Shown here in pieces: positions 1 through 64,000 of a DNA stretch of 64,000 bases (positions are counted from its first letter, which is position 1; every line of letters starts with the position of its first letter). Source of the stretch: Trichoplax adhaerens (Eukaryota; Animalia; Placozoa); contig NW_002060949.1 of NCBI RefSeq assembly GCF_000150275.1, positions 3,602,449-3,666,448 on the forward strand, given 5' to 3'. The notes below the pieces were generated by a model that did no database searches, had not been told where the DNA came from, and saw only the letters and a program-made list of their open reading frames with translations. The position numbers were made by a program, and so were the translations under genes.

Positions 1-2569
1 TTAATATACATGGAAAAAATTAAAAGATAATGGAATGTAACGAGAATAATTTGTTGCATGTCTATAAATTTTAGTGTCGCCAATGCAATCATTAAAATAA
101 CAATTTTTAACGTATATCTATGATTATGAATAGAATCGCTTTGGTTGATTTATTTCACTAATACCCATATATCCAATAGTGTTACTAATTACATTATTAT
201 GATTAAGGCATAGCTTAACGTTACTTACCGTCCCATGTACCAAATAAAGCGGGCTCTCTGACGAAGAAATTTGCTTTCCACCATGGTTGGAAACCTTTTG
301 CCTAATAAAATACCATTAAAACTTTCATTTCAATATCTTTCATGAAACTAAGTATTGTTAGTAAGATACTATATTACAGTGTTGTTTTCGTGTATGTATC
401 ATTGCGCAACTATCAAGATACCATTAATTTACTCATTAAAACATAAGACTGTTGTATTATTTTCCTTGAAGAAATAGATAGCATTGGTATAAGAAATATT
501 GATCACAAATGAGATTCCAGTTAGGATAAAGAAAAAATAAATATGATTAGCGAATGATATCGCTCAATTATTGATAATCAAGTGAGCTTCCACATTCGTA
601 TATCATTTTAAGAATAAATATATACCGGTTAAGTTTCAAGACATAGCAGACGAGTGTTGTAAGCATTGATGGCCATAAATTTAAACATGAATTTAGAAGT
701 AACAATAGAATAGAATTAATTAAGGAGTAAGCTACTAAACCATTTCCATATCCAATCATTTCATTTTTTTTTTATAGTACATCTTGAAGGAAAATACTAT
801 TTTTGATGAATGGATAACTCCACCCCCTGTTAGAAGCAACAATTTCTATAGTATAAACTTCTAGCTATTTTTTGGCGACCGATAATAATTTAATTTATAG
901 GAAAATTCGTGACGAAATCATAAATATAATTGGTATATTTTATGTCTTTTGAAGTCATTCATTGGGGGTATACTTGTATACGTGTAAAAGTATTTCCGTG
1001 AAAATTATTAACGCCAACTGTAACTACTGGTCTACTAAGGTGATATTACAAGTTATCCATTTTCTATTAATACCGTATTTCTATCTCTATTTTAAAATGA
1101 GTTATTCTTAAGCAGTGATTACCCAAGTAAGGTAAGCTGGTAGATTACATAATCACTATGTTATCTATTATTTAATGCTTCCAGTCATTTTGAATACAAA
1201 TAGTATTTTATCTTGAACTGTTAGTGTAAAATGATTTCCAACGTAACTTTGATTCTAGGATAATCCATTGAAAGAATAAAATAGATATCATATCGAATGC
1301 TAGCCAAGCTATAGTATAACTAAATGACATTGTCAATATCCATTAGAGTTAATACTTTGATCGAATGCATACATATAATTCAATCCTATGGGAAGAACTA
1401 ATCTACAAAGCCTATAGCCTCTATTGTGATATACGTATAATTCGATATCACCATCTGGCTCATTATTTGGATATTAATAATTAAAATTATCACTTGGAAG
1501 GTAATATCATTAATTGTATTTTTCCTTCCATCGAATTGTATGGTAGAAAAGGGAAAAGTACCAATTATAAACAAGTAAATAAGCATCTGGTCAATCTAAA
1601 ATATCTTCTACACTATATACCTCTCTATATTATTCCATACGCTATATATATACGGGTATTATCATGATTAGGAGAAGAATGCAAGAAATCTTTTCTCAAA
1701 CTATTGTAATAAAATTGCCTAAAATCCGTTGACTTTGTCTAAAAATAATAGGATAATAATAAATTGCGTTAAAAATGCTTGAAATAGAGTATCCATTAGA
1801 TTATGATCACCAACTAGTTCATGAGTTCATAAGGAAGAGATTTTCCTTGCCTTCTATATATCCCATCGTAAGCTTGTTCAATTTTATGATCATCATTGTG
1901 AAGAAGAAATGGTAGTCTGGTAAAGGATTCCGGGTAGAATAGAATAGGAATAAATTGTGATCACTAACCGTAGGTCAATGAGGAAGAAAAGTTTACTCTA
2001 CCATCTCAAAACCCCATTATAAAACTTGTCAAATTCGTCTAGGATCATTGGGAAAGAAATATTGCGATCAGGGAAGGGATTTTGAGTCGATTAGTATAGA
2101 CTATCATCATCAATGATGGACCCATGTCAAAGAATATCTTTGCTCTTACAATTATGCCAAATATTTGAGGTGCCTAAGAAATCAACCATGAGATACCTTT
2201 CTATGTAGCCTATTACAAGCTGGTTGAATTCTATTTTTATTATAGTTATTGAGAAAGAGAAAATAATGGTTATGAAAGCGATTGTAAGTAGAATTAGAAT
2301 AGACTATAATAATTACAAGGGTCAATTAGGATAAAGGCTAAAAAAAGAAATGTCTCATTTTGGTTACAAAAGTATGTTGAATAGATTTCATTTATTTTGA
2401 TGAAAGTGGTTTAGTCCAGATTAGTCATTCGATATTGTATTGCTGCGCTTATTGCATTTTCCTTTTCAAAAGTAGAATCGATTAAAAGGGCCAGAGATAA
2501 TACAGTTCAAGTAAAAGACTAAAACTATGACAGTATTTTTATTGCGAGGAAATATTCAATTTGAAATTT

Positions 2570-2770
2570 TATTTTCGAGATAGATCGCATTTGAGTATGT
2601 TAAGTGTCTATAGAAGTAATGTGGCCGTGGTGTACCTTATTTCGGTGATAGGGTTCATCATTAAATCTATTTTCGAGATAGATCGCATTTGAGTATGTTA
2701 AGAAAGTGTCTATAGAAGCAATGTGACAGTGGTACCTTATTTTGGGTGATAGGGTTCGTCAATAAATCTA
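2570..2770. repeat. Imperfect direct duplication of about 98 bp
   Basis: TATTTTCGAGATAGATCGCATTTGAGTATGTTAAG...GGTGATAGGGTTC occurs at about 2570 and 2668. Confidence 0.8.
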
Positions 2771-3489
2771 TTGGATGTTGAATAGATGGCAAAGCGTAGT
2801 TTACAGTTTGTGCCTCGTTGGATAATTTTAAAAAAAGATTGTCAACAACTAAAGTACTCCAATCTAATGGTAAACAAAATAATTCGAAATTGTCGTCAAT
2901 TCTATCTATAGTATTTATGGAGTGGATGCGGAAAATGGATGGCTATGACTTATAGAAAGAAATAAAAAGCAATGGAAAATATCGAATTTATACATCAAGT
3001 CTATTGGTATCCATAAGGACGTTTCCGAAAAAAATGTTGAAGGTTGGAACATTGGCCGGTAATATTAAAATATCGAATTTCTACAGCAATCTATTGGTAT
3101 GTTAAAGCAACATGGCCTGTTCAATTAATTTATCCGATGTATGAGAGAGAGAGAGAGAGATATACACAAAATCTATTGGTAACTATGTCGATATGGACGT
3201 TTTCATGGAATGTTGAACAAGTTGGCCTATAAAATTCAATATCCAATTTCTATACAAAATCGATTGGTATCCATGTCGATATGGATGTTGGAATGGATTG
3301 TTGGAAGAAAATGGGGCCCGTAAAATGAAATGTCTAAATTATCTCCAGAATCAATCAATCGTAAAATGTTTAATAGATCGACATTTGTAGTAGATTGTTC
3401 TTCAAAATAGGAGAGAGAAAGACAAGGCTTAAAAACATTGAATACAAATAGTATTCCATTCAACTTGAACTGCTGCATCTAAGCACCAG

Positions 3490-3836
3490 ACTAGTTGTCC
3501 ATTGGCATGTCTAAATTGGAAATTTCTTCTTTCCAAGTGACAAGAAGCAATGTTGTGGGCAAATTTTGTTTTTATTGACTTTGACAATATAAAAAGGAGC
3601 ATTGAATAGGGACAACATCTGTAAAGTAATGTAAAGTAGGCTCGATGTAATTGTTGAATGGCTTTTAAAGCTATTGAGTTATTGCCTCTATCCTTTGCAG
3701 CTTATAAAAGATACAACAGCAACGACAAGAAAAAATGAAAGTAGATTGTCCACATTGTCGGCCGATTGGAAGGCACATCAATCGATTGTATCCTGATGGA
3801 TTGGTGTTAAAGTACTTGGATGCATATGAAAAGTAA
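3490..3836 (+). pseudogene. Possible decayed RING-finger gene fragment
   Basis: Pieces translate as SCPLACL, QCCGQ, then (frameshift) FCFY*L. After a tttgcag acceptor comes KVDCPHCRPIGRHINRLYPDGLVLKYLDAYEK* (stop 3834-3836). The Cys pattern is RING-like but carries stops and frameshifts. Confidence 0.3.
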
Positions 3837-5129
3837 ATAAAAAAAAAGAAGAAGAAGAAGAAACTGCTCCTTCTTTGCATCTATCCAATGATTGGCCAAG
3901 ATTAATTATTACCGCTAGTTTAATTGATGGAATCAAAAAGTCCTACGCATCCATTTAGTATTCAACGCGTTTGAATAAATGGATAAAAAATTGGGGCTAT
4001 GAATGATTCAACAATTGTTGACATTGATTCAAGAATGATTAGTGGCCTACTATTTTTATATCGTCGTTTACTCGTCTTACTTAACGATTGTACGGTTTAA
4101 CTATTTCAATCAAACAGTTTTGTTATTTAGTTTAAAAGTTGAATTATTTTTTTTTCTTTTCATGAAGTAACGGAGAAATAACTTTAGTATTTCAAAGTGA
4201 TGATGATCGTAGTTTTCATTGAACCTATTCTATTGATTTTCTAACTTCCTGTAGGCAAAAAGTAACTTGTACAACATCACAACTTTATCATGTAGTCAAA
4301 AGGATAAATTTGAAATGAAACTATTCAAGTTGACAATTCAAATTATCCATAAGTGTAAAAAAGAATGAAATTAGCTGAAGGAGAGATAGTTGAAAATGCA
4401 ATTCTAACTGTAAATAAGGTTACGCAAGGAGTTGAAAAAATATCAGAATCCAAAATAATCATTCATGCAAAGTGTTGAGGTGGTTCAGGAGAATTGCGTT
4501 TTATTCTTGGTAAAGGAATAAGTGTTGTAGACATTTGGTTATGCTATATCTGTCATGATTCAATTAGAACTAGCTTTAATTTACCTCTCGTTCTTCGTCT
4601 TCTTCGAATAAATCTTTCATACTTTTCCCTGCTTGATGAGATGGAGTTGTATAAATTTCTAACGGGCTATTTGTTGATGTTAAATCAAGACCTTGATCTA
4701 GATTGCCATCCGATGTCTGGACTTGATGATGATTTAAATTAGAGTTATTTTGATCTGAACTTTCCATTTTACTTTAACTTGTTTAAGCTTTTTCAGGTAG
4801 AACATCCAATTGATAGTATAAGTTATATATATACAGGACTTGAGAGGAGTTGTTGCTGTCTTCTATGATACAGTAATTAATGTCAATGTCATGAGCTAAT
4901 TTGCACTTCTCTTTAGTTGCGGCTATCAATCCATAAGACAAAAATGAAAAAGAAATTGAGAAAAAAATAATTTCATTTCTTCCCTTGTTGAATCAAAGTA
5001 GATCGATGAAGAATAGTTGCATTATTTAAATTGGTTATTTGTTATGCTCTAATAAAGAAAGAATAAGGAGATGATAATTTCATAAATTTATATTGGATTG
5101 CTGTAAAAAGGAGGTAGGATTAGAACTTG

Positions 5130-6790
5130 AACTCTTGATCGTATCCTAGTAGAATCGCTGAGTGATATCCATCCGCTAGAGCTATGGAAAAGCGATGGAA
5201 AGGTCGAAAAGATTGCATGGTTTAACTACATTTGCTCATAGACGGTAGTCATGACTGTTTCTACCGTCTCTACTTTCAGCGATAATATTGGAAGAGAGAA
5301 TGATCCTATTTTGAACTTTCGATACCTCTATTAATATTCTCCTAGAATGGCGAGATGGTGGACACTTAACGAAAGCGATGGATAAGCGATTGAAAAGGGG
5401 AAAGTAAATCGGCTGTTCTACTCGATCAATAAACGAATTAGTGGCATGATGACAATAGTACAAACTTGTCAATCTCCATTTCTACTTACAACGATTCAAA
5501 ATGGATATTAGTATCATTGCAATTTTTGATCCCTCTGCTAATCTTCACCTAGAAGGGCGAGATGATGCTTATGAACAAGGAGTATAGAGAAGGAATTGCA
5601 GAAAAGGAAAAAAATGAATGGGGATGTCCATAGTTTTACTCATTACTCGATCGATAAGGCGAAATCATGACACGACTTTAATCTCTACTTTTAACCATGG
5701 TATTGAAGAAGAAAGACATGATGATGGTTTGATTCTCTGATTTCTTGGATCTTATCCTAGAAATAGCGAGAGCTGCGGACAAGCGATTGAAAGGGAGGGC
5801 AAGGGAAAGAATAAGGACATTGATAGTTTTACCAGATCGAGAAAAGGATAGATGAAATTCTATCTCTACTTCTAAATACAGTGTAGAAGAAGAAAAGGAT
5901 TATGATTTCGAGGGGAAGAATGAGGATATCGCTAGTTTTACCAGATCGAGAAAAGGAATGAGGATATCGATAGTTTTACCAGATCGAGAAAAGGATAGAT
6001 GAAATTCTATCTCTACTTCTAAATACAGTGTAGAAGAAGAAAAGGATTATGATTTGAATGTATGAAACCTTGCTCAATGCTCATGTCCTTCTTGGATGGC
6101 AAGATGATGGGCGGGAGTTAATATGATCCAAGGAGGGAAAGGACAAAGATGGCGATTATTTATTTTGACTACTGTAGAGGAATAAACTAACGGATCAAAT
6201 CCTAACGACACGTTCAGTCTCTATCTCTACTTACTACTACGGATTGAAGAATTTGGACACATGATTATGATTTGAATCTTTGATATTAGTGCTGTTATCC
6301 TCTTGCAATGGCAAGATGATGTTGATGAACGCAAGTTGGAGTGATCCAAAGAGGAAAAGGACAAGGGTATCGATTATTTTACTACAGTAAATGGACCAAC
6401 TAGCGGATGAAATGATGACGATAATTTCAATCTGTACTTGCGACTACAATATGAAAGAAAGGGTATTGAAAATGAAGGATCCGATTCTAATTTCAATCGC
6501 TGCTACCTTGCTCCTATCCTTGTAGGATGGCGAGATGATGCTTATGAAGGAGAATGGCAGTGATCCAAGGAAGGAAAGGATATCGATTACTTTACTACCG
6601 TAGATGGATCCATTCAAGGCTGAAATGATAGAGACACCTTCAATCTCCATCTGCACTCGCAACTACGCTATTCGAGAAATAGGATTCGAAATGAAAGGCA
6701 TCATGATGATTTGAATATGTGAAAGCCTGTGCTAAAAAACGCCAGTCCTATTCTGCTGGAATAACAAGATGATGTCCATTTATTATCATT
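5130..6790. repeat. Highly degenerate tandem array, period about 210 bp, with a recent internal duplication
   Basis: The anchor GGC(G/A)AGATGATG recurs at about 5349, 5556, 5765, 6098, 6310, 6529 and 6763. There is a near-exact block at about 5822-5908 and 5969-6055. Confidence 0.6.
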
Positions 6791-8014
6791 TTTAAGAGGG
6801 GAAAACCCAGTCTGTCCATCATCGTATTGCATCCCAAACAGACTGGCTAACTGGAGTTTCATGCTATGACGACCATCATGTCACTGCTGAATATCGTCTC
6901 TATCGCAATTTTGAAGTATCATGAAGGTATCAACATCATTTGTCATGAAGGAAAAGGATTGGATGAGGAAAATACCCTTACAAAACGTTGGTTTATCCTC
7001 CTTTCATTCAAATGAACTATGGTGATGATCAAGGTGGACAGTATAGCAAACAGACTGCTATCGACTAATGTACGCTTAAAGCCAAACGATGATTGTCCAT
7101 TTTGAAAAAGGGAAAATACGCCTGGATGAAGAAGAACAACTCCAACTGAAAGCATGGTCATCCACGGCCATTTTAACTGGGAGAATCAAGGATGAATCTT
7201 CAGTTAGAATGACAAGAGATCAACTTACCCCTAGTTGAAGATCATTTCCATTCTTCGATCATTCTTAAACGATAAAGATGGACTTTATCCTCTCGCTCGT
7301 TTGCAACAAGCGAGGAATGCCGACGCAAGAAGAAGACGGAGAGAGAGGGGGAATAAAATGAATGCAATCGCAATCGCTGGTCGATTTAGCGATTGCAATA
7401 TCCAATTGGTTGACGACAACGAGTAAGTACTTGCTGTTTGCCTAGTCCAAGGTTAGTCTAATAGAGAAGGGAAGTGGATCAAGACTTTCAATTCTATCCA
7501 TATAAATAACAAGTTATGCAGTTAATCAAACTCTTTTTTCTCTTACTGCTGATTGAATCAATAGGTAAGACAATAGCTAGAAAAGAGATCATAAGGCGTA
7601 GAATTGGTTAATGCACCTCCTGGTGTTCTTTATTGATGCTGTAGAAATGGCGATGGGATACTATCGCCAACCAAGCTACGCAAGTAGTCTTGCTATGCTA
7701 GTTAGACTTCTACTAGGATGATGATGTCCATTTCTCATGGCAAAAGTAAACATAACTTCTCTCTTGTCTGTTTATGGTAGTCAAGTTAACAATCTATTGT
7801 CCAGGTCGGCAACAATCGTTGAAGAGAAATTGTATAGCGGCAATAGAGTAGTATTTGCATTAATGGTTGCAACAATCCTTTCCTTCTCTTGATGACGATG
7901 ATTGACAGAAAATCATCTCCTTATTATACGTTCCATTTCGACATTGAAAGAAAGGCTTGCTCTCGGCTAGACGGGGGTCCTGCCCAGCCATTAATGGATG
8001 GCCAGCCGGAATGA

Positions 8015-9520
8015 TGCAGGCTAAAATTGCATACAGGTTGTACAAATCCATGCTTGAATGAGTAGTCCTTGTCTAGGCAATGATGATAGGTCTAAATTGG
8101 CAAATTGGAGGCTAAAATTGCTTACAGGATGTACAAATCAATGCTTGAATGAGTAGTCGTTGTCTAAGAAGTGATGACAGGTCTAAATTGGCAAAATGCA
8201 GACTAAACTTTCATGCAGGTTGCACAAATCCATGCTTGAATGAGTAGGTCTAAATTGGCAAAATGCAGGCTGCACAAATCCATGCTTGAATGAGTAGTCC
8301 TTGTCTAGGCAATGATGATAGGTCTAAATTGGCAAATTGGAGGCTAAAATTGCTTACAGGATGTACAAATCAATGCTTGCATGAGTAGTCGTTGTCTAAG
8401 AAGTGATGACAGGTCTAAATTGGCAAAATGCAGACTAAACTTTCATGCAGGTTGCACAAATTCATGCTTGAATGAGTAGGTCTAAATTGGCAAAATGCAG
8501 GCTGCACAAATCCATGCTTGAATGAGTAGGTCTAAATTGGCAAAATGCAGGCTGCACAAATCCATGCTTGAATGAGTAGTCCTTGTCTAGGCAATGATGA
8601 TAGGTCTAAATTGGCAAATTGGAGGCTAAAATTGCTTACAGGATGTACAAATCAATACTTGAATGAGTAGTCGTTGTCTAAGAAGTGATGACAGGTCTAA
8701 ATTGGCAAAATGCAGACTAAACTTTCATGCAGGTTGCACAAATCCATGCTTGAATGAGTAGGTCTAAATTGGCAAAATGCAGGTTGCACAAATCCATGCT
8801 TGAATGAGTAGTCCTTGTCTAGGAAGTCATGAGAGGTCTAAATTAGCAAAATGCAGGATAAAATTTCATGCAGGTTGCACAAATCCATGCTTGAATGAGT
8901 AGGTCTAAATTGGCAAATTGGAGGCTAAAATTTCGTGCAGGTTGCACAAATCCATGCTTGAATGAGTAGGTCTAAATTAGCAAAATGCAGGATCAAATTT
9001 CATACAGATTGTACAAATCAATGCTTGAATGAATAGTCGTTGTCTAAGAAGTGAGGAGAGGTCTAAATTGGCAAAATGCAGACTAAAATTTCATGCAGGT
9101 TGCACAAGTCCATGCTTGAATGAGTAGGTCTAAATTGGCAAATTGGAGGCTAAAATTTCGTGCAGGTTGCACAAATCCATGCTTGAATGAGTAGGTCTAA
9201 ATTAGCAAAATGCAGGATCAAATTTCATACAGATTGTACAAATCAATGCTTGAATGAATAGTCGTTGTCTAAGAAGTGAGGAGAGGTCTAAATTGGCAAA
9301 ATGCAGACTAAAATTTCATGCAGGTTGCACAAGTCCATGCTTGAATGAGTAGTCCTTGTCTAGGAAGTGATCAGAGGCCTAAATTGGCAAGATGCAGGAT
9401 AAAATTTATATAAAAAAAAATATATATATATAAAATTTCATACTGATTGTACAAATCAATGCTTGAATGAGTAGTCGTTGTCTAGGAAGTGATGAGAGGC
9501 CTAAATTGGCAAAATTTCAT
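8015..9520. repeat. Minisatellite with 91/67/50-bp monomer variants
   Basis: The anchor ATGCTTGAATGAGTAG (a few copies vary by one base) lies at 8050, 8141, 8232, 8282, 8373, 8464, 8514, 8564, 8655, 8746, 8796, 8887, 8954, 9021, 9112, 9179, 9246, 9337 and 9459. Confidence 0.95.
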
Positions 9521-11485
9521 TCTTCAATCAAGGTCGGTCTTTCCACTATGGCTTCCATCTTGACATCTGTGTCAGCGAAAGTCATGAGCGGATGTCGACA
9601 TATCATGGATATCTAATAATGATAGAGATCGATAATTAGATCAATTATAAATCCTACTGTATCACTACCAATAAAATGGATCTCCAGTTGTGTCGGCCCA
9701 ACAGGGACTAGTAGAATAAAATGGATGATGGAGAGGGGGTAAAATTCCGCATTGCTTGTGCAATTGCATTCTTCAATGAATATGGCATATTAAGCGATTC
9801 CGGATCTCGCCCCCCCCCCCCTCCAAAAAAAAGTCAAAATTTCCATCTTACTTCTCTGTCAAGCAGAGCCATGCATCGATATCGATACGTTATGGATATT
9901 AAAGTAATGTATATCACTACCAACGAAATTAATCTACAGTAGTCTGCGGCTACGCCGACTAGTAAAAGCAAGTAAATGATGGCAGCTGGAGTTGATATAG
10001 GGCAAAATTGAATACGGACACAGATCTTATTTAAAAAATTCATTATTGTAGTCAGGTTTCTATTTTAATCATGCTTTCCACCGTACTTCTGTGTCAATGA
10101 AAGCCATGAAACTGATATTGATACATTATAATTATACGCATTATACGGTATATATATACAGGTATATACAGTTATTGTAATGAATGGATATCCCTACTAA
10201 TAAAATTGATTGATCTACAGCAATTAGGGATAACACAGACTAGTACAGCAAGTGGATGATGAAAATTGCAGTAGATAGAGGCTAAAACTCCATACGCGGT
10301 GTAAAAATCAATCCTTGAATGAATATGATATACGAGGTATTAAGCGGTCACAGATCTCATCCAAAAATTTCATGATTTCATAAGAGAGGTCTCTGTTTTA
10401 AACTGATATCTACACGTCAGGATGTAGAGAGAGAAGCCGACTTGCTGCAGACTCTCCTAATTTACGTAGCCCAAAGATAGTTTACCCTCAAGACTGTAAT
10501 AAATACTTTGGCATATTTAATCCTACAATGAAGAATAATCATATGTATAATAAAAGAATAATTCGTCCTAGTTATGATGGCTTCAGCTTCCATGATTAAG
10601 GTTCAATAGAATTCACTTTTCCAAATAGGAAGCCATTGGGCCTAACACATTCATACAATTTAGCATATTCTGTAATTGTATGGAAACTTTTTTATTTGAA
10701 AATCAGCCTGATCGCGCATCATTTAATCAACTTTGAAGGCAATAGACTGTATTAAATACAGTAAATTATTACACTTGAAATGTTAGACACCTTCATCAAC
10801 CTCATCTTATGCCAATAGTATTACATTCGCCTTATTCGAGCGATGTTAAATGTACATTAAAGTTAACTGCTACCCAGACAATGTCAAAGTCAGCAGATCA
10901 CATCGATCGATATTCGTATCATATAGTACATTGACTACATTGAACAGTAAATATAAAGAATATGAACAAATTCATACAGCCAATTGGGTAAACTACAAAA
11001 ATAAATGGATATATATTGTCGTGTCTATAGATGTATCATAACATCCAAGGCTAAATACCATGTTGCTGATTTTACCTGTATAATCAATTCAAAAAAACAG
11101 GGCTTCTACATTCAGAGTTCAATTCGATATTATTCGACGGTACTACAGTATTTTACAAGGACTCAAGGAATGAGAAGGCTACAGGAAATGCATTCCTTTT
11201 CTTTCTCATTCCACTGCACTTATAGAACGAGTAAAAATAAGAAACTCAGTCTATTTTCAAAGAAACTTTACAGGTCTTTCAAGTCTTTGGTACACCAAAC
11301 ATGCTATCTGCTGCGGATATTGGCGTCATGAAAGTAAAGCATAATCGCCAAGTACAACATATTATAAAGTATATCTATATACATTATTTTCGTCGCAATC
11401 CTCATCCAATTGATATCGTGAGCAACTGCACCAATTCTAGCTTGTGTAAGCTATATACATCGAACTTTAAATTGGATACGGCTTG

Positions 11486-14400
11486 TTATGGCTGAAGTAA
11501 TGGTGTATCATCGTCTGTAGGCAATTTTTCATCATTATCACTATCTTTTCCTTCATCGTCGCTTGGAGCAAATGGGTTACAAGAATTTGGACCATTATAA
11601 CTTTCATTGGTGCTAGCAACAACATTATCCGTTTCTACATCATGTGAATTATCCTCACTAGTCTGTTCTTGGCAATCCTTTGACGCAGGCGGTGTAAAGG
11701 CAGAAGTAGCACTACTGTGGAATTGGAAGGTTTGTATGTCATTGCTTTCTTCTTGCTGGCTATTATGATTGATGCTAGCAGTGGTGGTGCTATTCCTATT
11801 CAGTTCGATCAATTGTATGCCATTAGCTGTTTCTTGTACGGTATTATTGTTGGCATTGGTAGCAGTATCTTCCGTTGAGATATTCAATAACAGTTCTTGT
11901 TCTTGAGTCGATCTATCGCCAGATTGCTGATTACTGGCGTTGTTATTATTACTAGTTGATGATGGTGTGTTAACGTCTTCAAATGGAGATACATAATTAG
12001 TGTAAACACTGGTAGGAGAAGGTGGCCTGTATGCTGGAGGATTATAAACAGGCGGTTCGGTCACTTCTGGAGGTATTACGGGTTCTGTTATGGCAACATC
12101 GCCGTAATATAAGAATGCCTAAAATAGAATCGCCACATTACTATTTGTTCATCACCTCAACATTCAATGCTCTATCATCATTACTTTTTAACATTATTCA
12201 TTACCTCTTGTTGATACGATTGTCTTACTACATAGGCCATCCTACAGCACAGTACTGACATCACAGAAGAACAGACAGCTTCTAGGCAAGTGATTGCTAA
12301 AATACAAGCGTACATAACTACCGCTATATTAGCGTCGGCGACGGTTAATTTGTTCATGAAGGAAGTTAAACCGTAGGCTGATACAATAATTCCACCCATC
12401 GAAGCGATTAGCGATACCATGGATGATAAGAGTAACGAACCAATCTATCAACAAATGATCGAATCGCCATTACTATCAATGATATTCAAGCCATACATTA
12501 TTCAACAAATGATCGTATCGCCATTACTATCATTGGTATTCAAGCCATACATTATTAGAAATCATGCACAGTAAATATCCCATGCAAAATGGCAAGAGTA
12601 ATCAACCAATCTATCAACAAATGATCGTATCATAACTACTATCAATGATATCCAAGCCATACATTATTAGAAATCATGCACAGTAAATATCCCATGCAAA
12701 ATGGCAAGAGTAATCAACCAATCTATCAACAAATGATCGTATCATAACTACTATCAATGATATCCAAGCCATACATTATTAGAAATCATGCACAGTAAAT
12801 ATCCCATGCAAAATGGCAAGAGTAATCAACCAATCTATCAACAAATGATCGTATCGCCATTACTATCATTGGTATTCAAGCCATACATTATTAGAAATCA
12901 TGCACAGTAAATATCCCATACAAAATGGCAAGAGTAATCAACCAATCTATCAACAAATGATCGTATGACTATTACTATCATTGATATTCAAGCCATGCAT
13001 TATTAGAAATCATACACTGTAAATATCCCATGCAAAAAGACTAATCAATCAATCTATCAACAAATGATCGTATGACTATTACTATCATTGATATTCAAGC
13101 CATATATTATTCAACAAATGATCGTATCGCCATTACTATCATTGATATTCAAGCCATACATTATTAGAAATCATACACAGTAAATATCCCATGTAAATAG
13201 ACTAATCAACCAATCTATCAACAAATGATCGTATGACTATTACTATCATTGGTATTCAAGCCATACATTATTAGAAATCATACACTGCAAATATCCCATG
13301 CAAAATGGCAAGAGTAATCAACCAATCTATCAACAAATGATCGTATCATAACTACTATCAATGATATCCAAGCCATACATTATTAGAAATCATACACTGT
13401 AAATATCCCATGCAAAATGACATTCATGAATCTGTATCATATAAAAAGATTTTGTGTGTCCTAGTATCAGTTCATAATTTTACATAAGCTAAATTAAAAA
13501 TAATTTGTTTCTTTCCTTTACATGCAATCGACCTTTTATGCAATAATGCAAAGTGTACATCACTTACCATACAATAAGTCTTTTTTGACGTTGTATATAC
13601 GCAAAGAACTCCAGAAATAAAGTACTAATGAAAGAAAAAGTAGAAATAAATTAGTCGTTTAATTAACAAACCATCCTACGCGTTTATAGGTATACTGTAA
13701 GTTGTCTGCATCGACTGCAATTGTAGTACGATACTAAATGTGTTTCTTTCTTTTCACGATAGTTGGAGTAGTATTTATTTCCATGAAAGAGTCATGAAGA
13801 TATAATCGTATTATTCATTCATTTATTTTATCCAAGTTTGGTATGGTCTTAACTAAATATGTTCAGCAAAGCTGCGATGCTGAAGTGGATAATTTCATTG
13901 TATAACGATACAATCTATGGCGAAAAATGATTATAATGATGATCAACAACTACTTCGCCTTAAGAAGGCGGCAATGAAAGAATCTCTTTACTTTCATACT
14001 ATTGGCATAGAATACATTATAGCTTGCAGAGTATGAGTTGGAGAGCCGAGAAAATCGATGTATACGACATCTTTCAATCTGTTCATGAGTATCGATACTA
14101 GGATAAGCTTGTGCTACAGTTCCCCTTGTATTGAGAGAGACATAGGCTAATTCTAGTCCGCGCATTTTATCCAATGGCGGTATTTCTGTCAAGCCCTGAA
14201 ACAGGATCGTTATTTATCACTTTACTAAAGTATCATAGATCTACGCGTTGATACTCTTTTCAAAGGATAACAAATATCCTCCATTGGAGATGCGACAGGA
14301 AACAAGATTTGAAATAGGTCAATATTGAATAATAACGTCAATTAAAATGTACTGTTTAGTCCATTAACAGGCTTACAATGCCTAATTACTATGCGTATTA

Positions 14401-16536
14401 AACAATCCCAATCTAGCCATTTTCTATTGATTTTCAACGTTCAACGACAGTCTACATTACATAAATGTGGTAGGAAATAAGAGAATATCGTTTGATTCTC
14501 TTGAAAAACATCAGATCACTACATTTTCTCCTTAGGACAGTACACCCAGAGTGCAGTGAAATTGAGGCACAAGTTTTCCTGCTTGACTGTTTACTACATA
14601 ACTCAGTCAGTACTGGAATAATAGTCAATGATCAGTTTAACTGTATGTTGATGGGTCATTAATGTAATCATCCAGGCATTTCATTTTCATCGCTTTCTCT
14701 TTACTATTTTATCGTCCAAGTTATTATTTTACTATTCGAAAAAGTTGCTCCGCGAGCGACAGCGTAGCCTGACACCTAAGACTTGACCTTGAATGAGATT
14801 ATTGACTTAAAATTAAATTGATTGAATGCTACTAATTAAGTTCTGCCTTGTGAAATGAACAGAATGAAAAGATATTGCAACGTGATTCTATTCTATTAGG
14901 GGTTGGTAAAACCGACAACTTTGCTTGATCAAATGCGGACATTACAGACTGCGAGCTCCTACTAACGTCTATACTATCGTGCGAGCATCGCTTTATTTTC
15001 AAGTCGCTGTTTTCAACGATCACACATTTTGGTCTTGCTGTTACTGCTTGATCGACACTGTCGATTGATAATAATGCCGTACACAGTTAAATGGCTAAAA
15101 TCTTATATAGTCGTTAACGGGAAGGACATGAGTGTGAAATGTTCCGTAGCAATTCTTGTAAATTATCTTTGATACAGCATCAACAAGCGAGTTGAACGTT
15201 CTTTTCAGCTTTTTGGTGTTTTACATCCATCATCAGTCGAATGCCATGAGTCAATGGCTACCGGTTACAATCAGTTTACCTATCTATCGCCTAAAGTTGA
15301 GGTATTATTGGTAGACTTTCTATTTTTTCTTCTTGTAGAACGCTACAAGAGCATTTTAGAGCAAATGATTGAGCGCAGCAGAGGGTAGGCCTATTCCACC
15401 ACTGATTGTGTATGGAATAACATCATCTCGGCATGGTACGCGTATGATTGATTACTAATTGATTAGGCGTTTGTTCATGGAGGAAAAAAAGAGTCAAAAT
15501 GGTCTCGAAGCCCAAGTATATATATATATATACACTGGCTACTTGACAAGTGTTGGACATGACATTTGATCGCCTTTTAACTAAAGCATAGTCAAGTATT
15601 GATCATCAACATATCGTACAGTATTGCAATATGGACGATTTTGCAAGGCTGTAGCACTCAATTGGATCTTCATGCTCCAATATTCATCGCAGTGGTGCGT
15701 CTTACGGTAGATTAGGTAAATACATCAAGACGTAAGTAAATACAAATAAGTAACATCTATCAGGCAATTAAGTATAGAAATAATAAGAATGTTCATACAG
15801 CACAGTAAGGTACAATCGATGTAGAGTGGCTTCATTTTGAAAATCATAGGATAAAGGATAGAAAGTAGTAGGCTAATCGATAAGATGCATCATCGGTTAT
15901 TCCACACAGTATTCCACTGCAGTTGGCGACATGATGGAATAGCACTATCGTGGAATGGCGTCCATTTAGGCTTGATTTAAAATCATCCGGTTATGCTTAT
16001 TTAGGAATAGGTTATTGAACGATAGAAAACAATTCTCTGTGTGGTGTACTGGATCTACTAGTATCTAGTCTTTACATGAGATCCTCATCAAAGTCGATGG
16101 AAAGACAAATTCAAGCCGTTGCTAACAACAGGCAACAGCATAGCGCCATCGACGAGTGTTGATGACACATAGAAGAATACCTCTGGTGAACCTTCTACCC
16201 ATGCTATCCTACAGTATACCCTACTACAACCATTCTATGCTATCCTCTTTCCAATACAAAGTAAGATAGACTGTCATCATTCAAATGGATGACTACTGAT
16301 GATGACAAGATGAGAATTTTCTCACTGCATAGACTACAAGAATGCAATGGTCTCCATCTTGTAAAGGATGCTTTGCTCCACTCTCCACTTACCAGTAATC
16401 CCATCCATATCGGTGCACTAATATAAGTGATTGAATTGCTTGTAGCTTTAAACAGTGTTACTACACCCAAGATCATACTAACAATGCCTGTAATCGTTTG
16501 AATAGCTCCTAGGATGAGGACTAACTTTTGTTCCAT
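11486..16536 (-). CDS. MS4A/CD20-like four-pass membrane protein, about 357 aa, with a long acidic cytoplasmic tail
   Basis: Exons 16536-16393, 13624-13568, 12444-12205 and 12118-11486, all GT-AG and phase 0. LGAIQTITG...APIWMGLL|YFISGVL matches the MS4A LGxxQ and PxWxxxxxxISG signatures. There are four hydrophobic segments. The tail has PPVY and PPAY motifs and ends DDDTPLLQP. Confidence 0.8.
12430..13420. repeat. Intronic tandem repeat of about 112 bp derived from the intron 2/exon 3 junction of the MS4A-like gene
   Basis: CTATCAACAAATGATC occurs at 12445 (true acceptor), 12611, 12723, 12835, 12947, 13054, 13215 and 13327. Confidence 0.9.
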
Positions 16537-18424
16537 GATGAAAAATTGAGCAAATGATGATCGATGTCCAGTTTTAATTTCTTCTTTTCCGACTCTTGCG
16601 AGTCCTGTCCCAGTTGCGTTGTCATCGCTTGTACTTGATTCTTGATGTCTAACATCAGTCCGGCCGCAGTCCGTAACATGCGGACCAGTTTGCCTACCAG
16701 TCCCGTCCCGTTTCGGACCGAGATGATTGCTTGACCTCTGTCCGAGTACACTAGTGTGCCTTGGATCTTATCCACTAAGTTTACTACGACTACACGCTAT
16801 GTATCCGACACTATACTCAAGTCTTCCAGACCATTTGGGGTGCGGTACGTTGTAACGGAACGGACTCGTTGGTGGCACGTGATCGTGCCAGCAATGGTTG
16901 TATACGGGCACAGTCATGACTCCAAGACTCATAGTATTACCTACAAGTTTCTGGTATAGTAGAATGCAGTATGAGACCGACACACTCAGTCTGTTTCATG
17001 GCATGTCATGTACTGTACCGTACCGAACCGTACCATACCGTACCATCCATGAAAATGGCTTTCTTGTACAGTAGTAGTGCACTTGTACGCAGAAGATGGC
17101 AAAAAATGATCAAGACACAAATTCCAACCTCCCATATAGATAGTGTATATTTATTTCTACACTTTAGTGCACATAGTTTACAGTCAACGCTTTGACAAAG
17201 TGCCGCAAATCTCCAACAACGAAAGGAAAAAATTGTCGAGATGTAGCCCAAAATACTTACGCGTATGCTTTCCGTCCCTCCATGACAACCATTCAATCTT
17301 TTTAAAATAAATAAAATAAAACACGCGCTGCATCATAATCACTCAAAAGTGCTTTAATAATATTCTTTACCATGGCAGTCAACAGCACCAAACTTATCAA
17401 CTCTACCATAACATTTTACACCTTACAAATGTAGAATCATTTATATCTCTGTTATTATCGTCTACATCAGTAGTGTTAGCGACTTTAATGAAAGCTACAA
17501 CATACACATAAAACAACAATCTAGCTCAAAGGCAATCCATATGACTATCTTCAGCGAGAAATACTATAAAGAGCCAGCCAGCTATTAGGCTCATTACAAA
17601 CAATATTGTACTATCTTTAAATTACATTAATTTTCAACTTTCTTCCAAACTTTCAACAAAATGGAAATAAACTAACAGTCCATTTTTACATAAGAAATAG
17701 TCTCAGGCCAAACAATATAGTGGCGGGGCTCTATCTATAATTAATCGATCCGATAGCAATCAGATACATAAATTGAAATGCCAAAATTTTATACAAACTA
17801 AATGTTAAAATTGTAGGTCAATATTACCTTCTTGGTGTTCATTAAATGGGAAGAGAAATCAATATACAATTTCTATAATAATTATAGTCAGAAAAATTCA
17901 TAGATATGTATAGATGTATCCTTATATATATATATTATATATATACATTAGCATAGAGATAGACAATTTTTACATAACAAGTCGATTTTAAAGCTCAATT
18001 AAATCACTAACGTAAAAGTAGTACTCGTATAAAGGAATGCTCAGATCTACACCCATAAATTACTGGAGAGGCTATGTATCCGACCACGATACACCGTAAC
18101 ATGCATATATACTACGCTAGTTGTCAATACTAATGTTAGAAATACTGTACCAACTAATAGATGTATGAACCTCCAAGCTACACAACCTTTCTATCTTGAT
18201 AATGACCATAAAATAATCTTGCGTTAGTTTCATAATTTAAATTGAAAAGGAGCAGAAGAATTGTACATTGTTATCAACATTAAGCAGATGCGACAGTGGA
18301 AAAATAACAAGCTTGTCTTGCACATAAGTCAGCTTGCGTCTTGCATTAGGCGCTTTCTTGGGAGCATACCTCAATAATAATAATAATAATAATTTCCATC
18401 GAAACAATCGCAACCCAATTATAA

Positions 18425-21400
18425 TTAACGACCTTTTTCCTTAGTTTCAGCCAAGCCTTTCGATTTTGTAAAATCAATCTCTGTGTATGCTTTTTCTTCT
18501 ACCTTAGCTGGCTTTCTAGATCTTGCAACAGAAGACGACATGGGAACATTACGCTGCATAAATGGAGGAGCTACTTTGGATGGACTCCTAGCACTGCTTA
18601 AACGTCCCCCTGATATCTTTTCACTTTTACTCGGTCTGGGCATCTTGTTATGTTCAACATCGACATATTGCACGCCTTTCACATCGCTGGATCGTTGAAT
18701 AGTTATATTAGGAGATTCTGCTTCCATATTAACATAGGATGATGATTCATTCGACTTTGTAACATGAACACTACCGCCTTTTTTAGTAGTGCCTTTTGTT
18801 TTAGACTCGCTTTTGCTTGAGCCAAAATGTTCATCACTGCGTGATACACGTACCGAGCTAGGACCAACAGCTGAAGTGTTATTGCTATTAGTAGAGCGTG
18901 TATTTGTTGAGCCATTGTTATTATCACTACTACTTCTACTTCTAGCATCGCTATCGGTATTAGTTTCAATGTAATCTACAAATTCTTTTTTACCACCAGA
19001 ATCGCTTCTTTTACTAGTAGAATCCATATTCATATAATCTCCCATTGATTCCTTTGAAATATCTATGTCAATATAATCAGACGGCTTATTATTATTGGTA
19101 TCTTTCCCAGCCTGCATCGTCACATAATCTCCGCCACTGGCCTGACCAGGTTGCATTTCAACATAATTACTGTCCTTGCTTTGAGCTACACCACGTTGCA
19201 TGTTCATGTAATCTCCAGAATTAGAGCCACTAGACGATGTCGACTGTAGCTTGGCTTGTTTGCAGTCCTTTAATGACTTCCCTTTATCTACACTACTGTA
19301 TTTATTTCCCTGGCCGGGCATCATATTCATATAATCGCCAACACTCGAAGACTTTTTGACAGGCTCCATATTAACATAATCACTGGACGATTGACTTACG
19401 ACTTTTCTCGGTTCCATATTGACATAATCACTAGTGCTAGTTGTTAATCTTTTGCTAGCATCACCCTTTTTGAAATTACTAGCTTTATTTTTTGTCGGTT
19501 CCATATTCACATAGTCTGCTGACGCATGCATTTTACCAGGTTTCATATTTACATAGTCTGCTGACGCATGCATTTTACCAGGTTCCATATTTACATAGTC
19601 TGCTGACGCATGCATTTTACCAGGCTCCATATTAACATAGTCACTAGATTTGCTTGCTTTCAGTTTTTGTTTTCCGGGTTTTACATTAACATAATCGCTT
19701 GATTTATTGCTGCTACTACTTTTACTACTTTTTCCCAGGTCTATATTAACGTAATCAGGTGATTTGCTTGAACTCACGTCTGATCCACTTTTAGCTTTAG
19801 ATTGGGTGGAATGGGACCCTGAACTTTGCATATTCATGTAATCAGCGTTCGTAGAACTACCCGACTTTTTTAAATCGACGTTGACATAGTCAGAGGTAGC
19901 AGCACTTTTAGTTGTCTGCATACTAATAGGAGCAGTGTTTACATAATTGGGTGCTTCAGTCTTCGCTTTAATTTTGGAGCCCTTGGATACCCGCTCTGTT
20001 ACTGGATCTAGATTAGTACCTTTCTTATCCATAGAATGTAATCTTGGACTTGCGGTAACGACAGAATCAGTAGCTGGCGATATTTCACTAGCTTCGGAAG
20101 AGCTTCTCGACATGTTCTGACCATGTGCAGTATGACTCTTTGGAGGACGATCAAATTTTGTTATAGAGGAATATGTTCGGGACCGACCTTGATCGTCCGG
20201 GAGGTTTGCGCTACTAGCCGACTTGGACCTAGTATGAGCAAATAAATGTGAAAAAGAAAAACGCTTTGGAGATTTTTTATTAGTCCCATCACTAGGAAAA
20301 TTTTCCGGTATCTCATTCGTTGTAGTAATCGAAGGGAGTACATTTAATTTCGTATCATCAGTAGCTTGGGGCCTTCTTGGTCGCGATGGCATTGTACTGG
20401 ATCGCGAACGATTTTCTTTTGCACTTGATTTGCCGTCACTATCTTCTACACGAGATGAGTCTGGTTTCTCAGTTTTACTAGTCCGCATAACACTATTATC
20501 AAATAAAAGTCATGCATTTGAGAAATTATAGATTAAAAATAAAACTTTCAAATAGATATTGCCGCTTGAAGTTATCTTACGCTAAAGCCTTTTCATGAAT
20601 TAATTCTGCAATAGCCTTGTCATCAACGTCCATCCATAACTCGCCAGGACCAATACATGATGAACGACCAGTTTCTATAAAGAAATAGCTATCGGAGTGT
20701 CCGCAGCGTCGAATTGATGAATATTTCAAAATTAAGGGTTGTTTCGTATTGGCAGATCCCAAACGGCATAACTTCATTTCCATTGGTAATAATTCCAAGT
20801 TGTAAGCACCGGCTAATTGCTTGGATTTTGCAATACCACGGTCTGAGAGGGTTACTTGCCAAATATTTTCTATATTAGAAATCAGAGGTGATAGATTATT
20901 ATATTTATGAGTGAAACGATTTCTGTCCTATTTCATGCGTAAAATCGCTCAATTTAAAATCTAAATAAACAGTATTGAGAGACATTTTTATCAGCTATTT
21001 CTAAGCATTTTCTACTCTAGTTTAATCTTGCGTTGCAACATCATATTCTTACATTATACAGATACCATACATATCAATGGCTCAGATTTAAACATATAGG
21101 CTCTACTAACCATTACTTCTTGATTTATGGTGTTTAGGATTTTTCACTTCTTCAGCAGCCACTCGCCAACTTTCCAATTCTTCTGCAGATTCAGCGTATA
21201 AGCCGTAGCAATCGTCATTGGTGTAAAATCCTAAGCAGTACTGATGCTTATCGTTCGATATTTCCGTAACTTTATGACAATCTGACAACTGAATAACACT
21301 CCGTGGTTGTCCATTTTGATTAAACTTTTTCTCATTATCGTAACATTCTAATCGACCTGGACCGGCTTCAGAATCAAGACGCAATACGTAATAGCGTTTC

Positions 21401-21897
21401 CTTGAATTCTGTGTTGAAAATATACAAAGAATTGCCAATTTCAAAAATTGCACAGTTATTATTATGCATTGTACACTCTATGGTATCACGCAACGATCTG
21501 TGGTGTATGAAACAACTTGAAGGAATTTAATCAAAAATAATGTAAGATTGTAGTTTTGTTTTCTTTTCTACGTGTTATATCATTAACACGCTGCTACATG
21601 ATGCCGATATGTGATATAGAAGCTGTGATATTTTTATACAAATTTTTAATTCAATTTGCCAGCAATGTTCACTAAATAAAAGCATGGACGCCTTTAACAG
21701 ATGATAACCTGCACCACTGTCAGTAATAATATGGGATCAAAATGTAACTAGAATTATGGATTGACTGCTACATATCGATTATAAATTCTTGCAAAGAAGA
21801 TGACAATAAAATGAAAAAAATTGATTTACGTTTTTACCTTGATCTTTTTTAGGTATCCACGTTTTCTAACATCAGTAGTTCCTTTCATTGTGCTCAT
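18425..21897 (-). CDS. IRS: Insulin receptor substrate (PH domain, IRS-type PTB domain, tyrosine-motif tail), about 904 aa
   Basis: Exons 21897-21838, 21408-21111, 20869-20581 and 20492-18425 join in frame. PH: VRKRGYLKK..RYYVLR..RLECYDNEKKF. PTB: WQVTL..SIRRCGHSDSYFFIETGRSSCIGPGELWM. The tail has many DY(V/M)NM motifs and a C-terminal AYTEIDF. Confidence 0.93.
19497..19645 (-). repeat. Coding 42-bp tandem repeat (DYVNMEPGKMHASA, about 3.5 copies) in the IRS tail
   Basis: ACATAGTCTGCTGACGCATGCATTTTACCAGG is repeated at 42-bp spacing. Confidence 0.9.
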
Positions 21898-24800
21898 TAT
21901 TTAAAATATATTCTATATCAAAAATTGAACAGTCATTATGAAAGTATCTATCAAGTGGCTCATTAAGTGCGATACTGCTCAGCTAAAGCAAGCAATGAAA
22001 CTATATTCTCAATGCATGCGCAATAATCCAATTTCTATTTGTCAATGAGACTAGAGGTAAAATTAGGGTATACCTGTAAAATTAAATCGTCCTTTTAGAT
22101 TGAAAGTAAACATAAGTGAAATATGCTTTCCAGTATTTAAGGTTAGTACGGAGACTGAAGCTATTTCATAGGTATGTCAGCTTATAACTGAACCATAAAT
22201 GCTTCAACCTTTGATCAGGATAGACATACGGCAATGCTAGAAAAGAAGAAAAGAGATTGTTAATACATACCAATTGGTATATTAGTATTTCTTCTCATGA
22301 GTGACTGGCTTATGGGTTTTATAATCACAGACAACACAACATTAGGATTGTAACAAAACTATAATAAATTGTAACTGCCTAATTCAAAAAAATGCAATCA
22401 GACTATAGCTTTTATGCCTACGGGCATAGTAGAGCATCGTATTGCATATTGCATAACAAACGATGCATTTCGAGCTATATTAGTTACGTAGTTGTTTTAC
22501 GCCTTTCTACTGATCTTTTCCATCACAATGTAGGTAAAAACAAAACCAACGTCTTTGATACTGTCCATGTTGTTATTAAAAGATCTTTCAGTTCGCTCAC
22601 TTTGTGAAAGGGTAGTCTTCATAACTAGTCCCCCCCCCCCATATTTCGAATTGACGATATGGAAAATATTGAACTTTACACGGGCGAAGTTGTCCGAGCG
22701 TCCGTACGACTGGTGTTGACTGCTTACTGACACATTACTCACTGTAACGTCTGTCCAGTCCAGGCCAATGCAGTATCTCCAGTACTGTACTAACGGTGAT
22801 CAGATTGTCGGTACAGCAGTTGTTATTCGTTAGTCGTCGTCATCAACGGTTTTCGGTAAATAATTTTTTTCAATGTCGGAGAACGGGCGGCTAATTTGCC
22901 TCGTTGACGACTTTATAACGCACTATACTCTGTTATTGGTTACAACAGGATACACACGTATTGACGCCAGCAGTTGAAATTTTTCATTTTTTTTACTGCC
23001 TAATTGATACTGTGTACTGTGTAGTAGAGTCAAGGAGCTCGAGATGCATCAGAATCAGGTGATTTCCAACAATCCATACTGCGCTTACAACCATCCTAAT
23101 ATCATCAAAAGGATCTTCATTCTTGACCAACTCATTACAGCATGCATCTACAATAGGGTGATGATACTGATGATGACTATGAATTCAATTTGAATGTTAT
23201 AAGGCTTGGCCACTTCAAATAGCTAAATTTGGAGTTGATCGGGAGAATCGTGGCTGTATTTCTATTTGTCATGTCTACATTCTCGTGTCAGTTACGTGTC
23301 ACAGAGTGTCAGAATATTCAAGGAGACGATACACGCCAATATTGTATCATGTAAAGATATATCCAAAGATATCTTTACTCTCTCAATAACTATAGAATCA
23401 GAAGTAGGAAGAGAGCAAAAAGAATTCACTTGCATCTAATGATTGCTAGAACCTCATGAGAATTTGAATTCCTTGGGTCATTGCAATACTTGGTATTGAA
23501 GTATATTTGATGGTAATAAAATGGAAGATATCTACGGATGATGCGTACTGTAAATTGAATTGATATGGTTGTGATAAACATGAACAACTGCTTGAACGCT
23601 TCTTCTACAGCAATACGTCCATTTTTCGTTGCAACGAAGCGATCCTCAAGGACAACTTTTCTTCTCGGCCACTCAAGTACAGCATTGTCGTTGATAAACA
23701 ATAAAACATGCAAACAGGGTTGCCGACACGCAAAGTAGACCGTCGCAACATTTGTGTAGTAACTACATTCAAAAGAAGAGTTTCAATTTTGGAGAAGACA
23801 TTTACTACTTGTAGAATGTAGAAATAGAAGCCTGTAGGGCCGTCCATGCCCCCCTAAATCCAATAGCATGACTAACAACGTTAAAGCGTTTGGTCTCATT
23901 TTTCCTTGCAGTCATCGACTACTGTCGGTCCTATCATACAGATCCAGTAGAGTAGTTGTACAATAGGATTACCGTGGTGTACAGAGGGCTAGCGAAACGC
24001 TGGAGTCATTGGTACTAATACGTTGAATAATATATCTTCTCAGCGACACTACATAGGCCGACTGCGTCTCGCAGCAGTCCCTCCCCTACTTTTGGATATT
24101 CCTTCTAGTGTTTAAAGCATCGATGATTCGATACCGCTGCGCGAGACATTTCAATTTTTCAACCAATACGATAACTATAGCTTACCCCTTGACGATAAAT
24201 GGTAAATTAGTGTTGAATTGTACTGGTGTTACCAAGACAAAAAATCAATGCAAGCAGCAAACTGGATCAAAATTCAATCATGTAGTTGATGTTGACAGGG
24301 CGAAAGTGAACAGATTGCAGAAAAACTACTGTACAGTCCTACGCGCTAGAAAAGATTGACTGTAGACTACAGAAAAAGCTATCACCCATGTTTTCAATTG
24401 GTGAAAGCATTCCAACTATAATTATAATCAATCAAGTGGTATCACTTACCCGCTTCCTATGTTAGTGACAAGAAGATTGAGTTGGTCAATTTCAACACCA
24501 ATATTGTTCCCAATTTGGACGTACAATAGAGTAGGTTCCAACTATTGACTACCGTGATTAATAATAAGTGGCCGTCTTTACCGAGAATATCGCATCTGGC
24601 AAGTCGTAAATACGGTAATGGAACGGACTTTTATTATTCGTATTAGCACCTTGATGATTGGAGACTTTCGACTTGGTCATGCCCGATCGGTGACGTACTC
24701 GTTGCAGTCCGTCCCGTCGCCCGACCGTATGTACACAATAGAGCGCTTGGAGGTGTTAGTGTAGTCTACACTCTACAGTACGTACACCGACCAGAAAAAA

Positions 24801-25827
24801 TACTACAGTCTGACTCATCCTGTACAGTACTGTACTGTAGCACAGCAAAGCACTGTACACTGTAAAATCTGCTTTATCCTTTTAGCGCACGAAAGAAGCC
24901 CTTCTTCTTCTACTCTTGAATATGGAAATATACAACAAGTAATACAAATTAGCTGCAGTACTTTGTGGCATCGTACTCTTGCATCTAGCTATCTTCATCA
25001 CCACAGTACTGTACTATTTTCTTGCAGTCATCATGCCCTACTCCTAGTACTATACTGTATTGCCGTGTACAGTACTGTACTGTATAGTGGAACTGGACAC
25101 CAGTGCTCCATACAATCCTATTGTTGATTGTTTAATCGGCGGGGGCAGTACCGAAAACGAATACTGTACAATGTACCGTACATCCAGTGTACAAAATACT
25201 GTACAGCACGAGAAAGTCCCATACTGTACTGTACTGTACAAAACGCTCACAGTACAGTACACAGTACTGCTATCTACAGTACAGTATATTATTGTATTGA
25301 CTACATGTGTTCCACAGTATGCAACTGTGCGCAGTAGCAAAAATACTCCAACAACGTGACAGAGACCAAAGCGATTATAATATATAATATATATAAATAG
25401 TATTGATTTATTATTACTATTATACCGTCTTGACGATGGTACCTTTTTTTAGTAGAAAAGGTATCAACATGCAGAAAGAAACCTTTCTGTATTATTTGCA
25501 GACGGGATACTCGTCTTGATTAGATGCATCTACCAATGAGTTAAATAAATTTACCACCATGCTATACTTATACGAGTATATCTTTACCATTCGCAACGGG
25601 TTCATTAATGAACAACTTACCAACTTAATCTACCGTCTATACTGGAAGTCAATCAAACACCAACTCACTACATTATACACAGTAAACAGTAATTAATTTA
25701 CGGCTACAAATTATTCCATCAGTCATTGCAATACATCGAGGTCAATGATACGCTTAGCCATGATAAAAATAAGACATTTTTGAACATAATTTAAAACTAA
25801 TTTATTTAATAGTCGCTAAAATTGCGT

Positions 25828-28031
25828 TCATGGTTGGCTAAAAAGTGTCCAGGATATAATCGTTATAGAGTAAATACCAAATCCGAATAGGCCGATTGAA
25901 AACCAACCAAAAGACGACAGCAGATAACTTCCAATCAAAGGAGCTATAGCATTTACAAATGCATCTGTGCTATAACTCAGACCCAGCATAGCCCCATTAT
26001 CAGCAGCAGGTACAGATTTTGTTAGAGTGCTACTAAAGATGACGTTGGCTATGCTAGATACAATGACTTGAGGAACGATTACCAAACATAATCCAATAAT
26101 ACTGCTTACGAAGTATGACTAAGATAATAAAAAAAATGAAGACATTTTACAAAATTAAAATTCGTCCAAAACGGTTAAAATCCTATCAATCATAGGTATT
26201 CTATATTATCAATCAACTACTGTTTATCCCAGTTATTGGTAAAATGTTTAAGCCAATCGGTCAACTACATCTTGCCGATACAATCAATCTGAGTTTATAA
26301 TTAATTATCCCATTTATAGGCTATAGCTACACAAAAGTAGATCTTACCATTGACAAATAAACTATGGATTGTACAACAACACAGCCAAATAGTATTTTCT
26401 TATCGTCGTATCGTTTGGTTAGCATTTCAATTAAAAAGCCTTGAACTAGCTGTAAAGCAACCAGAATTAAATTCATTTTCAAGAATTTCTGACTATAAAA
26501 GTGATTCTTTCAGCGTTGAGCTGTATTCAACTATATATAAAAGATTGTAAAATTGATTTCATTGGCCTTACCATGCCTAAAAGTCCGGTAAAAGAGAGAA
26601 TTAATCCGTTCTGTTCTGGATTTAATCCAAACTCATCTATAGCCACCAGGGAGAATAGCGAATTGAAAATGCCAAGCGGAAAGCCGAACGCAAGTTTAAT
26701 TATCATTAAGAAGCCAATTCCTGGGAGCTTTAGAAGCTCAATAAGTTTCGAAATGTTCAATAAACTATCTTTGCTCTCGCTCTCTACTGAAAATGATAGT
26801 TTAGACGGAATAATTTCATATTAATAGTAACCGAATTTGAGATGCGGCAAAAAGGGCAAAAATTTAGCGTCATTTGTCAGCATAAGTACAGTAGAATTAT
26901 AAATACCGGATGTCTCCGGTGCTGAAGTTGCTAGTGTCTTAGTTTTTTCAGGTATCACAAGGAAGATCGAAGCTACGCTTACTACTGAAAGAAAGCAAGC
27001 AACGAAAGCGGCAGACTGTTCATTAAAGCGCCTCGTGATCACTCCGCCAACCATTGGACCTAGTATCATTCCTAAGCCATAGGACAAACCTAATTTACCG
27101 AGAGCTCCAGCACGTTCTAGTTGAAAAACGTTACGTACAATACATTTTAGTGACCTAATCGGGGAATACAGACTATAAAATAAGATAGTAAAAAAGTGTA
27201 ATGGAAATAAACAGACTAATCCTCCTTTACATTTACGCTATAATTAAGTGATAGAAAATAGCCATACTACAAATGTTTCAATAAAAAACTGTCATCAATG
27301 TCATGATTGTGTACTAAGAATTTACCATCGCCGCTGGAGCAATCCGATATAACCATCTGAGCTCCTATAAGAACAATTTTTTGTCATTGCATAGGTTAGT
27401 ACAATTAAGGTCAATCAATTGTATTATTATATCCTATCCTCAAACGAATTACTAATTACATTGACACTTGTTAAATTAATCGAAAGATATAGTAAAGTGT
27501 TGCATTAGTTATAAGCAATCCTGTCAACTCGAAGTTTCTAACCATGCATAGCATGCAAAAAGATAGATGGTAATCTGGAAAGAAATAAGAGCGGGATTGA
27601 ATACGCAAGACCAAGCAAGCCGTAAGTAAAAGCAGCTCCGATAAAAGCGATCATCAGAGCAGCTCTAGTACCAACTAAATCGCCATAACGACCATAGATT
27701 GGCCCTCCAATCAGTTGAATGACCGAAAATGTGGTCTGAAGGTACCCAAAGGTGACAAGATTAACCTGTAATTTCTTAGATAGAAACTGTAAAAAGATAT
27801 TGCGTTAAAATGATCAGTTATGACGCTACCATGATTATTTGAAGGCCTAGTTTAGGTGAAACTTTTTTCATTTCTTCTATTCTACGCCCGTTCATATAAA
27901 AGACTGTACAGTATAAGAATTACCGGTAATACTCCTGTCTGTATCCAATAGGCAGTCGAATACAAAAATATATTAAAATGGATAGTATATATTATATATT
28001 TGATAGCCGCTTTGCGTTTCTTGGGATCCAT
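25828..28031 (-). CDS. SLC22A18: MFS transporter, SLC22A18-like, about 402 aa
   Basis: Exons 28031-27924, 27786-27543, 27364-27326, 27116-26907, 26786-26572, 26449-26348 and 26118-25828 join in frame. FGYLQTTFSVIQLIGGPIYGRYGDLVG (MFS motif A), SRLP, AQMVISD and ERAGALGKLGLSYGLG match SLC22A18. Confidence 0.88.
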
Positions 28032-28544
28032 GTGCGCTGTCTAATGATCTTTGAAGCAATTTTGCTCTTGAAGTATAGCCTATTATTTATTAATTAATGT
28101 TAATTAGATATAATCTGCCAATAGCACTTTCATTTCCTTTTAATACCTAAATTAAGTCAATTGAGCAACATTGGTATGGCGATTCACCCTATGACACGTA
28201 GCGAGTTATGCCATGTTTATGTTGTAATTTCATATCATAAAATGACGAGTATAGTCATATGATGAAATTTTAAAGCAACGACAAAGGTTAATGCTTTCAA
28301 TTCATTTTGTATCAACTGTAAATAGGTATTCTATAAAATTTTTGTATATTTTTCTATATACATGTACTAGTATAAATGCAGGTTGCTACTGCTGTACAGT
28401 ATGTGTACAATTGATGAATGGATTTATGGTGTTTAGAAAGGCACAACATTTTTTTTTATGGAACAGTAAGTACACTGTATATATGTACTGTATACTATAG
28501 TAGCAATCTGTACATACTAATCAAAAGTGTACATCATACGAGAT

Positions 28545-28810
28545 GATGAATTGCTTTCAACGCACTTTCGATAATACGATCCTCGATTGCACAATGCATA
28601 TTGGTTAAATGATAGTAGTTTTAGAGGTAATTTCTACGAAACGATACTGTAGCCCATACTGCATGTTGTTCAATCGATGAATTGCTTTCAACGCACTTTA
28701 GATAATACGATGCTCGATTGCACAATGCACATTGGTGAAATGAAAGTAGTAGTTTTAAAGGTAATTTCTACGAAACGATACTGTAGGCCATACTGCATGT
28801 TGTTCAATCA
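28545..28810. repeat. Direct tandem duplication of about 131 bp
   Basis: GATGAATTGCTTTCAACGCACTTT...CATGTTGTTCAATC starts at about 28545 and 28676. Confidence 0.85.
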
Positions 28811-29794
28811 TTCATTTATTAGTTATTACTGGTATGCGATGAATACAGTACTCGTCTAGTCGTATTCATAAATTAAAGGAAATTAACAACCAACTACGGA
28901 TCTGTCTCTTAAATAATCGTAACAAGATGTAAGCGTATAGAATTATTATTCATTAACTACCGCCTACCGGTACGCGAATAGTTATCGGACGCTTACGGCA
29001 AGTAAGGTATACAGTATAATATTGCATTACTGTACAAATAAATCATAATAAGGACAGTCTCTACTTTTATTCTACTCTACTGTACCACTACTACTGTATT
29101 TGGCAAAGCAAAGACCTGGTCATTTTGACCAGTCAATAATTATTTACATGCTGTCGAATCATTTCAACAAAAATTCGATTCATATACATTGTATAGTATG
29201 GTAGCAAAGAGATGCTAAAAAGAGACTCGTGGCTCCAATTTCAACTGTTTTTTTACCTTGTAACAATAGTAACAATTTACTGTATACGAGTATAATAATT
29301 GTTACCTTAGCAAGTCTACTTCCTGAGGCGCAAAGTAGGATTATTTAATATTGAATTTGGGGCAAATGCTGTAGGCCAAGCCAGATCCAATGACGTTCAT
29401 TAACTTAATCAACAAAATGTTTACACGTTAATGTGAGAGAATTTTGCTAGTTGTTGATTGATTGAATATGGTTTCGCTGTTATTGCACATCGACTGGAAA
29501 GCGATTTCTTACGTCTCAAACATCCTGATCCAGTACTACAGTACAGCAGTATTATATTTACGTACTGTACTTTACTGCACAGTAGTCTACTATACAGACC
29601 GGCACGCCTATACTGTAGATTTAAATTAAAAAGAGAAAGATAAACGTCTATGGTCACACCTGTGCCGAGTATACTGTACACTGTACAGTACACTGTACGG
29701 AATATACTGTACATACAATGTACTGTAATGAACGGTCCGGGTCCGGTTCGGTACCGTACACTGTACTGTACTGTTACTGGGACTAACTGGAACT

Positions 29795-30095
29795 AGAAGG
29801 AGACCAGGACTGTTTCCTCCCTGGGACAGACGACAGACATACTGTACAGTACTGTACTGTACTGTACTGTAGTCTAGGACTTATTGGGACTTGACGGAGA
29901 CCAGGACTGGTTCCTTCCTCGGACAGACGACAGACATACTGTAATGTTATAGTACTGTAGTCTAGGACTTACTCGGACTTGACGGAGACCAGGACTGGTT
30001 CCTTCCTCGGACAGACGACAGACATAATGTTAATGGACAGACATACTGTAATGAGTTGACGGAGACTAGGACTGGTTCCCCCTTCGGACAGACGG
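29795..30095. repeat. Four-copy tandem repeat of about 75-97 bp in the SLC22A18/APOO divergent intergenic region
   Basis: GGAGACCAGGACTGGTTCC...GGACAGACG occurs at about 29799, 29896, 29985 and 30061. Spacers differ in TACTG copy number. Confidence 0.85.
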
Positions 30096-30596
30096 ACTCC
30101 CCCTATTGAATGAGGCCGTCAACATTGAAAATACTCACCAGTATGGGATGGATCTTCCGTGTCTGTTTTCTAATTCACGGATACTAATTGAAGTAACATC
30201 GATAATCTTATGTAACTATTTTCAAGCAGAACTTACGGATCAAAGTTGATCCGAGCTTAGTAGTGAATAAGATTCAACGTCATATTACTTCATTAAAAAA
30301 AAAATAGTCAATTCAAAATGGAACTCCTGCATACGAAAGTACTGCCACAACGAAGTGTTTGGTACAATATTTGGACCAGAAGAGGCCGGCGATGTCTGTC
30401 CGTCCGAGAGTGACCAAGTCTTCTTCGAGCAGTCGGAGTCGACAGTGAAGTTCAACACTGCAGTTAGGTACGATACGTTTACAGTACTGCGCTTTCGATA
30501 CAGTACGACTACCATAGACCGCTGACTGCTACAGACTATAGAGGCTCAAGCAAACACCATCAGTACTGAATCGCTTGTGGAAGGGAATGACCCAAA

Positions 30597-33153
30597 ATGG
30601 CGTCACTACCGATCATGGTAAGAGTTGAGAAAGTTGATCATTGTTGCTACTATTTTTTACAAGCCAACGGCGATATTTAGCTTTATTCTGTAGCGTAATA
30701 ATTAGCATAAGGTAGTTCTACGTTAAGGCTTGATATTAAAATACTAAAGTGTATGAGTATTCGGACAGTATGGTAAGGTAATAATGGCTTATTTTTGTAT
30801 ACAAAATTGCATATCAATGCAACACAAGCATGATGGTGTAGATGATATCACGTAGGGCTTACTGGATTGAGATATAGCGAAAGCCAATCAATTAAATTAA
30901 CCTTGAAATCTGCTCTTATGTTCAATTGCACTGAAAAATTCATCTATTTCAATTTTATGGTAAAGGCTGGACGATTCATTGCTATCACTCTGCCTGCTGG
31001 TTCTATATTGCTAGCAAACACGTCAATGGCTGACTCTGGAAATGATACTATTGATCCATCTGAGGTATCGTCAATTTCTTCATCAAGTGCTGCTTTCTCG
31101 GCAGTTGTAATCGCCATTTACTATGTACATACATGTATGGTCATTGTTGCAGTAGATGAGATTTCTGTGCATGCAGTTGGCCAAATCTGCTTTGCATGCG
31201 TTGTACCATCCCCCATTGTTAGTGTACACGATAACATTACTGACTGGTAACCTTTTTTTCCGACAGCAATATCGGACTAATTTTAGAATGGCATGCATAT
31301 GCATTCGTATATATCTTACAGTTAGCGTATCGACAAGAAAACAAGCTGAACAAAGGCTATATCGAGGCATACTGATGAATTAACAAGTTCAAAAATATAC
31401 GTAATACGTATGCTATATAGTAGATTGAGTGCAATAGCATATTCGTGGTCAAGAAAATACCATATCCATCATTGTAAACTATGACAGACATGATAGTATG
31501 CCAACTTCTACAATAGCGTAGTGATTAGTCCTATTGCAATAGTAAATGATTTGTACTATGTATTTTATCCGATGCTGTTGACATTGATATTGATGCTCAT
31601 TGCCTATACTGTACAGTACGTCGTACGGGTACAGCAAACACCCTGCTAAGACGTGATTCCATCGTACTAGTGCAGCAACAACTGAGATAAACTTACCACA
31701 TACAACAACCAATGAACGAATTCTAAAATATTGACTGGTGCTTTTTTTCTAGTTTCCTGTCCTGATTTATTTAAATTAATGATAATATTATTAATGGTAA
31801 ATTGATTGCGTCATTTTACTATCCTAGTTACCAATCTATGATGTGGAAGAAGCATCCGTCAAATACCCTAAACGAACGAAATCAACATTAGAAACTTACG
31901 TATCGACTACAAGAAAATCTGTTTATGATATTACTAGGCAATTGATAGTAAGCATTTCTTCTAAATTCCTAATTAGAACTGAATACAATTCAAATAGGCA
32001 AGCTATAGTTGCACAACGTACAGTATATAGACTAAATGAATGAGCGTGATGGATTCATTAACTAATTTATGCAAGGATATAATGATGTGTTTCATACTTT
32101 TTTGTTATTAAGGACATAACGCATGGAGTTAGGAATTCTGTCACTAGTGCTAAGGAAAGAATTACTTGTAAGTATTTTATGAGGTGTTGTTTCAATAACG
32201 ATTCCGCAGATACAAATTAACTGATTGCTACAGATAATAAGTAGACTTAATATCTGACTGATGTTTTGCTATCTCTAGCTACGACACAAGATATCATTAA
32301 CAAAGAAGGCCTTCTGCCTCGGGTAGGACTGATTGGATTTGCAGGATTAACAGGATTTGTCATAGCTGGTCGAAGTAGGTTACATTTTAAGATTTCCATT
32401 TTATACCCTTCATTTAAGTAATAAGGACAATGAGAATAATCGCTATATATTTCAATGATGCAGGGAAAGGAATTTTTAGGCGCTTTTTCTATCCAGTTGG
32501 CTTTTTAACCGTTTCGTCTATGCTCTGTTACCCAGTTGAAACTGTCAATATTAGTAGAAGTACCTGGAGATATGCAAAGCATTGGTATAGCGGTGATCCT
32601 ATTGATGAAGTTCAGGTTAATACGCGTTAAGAATTATGAAAATACCAAGCTGTAATATCTGTTAAATTTTAAAATTCTTTCCGCTTTAAAGGAAAAAAAT
32701 GGTGACAGCCTACTATCAATTGCTAATTCGATAAAAACAACCGTTAATAAGGGTCTCACTACATTATCATCTTCGCTTAACTCTAATGATAATAAGACTG
32801 CAAGCAATTCAGAAAATGAAGAATTGGAGGATACTGCCCCTGCGGTCAAAGATAGCACTGATAATATCGTTAATGAAACTTCGGAAACTACTGAAAGCTT
32901 AGAATTAAGTAAGGATAATTTACACCAAGATAATGAAGAAAATCTGGAAGTTTCACAAACGATTGATGATAGCAACAAAGAATCAGAACTTGAACCTGAA
33001 CCACCTGTTGACAAGAAAGAAACGGAGCCTAAAGTTACAGGTGATTACGGGCAGTCAAGCCCAGAGGATGACAAGAAAGAAATGAAGCCTAAAATTATAG
33101 GAGATTACGGGCAGTCGAGCCCAGAGGATTCTGACATGTATACCACTCGCTAA
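30597..33153 (+). CDS. APOO: MICOS subunit MIC26/MIC27 (apolipoprotein O family), about 334 aa
   Basis: Exons 30597-30617, 30966-31064, 31828-31947, 32113-32167, 32279-32374, 32464-32615 and 32692-33153 join in frame. Motifs are ELPIY, LPRVGLIGFAGLTGFVIA and YP..CYP, with the APOOL-like C-terminus DYGQSSPEDSDMYTTR. Confidence 0.88.
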
Positions 33154-34260
33154 CAAAATGCCAGCGTTTTAGTTATCGTATTTAATTAATTAAAGCAGAT
33201 TTCAATCTATTCCTTCATGCTCTGCGCAAATGAATATGTAACTGTATCAATGCATTAAGGTGCATTAGACTTTTTCAAACTTATCGAATTTTAAGTGGTA
33301 GTAACATATTTGCAACTGCGCTGAAAAGCTTATCACACTTTTTTATTACATCTGGTTTAATAGTGATAGAATAAAATAAAAATATGTATTATTCAAAACC
33401 GAAACAGAAAAATCTAAAGAAGCATGGGTATATTTATAAGTCAGTAATCGCATGATTTATGACCGAAGTGCCATGTGCCATATAGAATTATCGATTTTCA
33501 GATAAATACGAGTATGTTCTGAGTAGTTTTAAACTTTTAGTGAGTACGATAGAAAAGTAATTTTGACATGATAATACTGCATACAATATTCGTGGTCTTG
33601 CTTGTTGAAGTCGACAGGGGAAGAATCATTTCTAGTAACTAAACGTGTTAATATTCTGCAGGCGTAATAGGCGCTCAGTACTGCAACTAGCAAAATACAA
33701 CTAACCAATTAACCATCATAGTTTACACACAACTAGCAAGACTTCTGACAAGCCCGCATAGAAATGAATTATGCTGTAAAGGGTTATTATTTATCACCTT
33801 TATACCTATAAAAACGAGCGATAGACGCAGAAAGTTACTCATAGGGTGTTTTATTTCACAGCCGTACAATTGTGTCGCAATCAGCAAGCTACCTTCATTC
33901 CATTTGCAATTATGATTCTGCACAACAGCGTTGTGAATAAGAACACTGCAGTTACTTGACGATTTTTGATACAACTTACATTGAGAGCAACTGTAAGAAA
34001 ATAATCGGTATTCAGAAATAAATTTAATGACGAGGAAAGATAGAACAATTATGGAATGGAAGTGCTCTTTCTCAGTAATATTATTTGTTATAGTATTCGA
34101 AATTTTCAACACCTGCCTGAGCATTACATGCTCACATATTACGTAAAGACAGGTTACAACATTATTATTGATGTTATTGAATGCACAATTAAGTCTTCGC
34201 GTTGCATAGTGTACATTGATATATTACATGATTAAATCGACGTATGATTTGTTTATGGAG

Positions 34261-37200
34261 TCAATCACACGCTGGTTCAGGTTCATCCTGAAGTTCTTCC
34301 TTTAATACATTTACATGAACTTGATTATCAAATAAATCCTCTGCGATTGGTAATTCGCAAAAGTGATTATGTGATTCTTGACGGAATATCTCTATATACA
34401 ACTTTCCATTATTAAGTATCACAAATAACAGTTGAGAATATGCATCTTTACAGGCCCTTTGATAAGCAAGCTTGGTCGATTTCGCTCTACTATTGACAAT
34501 ATTGGACAAGTTACCTAATAAGCAATAATCATGTTAGTAAAGTAGCTTCGTTAAGTTTCAGTTGTAGTAAGAAGACATTAATGCGTCTTTAATGTCAAGT
34601 AGGTCTGTACTGTAATATACCTTTAAGTGCTGGTTGCAGTATACACAACAAATAATTATCTGAAGTAAGATAAAGCCAGAGTACGCACTATAATATCTAA
34701 GTTATATGCAAAACTGAATCAGATTTACAATTACAATCAATAAGGATGGATTTTTTATAGGACTTTGTAGCTTGTTAGTATACTTAAACTGCCTATAGCC
34801 CTGACAATCAACAATCATGAGTTAACAATGACAACGGTGATACATTGGATAAATTACAGTACTATTTTTTGATATTGAAGTTGTGGTGATGCATCATTAA
34901 AATACCTGGATCGTTGGTATTAGGAACTATTTCCGCTAATCCGTCACCGATGGCATAAATATCCGAATACCTTGGGAAAGCCATTCTTATGCGACACTGC
35001 ATACAGCGAATTTGTTTGCTAGGCTTTTCGTCGGGCTTATTTAGATTATCAATTTTCAACTGTTGCAGAGATTTTTGATCTTGTAAAGAATCCTCCGTTT
35101 GATCTACTTCTCTCAGCTATAAAACGCATACAGTATTGTATAAAATAAGAGTCTTTAATTAATAAAACATTGCCAATAGACGGGAAAATACTTTAATTTG
35201 AATTTGTAAATATTGATTGTCATATCTTTGGGTATCAGGAACTAATAATAACTCGTTCATATATTGCGCAGAATAATTTCATTCTATTTACTACTATTAC
35301 TGCATGGTAATATTGATGAACGTAGTATACAACCTACCGAAACTATATTTACCGACCAGCCATTGAAACCAAGGTAAAAGTTAGCTAAATCGTAACATTT
35401 CCAAAGAGGCAAAATCATTTTAAAGGCTTGTTTATTTTTCGGATTAGCAAAGTTGACCTACGAGGTGTAAATAATTGGAACACTATTTTACTCAACCATT
35501 TATTTATACATCTATAATAAATGTTTATTGTCAGTTCATTTCTAATTGTAAGTACTATTCTCCGTTAGTGCTATTACAAGGCGTATTATACGTACTTTAT
35601 AATGAGGTAAAAAAGTAGTCTCGCTTTGCTATATAATGCATCGTTATAATATACGCGTATTAAAAGTATGAATAATTCTATGTCAGTTATGGTTAAGATA
35701 GACCAAGAGTTGGATAGCATTTCCAATTGTTATCAAGTGGTTATGCAACTAAAATATATATTAGACTATTCTACGTCTACCTTTAAATTTCTAGTCGTAT
35801 TTTTATACTATGCGCATACTAAATGAGTCCTATTTCATTGCAATTATTATACAATGAATCGAACAAGCTATCCTCTCAGAAAAGTCAGTAATTTTCTGGT
35901 ATTAATTAACATCAAGTCCAGTACATATCGACAGATAGATAGCGCATATTGTATATTTTGCAAAAGTTATTATTCACTTTCGCTGAGCAAAAAGGGTATA
36001 ACGCAACTACATTAAGCATAAACTATGCTATTATCAACATGCTGCTATAAATACTGGTGTACCTTCATTGCTCGGAAACCTATAAACCATCTGCCATTGA
36101 GTTCCTTTTGTGCTTGAATGGCAGCCACTTTGGAATAATACTGAACAAAAGCATACTGGGCAGAAGCAAACCCTTCATCTGCATCATGGAAAATGAACTA
36201 CGAATTAATTGGCATCAAGATTTCATTGAAATTAGCATCTATTACCGTAATAGTAAGATTGTAAGTTACACCGAGTACAATGAGATCTTTAATTTTATTA
36301 AGCGTACAGTTATGTTCCGTTTTAAGTACAAGACGTATCCGACTTGAGACTGACTTATGGCTCATGGTTGAATTTATAGTGAAGTCATACGACATCACAT
36401 TCTTCCTCTTCATGTCCTTAATTCTAAGTTGTGAGTGTTGCTACTGAATAACATATATACCTTTAGATGGTTCGTTTTCGAAACATTTTATACCACAGAT
36501 CAATCCAAAGGCGGAGCAAATACTTTCTAGTCTTTCCTGAATGATTTAATAGCATTGAGTATCTTGAAAATTTTAAAATTTTAATCCGTATGACCGATCC
36601 ATTACCCGTATATCAATATGTTTATTTACAAAGTTATGATTACGAATTGATGTCAGCGTAGGTTTTATTTTTAGCACGCATTAGTAGTGCGCTCATCGTA
36701 TATTGATGATCTATAATATAATCCTACCTAATAATAAAGGGATGTTCGCTTTGACCGTTACGTAGCGGAAGTATCTATATACTGTACAGTAGTAAGAAAC
36801 AATCTGGCTATGACTTTCCTTTCAAAGTCTTGCTTTGTATAGAATATATACCCGTTCAAAATTTGAAGGGAAACTTTACTAGTATATAGAATAAGTGCGG
36901 TGATGACTCAATGTAAACATGTACAATTAATCAAATCTATCCACCGTAATTAAAAATGGGAGAGAAGTAGAGCCAGTAGATAACGTAGCTTGTGAATGGC
37001 TGGGGTAGAAATTATTTTACAGCAGAGATGCTGTTCATAGACACTCTGATGAGCATTTTACTGAGTATATCATGCTCCAGTAATGGTGACTATTTTTCAC
37101 TTGGAAATGCAAGGGCTATACGAGTACGTACAAGCACGTAGCATCCTACAGTACAGTGCTGGCCATCGTTGCAGTATGCCACCGGTAGGTTAGCGTAGAG

Positions 37201-37544
37201 CGGCAATTGTGCAATGGCTAGCTTGTATCGGACAGTTTTCTACCACATTATGAGCCTTTGAAAATTGGCTAGCACTGCGTAGAGCAGCATCTATCTTTGT
37301 AGTCAATGAACGATGCCTTAAAGTAACGCGGGGCGAGTGATGATGTTCGATAATGCAACAGTGATTTACAATTTTGAATAGAATGAATCAAGTCATTGAT
37401 GGAATTGACAATCGCTGCTACGCTATTTAGTCCTAGTTATACCTGAATATTAGCAGAAGAAAGAGAAGAAGGGAAATTACTGACGAAAAGCGTCTTGGTA
37501 TAATCTGGTTGATAAAAATCGACAATTTCCTTGACCATTTCCAT
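34261..37544 (-). CDS. RDM1: RAD52 motif-containing protein 1 (RRM plus RD motif), about 292 aa
   Basis: Exons 37544-37443, 36536-36461, 36178-36063, 35457-35338, 35116-34906 and 34514-34261 join in frame. The RRM has KTLFVSN..FGLI..YAFVQYYS. The RAD52 motif is KCYDLANFYLGFNGWS, and the C-terminal region has LLFVILNNGK. Confidence 0.85.
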
Positions 37545-37679
37545 GGCATTGAATGTACTGTATAGGAGCGCTGCGGTAAAGCGTTGATCAAATGGACTAA
37601 TTCCTTTAGCAAGTAGTGGTTTCACCCTTTGCAGCCAAGGCAATAAGCCTGTGCTGTAGTCATCATGTCGTAGCCAAAG

Positions 37680-38450
37680 GGACTGAACTTGAGATTTGGT
37701 TGTTTAATGGAGAGATTGCAGCAGGGGCAGAAGTTGAGATTAGGGTGTTGAATGGGGAGACTGCAGAAGTTGAGATTTGGCTGTTGAATGGAGAGACTGC
37801 AGAAGTTGAGATTTAGCTGTTGAATGGAGAGACTGCAGAAGTTGAGATTTGGCTGTTGAATGGAGAGACTGCAGAAGTTGAGATTTGGCTGTTGAGTGGA
37901 GAGACTGCAGAAGTTGAGATTTGGCTGTTGAATGGAGAGACTGCAGAAGTTGAGATTTGGCTGTTGAGTGGAGAGACTGCAGAAGTTGAGATTTGGCTGT
38001 TGAAGTTGAGATTTGGCTGTTGAATGGAGAGACTGCAGAAGTTGAAATTTAGCTGTTGAATGGAGAGACTGCAGAAGCTGAGATTTAGCTGTTGAATGGA
38101 GAGACTGCAGAAGTTGAGATTTGGCTGTTGAAGTTGAGATTTAGCTGTTGAATGGAGAGACTGCAGAAGTTGAGATTTGGCTGTTGAATGGAGAGATTGC
38201 AGAAGTTGAGATTTGGCTGTTGAATGGAGAGACTGCAGAAGTTGAGATTTGGCTGTTGAATGGAGAGACTGCAGAAGTTGAGATTTAGCTGTTGAATGGA
38301 GAAACTGCAGAAGTTGAGATTTGGCTGTTGAGTGGAGAGACTGCAGAAGTTGAGATTTAGCTGTTGAATGGAGAGACTGCAGAACTTGAGATTTGGCTGT
38401 TCAATCCACAGACTGCAGCAGGGACTGAACTTGAGATTTGGCTGCTCAAT
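37680..38450. repeat. 36-bp minisatellite (about 20 copies) just upstream of RDM1
   Basis: The unit TTGAATGGAGAGACTGCAGAAGTTGAGATTTGGCTG is head-to-tail with no spacers, with two shortened units. Confidence 0.95.
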
Positions 38451-38869
38451 GCCGATGAAAATGATCTTTTACTTGTTTTGGCTGGTGTTGATGTTTTGAA
38501 CTTTGATGGATTTTGGTGCGTAGAAGTGCCCATACGCAGATTTTGGCTTGGACTAGTGTATGAATTTGCAGTGATGACTCGATCTCTACCAGTACTGCAA
38601 TACAGTTACTAGCATGGAATAGACGAGTAGTGGATTTCCAGTACAGTACACTGAGTACAGTGGACTACAGTGCTGTACGACGGACATACGGACGTAGTCC
38701 TACGTCCAGTACTCTGTAGAGTACGTACCATGGTTAGTTGACAGGCTTTGACGGAAATGAACGAATTACGCAGGCGTATTCCGCCAGAAGCGGAAGTGCG
38801 CATCCGCATTCCGTTCCATTGGGTAGTTTACTGGGCAGTGAGCCTCTAGTGTCTGTTGACGAGGTTGTA

Positions 38870-40400
38870 GGTTGTAGACTGTCGTCTGGACTGGTAGACA
38901 GCACAGTATACTGTCTTCAGTATTGTACAGTACAGTGTACAGTGTACAGTACCACCCTGACGTACTGTAAGGGATGGACTGGGGTCCAGCGCAGAGTGTA
39001 CAGTACTGTGCTCTCCAGTATTTGTACTGTACACTGTAGGCCAAGACGGTCGAGATCTCCTTCAACCACTACCAGTTGGAAATAGACCAGCGACGAGCAC
39101 AACCAGAGCGTCGTCTAGACTCGTAGACAGTACAGTATACTGTCTTCAGTATGGATGTTCGGGTTAGCAGCGATTGGTCTACAGTCCATACTGTACAGTG
39201 TACAGTGTACAGTACCACCCGACGTACTGTAAGGGATAGACTGGAGTCCAGCGCAGAGTGTACAGTACAGTACTGTGCTCTCCAGTATTTATACTGTCTT
39301 CAGTATGGATGTTCGGGTTGGCAGCGATTGATCTACAGTCCATACAGTACAGTACAGTACAGTGTACAGTGTACAGTACTGTACCACCCCGACGTACAGT
39401 ACAGTGTACAGTAAGGGATGAACTGGAGTCCAGCGCAGAGTGTACAGTACTGTGCTCTCCAGTACTTGTACTGTACACTGTAGGCCAAGACGGTCGAGAT
39501 CTCCTTCAACCACTACCAGTTGGAAATAGACCAGCGACGAGCACAACCAGACTGTCGTCTAGACTGGTAGACAGCACAGTATACTGTCTTCAGTATGGAT
39601 GCAATGGCAGCGATTGATCTACAGTCCATACTGTACAGTGTACAGTGTACAGTACCACCCGATGTACTGTACTGTACTGTAATGGATGGACTGCAGCCCA
39701 GCGCAGAGTGTACAGTACTGTGCTCTCCAGTATTTGTACTGTACACTGTAGGCCAAGACGGTCGAGATCTCCTTCAACCACTACCAGTTGGAAATAGACC
39801 AGCGACGAGCACAACCAGACTGTCGTCTAGACTGGTAGACAGCACAGTATACTGTCTTCAGTATGGATGCAATGGCAGCGATTGATCTACAGTCCATACT
39901 GTACAGTGTACAGTGTACAGTACCACCCGATGTACTGTACTGTAATGGATGGACTGCAGCCCAGCGCAGAGTGTACAGTACTGTGCTCTCCAGTATTTGT
40001 ACTGTACACTGTAGGCCAAGACGGTCGAGGTCTCCTTCAACCACTACCAGTTGGAAATAGACCAGCGACGAGCACAACCAGACTGTCGTCTAGACTGGTA
40101 GACAGCACAGTATACTGTCTTCAGTATGGATGCAATGGCAACGATTGATCTACAGTCCATACTGTACAGTGTACAGTGTACAGTACCACCCCGACGTACA
40201 GTACAGTACTGTAAGGGATGAACTGGAGTCCAGCGCAGAGTGTACAGTACTGTGCTCTCCAGTACTTGTACTGTACACTGTAGGCTAAGACGGTCGAGGT
40301 CTCCTTCGACCACTACCAGTTGGAAATAGACCAGCGACGAGCAGAACTAGACTGTCGTCGACACTCGTACATAGCGCAGTATCCTCTCTTCAGTATGGAT
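38870..40400. repeat. Tandem array of about 263-268 bp rich in TACAGTA/TACTGTA motifs, ending at the TM9SF1 5' region
   Basis: CCACTACCAGTTGGAAATAGACCAGCGACGAGC is repeated. Identical ORF starts at 39595 and 39863 give the period. Confidence 0.92.
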
Positions 40401-40477
40401 GTTGGGGGCAGTGGTAAAAGCAAGTTGATACGTCAACAGTTGCGTGTTGGCAGATTGCAGTTGGAAGTGGTGCAACA

Positions 40478-43400
40478 ATGGCTTCCGTAAGCGCGTTCAC
40501 ATACTTCTTCCTCTCTTGGATCCTCTATCAAGCCAATGGAGCCACCTTTAAAGATCGAGAAAAGGTACTGTAACTTGATTTCTACCTGTCGGAAGCAAGT
40601 GGTAACACTTGGGCTTGAAGAACACGACTTGATTCGACTTTCATTTCTCCCTATATTTAGATTACCATGTATGTGAATAAAGTGGGGCCTTACTTTAATC
40701 CACATGAAACTTATCATTATTATTCTTTGCCCATTTGCCGTCCTCAAAAGGTAATTCAATCTCGTCTATTCCATTCCATTCACGGTTATCTTTTCGTCAC
40801 ATTAGCACTTTTGCCACCGTAGACTACTGTAGGGTAGACATCGATAAGGTATCTTTTGATCCACCATCGATACAATCAAGATGCTTTCTACACTACATTA
40901 GCCGACAGCAGCATAGAAGAAATCTTGTACACAACGAGTTTTGCCATCGTAGACTACTGTAGGGTAGACATCAGTAAGGTATCTTTTGATCCACCATCGG
41001 TACAATCAAGATGCTTTCTACACTACATTAGCCGACAGCAGCATAGAAGAAATCTTGTACACAACGAGTTTTGCCACCGTAGACTACTGTAGGGTAGACA
41101 TCAGTATGGTATCTTTTGATCCACCATCGATACAATCAAGATGCTTTCTACACTACATTAGCCGACAGCAGCATAGAAGAAATCTTGTACACAACGAGTT
41201 TTGCCACCGTAGACTACTGTAGGGTAGACATCAGTATGGTATCTTTTGATCCACCATCGGTACAATCAAGATGCTTTCTACACTACATTAGCCGACAACA
41301 GAATAGAAATCTTGTATACACAGACACAACGAGTTTTGCCACCGTGGCTCATCTTGTTGCAAGTACCGTAGACAATCGAATAAATTGAGTCGATTCCATC
41401 CACTTGATGTTAGGTCAGAAAGACCAATCGACAGTCAATCAATGTACTATGGCGATGGAATCACTGTCTACAGCACTACAGATTGCCATCATTGTACAGT
41501 ACAGCTACTTTTTGCTATCAATCTAGTTCAATCCAGGTTACCATCTTTTCATTGAAATCAATTCAACGCCTACTTGCTTACAAACTTTTATTGCATTTCA
41601 ATTCAAGGTGGAACATCGCAGTTTAACGTTAGGTGAAGTCTTGAAAGGGGATCGAATGGCTGTATCATCCTTTAACATCCGATTTCGAGGTTTGTACTCT
41701 ACTCAACGGACGACATATCCAGTCTAGAGCAATCATACTGTACTATCTTGGCCATCGTTGTTCATCTCATCTAGTCTTGACAAACGTATCAAGACCAGCT
41801 AAAAAATTGCAATCAATTGACATCATTTCATCAAGCATAAATAGAATAGCACTTTCTTCTATTGATACCATAATATACAGACAAATCATTTACTGTAGTA
41901 CGTTGACATTCACTCTAGTCTTGGTACTAATCAATTAATTAGGTTACGAAATGACAATAATGTTGATACACTAGCGGACGCTTTTCAAAATCCATGCCAA
42001 TGAGTAGCAGTGATTATTCATCGACGAGAACTATCCTGCAAAACAAATCAATCTATCAGCTATACTGCAGTACATCACTACCATGTTGATATTTCTACAA
42101 ATGTTAGGCTTAACCTAATACGATTGAATCAATTTGTGCGCTCAAAATGGAAACTATTACCCACAATTGAATGGAATAGTTACCAATGGATAAATCATCA
42201 TACCTGTCGTTGTCATTTATATCTTGTAACTGATCTCCTACAACTACACTACATGACCAACAATATCCCTCATAACCAGACTAGACTTCAAGTAGATCGT
42301 TGCTACTGACTTGCAATGGACAATTTTCATGACTTGTACTATACTGTAGGCCTATCGAAAAATGCCATCGATCATCCCGTCTTGATATTCTACATCGCAA
42401 TGACTAAAGCTATTGCCATGTTCAATTAGCTAATGGACAGTCTTACTATCAATTCTTTTTTAATCCAACATCAATTATTTCTTACAAATGGCGACATATG
42501 ACGTTGTTATATTATCCAACTGATGTCCTCTATACAAATCACACTATCCTATTCAACTTTTTTTTTCAATCCAATTAGGTCATGTGAATGTCTTGTATCT
42601 AAACTAAGGATTGTACTACCAATCCATTTTATCGAAAGTTGTACCATGATGATAGATGATAGTATAGCAATGTGTTCAATACAAGTATGAATGGATGAAA
42701 TCACCGTATAAAATGGAAAATACACCAAGTATCCATATTTGCCAAAAAATTAGTACACTCTATTGACAGAAATGACGATAGTACTGTCATAAAGTAGCCA
42801 AGAACTACATTGTAATGCATATCTCATGGGTTGATTTGCAATATTAATTACATCTGCCTTACATACAAAGTATGCAATATTCTATTAAAATTAAATCTTC
42901 TTACAAGCAATGCCCAAGATCTACTTTTATCAAGGATGTAATATACCTAACTATACTCATCAGTTCATTCATTCACCATATCAGTAAGATAATGTATTAA
43001 AACCATATTTTCATCCAATTAACCCCTTCAATAGGTTCCAACTTCCTGCTGTTGAATTCGATCATCATGGCACGATACCTCTTGTTTGTTCTACATTGAC
43101 AAATTCTTCAAACAATAATATAGTAACACCTTGACCAATTTTATCTTACAATCAACATCGTCTCGATATTCCATCCAATTTCTTCCATACTCTATCAAAG
43201 TATTTTTAAAATAGATTCAATTTCCTTTTAGGCAGTATTAATTAATACCTGATATACAATATCAAAGTGTTAGTTTTGATTTCAATTATCCCAAATTATA
43301 ATGGACACGTATTTCTTTAACGCTTACAGAAATGACCGTGGTAGTCTCAACTTGCTTGTAAAAGTACAGTAGACAGTATTCTACTTTCTTCTTGTATAAT

Positions 43401-46400
43401 AATGACGCATTGGAGATATTGTTAATACGTAGAAAATGATTCGCTCGCTATTCATTCAAAATCACACTGTTTCAATTTCAAGCCATAATACATAGGCACT
43501 TGATAAAAATTGACAATCTTAACAAGTTGACAATTAATTACAACTCATGCTACTTAATAATTCAATCGAATAGCAATTAATATATTATGTTGCTTTTACC
43601 ATCGAATATTTCAAATTTTTACTCCAACTACTGTACCTTGAAACAATATCATACGTCCTACTTTATTATATCCTGATTAATCTTAGCAATGACGTATAAC
43701 AAATAAGCTTAACTATTGTCATATACATTTCATTTCTAGAAACATTCAAGAATAAAAAATTATGTACAGAACCCTATGAAAAGAAAGACATCGACAAATT
43801 GATTCATGCCATTGAAGAACTGTACTTTTTCGAATTTATTATCGGTAGATTGACTTAGGATAAATTATATAATCACTATAAGTAGCGTGTGGTCTCATTA
43901 GCTCCATAGCGATCAAGTGCATATAGCCTAAACAATTTCGCCATAATAGAGATTAGAAACAGTAGTCTTATCACAATGACCACAAATACAAATGTATTCA
44001 TATCATTTGCGCTATAGATGATTTACCTATTCGCGGATTTGTTGGTCACTTGAAAGAAAGTGGTTTTATTCCCCATAGTCATCAAGTATATCTATGGGGA
44101 CATTTTGATTTCTTTTTCGAGTATAACATGGATCAGGTTTGTATCGTAAATTATCCAATTCATTTTCATAGTATGATTGTGATATAATCGCTATGCTACA
44201 ATATTACAACTATATAGAATATCCTTGGTACACTAACATGCGTATTAAAAATTATCCCTTTTATCGTAGCTTATTAGCGCAAATGTTAGCATGTCCAATG
44301 TCAATCCGATAAGCCTAGAAAACATTGACACTTTTCCGGCTCAAATCACCTATACCTACAGCGCTACATGGAAAAAGACCAAGTTATTACCATTATTGAA
44401 TTAATTAATTTTGATTCGTTGATAACACAAACTTCATTAGAAAAGAACCACAGCTACTACTATAGCGTTCTACTTCGTATTAACCCTGGAATACAAACTT
44501 ATTCATACCGTCTTCTATTTGTCCCTTTAGGGTTGCATATTCTCAGCGGATGTCAAAGAAAGATACATTTTTTCAAAAGTCTCTTGAGGTTGGTTAAATC
44601 GATTCTTTGATCATTTGCCTTCCTAATTGGCAATATTCTTTTCTGAGTTAATATTACTTTATTACTGATATGCAGATCCATTGGCTTTCCATTATCAATT
44701 CAATTGTACTGGTAATCCTCTTAATGGGCTTCGTAGTAATCATACTGGTTAGTAATATCGATTAGTAATGGTCTTCTCTGATTTTAAACCTAAATAATTC
44801 TGATTGGTGCTTACAAATTAGATGCGTGTACTAAGGAGCGACTTCGCTCGTTATAATGTTGTAAATGATGAAGAAGACAGCTTAGGTATTTAATATCTCT
44901 AATATCTTTATATATCGTGGAATAATCTCATCTATAAAGTGTTATCATCTACTTTAGATCGGGATGATAATGGTTGGAAGGTCGTCCATGCTGACGTATT
45001 TAGACTACCAAAATACAAGTCTTTACTATCGTCTATGCTAGGTATACTGTAAATTGTCATTTGATAATCATATGCTGGACTTATAACAGGAACTGTGGAT
45101 CTTTTATTGATTGAATTCAAGGCGTTGGTTCGCAATTTCTCTTAATTACTGGTTCAATTTTAATCATGGCTATGCTAAAGATGTTCAATATTCATAGGTC
45201 AGTAGTAGATTTGATAACGTAATCTCCTTGTAATTATTTCTTAAAGTACTAATTCATAGCCTACGGCAATATAACTTCTAATAGATTACTTATAAATGTT
45301 ACCAACTAGGCATGGATCAATTAATACTGCCGCTGTATTGATGTATGCCTTAACATCATTCGTCGCTGGTTACGTTTCAAGTAATTTCTATAAAAAAATT
45401 GGTGGAGAAAATTGGGTGTGGAATATTGTATTAACTTCAACGTTATTCTCTGGTAATTAGTAACTATCACTTCTGCAATAGTTCAATTATTGCGAACTTA
45501 AACTTGTAGCTTGGAGATATAGAGCTTTATTTCTAACTTTGACCCAACTGTTTCAATATATCTATTCTAGCCCCTTTATTTCTTGTTTGGAGTATCGAAA
45601 ATTCCGTTGCTTGGTATTATGCATCCACCCAGGCTCTGCCGTTTACTACTGTTATGATTCTGGTATTAATTTGGATGTTGGGTAAATTTTTTGATAATAT
45701 GCTAGTCAGTAATTCTGCTGCATTGTGTTTAATTAGTTAAACAAGATCTGAGCCATAATTTTTTCTTTCTTTAGTTGGATTCCCGTTAAATGTTCTCGGT
45801 GGGATATTTGGTAAAAATTATGCGATATCATTCAATGCTCCTTGTCGGACAAAAAATATTGCTAGAGAAATCCCATCTGTGTCATGGTATGGATTAATTG
45901 TGTACAGTACTTTACTAACAAGCTATTGCACGTAAGAGCTAAACTGTGAACTACTTATTTCATTTAGGTACCGCAGTGGCCCGATACTAATGTTAATAGG
46001 CGGATTTATCCCGTTTAGGTACATTGTACAATGATAGAATCATTATTTATAATCTAGTCAATTAATTATCACCTTCTGGATGTTTTTTAGTGCTGTCTCG
46101 GTGGAATTGTACTACATTTTCGCGACAACATGGGGACGTGAACAGTACACCCTATACGGCATCTTATTTGTTGTCTATGTTATCCTATTAAGTGTAACTG
46201 TTTGCATTTCTATCGCACTGACTTATTTCCAATTATCAAATGAAGACTATCGCTGGTGGTGGCGATCTTTTAACAATACCGGGTTAGTATATAATTTTTG
46301 TAACCAATACCTTATCATTAAATATCGTAGATATGGATTCTTTGTAGCCATAGTTTATTAGAAAAGGATTACAATTTTGGCCACATTTTATTCCTATTGT

Positions 46401-46634
46401 AACTAATGTAAATGCCTTTCTTTTACTTACAGATTTGCGAGCTTCTTTGTATTTGTTTATGCATTCTTTTACTTCGTCAAACGCTCAAATATGACTGGCA
46501 CTTTGCAAACTTTTGAATTTTTCGGTTATACATTATTAGCTTGTTATGTCTTTTACCTAATGTTGGGTACGGTATCTTTTTACGCTTCACTAACCTTTAT
46601 AAGATACATCTACTTAAACTTGAAAATGGACTAA
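40478..46634 (+). CDS. TM9SF1: Transmembrane 9 superfamily member 1 (nonaspanin/EMP70), multi-exon
   Basis: Exon 1 40478-40564 (signal peptide), 40661-40750 ([23 protein letters not shown]), 41608-41689 ([12 protein letters not shown]), 43740-43844 ([10 protein letters not shown]) and 44018-44136 ([10 protein letters not shown]). Later exons carry [32 protein letters not shown] and [10 protein letters not shown], ending IYLNLKMD*. Confidence 0.93.
40808..41345. repeat. 130-bp tandem repeat (about 4 copies) in TM9SF1 intron 2
   Basis: Near-identical units give repeated ORFs at 40856, 40986 and 41116. Confidence 0.95.
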
Positions 46635-49600
46635 ACTTGTATATGGTCTATGTTAGAGTCAGATAAATTTTATACTGCTGTATTGATTTATCAGCGAATC
46701 TAATGTAAGTAAACTGTTTAGTGTAACCGTCATTCAAGATTTGCTATTGATGAAATGCTATTAGGCGAAACAATTAACTTCATCCAATTGGGCATAATGA
46801 ATGGCTGATTACATACTTAGCTGTAATTATAGCTTATTAACACCTTTAAGAAAGTTTTATGTAGCTAATAAATTCAAGTTGCAATAGCATTAATCTTTCA
46901 CAGTCATATGGGATTTTCAGTGGAAAATAATAACATATTATATAACTACAGTGGTTCTGTACGTAGTCGCTATTTTATACCTAGATTGTACGCTCGTGTA
47001 GTTAAGGTATTCCCCTATTTGAATACATCTATGAATTGTTTGGATGTACGAATTCTGTGTATTTACTACCTATTACCTGTTGGTTCGTAAAAATTAGAAT
47101 GTTTGGACAGTTATAGTATCTGATTACCAATCATTTTAAGCGAAATCGCCTTGTTTGTTGTCGAATCTGTATTTCACTTGGCGTTGCGGTAGTTTGAGCA
47201 TCGTTATGAATCTATTCTTAACCTTTTTAAATTTGTTATTGCTGCTGCTACAACTACTGTACAAATAATCCAAATAAAATGAGATTGAATAAATCTTTGT
47301 ATAGTATGATTATTCATTTGGCTATATCTTTCTATGTCGAAAAAGCACTATGGGAAATAGTATTCTAATGGACTTATATATATATATATATACTGTATGT
47401 GCATTCGTTTCTATTGTTTGTATCACGGTAATATAATATAAGTTGTAAGACTACGGTAGGTATTGTATCTAATTGATAATTAATAAATATTACGAACGTA
47501 GTGAAATCTTAAGTAGAATATTCGAACATATCTGGCAGGCTGTGAATAAATGGAAACGATTAAAAATATCGAAATAATTTTTGGCTTCATAATGCGCAAC
47601 TTAAAACTTTCGTCTTTACTGATAATTGTAACGCTACAACGATATAAATGATCTACTCTGTTTGTGCCTTTAATAATGCTGTGGTTTAAAACTAATGTAT
47701 ATGTCACCGAGATAGGTCCTCAGATAAGTAGAAAATAAGGTCACGCAGAAAATGTTATCACGTACTGTAGATTACACTGGAGATGTTACACAAACGAGGA
47801 ACTTATGTTTGCTATGCTTTCATTTGACAAGACGCATATTGTTCTGTTCTATTACAGGTGAGAAGGGATATAATTTCACTCATTGATATAGTTAGTAAAA
47901 ATTATTATCGCTGTCTTATTACATAATATTGATATTACCCATATACTGTACATTAGAAATCTGTAATCTCATCTCTATTATAGAAAGTCAAGTACATTAA
48001 CGATCGACAATATGGCATTACTAGTTTTCGTTACTTATTTGTGAACATAATTGCAATTATTAAATAAGAATAGATCAATATAAAGAAGCAATATCAAATA
48101 TAACAGAATCTACACTTAATATCGGGATATCACCGGCAAACACAAAGTCAGATAGCAAGAATACTTTATACGTAAACCTGAAACAGAGTATAACTAAATT
48201 ATTAATTAAGGATCATAACTTTAGTTATTAAACAAGAACGATGAATTATTCTAATCAAACATCCCGATAAACATATCATCATATAGCCTAAATTCGTTTA
48301 TTAAGAATAAATAATTACGGTATAATTTACGGAAGTAAAGTAGAGTTGAATAAATATTATGGAGTCTGCACTATAGTAATCATAAGTTTCTTCTAGAGTT
48401 TTTGGTTGCTTGTTATGCAAGGCATATAGAGAAAAAAAGTTATCATAACTTCAAAGAATAATATATAGTAACTAACATACTAAGTTTTACGTCATAGCCG
48501 ATTCAGAACAATGAGTTTAACTTCATTCTGATCAACTCTTGTATTTACAAGAAAATACAGTAATTTAATTTGTAATACGCTTACTACTCCTAGTTTGCGC
48601 TTGTTTACATTTATTTTCCGGTAAATAAATAAGTCAGACAAAATCGACTGTATCTACCTGCAATAAGCTATCAATCAATTGATTATTAACTCAACTTTAC
48701 TGTAGAATACAATTTGAATTTTAAATTAATAATCAAAAATTACGATAAGTTAAAGCTTATTTATTTAGACTCTTCTAGTTGTACAAGGTGTCAAACATTG
48801 ATATTTCATGCTTCAGTATCGTTCAATTGTTTATTAATAAACATGAACGCAAGGGCTACATTAAAATGATACCAAAATAAAATTAAAATGATCGTTATAA
48901 TTATTGTTATTATTATTATTGTCACAGTATTACTGAAACTCCCATCACTTAAAATGACAGATGTCATATATTGATCTTTCTATATCAAATAGCGTTTTTC
49001 ATTCTTTCACAAGTAATTTCATTTACAAATTTCAGGATGATGCAATAGCATATTCTTTACCTAGATAACATGAGAGATAGAGTGAGATTAGCCACTTCTT
49101 GCCGAAATTTGGCACTCTAACTAATTTAAATAGACAAGAAATCCTTTAACTTTTATACCTACATCAATTCAGCAAGACTGATTTAATTTTTAATCAATAT
49201 ATTGCAATACGTCATAAATCTGTTGTAAACTTTAAGCTTTCATCCAACTTCTTCTTCTGGAATATTGTAAATTATAAAACTTTTGTTAATAATATTAATT
49301 TTGCTTACTTAATTTAAGCCATTTGATCATCTATGCGGTAATATGATATTAAATGATACAAGAAGTTCGCAGTAGAATACTATAATATATCGATACAGTA
49401 TGAAAAATTAATACTCTTATTCAAATTAATGACGTTATTATCGTACCTTTCGAACTTACTCCTACTACTCGACTGTTAACTACTACAAGTCATGATTGAC
49501 AGCTAACTTGTAAACACATAGATGTTATTAATAAAACCAAAATTTAAGTGGATGGTCTACAAGTATATCTATTAAAAATTAATAGATTAAATAAGTCCGG

Positions 49601-50275
49601 CTATTCAAATTATATTCGCTAATATTAAGTGCCAATGCATTATTAATACAATCCATAAACTATCGTAGTTATTGAATAGTTCTAATCACCTGCTCCGGAA
49701 AATTATTTTTAATAAAGTTTACGTTAATGCAAGTCCCACTACCGGTATGTGATACAACGATTGTATTTTCGCCTTACTTATTATTTCTAATTGAAAAACT
49801 GTCTCAGTTCTGTGATAATTATTAATTCTAATTAATTTATAACAAGTATCTTTATAGGAATAGAATTAGTATCAGTGGCATCAATAATGATTACTAATCA
49901 AATATCCTAACTATACGATTCCGTAAGTATAAAGGTATAGCTATAATTGGATAGATTGGAATAATAAGGATAAATAGCATCCAACGTTAGACAACCTCTT
50001 TTACAATAATAGATTATTATTCCAAGTAATAGATATATAAGAATACATGATTATAGTAAAATCATAATATAACTTGCTATCAGTTCCATAAGCTTAGTAA
50101 AGTAATTAAGGCTAGAGTGGATTGAATTGACATCGTTTTCATCACCAAAGAGGATACGAAGACAACGTTGGATCGATTTTAATAGGTCACATCAAGAGAT
50201 TTTAATCTCTTTTTACTCAATCTTAATGTTATAGACAAATATAATCTATCATTGATTGCCGTTCAATTGGTCATT

Positions 50276-51115
50276 ATGCGAATCAAAAATAAGCCAATAA
50301 CGAGATGTAATGGCGATGAAAAACTTCGGCCGAAAGTAAAGACACTTTTTGATAAAGGTCGACTCTGGATAGCTTGTTTATTAGTTTATGGCTTTTTTAA
50401 AATGATGTACATGATTATTATGTCTAAGATTTGGTATCCAAGAGCTTTCTGCAGAGCCGCAAAATTAATGGATAAAGTTGTTGAAGATGCTCGCCAACGA
50501 TCTAAACTATCAAAATGGCAGGTGATGACAAGGAACTTTTTCAATAAACAAAATTTACTATCATTAGCTACGGATCCTGATCAAGTTGCCATCTTTGGCC
50601 GACTATCAGTTGGCGATTTAGCACCACCTGGTGTCTTATATACATTAGATAAAGAAGTATACAATTTTCATCAGATATTTCAACAATCGCCTATGAATAT
50701 CTTTGTCTTAAATTTCGGTTCTTACAGTTGACCACCGTTTCGTTTTAATATCGATAAATTTGCTCAATATGCTCATTGGTACGGTCAAAAAGCTGAATTT
50801 ATTACTATTTATATCGCCGAAGCGCATACTACTGATGACTGGTATATACCTGATTTGAATGATGGAGCTGGATTATGCTTTCATGCGCCAGATACGCTAG
50901 ACGATAAAATACGATTAGCCAACAATTTTAGAAATGATTTCTGTTACAAGTTACCTTTTTATGTCGATTCAATGCAGAATGATTCGATGAGAGCTTATTC
51001 AGCCAAACCAGAGCGGATATATATTGTTAAGGACGGCAGGATTGCCTTCAAAGGTGGTCCAGGTCCATTTAGTTATGCACTTGATGAAATAGATGATGCT
51101 TTACGCAAGCTTTAA
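50276..51115 (+). CDS. DIO: Iodothyronine deiodinase-family selenoprotein, copy A (279 aa, Sec at TGA 50729-50731)
   Basis: ORFs 50252-50731 and 50855-51115 share a frame and are joined by one TGA. Motifs are VLNFGSYS-U-PPF, IYIAEAH..DDW, YVDSMQN..AYSAKPERIY and KGGPGPFSY. There is an N-terminal hydrophobic anchor and a downstream SECIS. Confidence 0.93.
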
Positions 51116-51137
51116 ATATCGTATACTTAATCTTACT

Positions 51138-51219
51138 CTATTTCCATAATATGAAGCTACTAGCTCGAAGCTAAAATTGTTCTTAGAGAGCGCTAGCGGA
51201 TGTTGAAATATGGAAATAG
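51138..51219 (+). promoter_or_regulatory. SECIS element (type II) of deiodinase copy A
   Basis: Helix I is CTATTTCCATA/TATGGAAATAG. The core is ATGAA (51151)...GGAT. Helix II is GCTACTAGCTC/GAGCGCTAGC. The apex has GAA plus a CTAA/TTAG mini-helix. Confidence 0.85.
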
Positions 51220-54200
51220 TGAAGAATTCGATCTAATTTGTCGGAACTACCAATTCTATAATGTCAAGAAAGTCTTGTTTAAGAGTATAGGCATAGATGA
51301 TACATATATGTAGTGCATTATGAATTACAATTATTATCGCAATCACTTATTAGCTGCTTGACACATTCAAAAAAATTTTCTTTAATAGGGGCACTATCAA
51401 CATTAACTGTAGATTAACAACTTAACAGCTAGCTATGAAATCTAATTCGAAAGCAAATTAAATACCAAACTCGTTTTAGGTACTTTAGGTGCTTAGTGTG
51501 ACTCTATTTTGCGACTGCTTATATTTATGCCACGGTATACCCTTATAGTAAATTTCTATTAGCTATCACGTACCAAAATTGAACCTAGTATCTTCAGTAT
51601 AGAAAGACACTATACGTAGAAACGTTAGATCATGTAATCGGTTAATTTTATGAGAATCTTTTCGAAAATATAAGTAATAAGCAATTTGTATTATTACAGC
51701 TGCCCCACTTTGATGTTATGTACTGTGTTAATATTCACGTATTATCAACAGATAGTTGAGAATTGATATGTTGATGATTGAAACTTTCTCGTGTTATGAA
51801 TATTGATAATAAATTTTAACTGTTTCTCTGTCAATAAACAGTCTAATTGATGAGTATTGTATTGGTCATTTATTAATAATGCTGCTTTGTTATTTTGGAT
51901 TACTTTATACTTGAGAAGTGATGTTTAATTTAGAATACTTTTCTATGGATAGTTTAATGTGAGTATATGCATGTACAGTAATGAGTCTTAAATCAACAAC
52001 TAGGCTACATGTTTGTTTTTATAGCATTTTAGAACGAATGCAAGGAAATCTCAACTGTAAATGGTATCTACTAATTCTCATGAAAGCATTCCCATCATTC
52101 ATTTTTTTAGGAATGTATTAATCACCAGATAACCTTTGTACAAATCTAAATTGGATGTAATGAATATAATTAGGTTATCGTAGGTATACTTAGAGTGGTA
52201 GTTAATGGAAAGTCAGCTAAATAATAATGATGATTCAGGATTTCTGTAATTGCGATTAAGATACCATTTTAATATCCTTTAAGGTGACCTCAGTTGTTAT
52301 AGTTTTCATAATCTAACCATTTAATTATACGCTAAATTGCTTTAGCTTACTTTGATAATATTATCATCTTGACGTATATACAGTTGGATACCTTTATAAA
52401 ATAGGATTCAGCATTTGCTTATTAAATTATTACTGGATATATTCTTTAAAATTTTCGAAGGCAGATTATAACCTAGAAATAAGCTGTTTTCAACTCAGTC
52501 ATTCATCCTCAGAATATGTTAATGAGTATCGTATCATATGAACTTGATTACTTTATGAAATGGGATATATATGATTACTTAGATAATAATTGCGATAATA
52601 GGTTATGTGGAGCTACAAGATTTTAGTAGATATTTCTGTTAAATTTAAATTACATCGTTCCACCTATACATTTCTAAATGGGGATCATTGATGCACTAGT
52701 ATTACAGTAGTATACTACATATAAAGAGAAGGTATGAAGTTAAAATCGCACAGTAGCTGGAATTGAATAATCATTACTATCGATTATATCATCTAACCAA
52801 GCCTGCTACTACTGTAGCTTAAACGCTACGGTAGGTTAGGCCGCTTGCCTATGGTAATTATGTACATAGAACTGGTCATCTAATGATTATTTATCGTTAA
52901 ATTTCCTTTATTTTCACATCTTCCTAACGCTGGACTATAATACATTTCTGGAGATGGTATAAAACGAATATGTATATACTCATATATATATAAATGATTG
53001 AATTAATATTTATGTTTATCAGTGAAGAGCTTTTACTATAACAATCTATTGCTCTATCTCCGTTGAGAGCTATACGAAACCTTGGATTTGGTTTATACTT
53101 TAGTCTACTACTGTCTTGCTTGTATCCTTTAAAAAGATAAATCCGTTTAGTAGTTATGATGCATTAGCAAGATTTTGACTTTTTTTATAGAGTAGTCCCT
53201 GATATGATACAGGCGTATACAGTACAGTGTAAACATATGCATAACACTACAGTACTAATTTCCTCGCAATTTTGCATATTTATTTTTATTTTATACCACT
53301 CTAACTTGATTTTCTCAAGTACTGTAGTGCATAACTTACTGCAATGTTGCTTCGCTGCTAATAAATACTGTAGTATTTATGAAATTTTACGAATAGTAGT
53401 GTGTCCTAATTTTAATTATAGCTGGATTTTTTTAGGATTCTAATTTTGTAATCAAAACCAAGCCATTATATGTAAATGCAAATCAAAAATTATAGGAAAT
53501 AACTTTTTCAAGGTAACTTTATTTGCTATTCATTTTTAAAGATTAGGTTGAATTTACAACATGGTCGTGGTATGGCTAAAACATAACATAAATAGTTTAA
53601 GAACTTTATTGAATGTATTTTAATTATGATAACTATCCGTAGTTGTATTTAATCATTAAACTACACACTGTAGGCCAACATGATGAGATAGTCAGGTATA
53701 CACGATTACTAGACTATCCGTTACTACAATCCAATCGAGTTTGATCTCGAGTTAATAACTTCATTATATCATGTAGAACTATCTACATCAGCAAATTCAG
53801 TCTACAAATTGATAATGACATTCCATTACGCAATTATTATTATTCTACAATTAGATCGTCTAGTATAAAAAGATGGGTGCTATTTCCTGTATACAATATA
53901 CTTGTAATGTAATCCTTTTTTTTTGGTTTGCCTTGCAGCAATTTGACAATCCTAGAATATTTTTAGATTAATCTCATTGATCAATTGAAATTAAAAGACA
54001 ACGCTCGAAGCTTGCCTGTCTTTACCAGTATGATTGGAATCAATTTCGTTTTCACAGTATTAAGTGAAATGATCGATTTTGGCATGGCAGACAAGACGTT
54101 GCAATTTGGATGATTTTTGTCCTTGTGCGACTTGTTCATGAATCGTTTCCTGTCACCTAGACTGTGTAAGTCAATGGACCTGGATTACCAAAATAAAAGT

Positions 54201-55270
54201 TTCAATTCTATACTGTATATGTATCATTTCGGCAGTACAGCATCGACCAGTTGATGACGCCATTTGCACGCGAATAGGCAAACACCGTAATTAAAATTAG
54301 AAATAATGGATCAAAATTTTTTGGAGCCTATTTTTATTCTAACATCTAATCTTTCGGACTGAATAAAGAAGAGACTGAGATTAATTGCTAGCAGTGACCA
54401 TTGATCATCTGTATATTAGCTTCGTTAATATAAAAAATATTTCATTGATGATGATAATTAAGTCGTGATGCAAGATCGACAAAGTGATTCAGTTTTCATG
54501 GCCATGGTGGTCAAGAGTACGATCCAAAGTTGAAGAAGTGAATCTTTTGTAATTCAAAGTTATCACCACGAAGCATAAATAATTATGAATTAATCGGTCG
54601 ATGGAAGCTGCATTTTCTATATAATCATGTATGATTGTAGGTTAATTAATTCATTAATTCATAAGACGTGGTTAAATTATTGAATAAGAAATCCCATTTA
54701 CTATTACACTACATAGACGTGAACTATTCATGGATGATTTGAAATTTTTGCTAGGAGTTGTCATTAGTTCCAATTGGAATTGTAATGGACTAGAGTTTAT
54801 GCAATAGTATTGAATAACGATAGAAAGAGTTATAAATAATACTCAAATTGACACTAACAACGTTGACGATAATATCGCATTTCAACCAGTAGAATCATTT
54901 GGAGCTCGCCCTGTGAGCAATCCAGCCCATCTTTTTCACCTCATCAGCTTGCAACCAGGTTTACAAAGATGGGTAGATGTGAAGCGAGTGACAAGAAATG
55001 GGTTAAAAGTAGGAAATTACAACGGCAATAAAATAGACTATTCACACAAATAACTAATTTTGCTTTAGTTTACATATGGATTGAATTTGCATCATGATTA
55101 TCAATTGCTTGTGAAGACGTCCGGTGCATATTGAAATGTCCACGACACCAGTTGGTCATACCGGTTGCACAGTAGAAGTGAGTACAATAGTATGCTATAC
55201 CGTCGATGTACTGAACACGGGGGTAAGGGTTGAAAGCTTTTCACCGCCAGACGTTTCGCGTGACATTGTG

Positions 55271-55642
55271 TTACTTCTTATTGGCATTGGAATTGGCATT
55301 GGAATTTTTAATAAGTCGTCGCCTGATGGTGCTGGGATGTAAAGTTTTGCCTGTTTTATCCTTTAACATCGCTGCTAATTCCCCACTAGCTTTAAATGGT
55401 GACTCTTTCACCGCTTCCAGGATCAAATCGTCCTCCTCGGGGGTGGTTTTGCGTTTCCTACCCGTCTTGAATTTTTGAATTTTAAAGGAACGCTGGCCTT
55501 GAAAGCGTTTGACAATCCGTTGAATAGTGCGTTTACTAACTTCCATTCGATCAGCGATCTTCTGTCGAGTCCAGCCAGCTTCATCAAATGCCATAATTTG
55601 TGCTCTATCACAGCATGTGAGTAGCTTATGTTTAGGAGCCAT
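55271..55642 (-). CDS. Tc1/mariner-type bipartite HTH (paired-like) DNA-binding-domain-only protein, 123 aa
   Basis: HTH1 is DRAQIMAF..GWTRQKIADRMEVSKRTIQRIVKRF. The linker TGRKRKTT is GRPR-like. HTH2 is EDDLILEAVKESPF..ELAAML..LHPSTIRRRL. The protein ends NSNANSNANKK* with no DDE/DDD domain. Confidence 0.75.
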   Translation of the reverse strand: MAPKHKLLTCCDRAQIMAFDEAGWTRQKIADRMEVSKRTIQRIVKRFQGQRSFKIQKFKTGRKRKTTPEEDDLILEAVKESPFKASGELAAMLKDKTGKTLHPSTIRRRLIKNSNANSNANKK

Positions 55643-55760
55643 CAAGTTTAAAGCGATTAGTAGCAATTGGACAAGGAAAGCAATGGCAGAAAGAAGAAAC
55701 GCCGCTTGACCCAGTGCTAAGGAAGGACAAGATTTTGCGCACGACGGATCATTGCGGTGC

Positions 55761-55768
55761 TTTATATA
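55761..55768 (-). promoter_or_regulatory. Candidate TATA box for the HTH mini-gene
   Basis: TATATAAA on the minus strand about 120 bp upstream of the ATG at 55642, in otherwise GC-richer context. Confidence 0.45.
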
Positions 55769-56860
55769 CCTTGCTATCCGTACAAGTGGACACGCTATGG
55801 TACACTCTGACAGCCTACTGTATAGTATTCTATGCTGACGTTGTCATGCCATGTGCTAAGCTTGGCACAGGATGGTATGGCCGATCGCAGAAATGATGTC
55901 ACCTGGAGATCGGGTTATTGGCTAATTAGGGAAAATGATGTCACTATGGCGCGCCGAGAGTACTGCCTTCAGCTGCAAGGGCGTTGTCACGGGTGACATT
56001 CTTTTTGGTGGATACAGCCCATACCGTACTACGTGTTGGCCCACCGTACTGTACTGTATTGTAGAGAGTCAGTACTAAAAGAAAGAAAGATGAGACTGCG
56101 CACAGTACTCTGCTTGAACTGTACAGTACGGTACTATACGGTGTAGCCTGTCCACTAAAAAGATGATGTCACCCGTGGCGGTTCACTGCTGAGCTGTGGG
56201 CACTACTTGAGGCATGGAATGGCGACATCATTTTCAATAAATTCATCGCTCAGATTGACCTCATGAACAATATCATTGGTCACAGGACTAGTTATGGGCA
56301 ACTCTAGTTTACAGTAATATTAAGGTTAAGCAACAGTTAGCCTGGTTCAACTGAAGCCAATCAGGTCATCCGATTGCAACGCTCTGTAGCAGCTGATCTG
56401 GAGCCATATCTGACTGATTGCAAATGTTGCAGTTAAGTTGGATAACGACAACGATTGCGCAAGTGCACATACCAGTGGCAGGTATATAGTAACAGTACTG
56501 TACGTCATCATCAAAAATATTTCTGACTGTAAAGCGTAAACATCAACCCCAGAAATATCTTGGGCTATAGTCGACTTTGCATATAGCTAATAATTCCTAA
56601 TAATTCTACGAATGATTAGCAATCGCAAGACCTACAGTACATCGTAACAACAGTCTAGTAGACACTAAAAGCCGTCAAAAAGAAATGGAGAATTAACTAC
56701 TTGTTGTTATACATCGATGTAGTATAGTATTTGCTCATCAAGCCTACTCCCGCTTACCACCAACATAACACTTGTGTACAGTACACGGTAGCACACCCAA
56801 CTCTGCCCAAGCTCGCCTTCAATATTCAGAATACTGTAGTTCTTAATCCATTGGGGGTAA

Positions 56861-57673
56861 ATGGCAATGCATCAGAAAAAGGAAACCAGCCTTGGCTGGT
56901 TCATGTCTGCATATTTCATGATGTATGGATTATTCAAACTTATCAAATACTTTTTAATATTAAGGTATTACTATCCTGCTTCTACAAGCCATCTTCAGAA
57001 ACGGATGAGACCTATCGTGCGAAAAAACTTGCAAGATCAAAAAGTAACCTTATGGTCTTATTTAAGATCCAATTTTTTAAATAAGCAAAATCTTCTCTTT
57101 CTTGGAGAAAGGTTTAATTTTGCCTCAATAAACTTTCTTAAAGTTGGACAACAAGCTCCTAAAGGACGATTATTTACACTTGATCAGCAACAAACTGATT
57201 TACAAAACATTTTTAATCAAAGCGCCAAAAAAATTCATGTCTTAAACTTCGGATCCTATTCTTGACCTCCATTTCGATATGAAATCGATCGCTTTATCGA
57301 TCTGGCTGGTCGATTTAGTAATCGTGTTCAATTTAACACTATTTATATTAAGGAAGCTCATGCCGCCGATGAATGGGCACTACCAGTAACGAATGAAAAT
57401 CTTGGCGTATGCTTTCTTCAGCCTAAGAAATTAGAAGCTAGAATAAACATAGCTAAAGAATTTATTAATCGTTTCCAATTTCAATTACCGTTTTTTATCG
57501 ATTGTATTGAAAATGAAACGATGAAAGCATACGACGCTGTACCAGAACGATTATATGTAGTCGATGATGGAAAAATCGTTTATTCAGGCGGTCCAGGTCC
57601 ATTTGCTTATAGCCTAGATGACATGGAACAATTTTTAGAGAAATACGTCGTAGAAGGACAGAAATCGTCGTAA
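56861..57673 (+). CDS. DIO: Iodothyronine deiodinase-family selenoprotein, copy B (270 aa, Sec at TGA 57263-57265)
   Basis: The frame stays open after the TGA: PPFRYEIDRF..IYIKEAHAADEW..DCIENETMKAYDAVPERLY..SGGPGPFAY..VEGQKSS* (TAA 57671-57673). Confidence 0.93.
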
Positions 57674-58000
57674 GATTCGGATAAACTCTACGGATAATTT
57701 AAATATTTATATGTGTCATTCGAGTTACCACTAATTGCAATAGATAGCATATACATTACAGGCTTGGTTGAATTGTCCTTTCAACTTCAGTAACTAAATA
57801 GTGATGGCCTTAAGAAATTCCAGGGTTGTCGTACAATGTTGAGCTGTATGACGAAACAAGAAATTGTATTTAAAGCGTATTACGCACAGGAAAATAACTA
57901 TTAATTATTATTTTAAAATTTATATCTTGTAACGTACTAATGGATGTGCAATGCAATGCACATTATGCATTCGTGGCTTTGTTGGTGATTAGATAGCTTT

Positions 58001-58078
58001 TACGTGATATAATGAAGTTATTTACTTAAAACCAAACTGGAATTGGATTGTAATAACCGAAGATCAATTAATCATGTA
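58001..58078 (+). promoter_or_regulatory. SECIS element (type II) of copy B
   Basis: Helix I is TACGTGAT/ATCATGTA. The element reads ATGAA (58012) GTTATTTAC TT AAAA CCAA..TTGG ATT GTAATAAC CGAA. Confidence 0.85.
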
Positions 58079-59823
58079 CATACGTATATATGTCTATCTT
58101 TACCCAACACGCTGGCTTACATTGCTTTTAGCGAGTTAAAATGCAATTACAGATATCTAATGATCTATTGAATGAAATTCTTTTCAGCTATTGACACGTA
58201 TTGTATTTTTAGTTAGTCATAGCTTGTTATCAATGTCACCCTTGCAACGAGTGGTAATAAAGATACCAACAAAAATTCCTTCAGGCGAGTTATTATCTAT
58301 TTGCATTACAACAATTTAATAAGCAATGAGAAAATATTGTTATCGACAGTCGATTTACATAAAATGATTTCGTAAATATTGACAAGTTACAATGCTAAAA
58401 GTAACATAGCTAAGCTTGTAGTAAATTTGATGTGATTACTCTAGATTCCGTATGACGGCAGAAATCTTGTGAACTACTCTTTTTCGTTAAAGTGAAAAGA
58501 AAATTCGACAGATCATGTTTAAAAATACAACTACGTGTAAATTCAATTCATTGAAGTTAAAATACAACAAAATGTTACGACGATACCAATAAAATTATGT
58601 GTATATCCCAAATTGCAAAGCTGTACCATTTGAAATTTATTTAGTGCAATAGTAAGAGGAAGGGTATATATTATAAGTTTCAGTGAAGGATTGTGGAATC
58701 GTGGACGCTCGCTTCCATGCGAGCGGGTTCGAATAGTGCTTGTAAAATATCGATTTATTTAATTTTAAATATCTTTATTTATAGTACCGATGAAGAATAA
58801 GCAAACAGGGAAAACGTATTTTAGCTAACGCTTCATTTAAAGTAGTGTATGTTTCGAAAACATGAACGAATATACTTACATCGGTTATTTAAGATTTAGA
58901 ATTAGGATAAAATAAATTTATAATTTTGAACGACTTTTAGTCTAGGATAGACTATACTGTATTACATAATGTTTATTAATCTTTATAATATAAATTAAAT
59001 AAGATTAGAGTAGAGTAGATTATACAAATAGAGGTGCAAATACTTACTAGTAACTTAGTACTGTCTGTAGATTCGTGGCACTGTACATCTACCGCAAGTG
59101 AATTATAAGACGGACATAAACAATGGGAAATCTAGTAATGCTTAAAGGAAAGACCTCAGGAATACAATGATATTTTCCTAGTTTAGAAAGACTAGATAGC
59201 AGAAAAACTTAGTACAGTAATTACCATTTATCATCTTTTTCAGTCCTAGTTCTGCAAGACTCTACATCTATAGTACGAATCTCTCCCAAGTCCCTTAATA
59301 CTTCTCTTCAATATCTCCATGTTACGCACTATACAGTATCTAAGCAACTAGAAAGTTCTAAATAGCTGAAAAGTCTTTATATGCTATTAAGATCTGGTAG
59401 TTACTAGACATGAAAATTAAAAAATATTGATTACGTTATAGTGCATAAAGTCTTTCTGTAACTTAATTCTTCCTAATATAGTTGTATGTCTACATGGATA
59501 CTCGCATACGTGTATATATAACCACTATGTAGTCAGTCATTAACCTTAAAACTTTAAAGTCGAAACCAGACTATTTGGTAAATACTCCAATGAACTAAAC
59601 TCTTTTAAAGAGATTTCTCGACGATATCTTTATTTGTGGATTACTTTGAAAATTAGATTTACGACAGGATTATGATAAATAAAGGTAATACAGTATACCC
59701 TATAAATATTTTGACATTTAATCAATTACAGTTTATCTATATCCTTACTTAGACAAGAGTAGTTATATTTAGTTCGCTAGATGGAGTAGTATACGTAGAT
59801 TACTATGTTGAGATAGATAAATA

Positions 59824-59905
59824 TACAGGATTAAAATAATAGATCATCAGTTGTTACAATTCAATCAAACTTGGTCTCAAGTAAAAACTTCATTTAAGTT
59901 CTGTA
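59824..59905 (-). promoter_or_regulatory. SECIS-like element of copy C, with apical GAGA instead of AAAA
   Basis: The minus strand reads TACAG..ATGAA GTTTTTAC TT GAGA CCAA GTTTGA TTGA ATT GTAACAAC TGAT..CTGTA. It is alignable to the copy B and D SECIS. Confidence 0.7.
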
Positions 59906-60184
59906 AACGTATCTGTCATTAAGAAGTCTACGAATACTTCTCCATTCTGATACTACAAAATTTAAAGTAATTCCGTAATTACTGATATAAATGCAATTTA
60001 GTTCTCATGTTAGCCTTGTAGCTCATGGCTACAAGATATTAATTTAAAAAAAAGTAGAATAACATTGAAAGACTAATATCGAGCTAGGATTTTAAGTTTC
60101 TATCGAATTGCATTCCATAGTATTTAATCGTGTCTTAAATGACTCGTATAAGTATTTAAATTATCCGTAGAGTTTATCCGAATC

Positions 60185-61003
60185 TTACGACGATTTCTGT
60201 CCTTCTACGACGTATTTCTCTAAAAATTGTTCCATATCATCTACACTATAAGCAAATGGACCTGGACCGCCTGAATAAACGATTTTTCCGTCATCGACTA
60301 CATATAATCTTTCTGGTACAGCGTCGTATGCTTTCATCGTGTCATTTTCAATACAATCGACGAAAAACGGTAATTGAAATTGGAAACGATTAATAAATTC
60401 TTTAGCTATGTTTATTCTAGCTTCTAATTTCTTAGGCTGAAGAAAGCATACGCCAAGATTTTCATTCATTAATGGCATTGCCCATTCATCGGCAGCATGG
60501 GCTTCCTTAACATAAATAGTGTTAAATTGAACACGATTACTAAATCGACCAGCCAGATCGATAAAGCGATCGATTCCATATCGAAATGGAGGTCAAGAAT
60601 AGGATCCGAAGTTTAAGACATGAATTTTTTTGGCGCTTTGATTAAAGATGTTTTGTAAATCAGTTTGTTGTTGATCAAGCGTAAATAATCGTCCTTTAGG
60701 AGCTTGTTGTCCAACTTTAAGAAAGTTTACAGTAGCGAAAGGGAACTTTTCACCAAGATGAACAAGAGATTGCTTATTAAGAGTATTGGATCTTAGAAAA
60801 TGCCAAGTAGATATTTTTCGGCCTTGCAAATCTTTCTCACATGCAGATTTTATCTTTTTCGGATTATAATAAGGATTATCGATAGTAGGGTAGTGGTACT
60901 TTATTGTCAAAGCATATTTGAGTAATCTGAAAAATCCAATGATCATGAGATAGGTAGACTTGAACCAGCCATAGGAGGTTTCCTTTTTCTGTCCAGTCGT
61001 CAT
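60185..61003 (-). CDS. DIO: Iodothyronine deiodinase-family selenoprotein, copy C (272 aa, Sec at TGA 60595-60593)
   Basis: ORFs 60593-61012 and 60185-60478 are in frame across one TGA. Motifs are NFGSYS-U-PPF, YVKEAH, PERLY and GGPGP. The first ATG is at 61003. Confidence 0.92.
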
Positions 61004-62280
61004 TGGCTCCAATTATTAAATGATACCGTTATTGGTATACTAAATGAATATTAATAGTGCAATATACTGTGTGTAAGCGTACAGTATACTGAAAGTAACA
61101 GCTTTGATCAGTTCTATTAGTTTTGGATATTACTCTGACTTTACCTGCTAAACTAGTGCTTAGCCATTACAGTGTCGATTAGACGATGGCCAAATTTCTA
61201 GTTGTTCATTATTACTGCTGTATCCGTATCTATCTACGGTATATATAGTATAAGATAGATTTATATATATATAGTGAGTATACTGATAGTGAAATATTCT
61301 ACTTACTTAATAGTTAGTAAACAAATCGGCGTAGTATCATAACTGTGGGTCTATTACCATACGGTACAAACTAGATTTCTTATAATAATAGTTGATATAC
61401 AGAATTTCTAGTAAGACTTTTACCAACATGTTCTGTAGCACGCCGTCCGTCGTGCCGTATGTCTCGTATCTCAGACAGTACCACCGTGCTGAGGCTGGTT
61501 TTTGGACTCCTGAGTCGACATCGAGCCAGCCAGAGACCCCAACATAAGCGATACCAATATTCTTCTTTTTTTTCTTCACTACTTCCCGTTGTGTTTCCAC
61601 CATTATTAGTCGTTAACGTGGGCACGATAGACTTTGATGCACTAGTAAGCTTACCAAAATCGAATCTTTCTTTACCAAAGCAGCGCATCGTAAAAAGGAG
61701 GGGTTTAGCTAGTACTAGCACTGGGTTTAGTTCATAGTTTGAAATGAAATCGATCTACCGTACTCTATTTTAAGGCATAACTCAGTCGTTTCAATTTCAA
61801 AGAAATCAATTAGGCCTATAATCTGGACCTGAAATGATGACATCCCTCATCCTGCTGTCCTTCCGTTTAGTATGTTTTAATCATAAGTATACGATATCGT
61901 GCAAAATGTCTGACTTCAATAATAGCGAGCTAGGGACATACTAATATAATATAATGAATGGGTCACTAGCTCTACAAACTACAGTATTTTGAAATACTAG
62001 AATTGCGTGTACTTCTTACTTTAGCATTACCGTACTATAGCAGAATTACTTTAGTATACTCTACAGCTATGCAAAATCTTTTAAAAGCATCTTTATTTGC
62101 TGACTATATACAAGTACGGTTAGTTTGCTTTGCAACACGATAGTAATAGTGCTAAAGAATAATCCAAAGAATTTTTAAATTTATCAATTATAGATCTTTA
62201 TTAATTCGTTAATATAACTGGAATAACTATTAATTTTGAATAAAGCAACATAAACTTGTATGCTGAGATAGATATCGTAT

Positions 62281-62355
62281 ACATGACTAGTAGATTATCG
62301 GTTATTGCAATCCAATCCAAGTCGGTTTTAAGCAAATAACTTCATTATATCATAT
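62281..62355 (-). promoter_or_regulatory. SECIS element (type II) of copy D
   Basis: The minus strand reads ATATGAT..ATGAA GTTATTTGC TT AAAA CCGA..TTGG ATT GCAATAAC CGAT..GTCATGT. Confidence 0.85.
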
Positions 62356-62767
62356 TAACGTAATCTATCTATTTCATTAACACGTTTACGAGTGTATCTC
62401 GGTTTCAAAGCTAACCCTAAATTAAAAACTATTACTGTATCAGGGGGCTAAGAGGATAACAATTTAATCTTTACTTTAGTTGTACAATCGTGTCAAGCAA
62501 TTATATCCGTTGTAAGATAGAAAGTGGGTCAAGGTCTCTTCAACCTGCTATAAACCGTAATTAGGGTTATTCTCAGTCAGTTAACGAGCTGATCTATATT
62601 CATTTCTTCTAATAATATTAAAGACTGGAAGCTGAAAAAGATTAATACTGAGCTACACGTTTAAGTTTCTATGTAATTCTATTTTACAGTATCTAGTTAT
62701 TTCTTATAAATGACTTTCATAAACATTTGAATTATCTGTATAGTTTATCCGAATCTTATAATAATTT

Positions 62768-63574
62768 CTATTTTTCTACAACGTATTTCTCTAAAAATTG
62801 TTCCATGTCATCTACACTATAAGCAAACGGACCTGGACCGCCTGAATAAACGATTTTTCCGTCATCGACTACATATAATCTTTCTGGTACAGCGTCGTAT
62901 GCTTTCATCGTTTCATTTTCAATACAATCGATAAAAAACGGTAATTGAAATTGGAAACGATTAATAAATTCTTTAGCTATGTTTATTCTAGCTTCTAATT
63001 TCTTAGGCTGAAGAAAGCATACGCCAAGATTTTCATTCATTAATGGCATTGCCCATTCGTCGGCGGCATGAGCTTCCATAATATAGATAGTGTTAAATTG
63101 AACACGATTACTAAATCGACCAGCCAGATCGATAAAGCGATCGACTCCGTATCGAAATGGAGGTCAAGAATAGGATCCAAAGTTTAAGACATGAATTTTT
63201 TTGGCGCTTTGATTAAAAATGTTTTGTAAATCAGTTTGTTGCTGATCAAGTGTAAATAATCGTCCTTTAGGAGCTTGTTGTCCAACTTTAAGAAAGTTTA
63301 CAGTAGCGAAAGGGAACTTTTCACCAAGATGAACAAGAGATTGCTTATTAAAAAGATTGGATCTTAGAAAATGCCAAGTAGATATTTTTTGACCTTGCAG
63401 ATTTTTCTCACATTCAGATTTCATCATTTTCGGATTATGATAGGGATTATCGATAGTAGGGTAGTGGTACTTTATTGTTAAAATACATTTGAGTAATCTG
63501 AAAAATCCAATGATCATGAGATAGGTAGACTTGAACCAGCCATAAGAGGTTTCCTTTTTCTGTCCAGTCGCCAT
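62768..63574 (-). CDS. DIO: Iodothyronine deiodinase-family selenoprotein, copy D (268 aa, Sec at TGA 63166-63164)
   Basis: ORFs 63164-63583 and 62768-63079 are in frame across one TGA. Motifs are NFGSYS-U-PPF, YIMEAH, PERLY and GGPGP. The first ATG is at 63574. Confidence 0.92.
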
Positions 63575-63836
63575 TGGCTCCAATTATTAAATGATACCGT
63601 TATTGATTCACTGAATGAATATTAATAGTGCAGTATACTGTGTGTAAGCGTATACTGAAAGTAACAGCTTTGATCAGTTCTATTAGTTTTGGATATTACT
63701 CTGACTTTACCTGCTAAACTAGTGCTTAGCCATTATAGTGTCGATTAGACGATTAGACGATGACGAAATTTCTAGTCTATCATTATTACTGCTGTATTCG
63801 TAATTGCGTATCTATCTATCTATCTACTCATTCTAC

Positions 63837-63866
63837 TGTACAGTACAGTACAGTACAGTACAGTAC
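63837..63866. repeat. (TACAG)n microsatellite upstream of copy D
   Basis: TGTACAGTACAGTACAGTACAGTACAGTAC. Confidence 0.8.
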
Positions 63867-64000
63867 ACCAGCGATTCGTAGAATGGAGGGGTTTACCTAG
63901 TGTTAGTACTGTAATGACACGACACACGAATGTAGCTTATAATATTAGACTAGTTTATTAAGAGAGAAGAACAGTCAAGAGTGACTTCTAGATGAAGACT

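What the first reader, a model, noticed from the sequence alone, without database searches (positions are those of the whole stretch)
50276..63574. Cluster of four UGA-recoded deiodinase selenoprotein genes hidden from ORF callers
Seen: four intronless CDSs (+,+,-,-) in 13 kb, each interrupted only by an in-frame TGA at exactly the catalytic position (NFGSYS-TGA-PPF). Each keeps the EAH, PERxY and GGPGP motifs and an N-terminal membrane anchor, and each is followed by a SECIS-shaped hairpin. Established: DIO1-3 are thioredoxin-fold selenoenzymes that need a 3' UTR SECIS. Inference: this is a lineage-specific dehalogenase array in an apparently thyroid-less early animal, possibly acting on dietary or environmental iodo/bromo-aromatics or iodotyrosine-type signals. 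Invertebrate deiodinase expansions may already be reported, so novelty needs a literature check.
Basis: partly seen in the sequence, partly recalled or inferred. Interest (0 to 1): 0.85.

Follow-up and report, generated by a model that had tools for sequence, protein, structure and literature searches.

The report
Known Trichoplax selenocysteine deiodinase gene cluster
The four genes are real, transcribed selenocysteine deiodinase-family genes of the placozoan Trichoplax adhaerens, but they belong to a six-gene cluster catalogued in 2012, so the finding is correct and not new.

Summary
Observation confirmed. Four intact, intronless ORF pairs (+,+,-,-) are each split by one in-frame TGA inside NFGSYS-TGA-PPF. 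Their C-terminal halves match Pfam T4_deiodinase at 92-97 bits. Each gene is followed by a SECIS-type hairpin. RNA-assembly contigs cover three of the genes and their 3' UTRs, cross the TGA unspliced in g2 and g3, and leave the intergenic DNA bare.

The genome is Trichoplax adhaerens. Jiang et al. 2012 (PMC3473315) already reported 11 Ta.DI selenoproteins and this tandem cluster of six (Ta.DI_f to Ta.DI_k, scaffold_7). The window holds four of the six; two lie beyond its end. An earlier report of this scan reached the same verdict for another copy, Ta.DI_b.

- A seventh, decayed copy with its own SECIS relic.
- A canonical type-2 SECIS 35 nt after the first gene's stop codon.
- A GAGA-for-AAR SECIS variant in g3, shared with g6 and the relic.
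- Ta.DI_e looks like an allele of Ta.DI_g.
- The catalytic halves show signs of gene conversion.
- All copies have Pro at the positions of vertebrate His219 and Arg275.

Substrates remain untested.

The parts
50276..51115 (+). g1 (Ta.DI_f by position and strand): intronless deiodinase-family CDS, Sec codon TGA at 50729-50731
   Evidence: Translation. C-half matches PF00837 at 92.6 bits. Six-frame match of 110 bits with one TGA.
51136..51219 (+). g1 SECIS, type 2. The AUGA core starts at 51151, 35 nt after the stop. Helix I has about 11 bp, and a GAAG bulge carries the AA.
   Evidence: Covariance-model hit at 51146-51207, 34.7 bits, E 1.6e-5; this sequence was not used to build the model. Fold. 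Alignment.
53710..53769 (-). SECIS relic of the decayed seventh copy (GAGA variant)
   Evidence: Covariance-model hit of 44 bits, with whole-genome E 1.1e-4. 73-80% identical to the SECIS regions of g2, g3 and g4.
54109..54561 (-). Decayed deiodinase pseudogene. It reads NFGSYS-TGA-PPW and then runs into several stops and frame breaks. The N-terminal part is missing.
   Evidence: blastn gives 66-69% identity to g2, g3 and g4; tblastn shows internal stops.
56861..57673 (+). g2 (Ta.DI_g): deiodinase-family CDS, Sec codon TGA at 57263-57265
   Evidence: RNA contigs at 57129-57648 cross the TGA without a joint in runs X11 and X4.
58007..58067 (+). g2 SECIS (type 2, AAAA bulge plus CCAA/UUGG mini-stem), 338 nt after the stop
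   Evidence: this sequence was used to build the model. It lies inside RNA contigs of four runs.
59603..60184 (-). g3 3' UTR. The poly(A) site is near 59603, and an ATTAAA/AATAAA signal lies 31 nt upstream of it.
   Evidence: A poly-T loose end at 59603 in run X9, plus contigs over 59603-60182. Signal positions.
59840..59898 (-). g3 SECIS-like element. The AUGA/UGAU core is kept, but GAGA replaces the AAR, helix II has one mismatch, and the reference mini-stem has one mismatch.
   Evidence: Covariance-model hit of 36.1 bits, E 7.7e-6 locally and 8.7e-3 genome-wide; not used to build the model. The variant 59861 T>C in runs X4 and X9 restores the CCAA/UUGG mini-stem.
60185..61003 (-). g3 (one of Ta.DI_h, i or j): deiodinase-family CDS, Sec codon TGA at 60593-60595
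   Evidence: X9 contig 60210-60818 crosses the TGA unspliced. dN/dS against g4 is 0.18-0.35.
62291..62350 (-). g4 SECIS (type 2, AAAA bulge), 422 nt after the stop
   Evidence: used to build the model. Inside RNA contigs of X4, X5 and X9. Against g2, one helix II pair changes from A-U to G-C, a compensatory change.
62768..63574 (-). g4 (one of Ta.DI_h, i or j): deiodinase-family CDS, Sec codon TGA at 63164-63166
55271..55666 (-). Tc1/mariner-type HTH ORF (transposon remnant) between the pseudogene and g2
   Evidence: Pfam HTH_32 at 49.3 bits, HTH_23 at 35.8 bits and HTH_Tnp_Tc3_2 at 31.6 bits.

Best explanation
The stretch holds four members of the tandem Ta.DI_f-to-k cluster of Trichoplax adhaerens. 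The cluster has six genes, plus one dead copy. Each live gene is an intronless mRNA for a protein of about 270 residues with a hydrophobic N-terminal segment and a thioredoxin-fold deiodinase domain. A UGA in the motif FGSYS-U-PPF is read as selenocysteine, because a type-2 SECIS hairpin in the 3' UTR recruits the Sec insertion machinery.

Shown here: family membership, transcription of g2, g3 and g4, the absence of splicing at the UGA in g2 and g3, SECIS inside the 3' UTRs of g2, g3 and g4, purifying selection after the UGA, and presence of tRNA-Sec and SepSecS in the genome.

Inferred: the selenolate removes a halogen reductively, or performs a related two-electron redox step, as in DIO1-3. 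The substrate is probably not bound as thyroxine is in DIO2 and DIO3. All copies have Pro where Dio3 has the carboxylate clamp Arg275 (Lys in Dio2). They also have Pro at the relay residue His219 and no equivalent of Cys168 or Cys239.

The array grew by placozoan-specific tandem duplication. Gene conversion keeps the catalytic halves of g2, g3 and g4 (and probably g5) about 95% identical.
For: - Family: PF00837 matches. The C-half aligns to Dio2 9h48 and Dio3 4tr3 from the residue after Sec, with Tyr197, Glu200, His202, Trp207 and Glu259 kept. Residue roles are taken from PMC11592359.
- Organism and prior report: proteins named Trichoplax adhaerens or Trichoplax sp. H2. The genome has 11 DI loci, all with one TGA, and their scaffold and strand pattern equals Table S1 of PMC3473315.
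- SECIS: ten elements fit one structure. 93% of cells pair, against 25-57% in slid controls, and 5 pairs show compensatory change. Genome-wide, the model hits only downstream of DI genes.
- RNA: contigs of four runs from four studies cover only the genes and their UTRs. No run has depth in 58600-59399 or 61400-61599. Contigs bridge the TGA in g2 and g3, and g3 has a poly(A) end at 59603.
- Selection: dN/dS is 0.14-0.39 in the half after the UGA.
- Machinery: tRNA-Sec at 78 bits and a multi-exon SepSecS gene.
- Expansion: tree.
- Gene conversion: between g2 and g3/g4, dS is 0.39-0.46 in the N-half and 0.10-0.11 in the C-half.
Against: - There is no protein-level evidence for Sec insertion: no ribosome footprints, 75Se labelling or peptides.
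- The runs are assembled contigs, most labelled RNA only by a guess. They cannot show expression level, and paralogs about 95% alike can blur which copy a contig comes from.
- The g3 SECIS lacks the AAR motif and scores only 36 bits, so g3 may be poorly decoded.
- Rfam finds no SECIS here at all.
- Enzyme activity and substrate are pure inference.
- The hydrophobic segments of g2 and g3 are only moderately hydrophobic.
Confidence: 0.9

Rival explanations
1. g3, and perhaps other copies without a canonical SECIS, is a young pseudogene. It is transcribed, but translation ends at the UGA because the GAGA element cannot recruit SBP2. Its intact frame only reflects recent gene conversion from g4.
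For: In g3 the AAR is replaced by GAGA, helix II has a U-C mismatch, and the reference mini-stem has a mismatch. Jiang et al. found strong SECIS after only three of the six genes. g3 and g4 are 95-96% identical, so there has been little time for decay. A dead copy with the same GAGA variant lies nearby.
Against: g6 carries the same GAGA variant as its only SECIS hit. It is an old, divergent paralog (dS about 1.8) whose post-UGA half has dN/dS 0.14-0.15. g3 against g4 gives dN/dS 0.18 in the post-UGA half. g3 mRNA is polyadenylated and includes the element, and the alleles in X4 and X9 restore the mini-stem.
Confidence: 0.25
2. The proteins are true iodothyronine or thyronine-derivative deiodinases. 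They would process thyroid-hormone-like compounds taken up from algal food, as an early form of thyroid hormone signalling.
For: Family membership, and conservation of Sec, Ser167, Tyr197, Glu200, His202, Trp207 and Glu259. From PMC8222990: amphioxus deiodinases act on TRIAC.
Against: The carboxylate clamp Arg275 (Lys in Dio2) and the relay residue His219 are Pro in all nine copies. No thyroid hormone receptor or ligand evidence was examined here.
Confidence: 0.25
3. The enzymes are not dehalogenases at all. They would be peroxiredoxin-like selenium redox enzymes, acting on peroxides or thiols, that merely share the deiodinase fold.
For: From PMC11592359: deiodinases carry a peroxiredoxin motif and resemble Ahp1-type peroxidases. 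One 268-aa relative among the top representatives is named AhpC by its source. Among the 155 relatives aligned (5 plus the 150 representatives), 125 have Pro at the His219 position.
Against: The deiodinase-specific insertion with EAH..D.W is fully kept. No resolving cysteine is conserved, which a 2-Cys peroxiredoxin cycle would need.
Confidence: 0.15

Closest known systems
Ta.DI_f to Ta.DI_k cluster of Trichoplax adhaerens (Jiang et al. 2012, BMC Genomics 13:446, PMC3473315)
   Same: The same object. The paper counts 11 DI selenoprotein loci and six in tandem on one scaffold with strands +,+,-,-,-,+. The remaining loci are distributed 3, 1 and 1 over other scaffolds, as found here.
   Different: The paper reports strong SECIS after only three genes (g, i, j) and no pseudogene. 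Here I add a canonical SECIS after DI_f, GAGA-variant SECIS after g3 and DI_k, a seventh decayed copy, RNA support, and the view that DI_e is an allele of DI_g. I could not settle which of g3, g4 and g5 is h, i or j, because the figure is not held.
Vertebrate iodothyronine deiodinases DIO1, DIO2 and DIO3 (structures 4tr3/4tr4 for Dio3, 9h48 for Dio2)
   Same: Pfam family and the Sec in FGSxx-U-PPF. Also the EAHxxDxW edge of loop-D, the relay residues Ser167, Thr/Ser169, Tyr197, Glu200 and His202, Glu259, an N-terminal hydrophobic anchor, and a 3' UTR SECIS.
   Different: Pro replaces His219 and Arg275 (Lys241 in Dio2). Tyr replaces Cys168, and there is no Cys239 equivalent. The genes are intronless and form an array of 10-11 paralogs.
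Tandem deiodinase clusters of amphioxus and Lottia (same 2012 paper)
   Same: Lineage-specific tandem duplication of Sec-type DI genes on both strands. Some copies lack a strong SECIS, and one gene has two SECIS. A Trichoplax DI on another scaffold also has two SECIS in tandem (L008).
   Different: The Trichoplax cluster is the largest reported, with six genes.

Membership tests
Iodothyronine deiodinase family (Pfam PF00837) | Profile match above the curated cut-off | tested here: met
   C-halves score 92.6-96.8 bits against a cut-off of 27. Six-frame matches across the TGA score 110-121 bits. The N-halves alone give no Pfam or PDB hit.
Iodothyronine deiodinase family (Pfam PF00837) | Selenocysteine (UGA) at the catalytic position in FGSxx-U-PP[FS] | tested here: met
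   The TGA sits directly before PPF. PPF aligns to Pro171 onward of Dio3 and to profile position 115.
Iodothyronine deiodinase family (Pfam PF00837) | Proton-relay and loop-D edge residues (Dio3 Ser167, Thr169, Tyr197, Glu200, His202, Trp207) | tested here: met
   These are invariant in nine Trichoplax copies, with Thr169 as Ser or Thr. Roles from PMC11592359.
Iodothyronine deiodinase family (Pfam PF00837) | Relay His219 and substrate clamp Arg275 (Dio3) or Lys241 (Dio2) | tested here: not met
   Both are Pro in all nine copies. Among the 155 relatives aligned, Pro stands at the His219 position in 125 and at the Arg275 position in 48.
Iodothyronine deiodinase family (Pfam PF00837) | Single N-terminal membrane anchor | tested here: inconclusive
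   Best 19-residue hydropathy is 1.94 (g1), 1.63 (g4), 1.33 (g2) and 1.28 (g3). No dedicated membrane-topology predictor was available.
Iodothyronine deiodinase family (Pfam PF00837) | Reductive deiodination of iodothyronines | not testable with these tools
   This needs an enzyme assay.
Eukaryotic SECIS element, type 2 | AUGA ... GA quartet flanking helix II, in the 3' UTR | tested here: met
   Present in all four elements. The elements of g2, g3 and g4 lie inside RNA contigs.
Eukaryotic SECIS element, type 2 | Helix II and mini-stem supported by covariation | tested here: met
   93.2% of cells pair, against 24.6-57.1% in slid controls, and 5 pairs change on both sides. The alignment was fitted to the model, so this leans towards the structure.
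Eukaryotic SECIS element, type 2 | Unpaired AAR about 10-12 nt after the quartet | tested here: met
   Met for three of the four: g1 has GAAG, and g2 and g4 have AAAA. It is NOT met for g3, which has GAGA, as do g6 and the pseudogene relic.
Eukaryotic SECIS element, type 2 | Match to the Rfam SECIS models | tested here: not met
   No SECIS family hit at E up to 10 or at the gathering score, even for the strong elements of g2 and g4. The Rfam blank is therefore uninformative.
Ta.DI cluster of Jiang et al. 2012 | Same species, same number of loci, same scaffold and strand pattern | tested here: met
   The genome has 105.6 Mb in 1414 contigs and 11 loci, distributed 6, 3, 1 and 1 with matching strands. 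Protein names confirm T. adhaerens.

The most novel reading that the evidence does not exclude
The GAGA element of g3 and g6 (DI_k), which has no AA dinucleotide in the bulge, is a working non-canonical SECIS class. Together with Pro at the thyronine-clamp and relay positions, the array would encode selenium dehalogenases tuned to non-thyronine substrates such as dietary halophenols or iodotyrosine-like compounds. That would make placozoans a model for deiodinase function before thyroid hormone signalling.
Probability: 0.3. Interest if true: 0.5.

Novelty: already known. Interest (0 to 1): 0.22.

Why it matters
The cluster is a published example of lineage-specific expansion of a selenoenzyme family in an animal without a thyroid. 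Confirming it shows that the scan recognises recoded genes correctly, but it adds no new kind of system. The increments are useful for re-annotation: SECIS elements for the copies said to lack one, a GAGA variant, a dead copy, an allele counted as a gene, and RNA support. They also give a cheap test case for how far the SECIS AAR motif can vary, and for what deiodinase-fold enzymes do outside thyroid hormone biology.

Tried and rejected
- Rfam gave no SECIS hit at E up to 10 on 49000-64000, or at the gathering score on the whole window. Its chance 'Afu_199 snoRNA' hit at 53689-53771 is in fact the SECIS relic.
- My first two pattern scripts for SECIS were too strict and found nothing. A looser one plus a covariance model worked.
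- The model found no SECIS after g5 (L012 1-4700, filters off). It also found none in the flanks of the DI genes in L007 and L009.
- The N-terminal halves alone match no Pfam family and no PDB chain.
Reads were laid on g2-g4. For g1 only an indirect hint remains: the runs hold more of 50200-60199 than g2 and g3 explain.
- The word-indexed protein search found only 5 hits, all fragments.
- A named phylogeny with DIO1, DIO2 and DIO3 was not possible. The representative library has no names, and PDB sequences cannot be passed on. The tree therefore only tests clustering of the Trichoplax copies.
Inside scripts the Sec codon was read as X.
- 'The TGA is a true stop and the two halves are separate genes' is rejected by the single frame, the profile match across the TGA, the SECIS and the selection after the TGA.
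- 'An intron removes the TGA' is rejected for g2 and g3 by contigs that cross it without a joint.
Full report
**1. Observation**

A degenerate pattern for NFGSYS-TGA-PPF matches five times in the window, against none expected. Four sites lie in frames with no stop other than that TGA:
- g1: 50276-51115 (+), TGA at 50729.
- g2: 56861-57673 (+), TGA at 57263.
- g3: 60185-61003 (-), TGA at 60593-60595.
- g4: 62768-63574 (-), TGA at 63164-63166.

All four keep EAH, PER[LI]Y and GGPGP. The halves after the TGA match Pfam T4_deiodinase (PF00837) at 92.6-96.8 bits, starting at profile position 115. A six-frame search of the whole genome matches across the TGA at 110-121 bits. The N-halves alone match nothing. 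Each carries a hydrophobic segment near the N-terminus, with 19-residue Kyte-Doolittle scores of 1.3-1.9.

The fifth site (54502-54531, -) belongs to a decayed copy. The stretch 54109-54561 is 66-69% identical to g2, g3 and g4, has several stops and frame breaks, and lacks an N-terminal part.

**2. Organism and prior knowledge**

The window is G000:C1408:3602449-3666448 of a genome of 105.6 Mb in 1414 contigs. The closest database proteins are named Trichoplax adhaerens (TRIADDRAFT_34769, partial) and Trichoplax sp. H2 ('Type I iodothyronine deiodinase'). UniProt calls the paralogs B3RXF2 and B3RXG3 'Iodothyronine deiodinase'.

Jiang et al. [quoted passage not shown] Their Table S1 lists the scaffolds and strands:
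- Ta.DI_f to k on scaffold_7, strands +,+,-,-,-,+.
- Ta.DI_a to c on scaffold_5, strands -,+,-.
- Ta.DI_d on scaffold_6, strand -.
- Ta.DI_e on scaffold_1003, strand +.

My genome search finds exactly 11 loci, each with one TGA, in that distribution. Six lie on C1408 with strands +,+,-,-,-,+. Three lie on C1410 (-,+,-), one on C1409 (-) and one on the 3.4-kb contig C937 (+). The finding is therefore four of the six published cluster genes. g5 and g6 lie 1.8-5 kb beyond the window's end. By position, g1 is DI_f, g2 is DI_g and g6 is DI_k. Which of g3, g4 and g5 is h, i or j I could not settle, because the figure is not held. No later paper on placozoan deiodinases turned up.

**3. SECIS elements**

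Rfam finds no SECIS here. I located elements by pattern and built a covariance model from six clear ones: those after g2, DI_e and g4, two after the gene in L008, and one after the gene in L003.

Hits the model was not trained on:
- 53710-53769 (-), 44 bits: downstream of the dead copy.
- g6, 39 bits.
- g3, 59840-59898 (-), 36 bits.
- g1, 51146-51207 (+), 34.7 bits.

In the whole genome the model hits only downstream of DI genes at E up to 0.01. Over the ten elements, 93% of cells pair, against 25-57% when partners are slid, and five pairs show compensatory change. The alignment was fitted to the model, so this leans towards the structure.

The g1 element starts 35 nt after the stop. It has an 11-bp helix I, the AUGA/GGAU quartet, an interrupted helix II, a GAAG bulge and a mini-stem. 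It is a canonical type-2 SECIS for a gene that the 2012 paper does not list among those with a strong SECIS.

g3, g6 and the relic carry GAGA where g2 and g4 carry AAAA, so they have no AA dinucleotide. g3 also has one mismatch in helix II and one in the mini-stem. A variant seen in two RNA runs (59861 T>C) repairs the mini-stem mismatch.

**4. Expression**

Contigs of four runs from four studies were laid on 56800-62799. One run is on record as RNA; the other three are RNA by the tool's guess.
- Coverage is confined to g2 plus its 3' UTR (56800 to about 58469), g3 plus its UTR (59603-61200) and g4's UTR and 3' end (from about 62041). No run has any depth in 58600-59399 or 61400-61599. That pattern is what RNA would give and genomic DNA would not.
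- Contigs cross the TGA with long flanks and no joint in g2 (57129-57648, runs X11 and X4) and in g3 (60210-60818, run X9).
- A poly-T loose end at 59603 marks the g3 poly(A) site, 31 nt after a poly(A) signal.
- All three SECIS elements lie inside the transcribed 3' UTRs.
- These are assembled contigs. They show presence, not level, and paralogs about 95% alike can blur which copy a contig comes from.

**5. Selection, machinery and evolution**

dN/dS in the half after the UGA is 0.14-0.39 for all pairs. Examples are g6 against g2, g3 and g4 (0.14-0.15, dS about 1.8) and g3 against g4 (0.18). Selection downstream of the UGA means it is read through. The genome has a tRNA-Sec gene (78 bits, gathering score 47) and a SepSecS gene.

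Between g2 and g3/g4, dS is 0.39-0.46 in the N-half but only 0.10-0.11 in the catalytic half. This points to gene conversion of the 3' part.

DI_e (C937) is 98.3% identical to g2 over 1.77 kb, flanks included. The RNA runs carry DI_e-type variants at g2's SECIS: 58042 A>C, and +GTACA at 58075. DI_e is therefore most likely the other allele of DI_g, which would leave ten loci.

A profile of the nine catalytic halves finds 3895 relatives among 1.84 billion representatives. In a FastTree of 147 sequences, eight of the nine Trichoplax halves form one clade (support 0.86). Its only other members are P0001, P0006 and P0008, which are named Trichoplax, and P0007, which I did not look up. The cluster genes g2, g3, g4 and g6 form a subclade (support 0.98). 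DI_d falls elsewhere with weak support.

**6. Active site**

The alignment to Dio3 (4tr3) and Dio2 (9h48) runs from the residue after Sec. Together with the nine-copy alignment, it shows that Ser167, Ser/Thr169, Tyr197, Glu200, His202, Trp207 and Glu259 are kept. These include the relay and loop-D edge residues described in PMC11592359.

Four positions are not kept:
- Cys168 is Tyr.
- The His219 position is an invariant Pro.
- Cys239 has no equivalent.
- The Arg275 position (Lys241 in Dio2), proposed to clamp the substrate carboxylate, is an invariant Pro (GGPGP).

These states are common in the wider family. Among the 155 relatives aligned (5 plus the 150 representatives), 125 have Pro at the His219 position and 48 have Pro at the Arg275 position. 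They mark a non-vertebrate subfamily, not a Trichoplax oddity.

**7. Verdict**

The identity (Sec-type deiodinase-family genes with SECIS in a placozoan) and the lineage-specific expansion are supported. The proposed substrates cannot be tested here. The finding is already known from the 2012 catalogue, and an earlier report of this scan reached the same verdict for Ta.DI_b on other DNA of this genome.

The halves were searched apart and the joined-protein search was left out.

Noticed in passing
L012:2218-2267 (G000:C1408, about 2.2 kb beyond the window's end): g5, the fifth cluster gene (minus strand), is cut by a 50-N assembly gap right after EAHAAD. The sequence after the gap is unrelated. 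My model finds no DI-type SECIS in the 2.2 kb downstream.
   Followed up: partly
L001 (G000:C937:874-3400) against L002: Ta.DI_e on the 3.4-kb scaffold is 98.3% identical to g2 (Ta.DI_g) over 1.77 kb, flanks and SECIS included. It looks like an allele, so the 2012 count of 11 may be 10. A unit of about 350 nt upstream of the gene is present three times in L001.
   Followed up: partly
L008:671-732 and 940-1002 (-) (G000:C1410, near 820.7-821.0 kb): Another Trichoplax DI gene has two strong SECIS elements in tandem in its 3' flank, 497 and 767 nt after the stop. This resembles the double SECIS the 2012 paper reports for amphioxus Bf.DI_b.
   Followed up: no
window 55271-55666 (-): A 131-aa ORF with Tc1/mariner-type HTH domains (HTH_32, HTH_23, HTH_Tnp_Tc3_2) and no transposase catalytic part. 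It lies between the dead DI copy and g2 and is probably a transposon remnant.
   Followed up: partly
window 56861-57262 against 57266-57670 (g2), and the same halves of g3 and g4: Mosaic divergence. Between g2 and g3/g4, synonymous divergence is about four times higher in the N-terminal half (0.39-0.46) than in the catalytic half (0.10-0.11), which suggests gene conversion of the 3' part.
   Followed up: partly
window 58282-58443: One contig of run X4 skips 160 nt in the distal 3' UTR of g2, with ends AG..CT (not GT-AG on either strand). It is probably an indel polymorphism or an assembly artefact.
   Followed up: no
window 18425-20488 (-): A 687-aa uninterrupted ORF with no Pfam match. This is unusual for an intron-rich genome.
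   Followed up: no
window 38001-42000: G+C rises to 0.42-0.47 against a window background of about 0.33-0.35. The cause was not examined.
   Followed up: no
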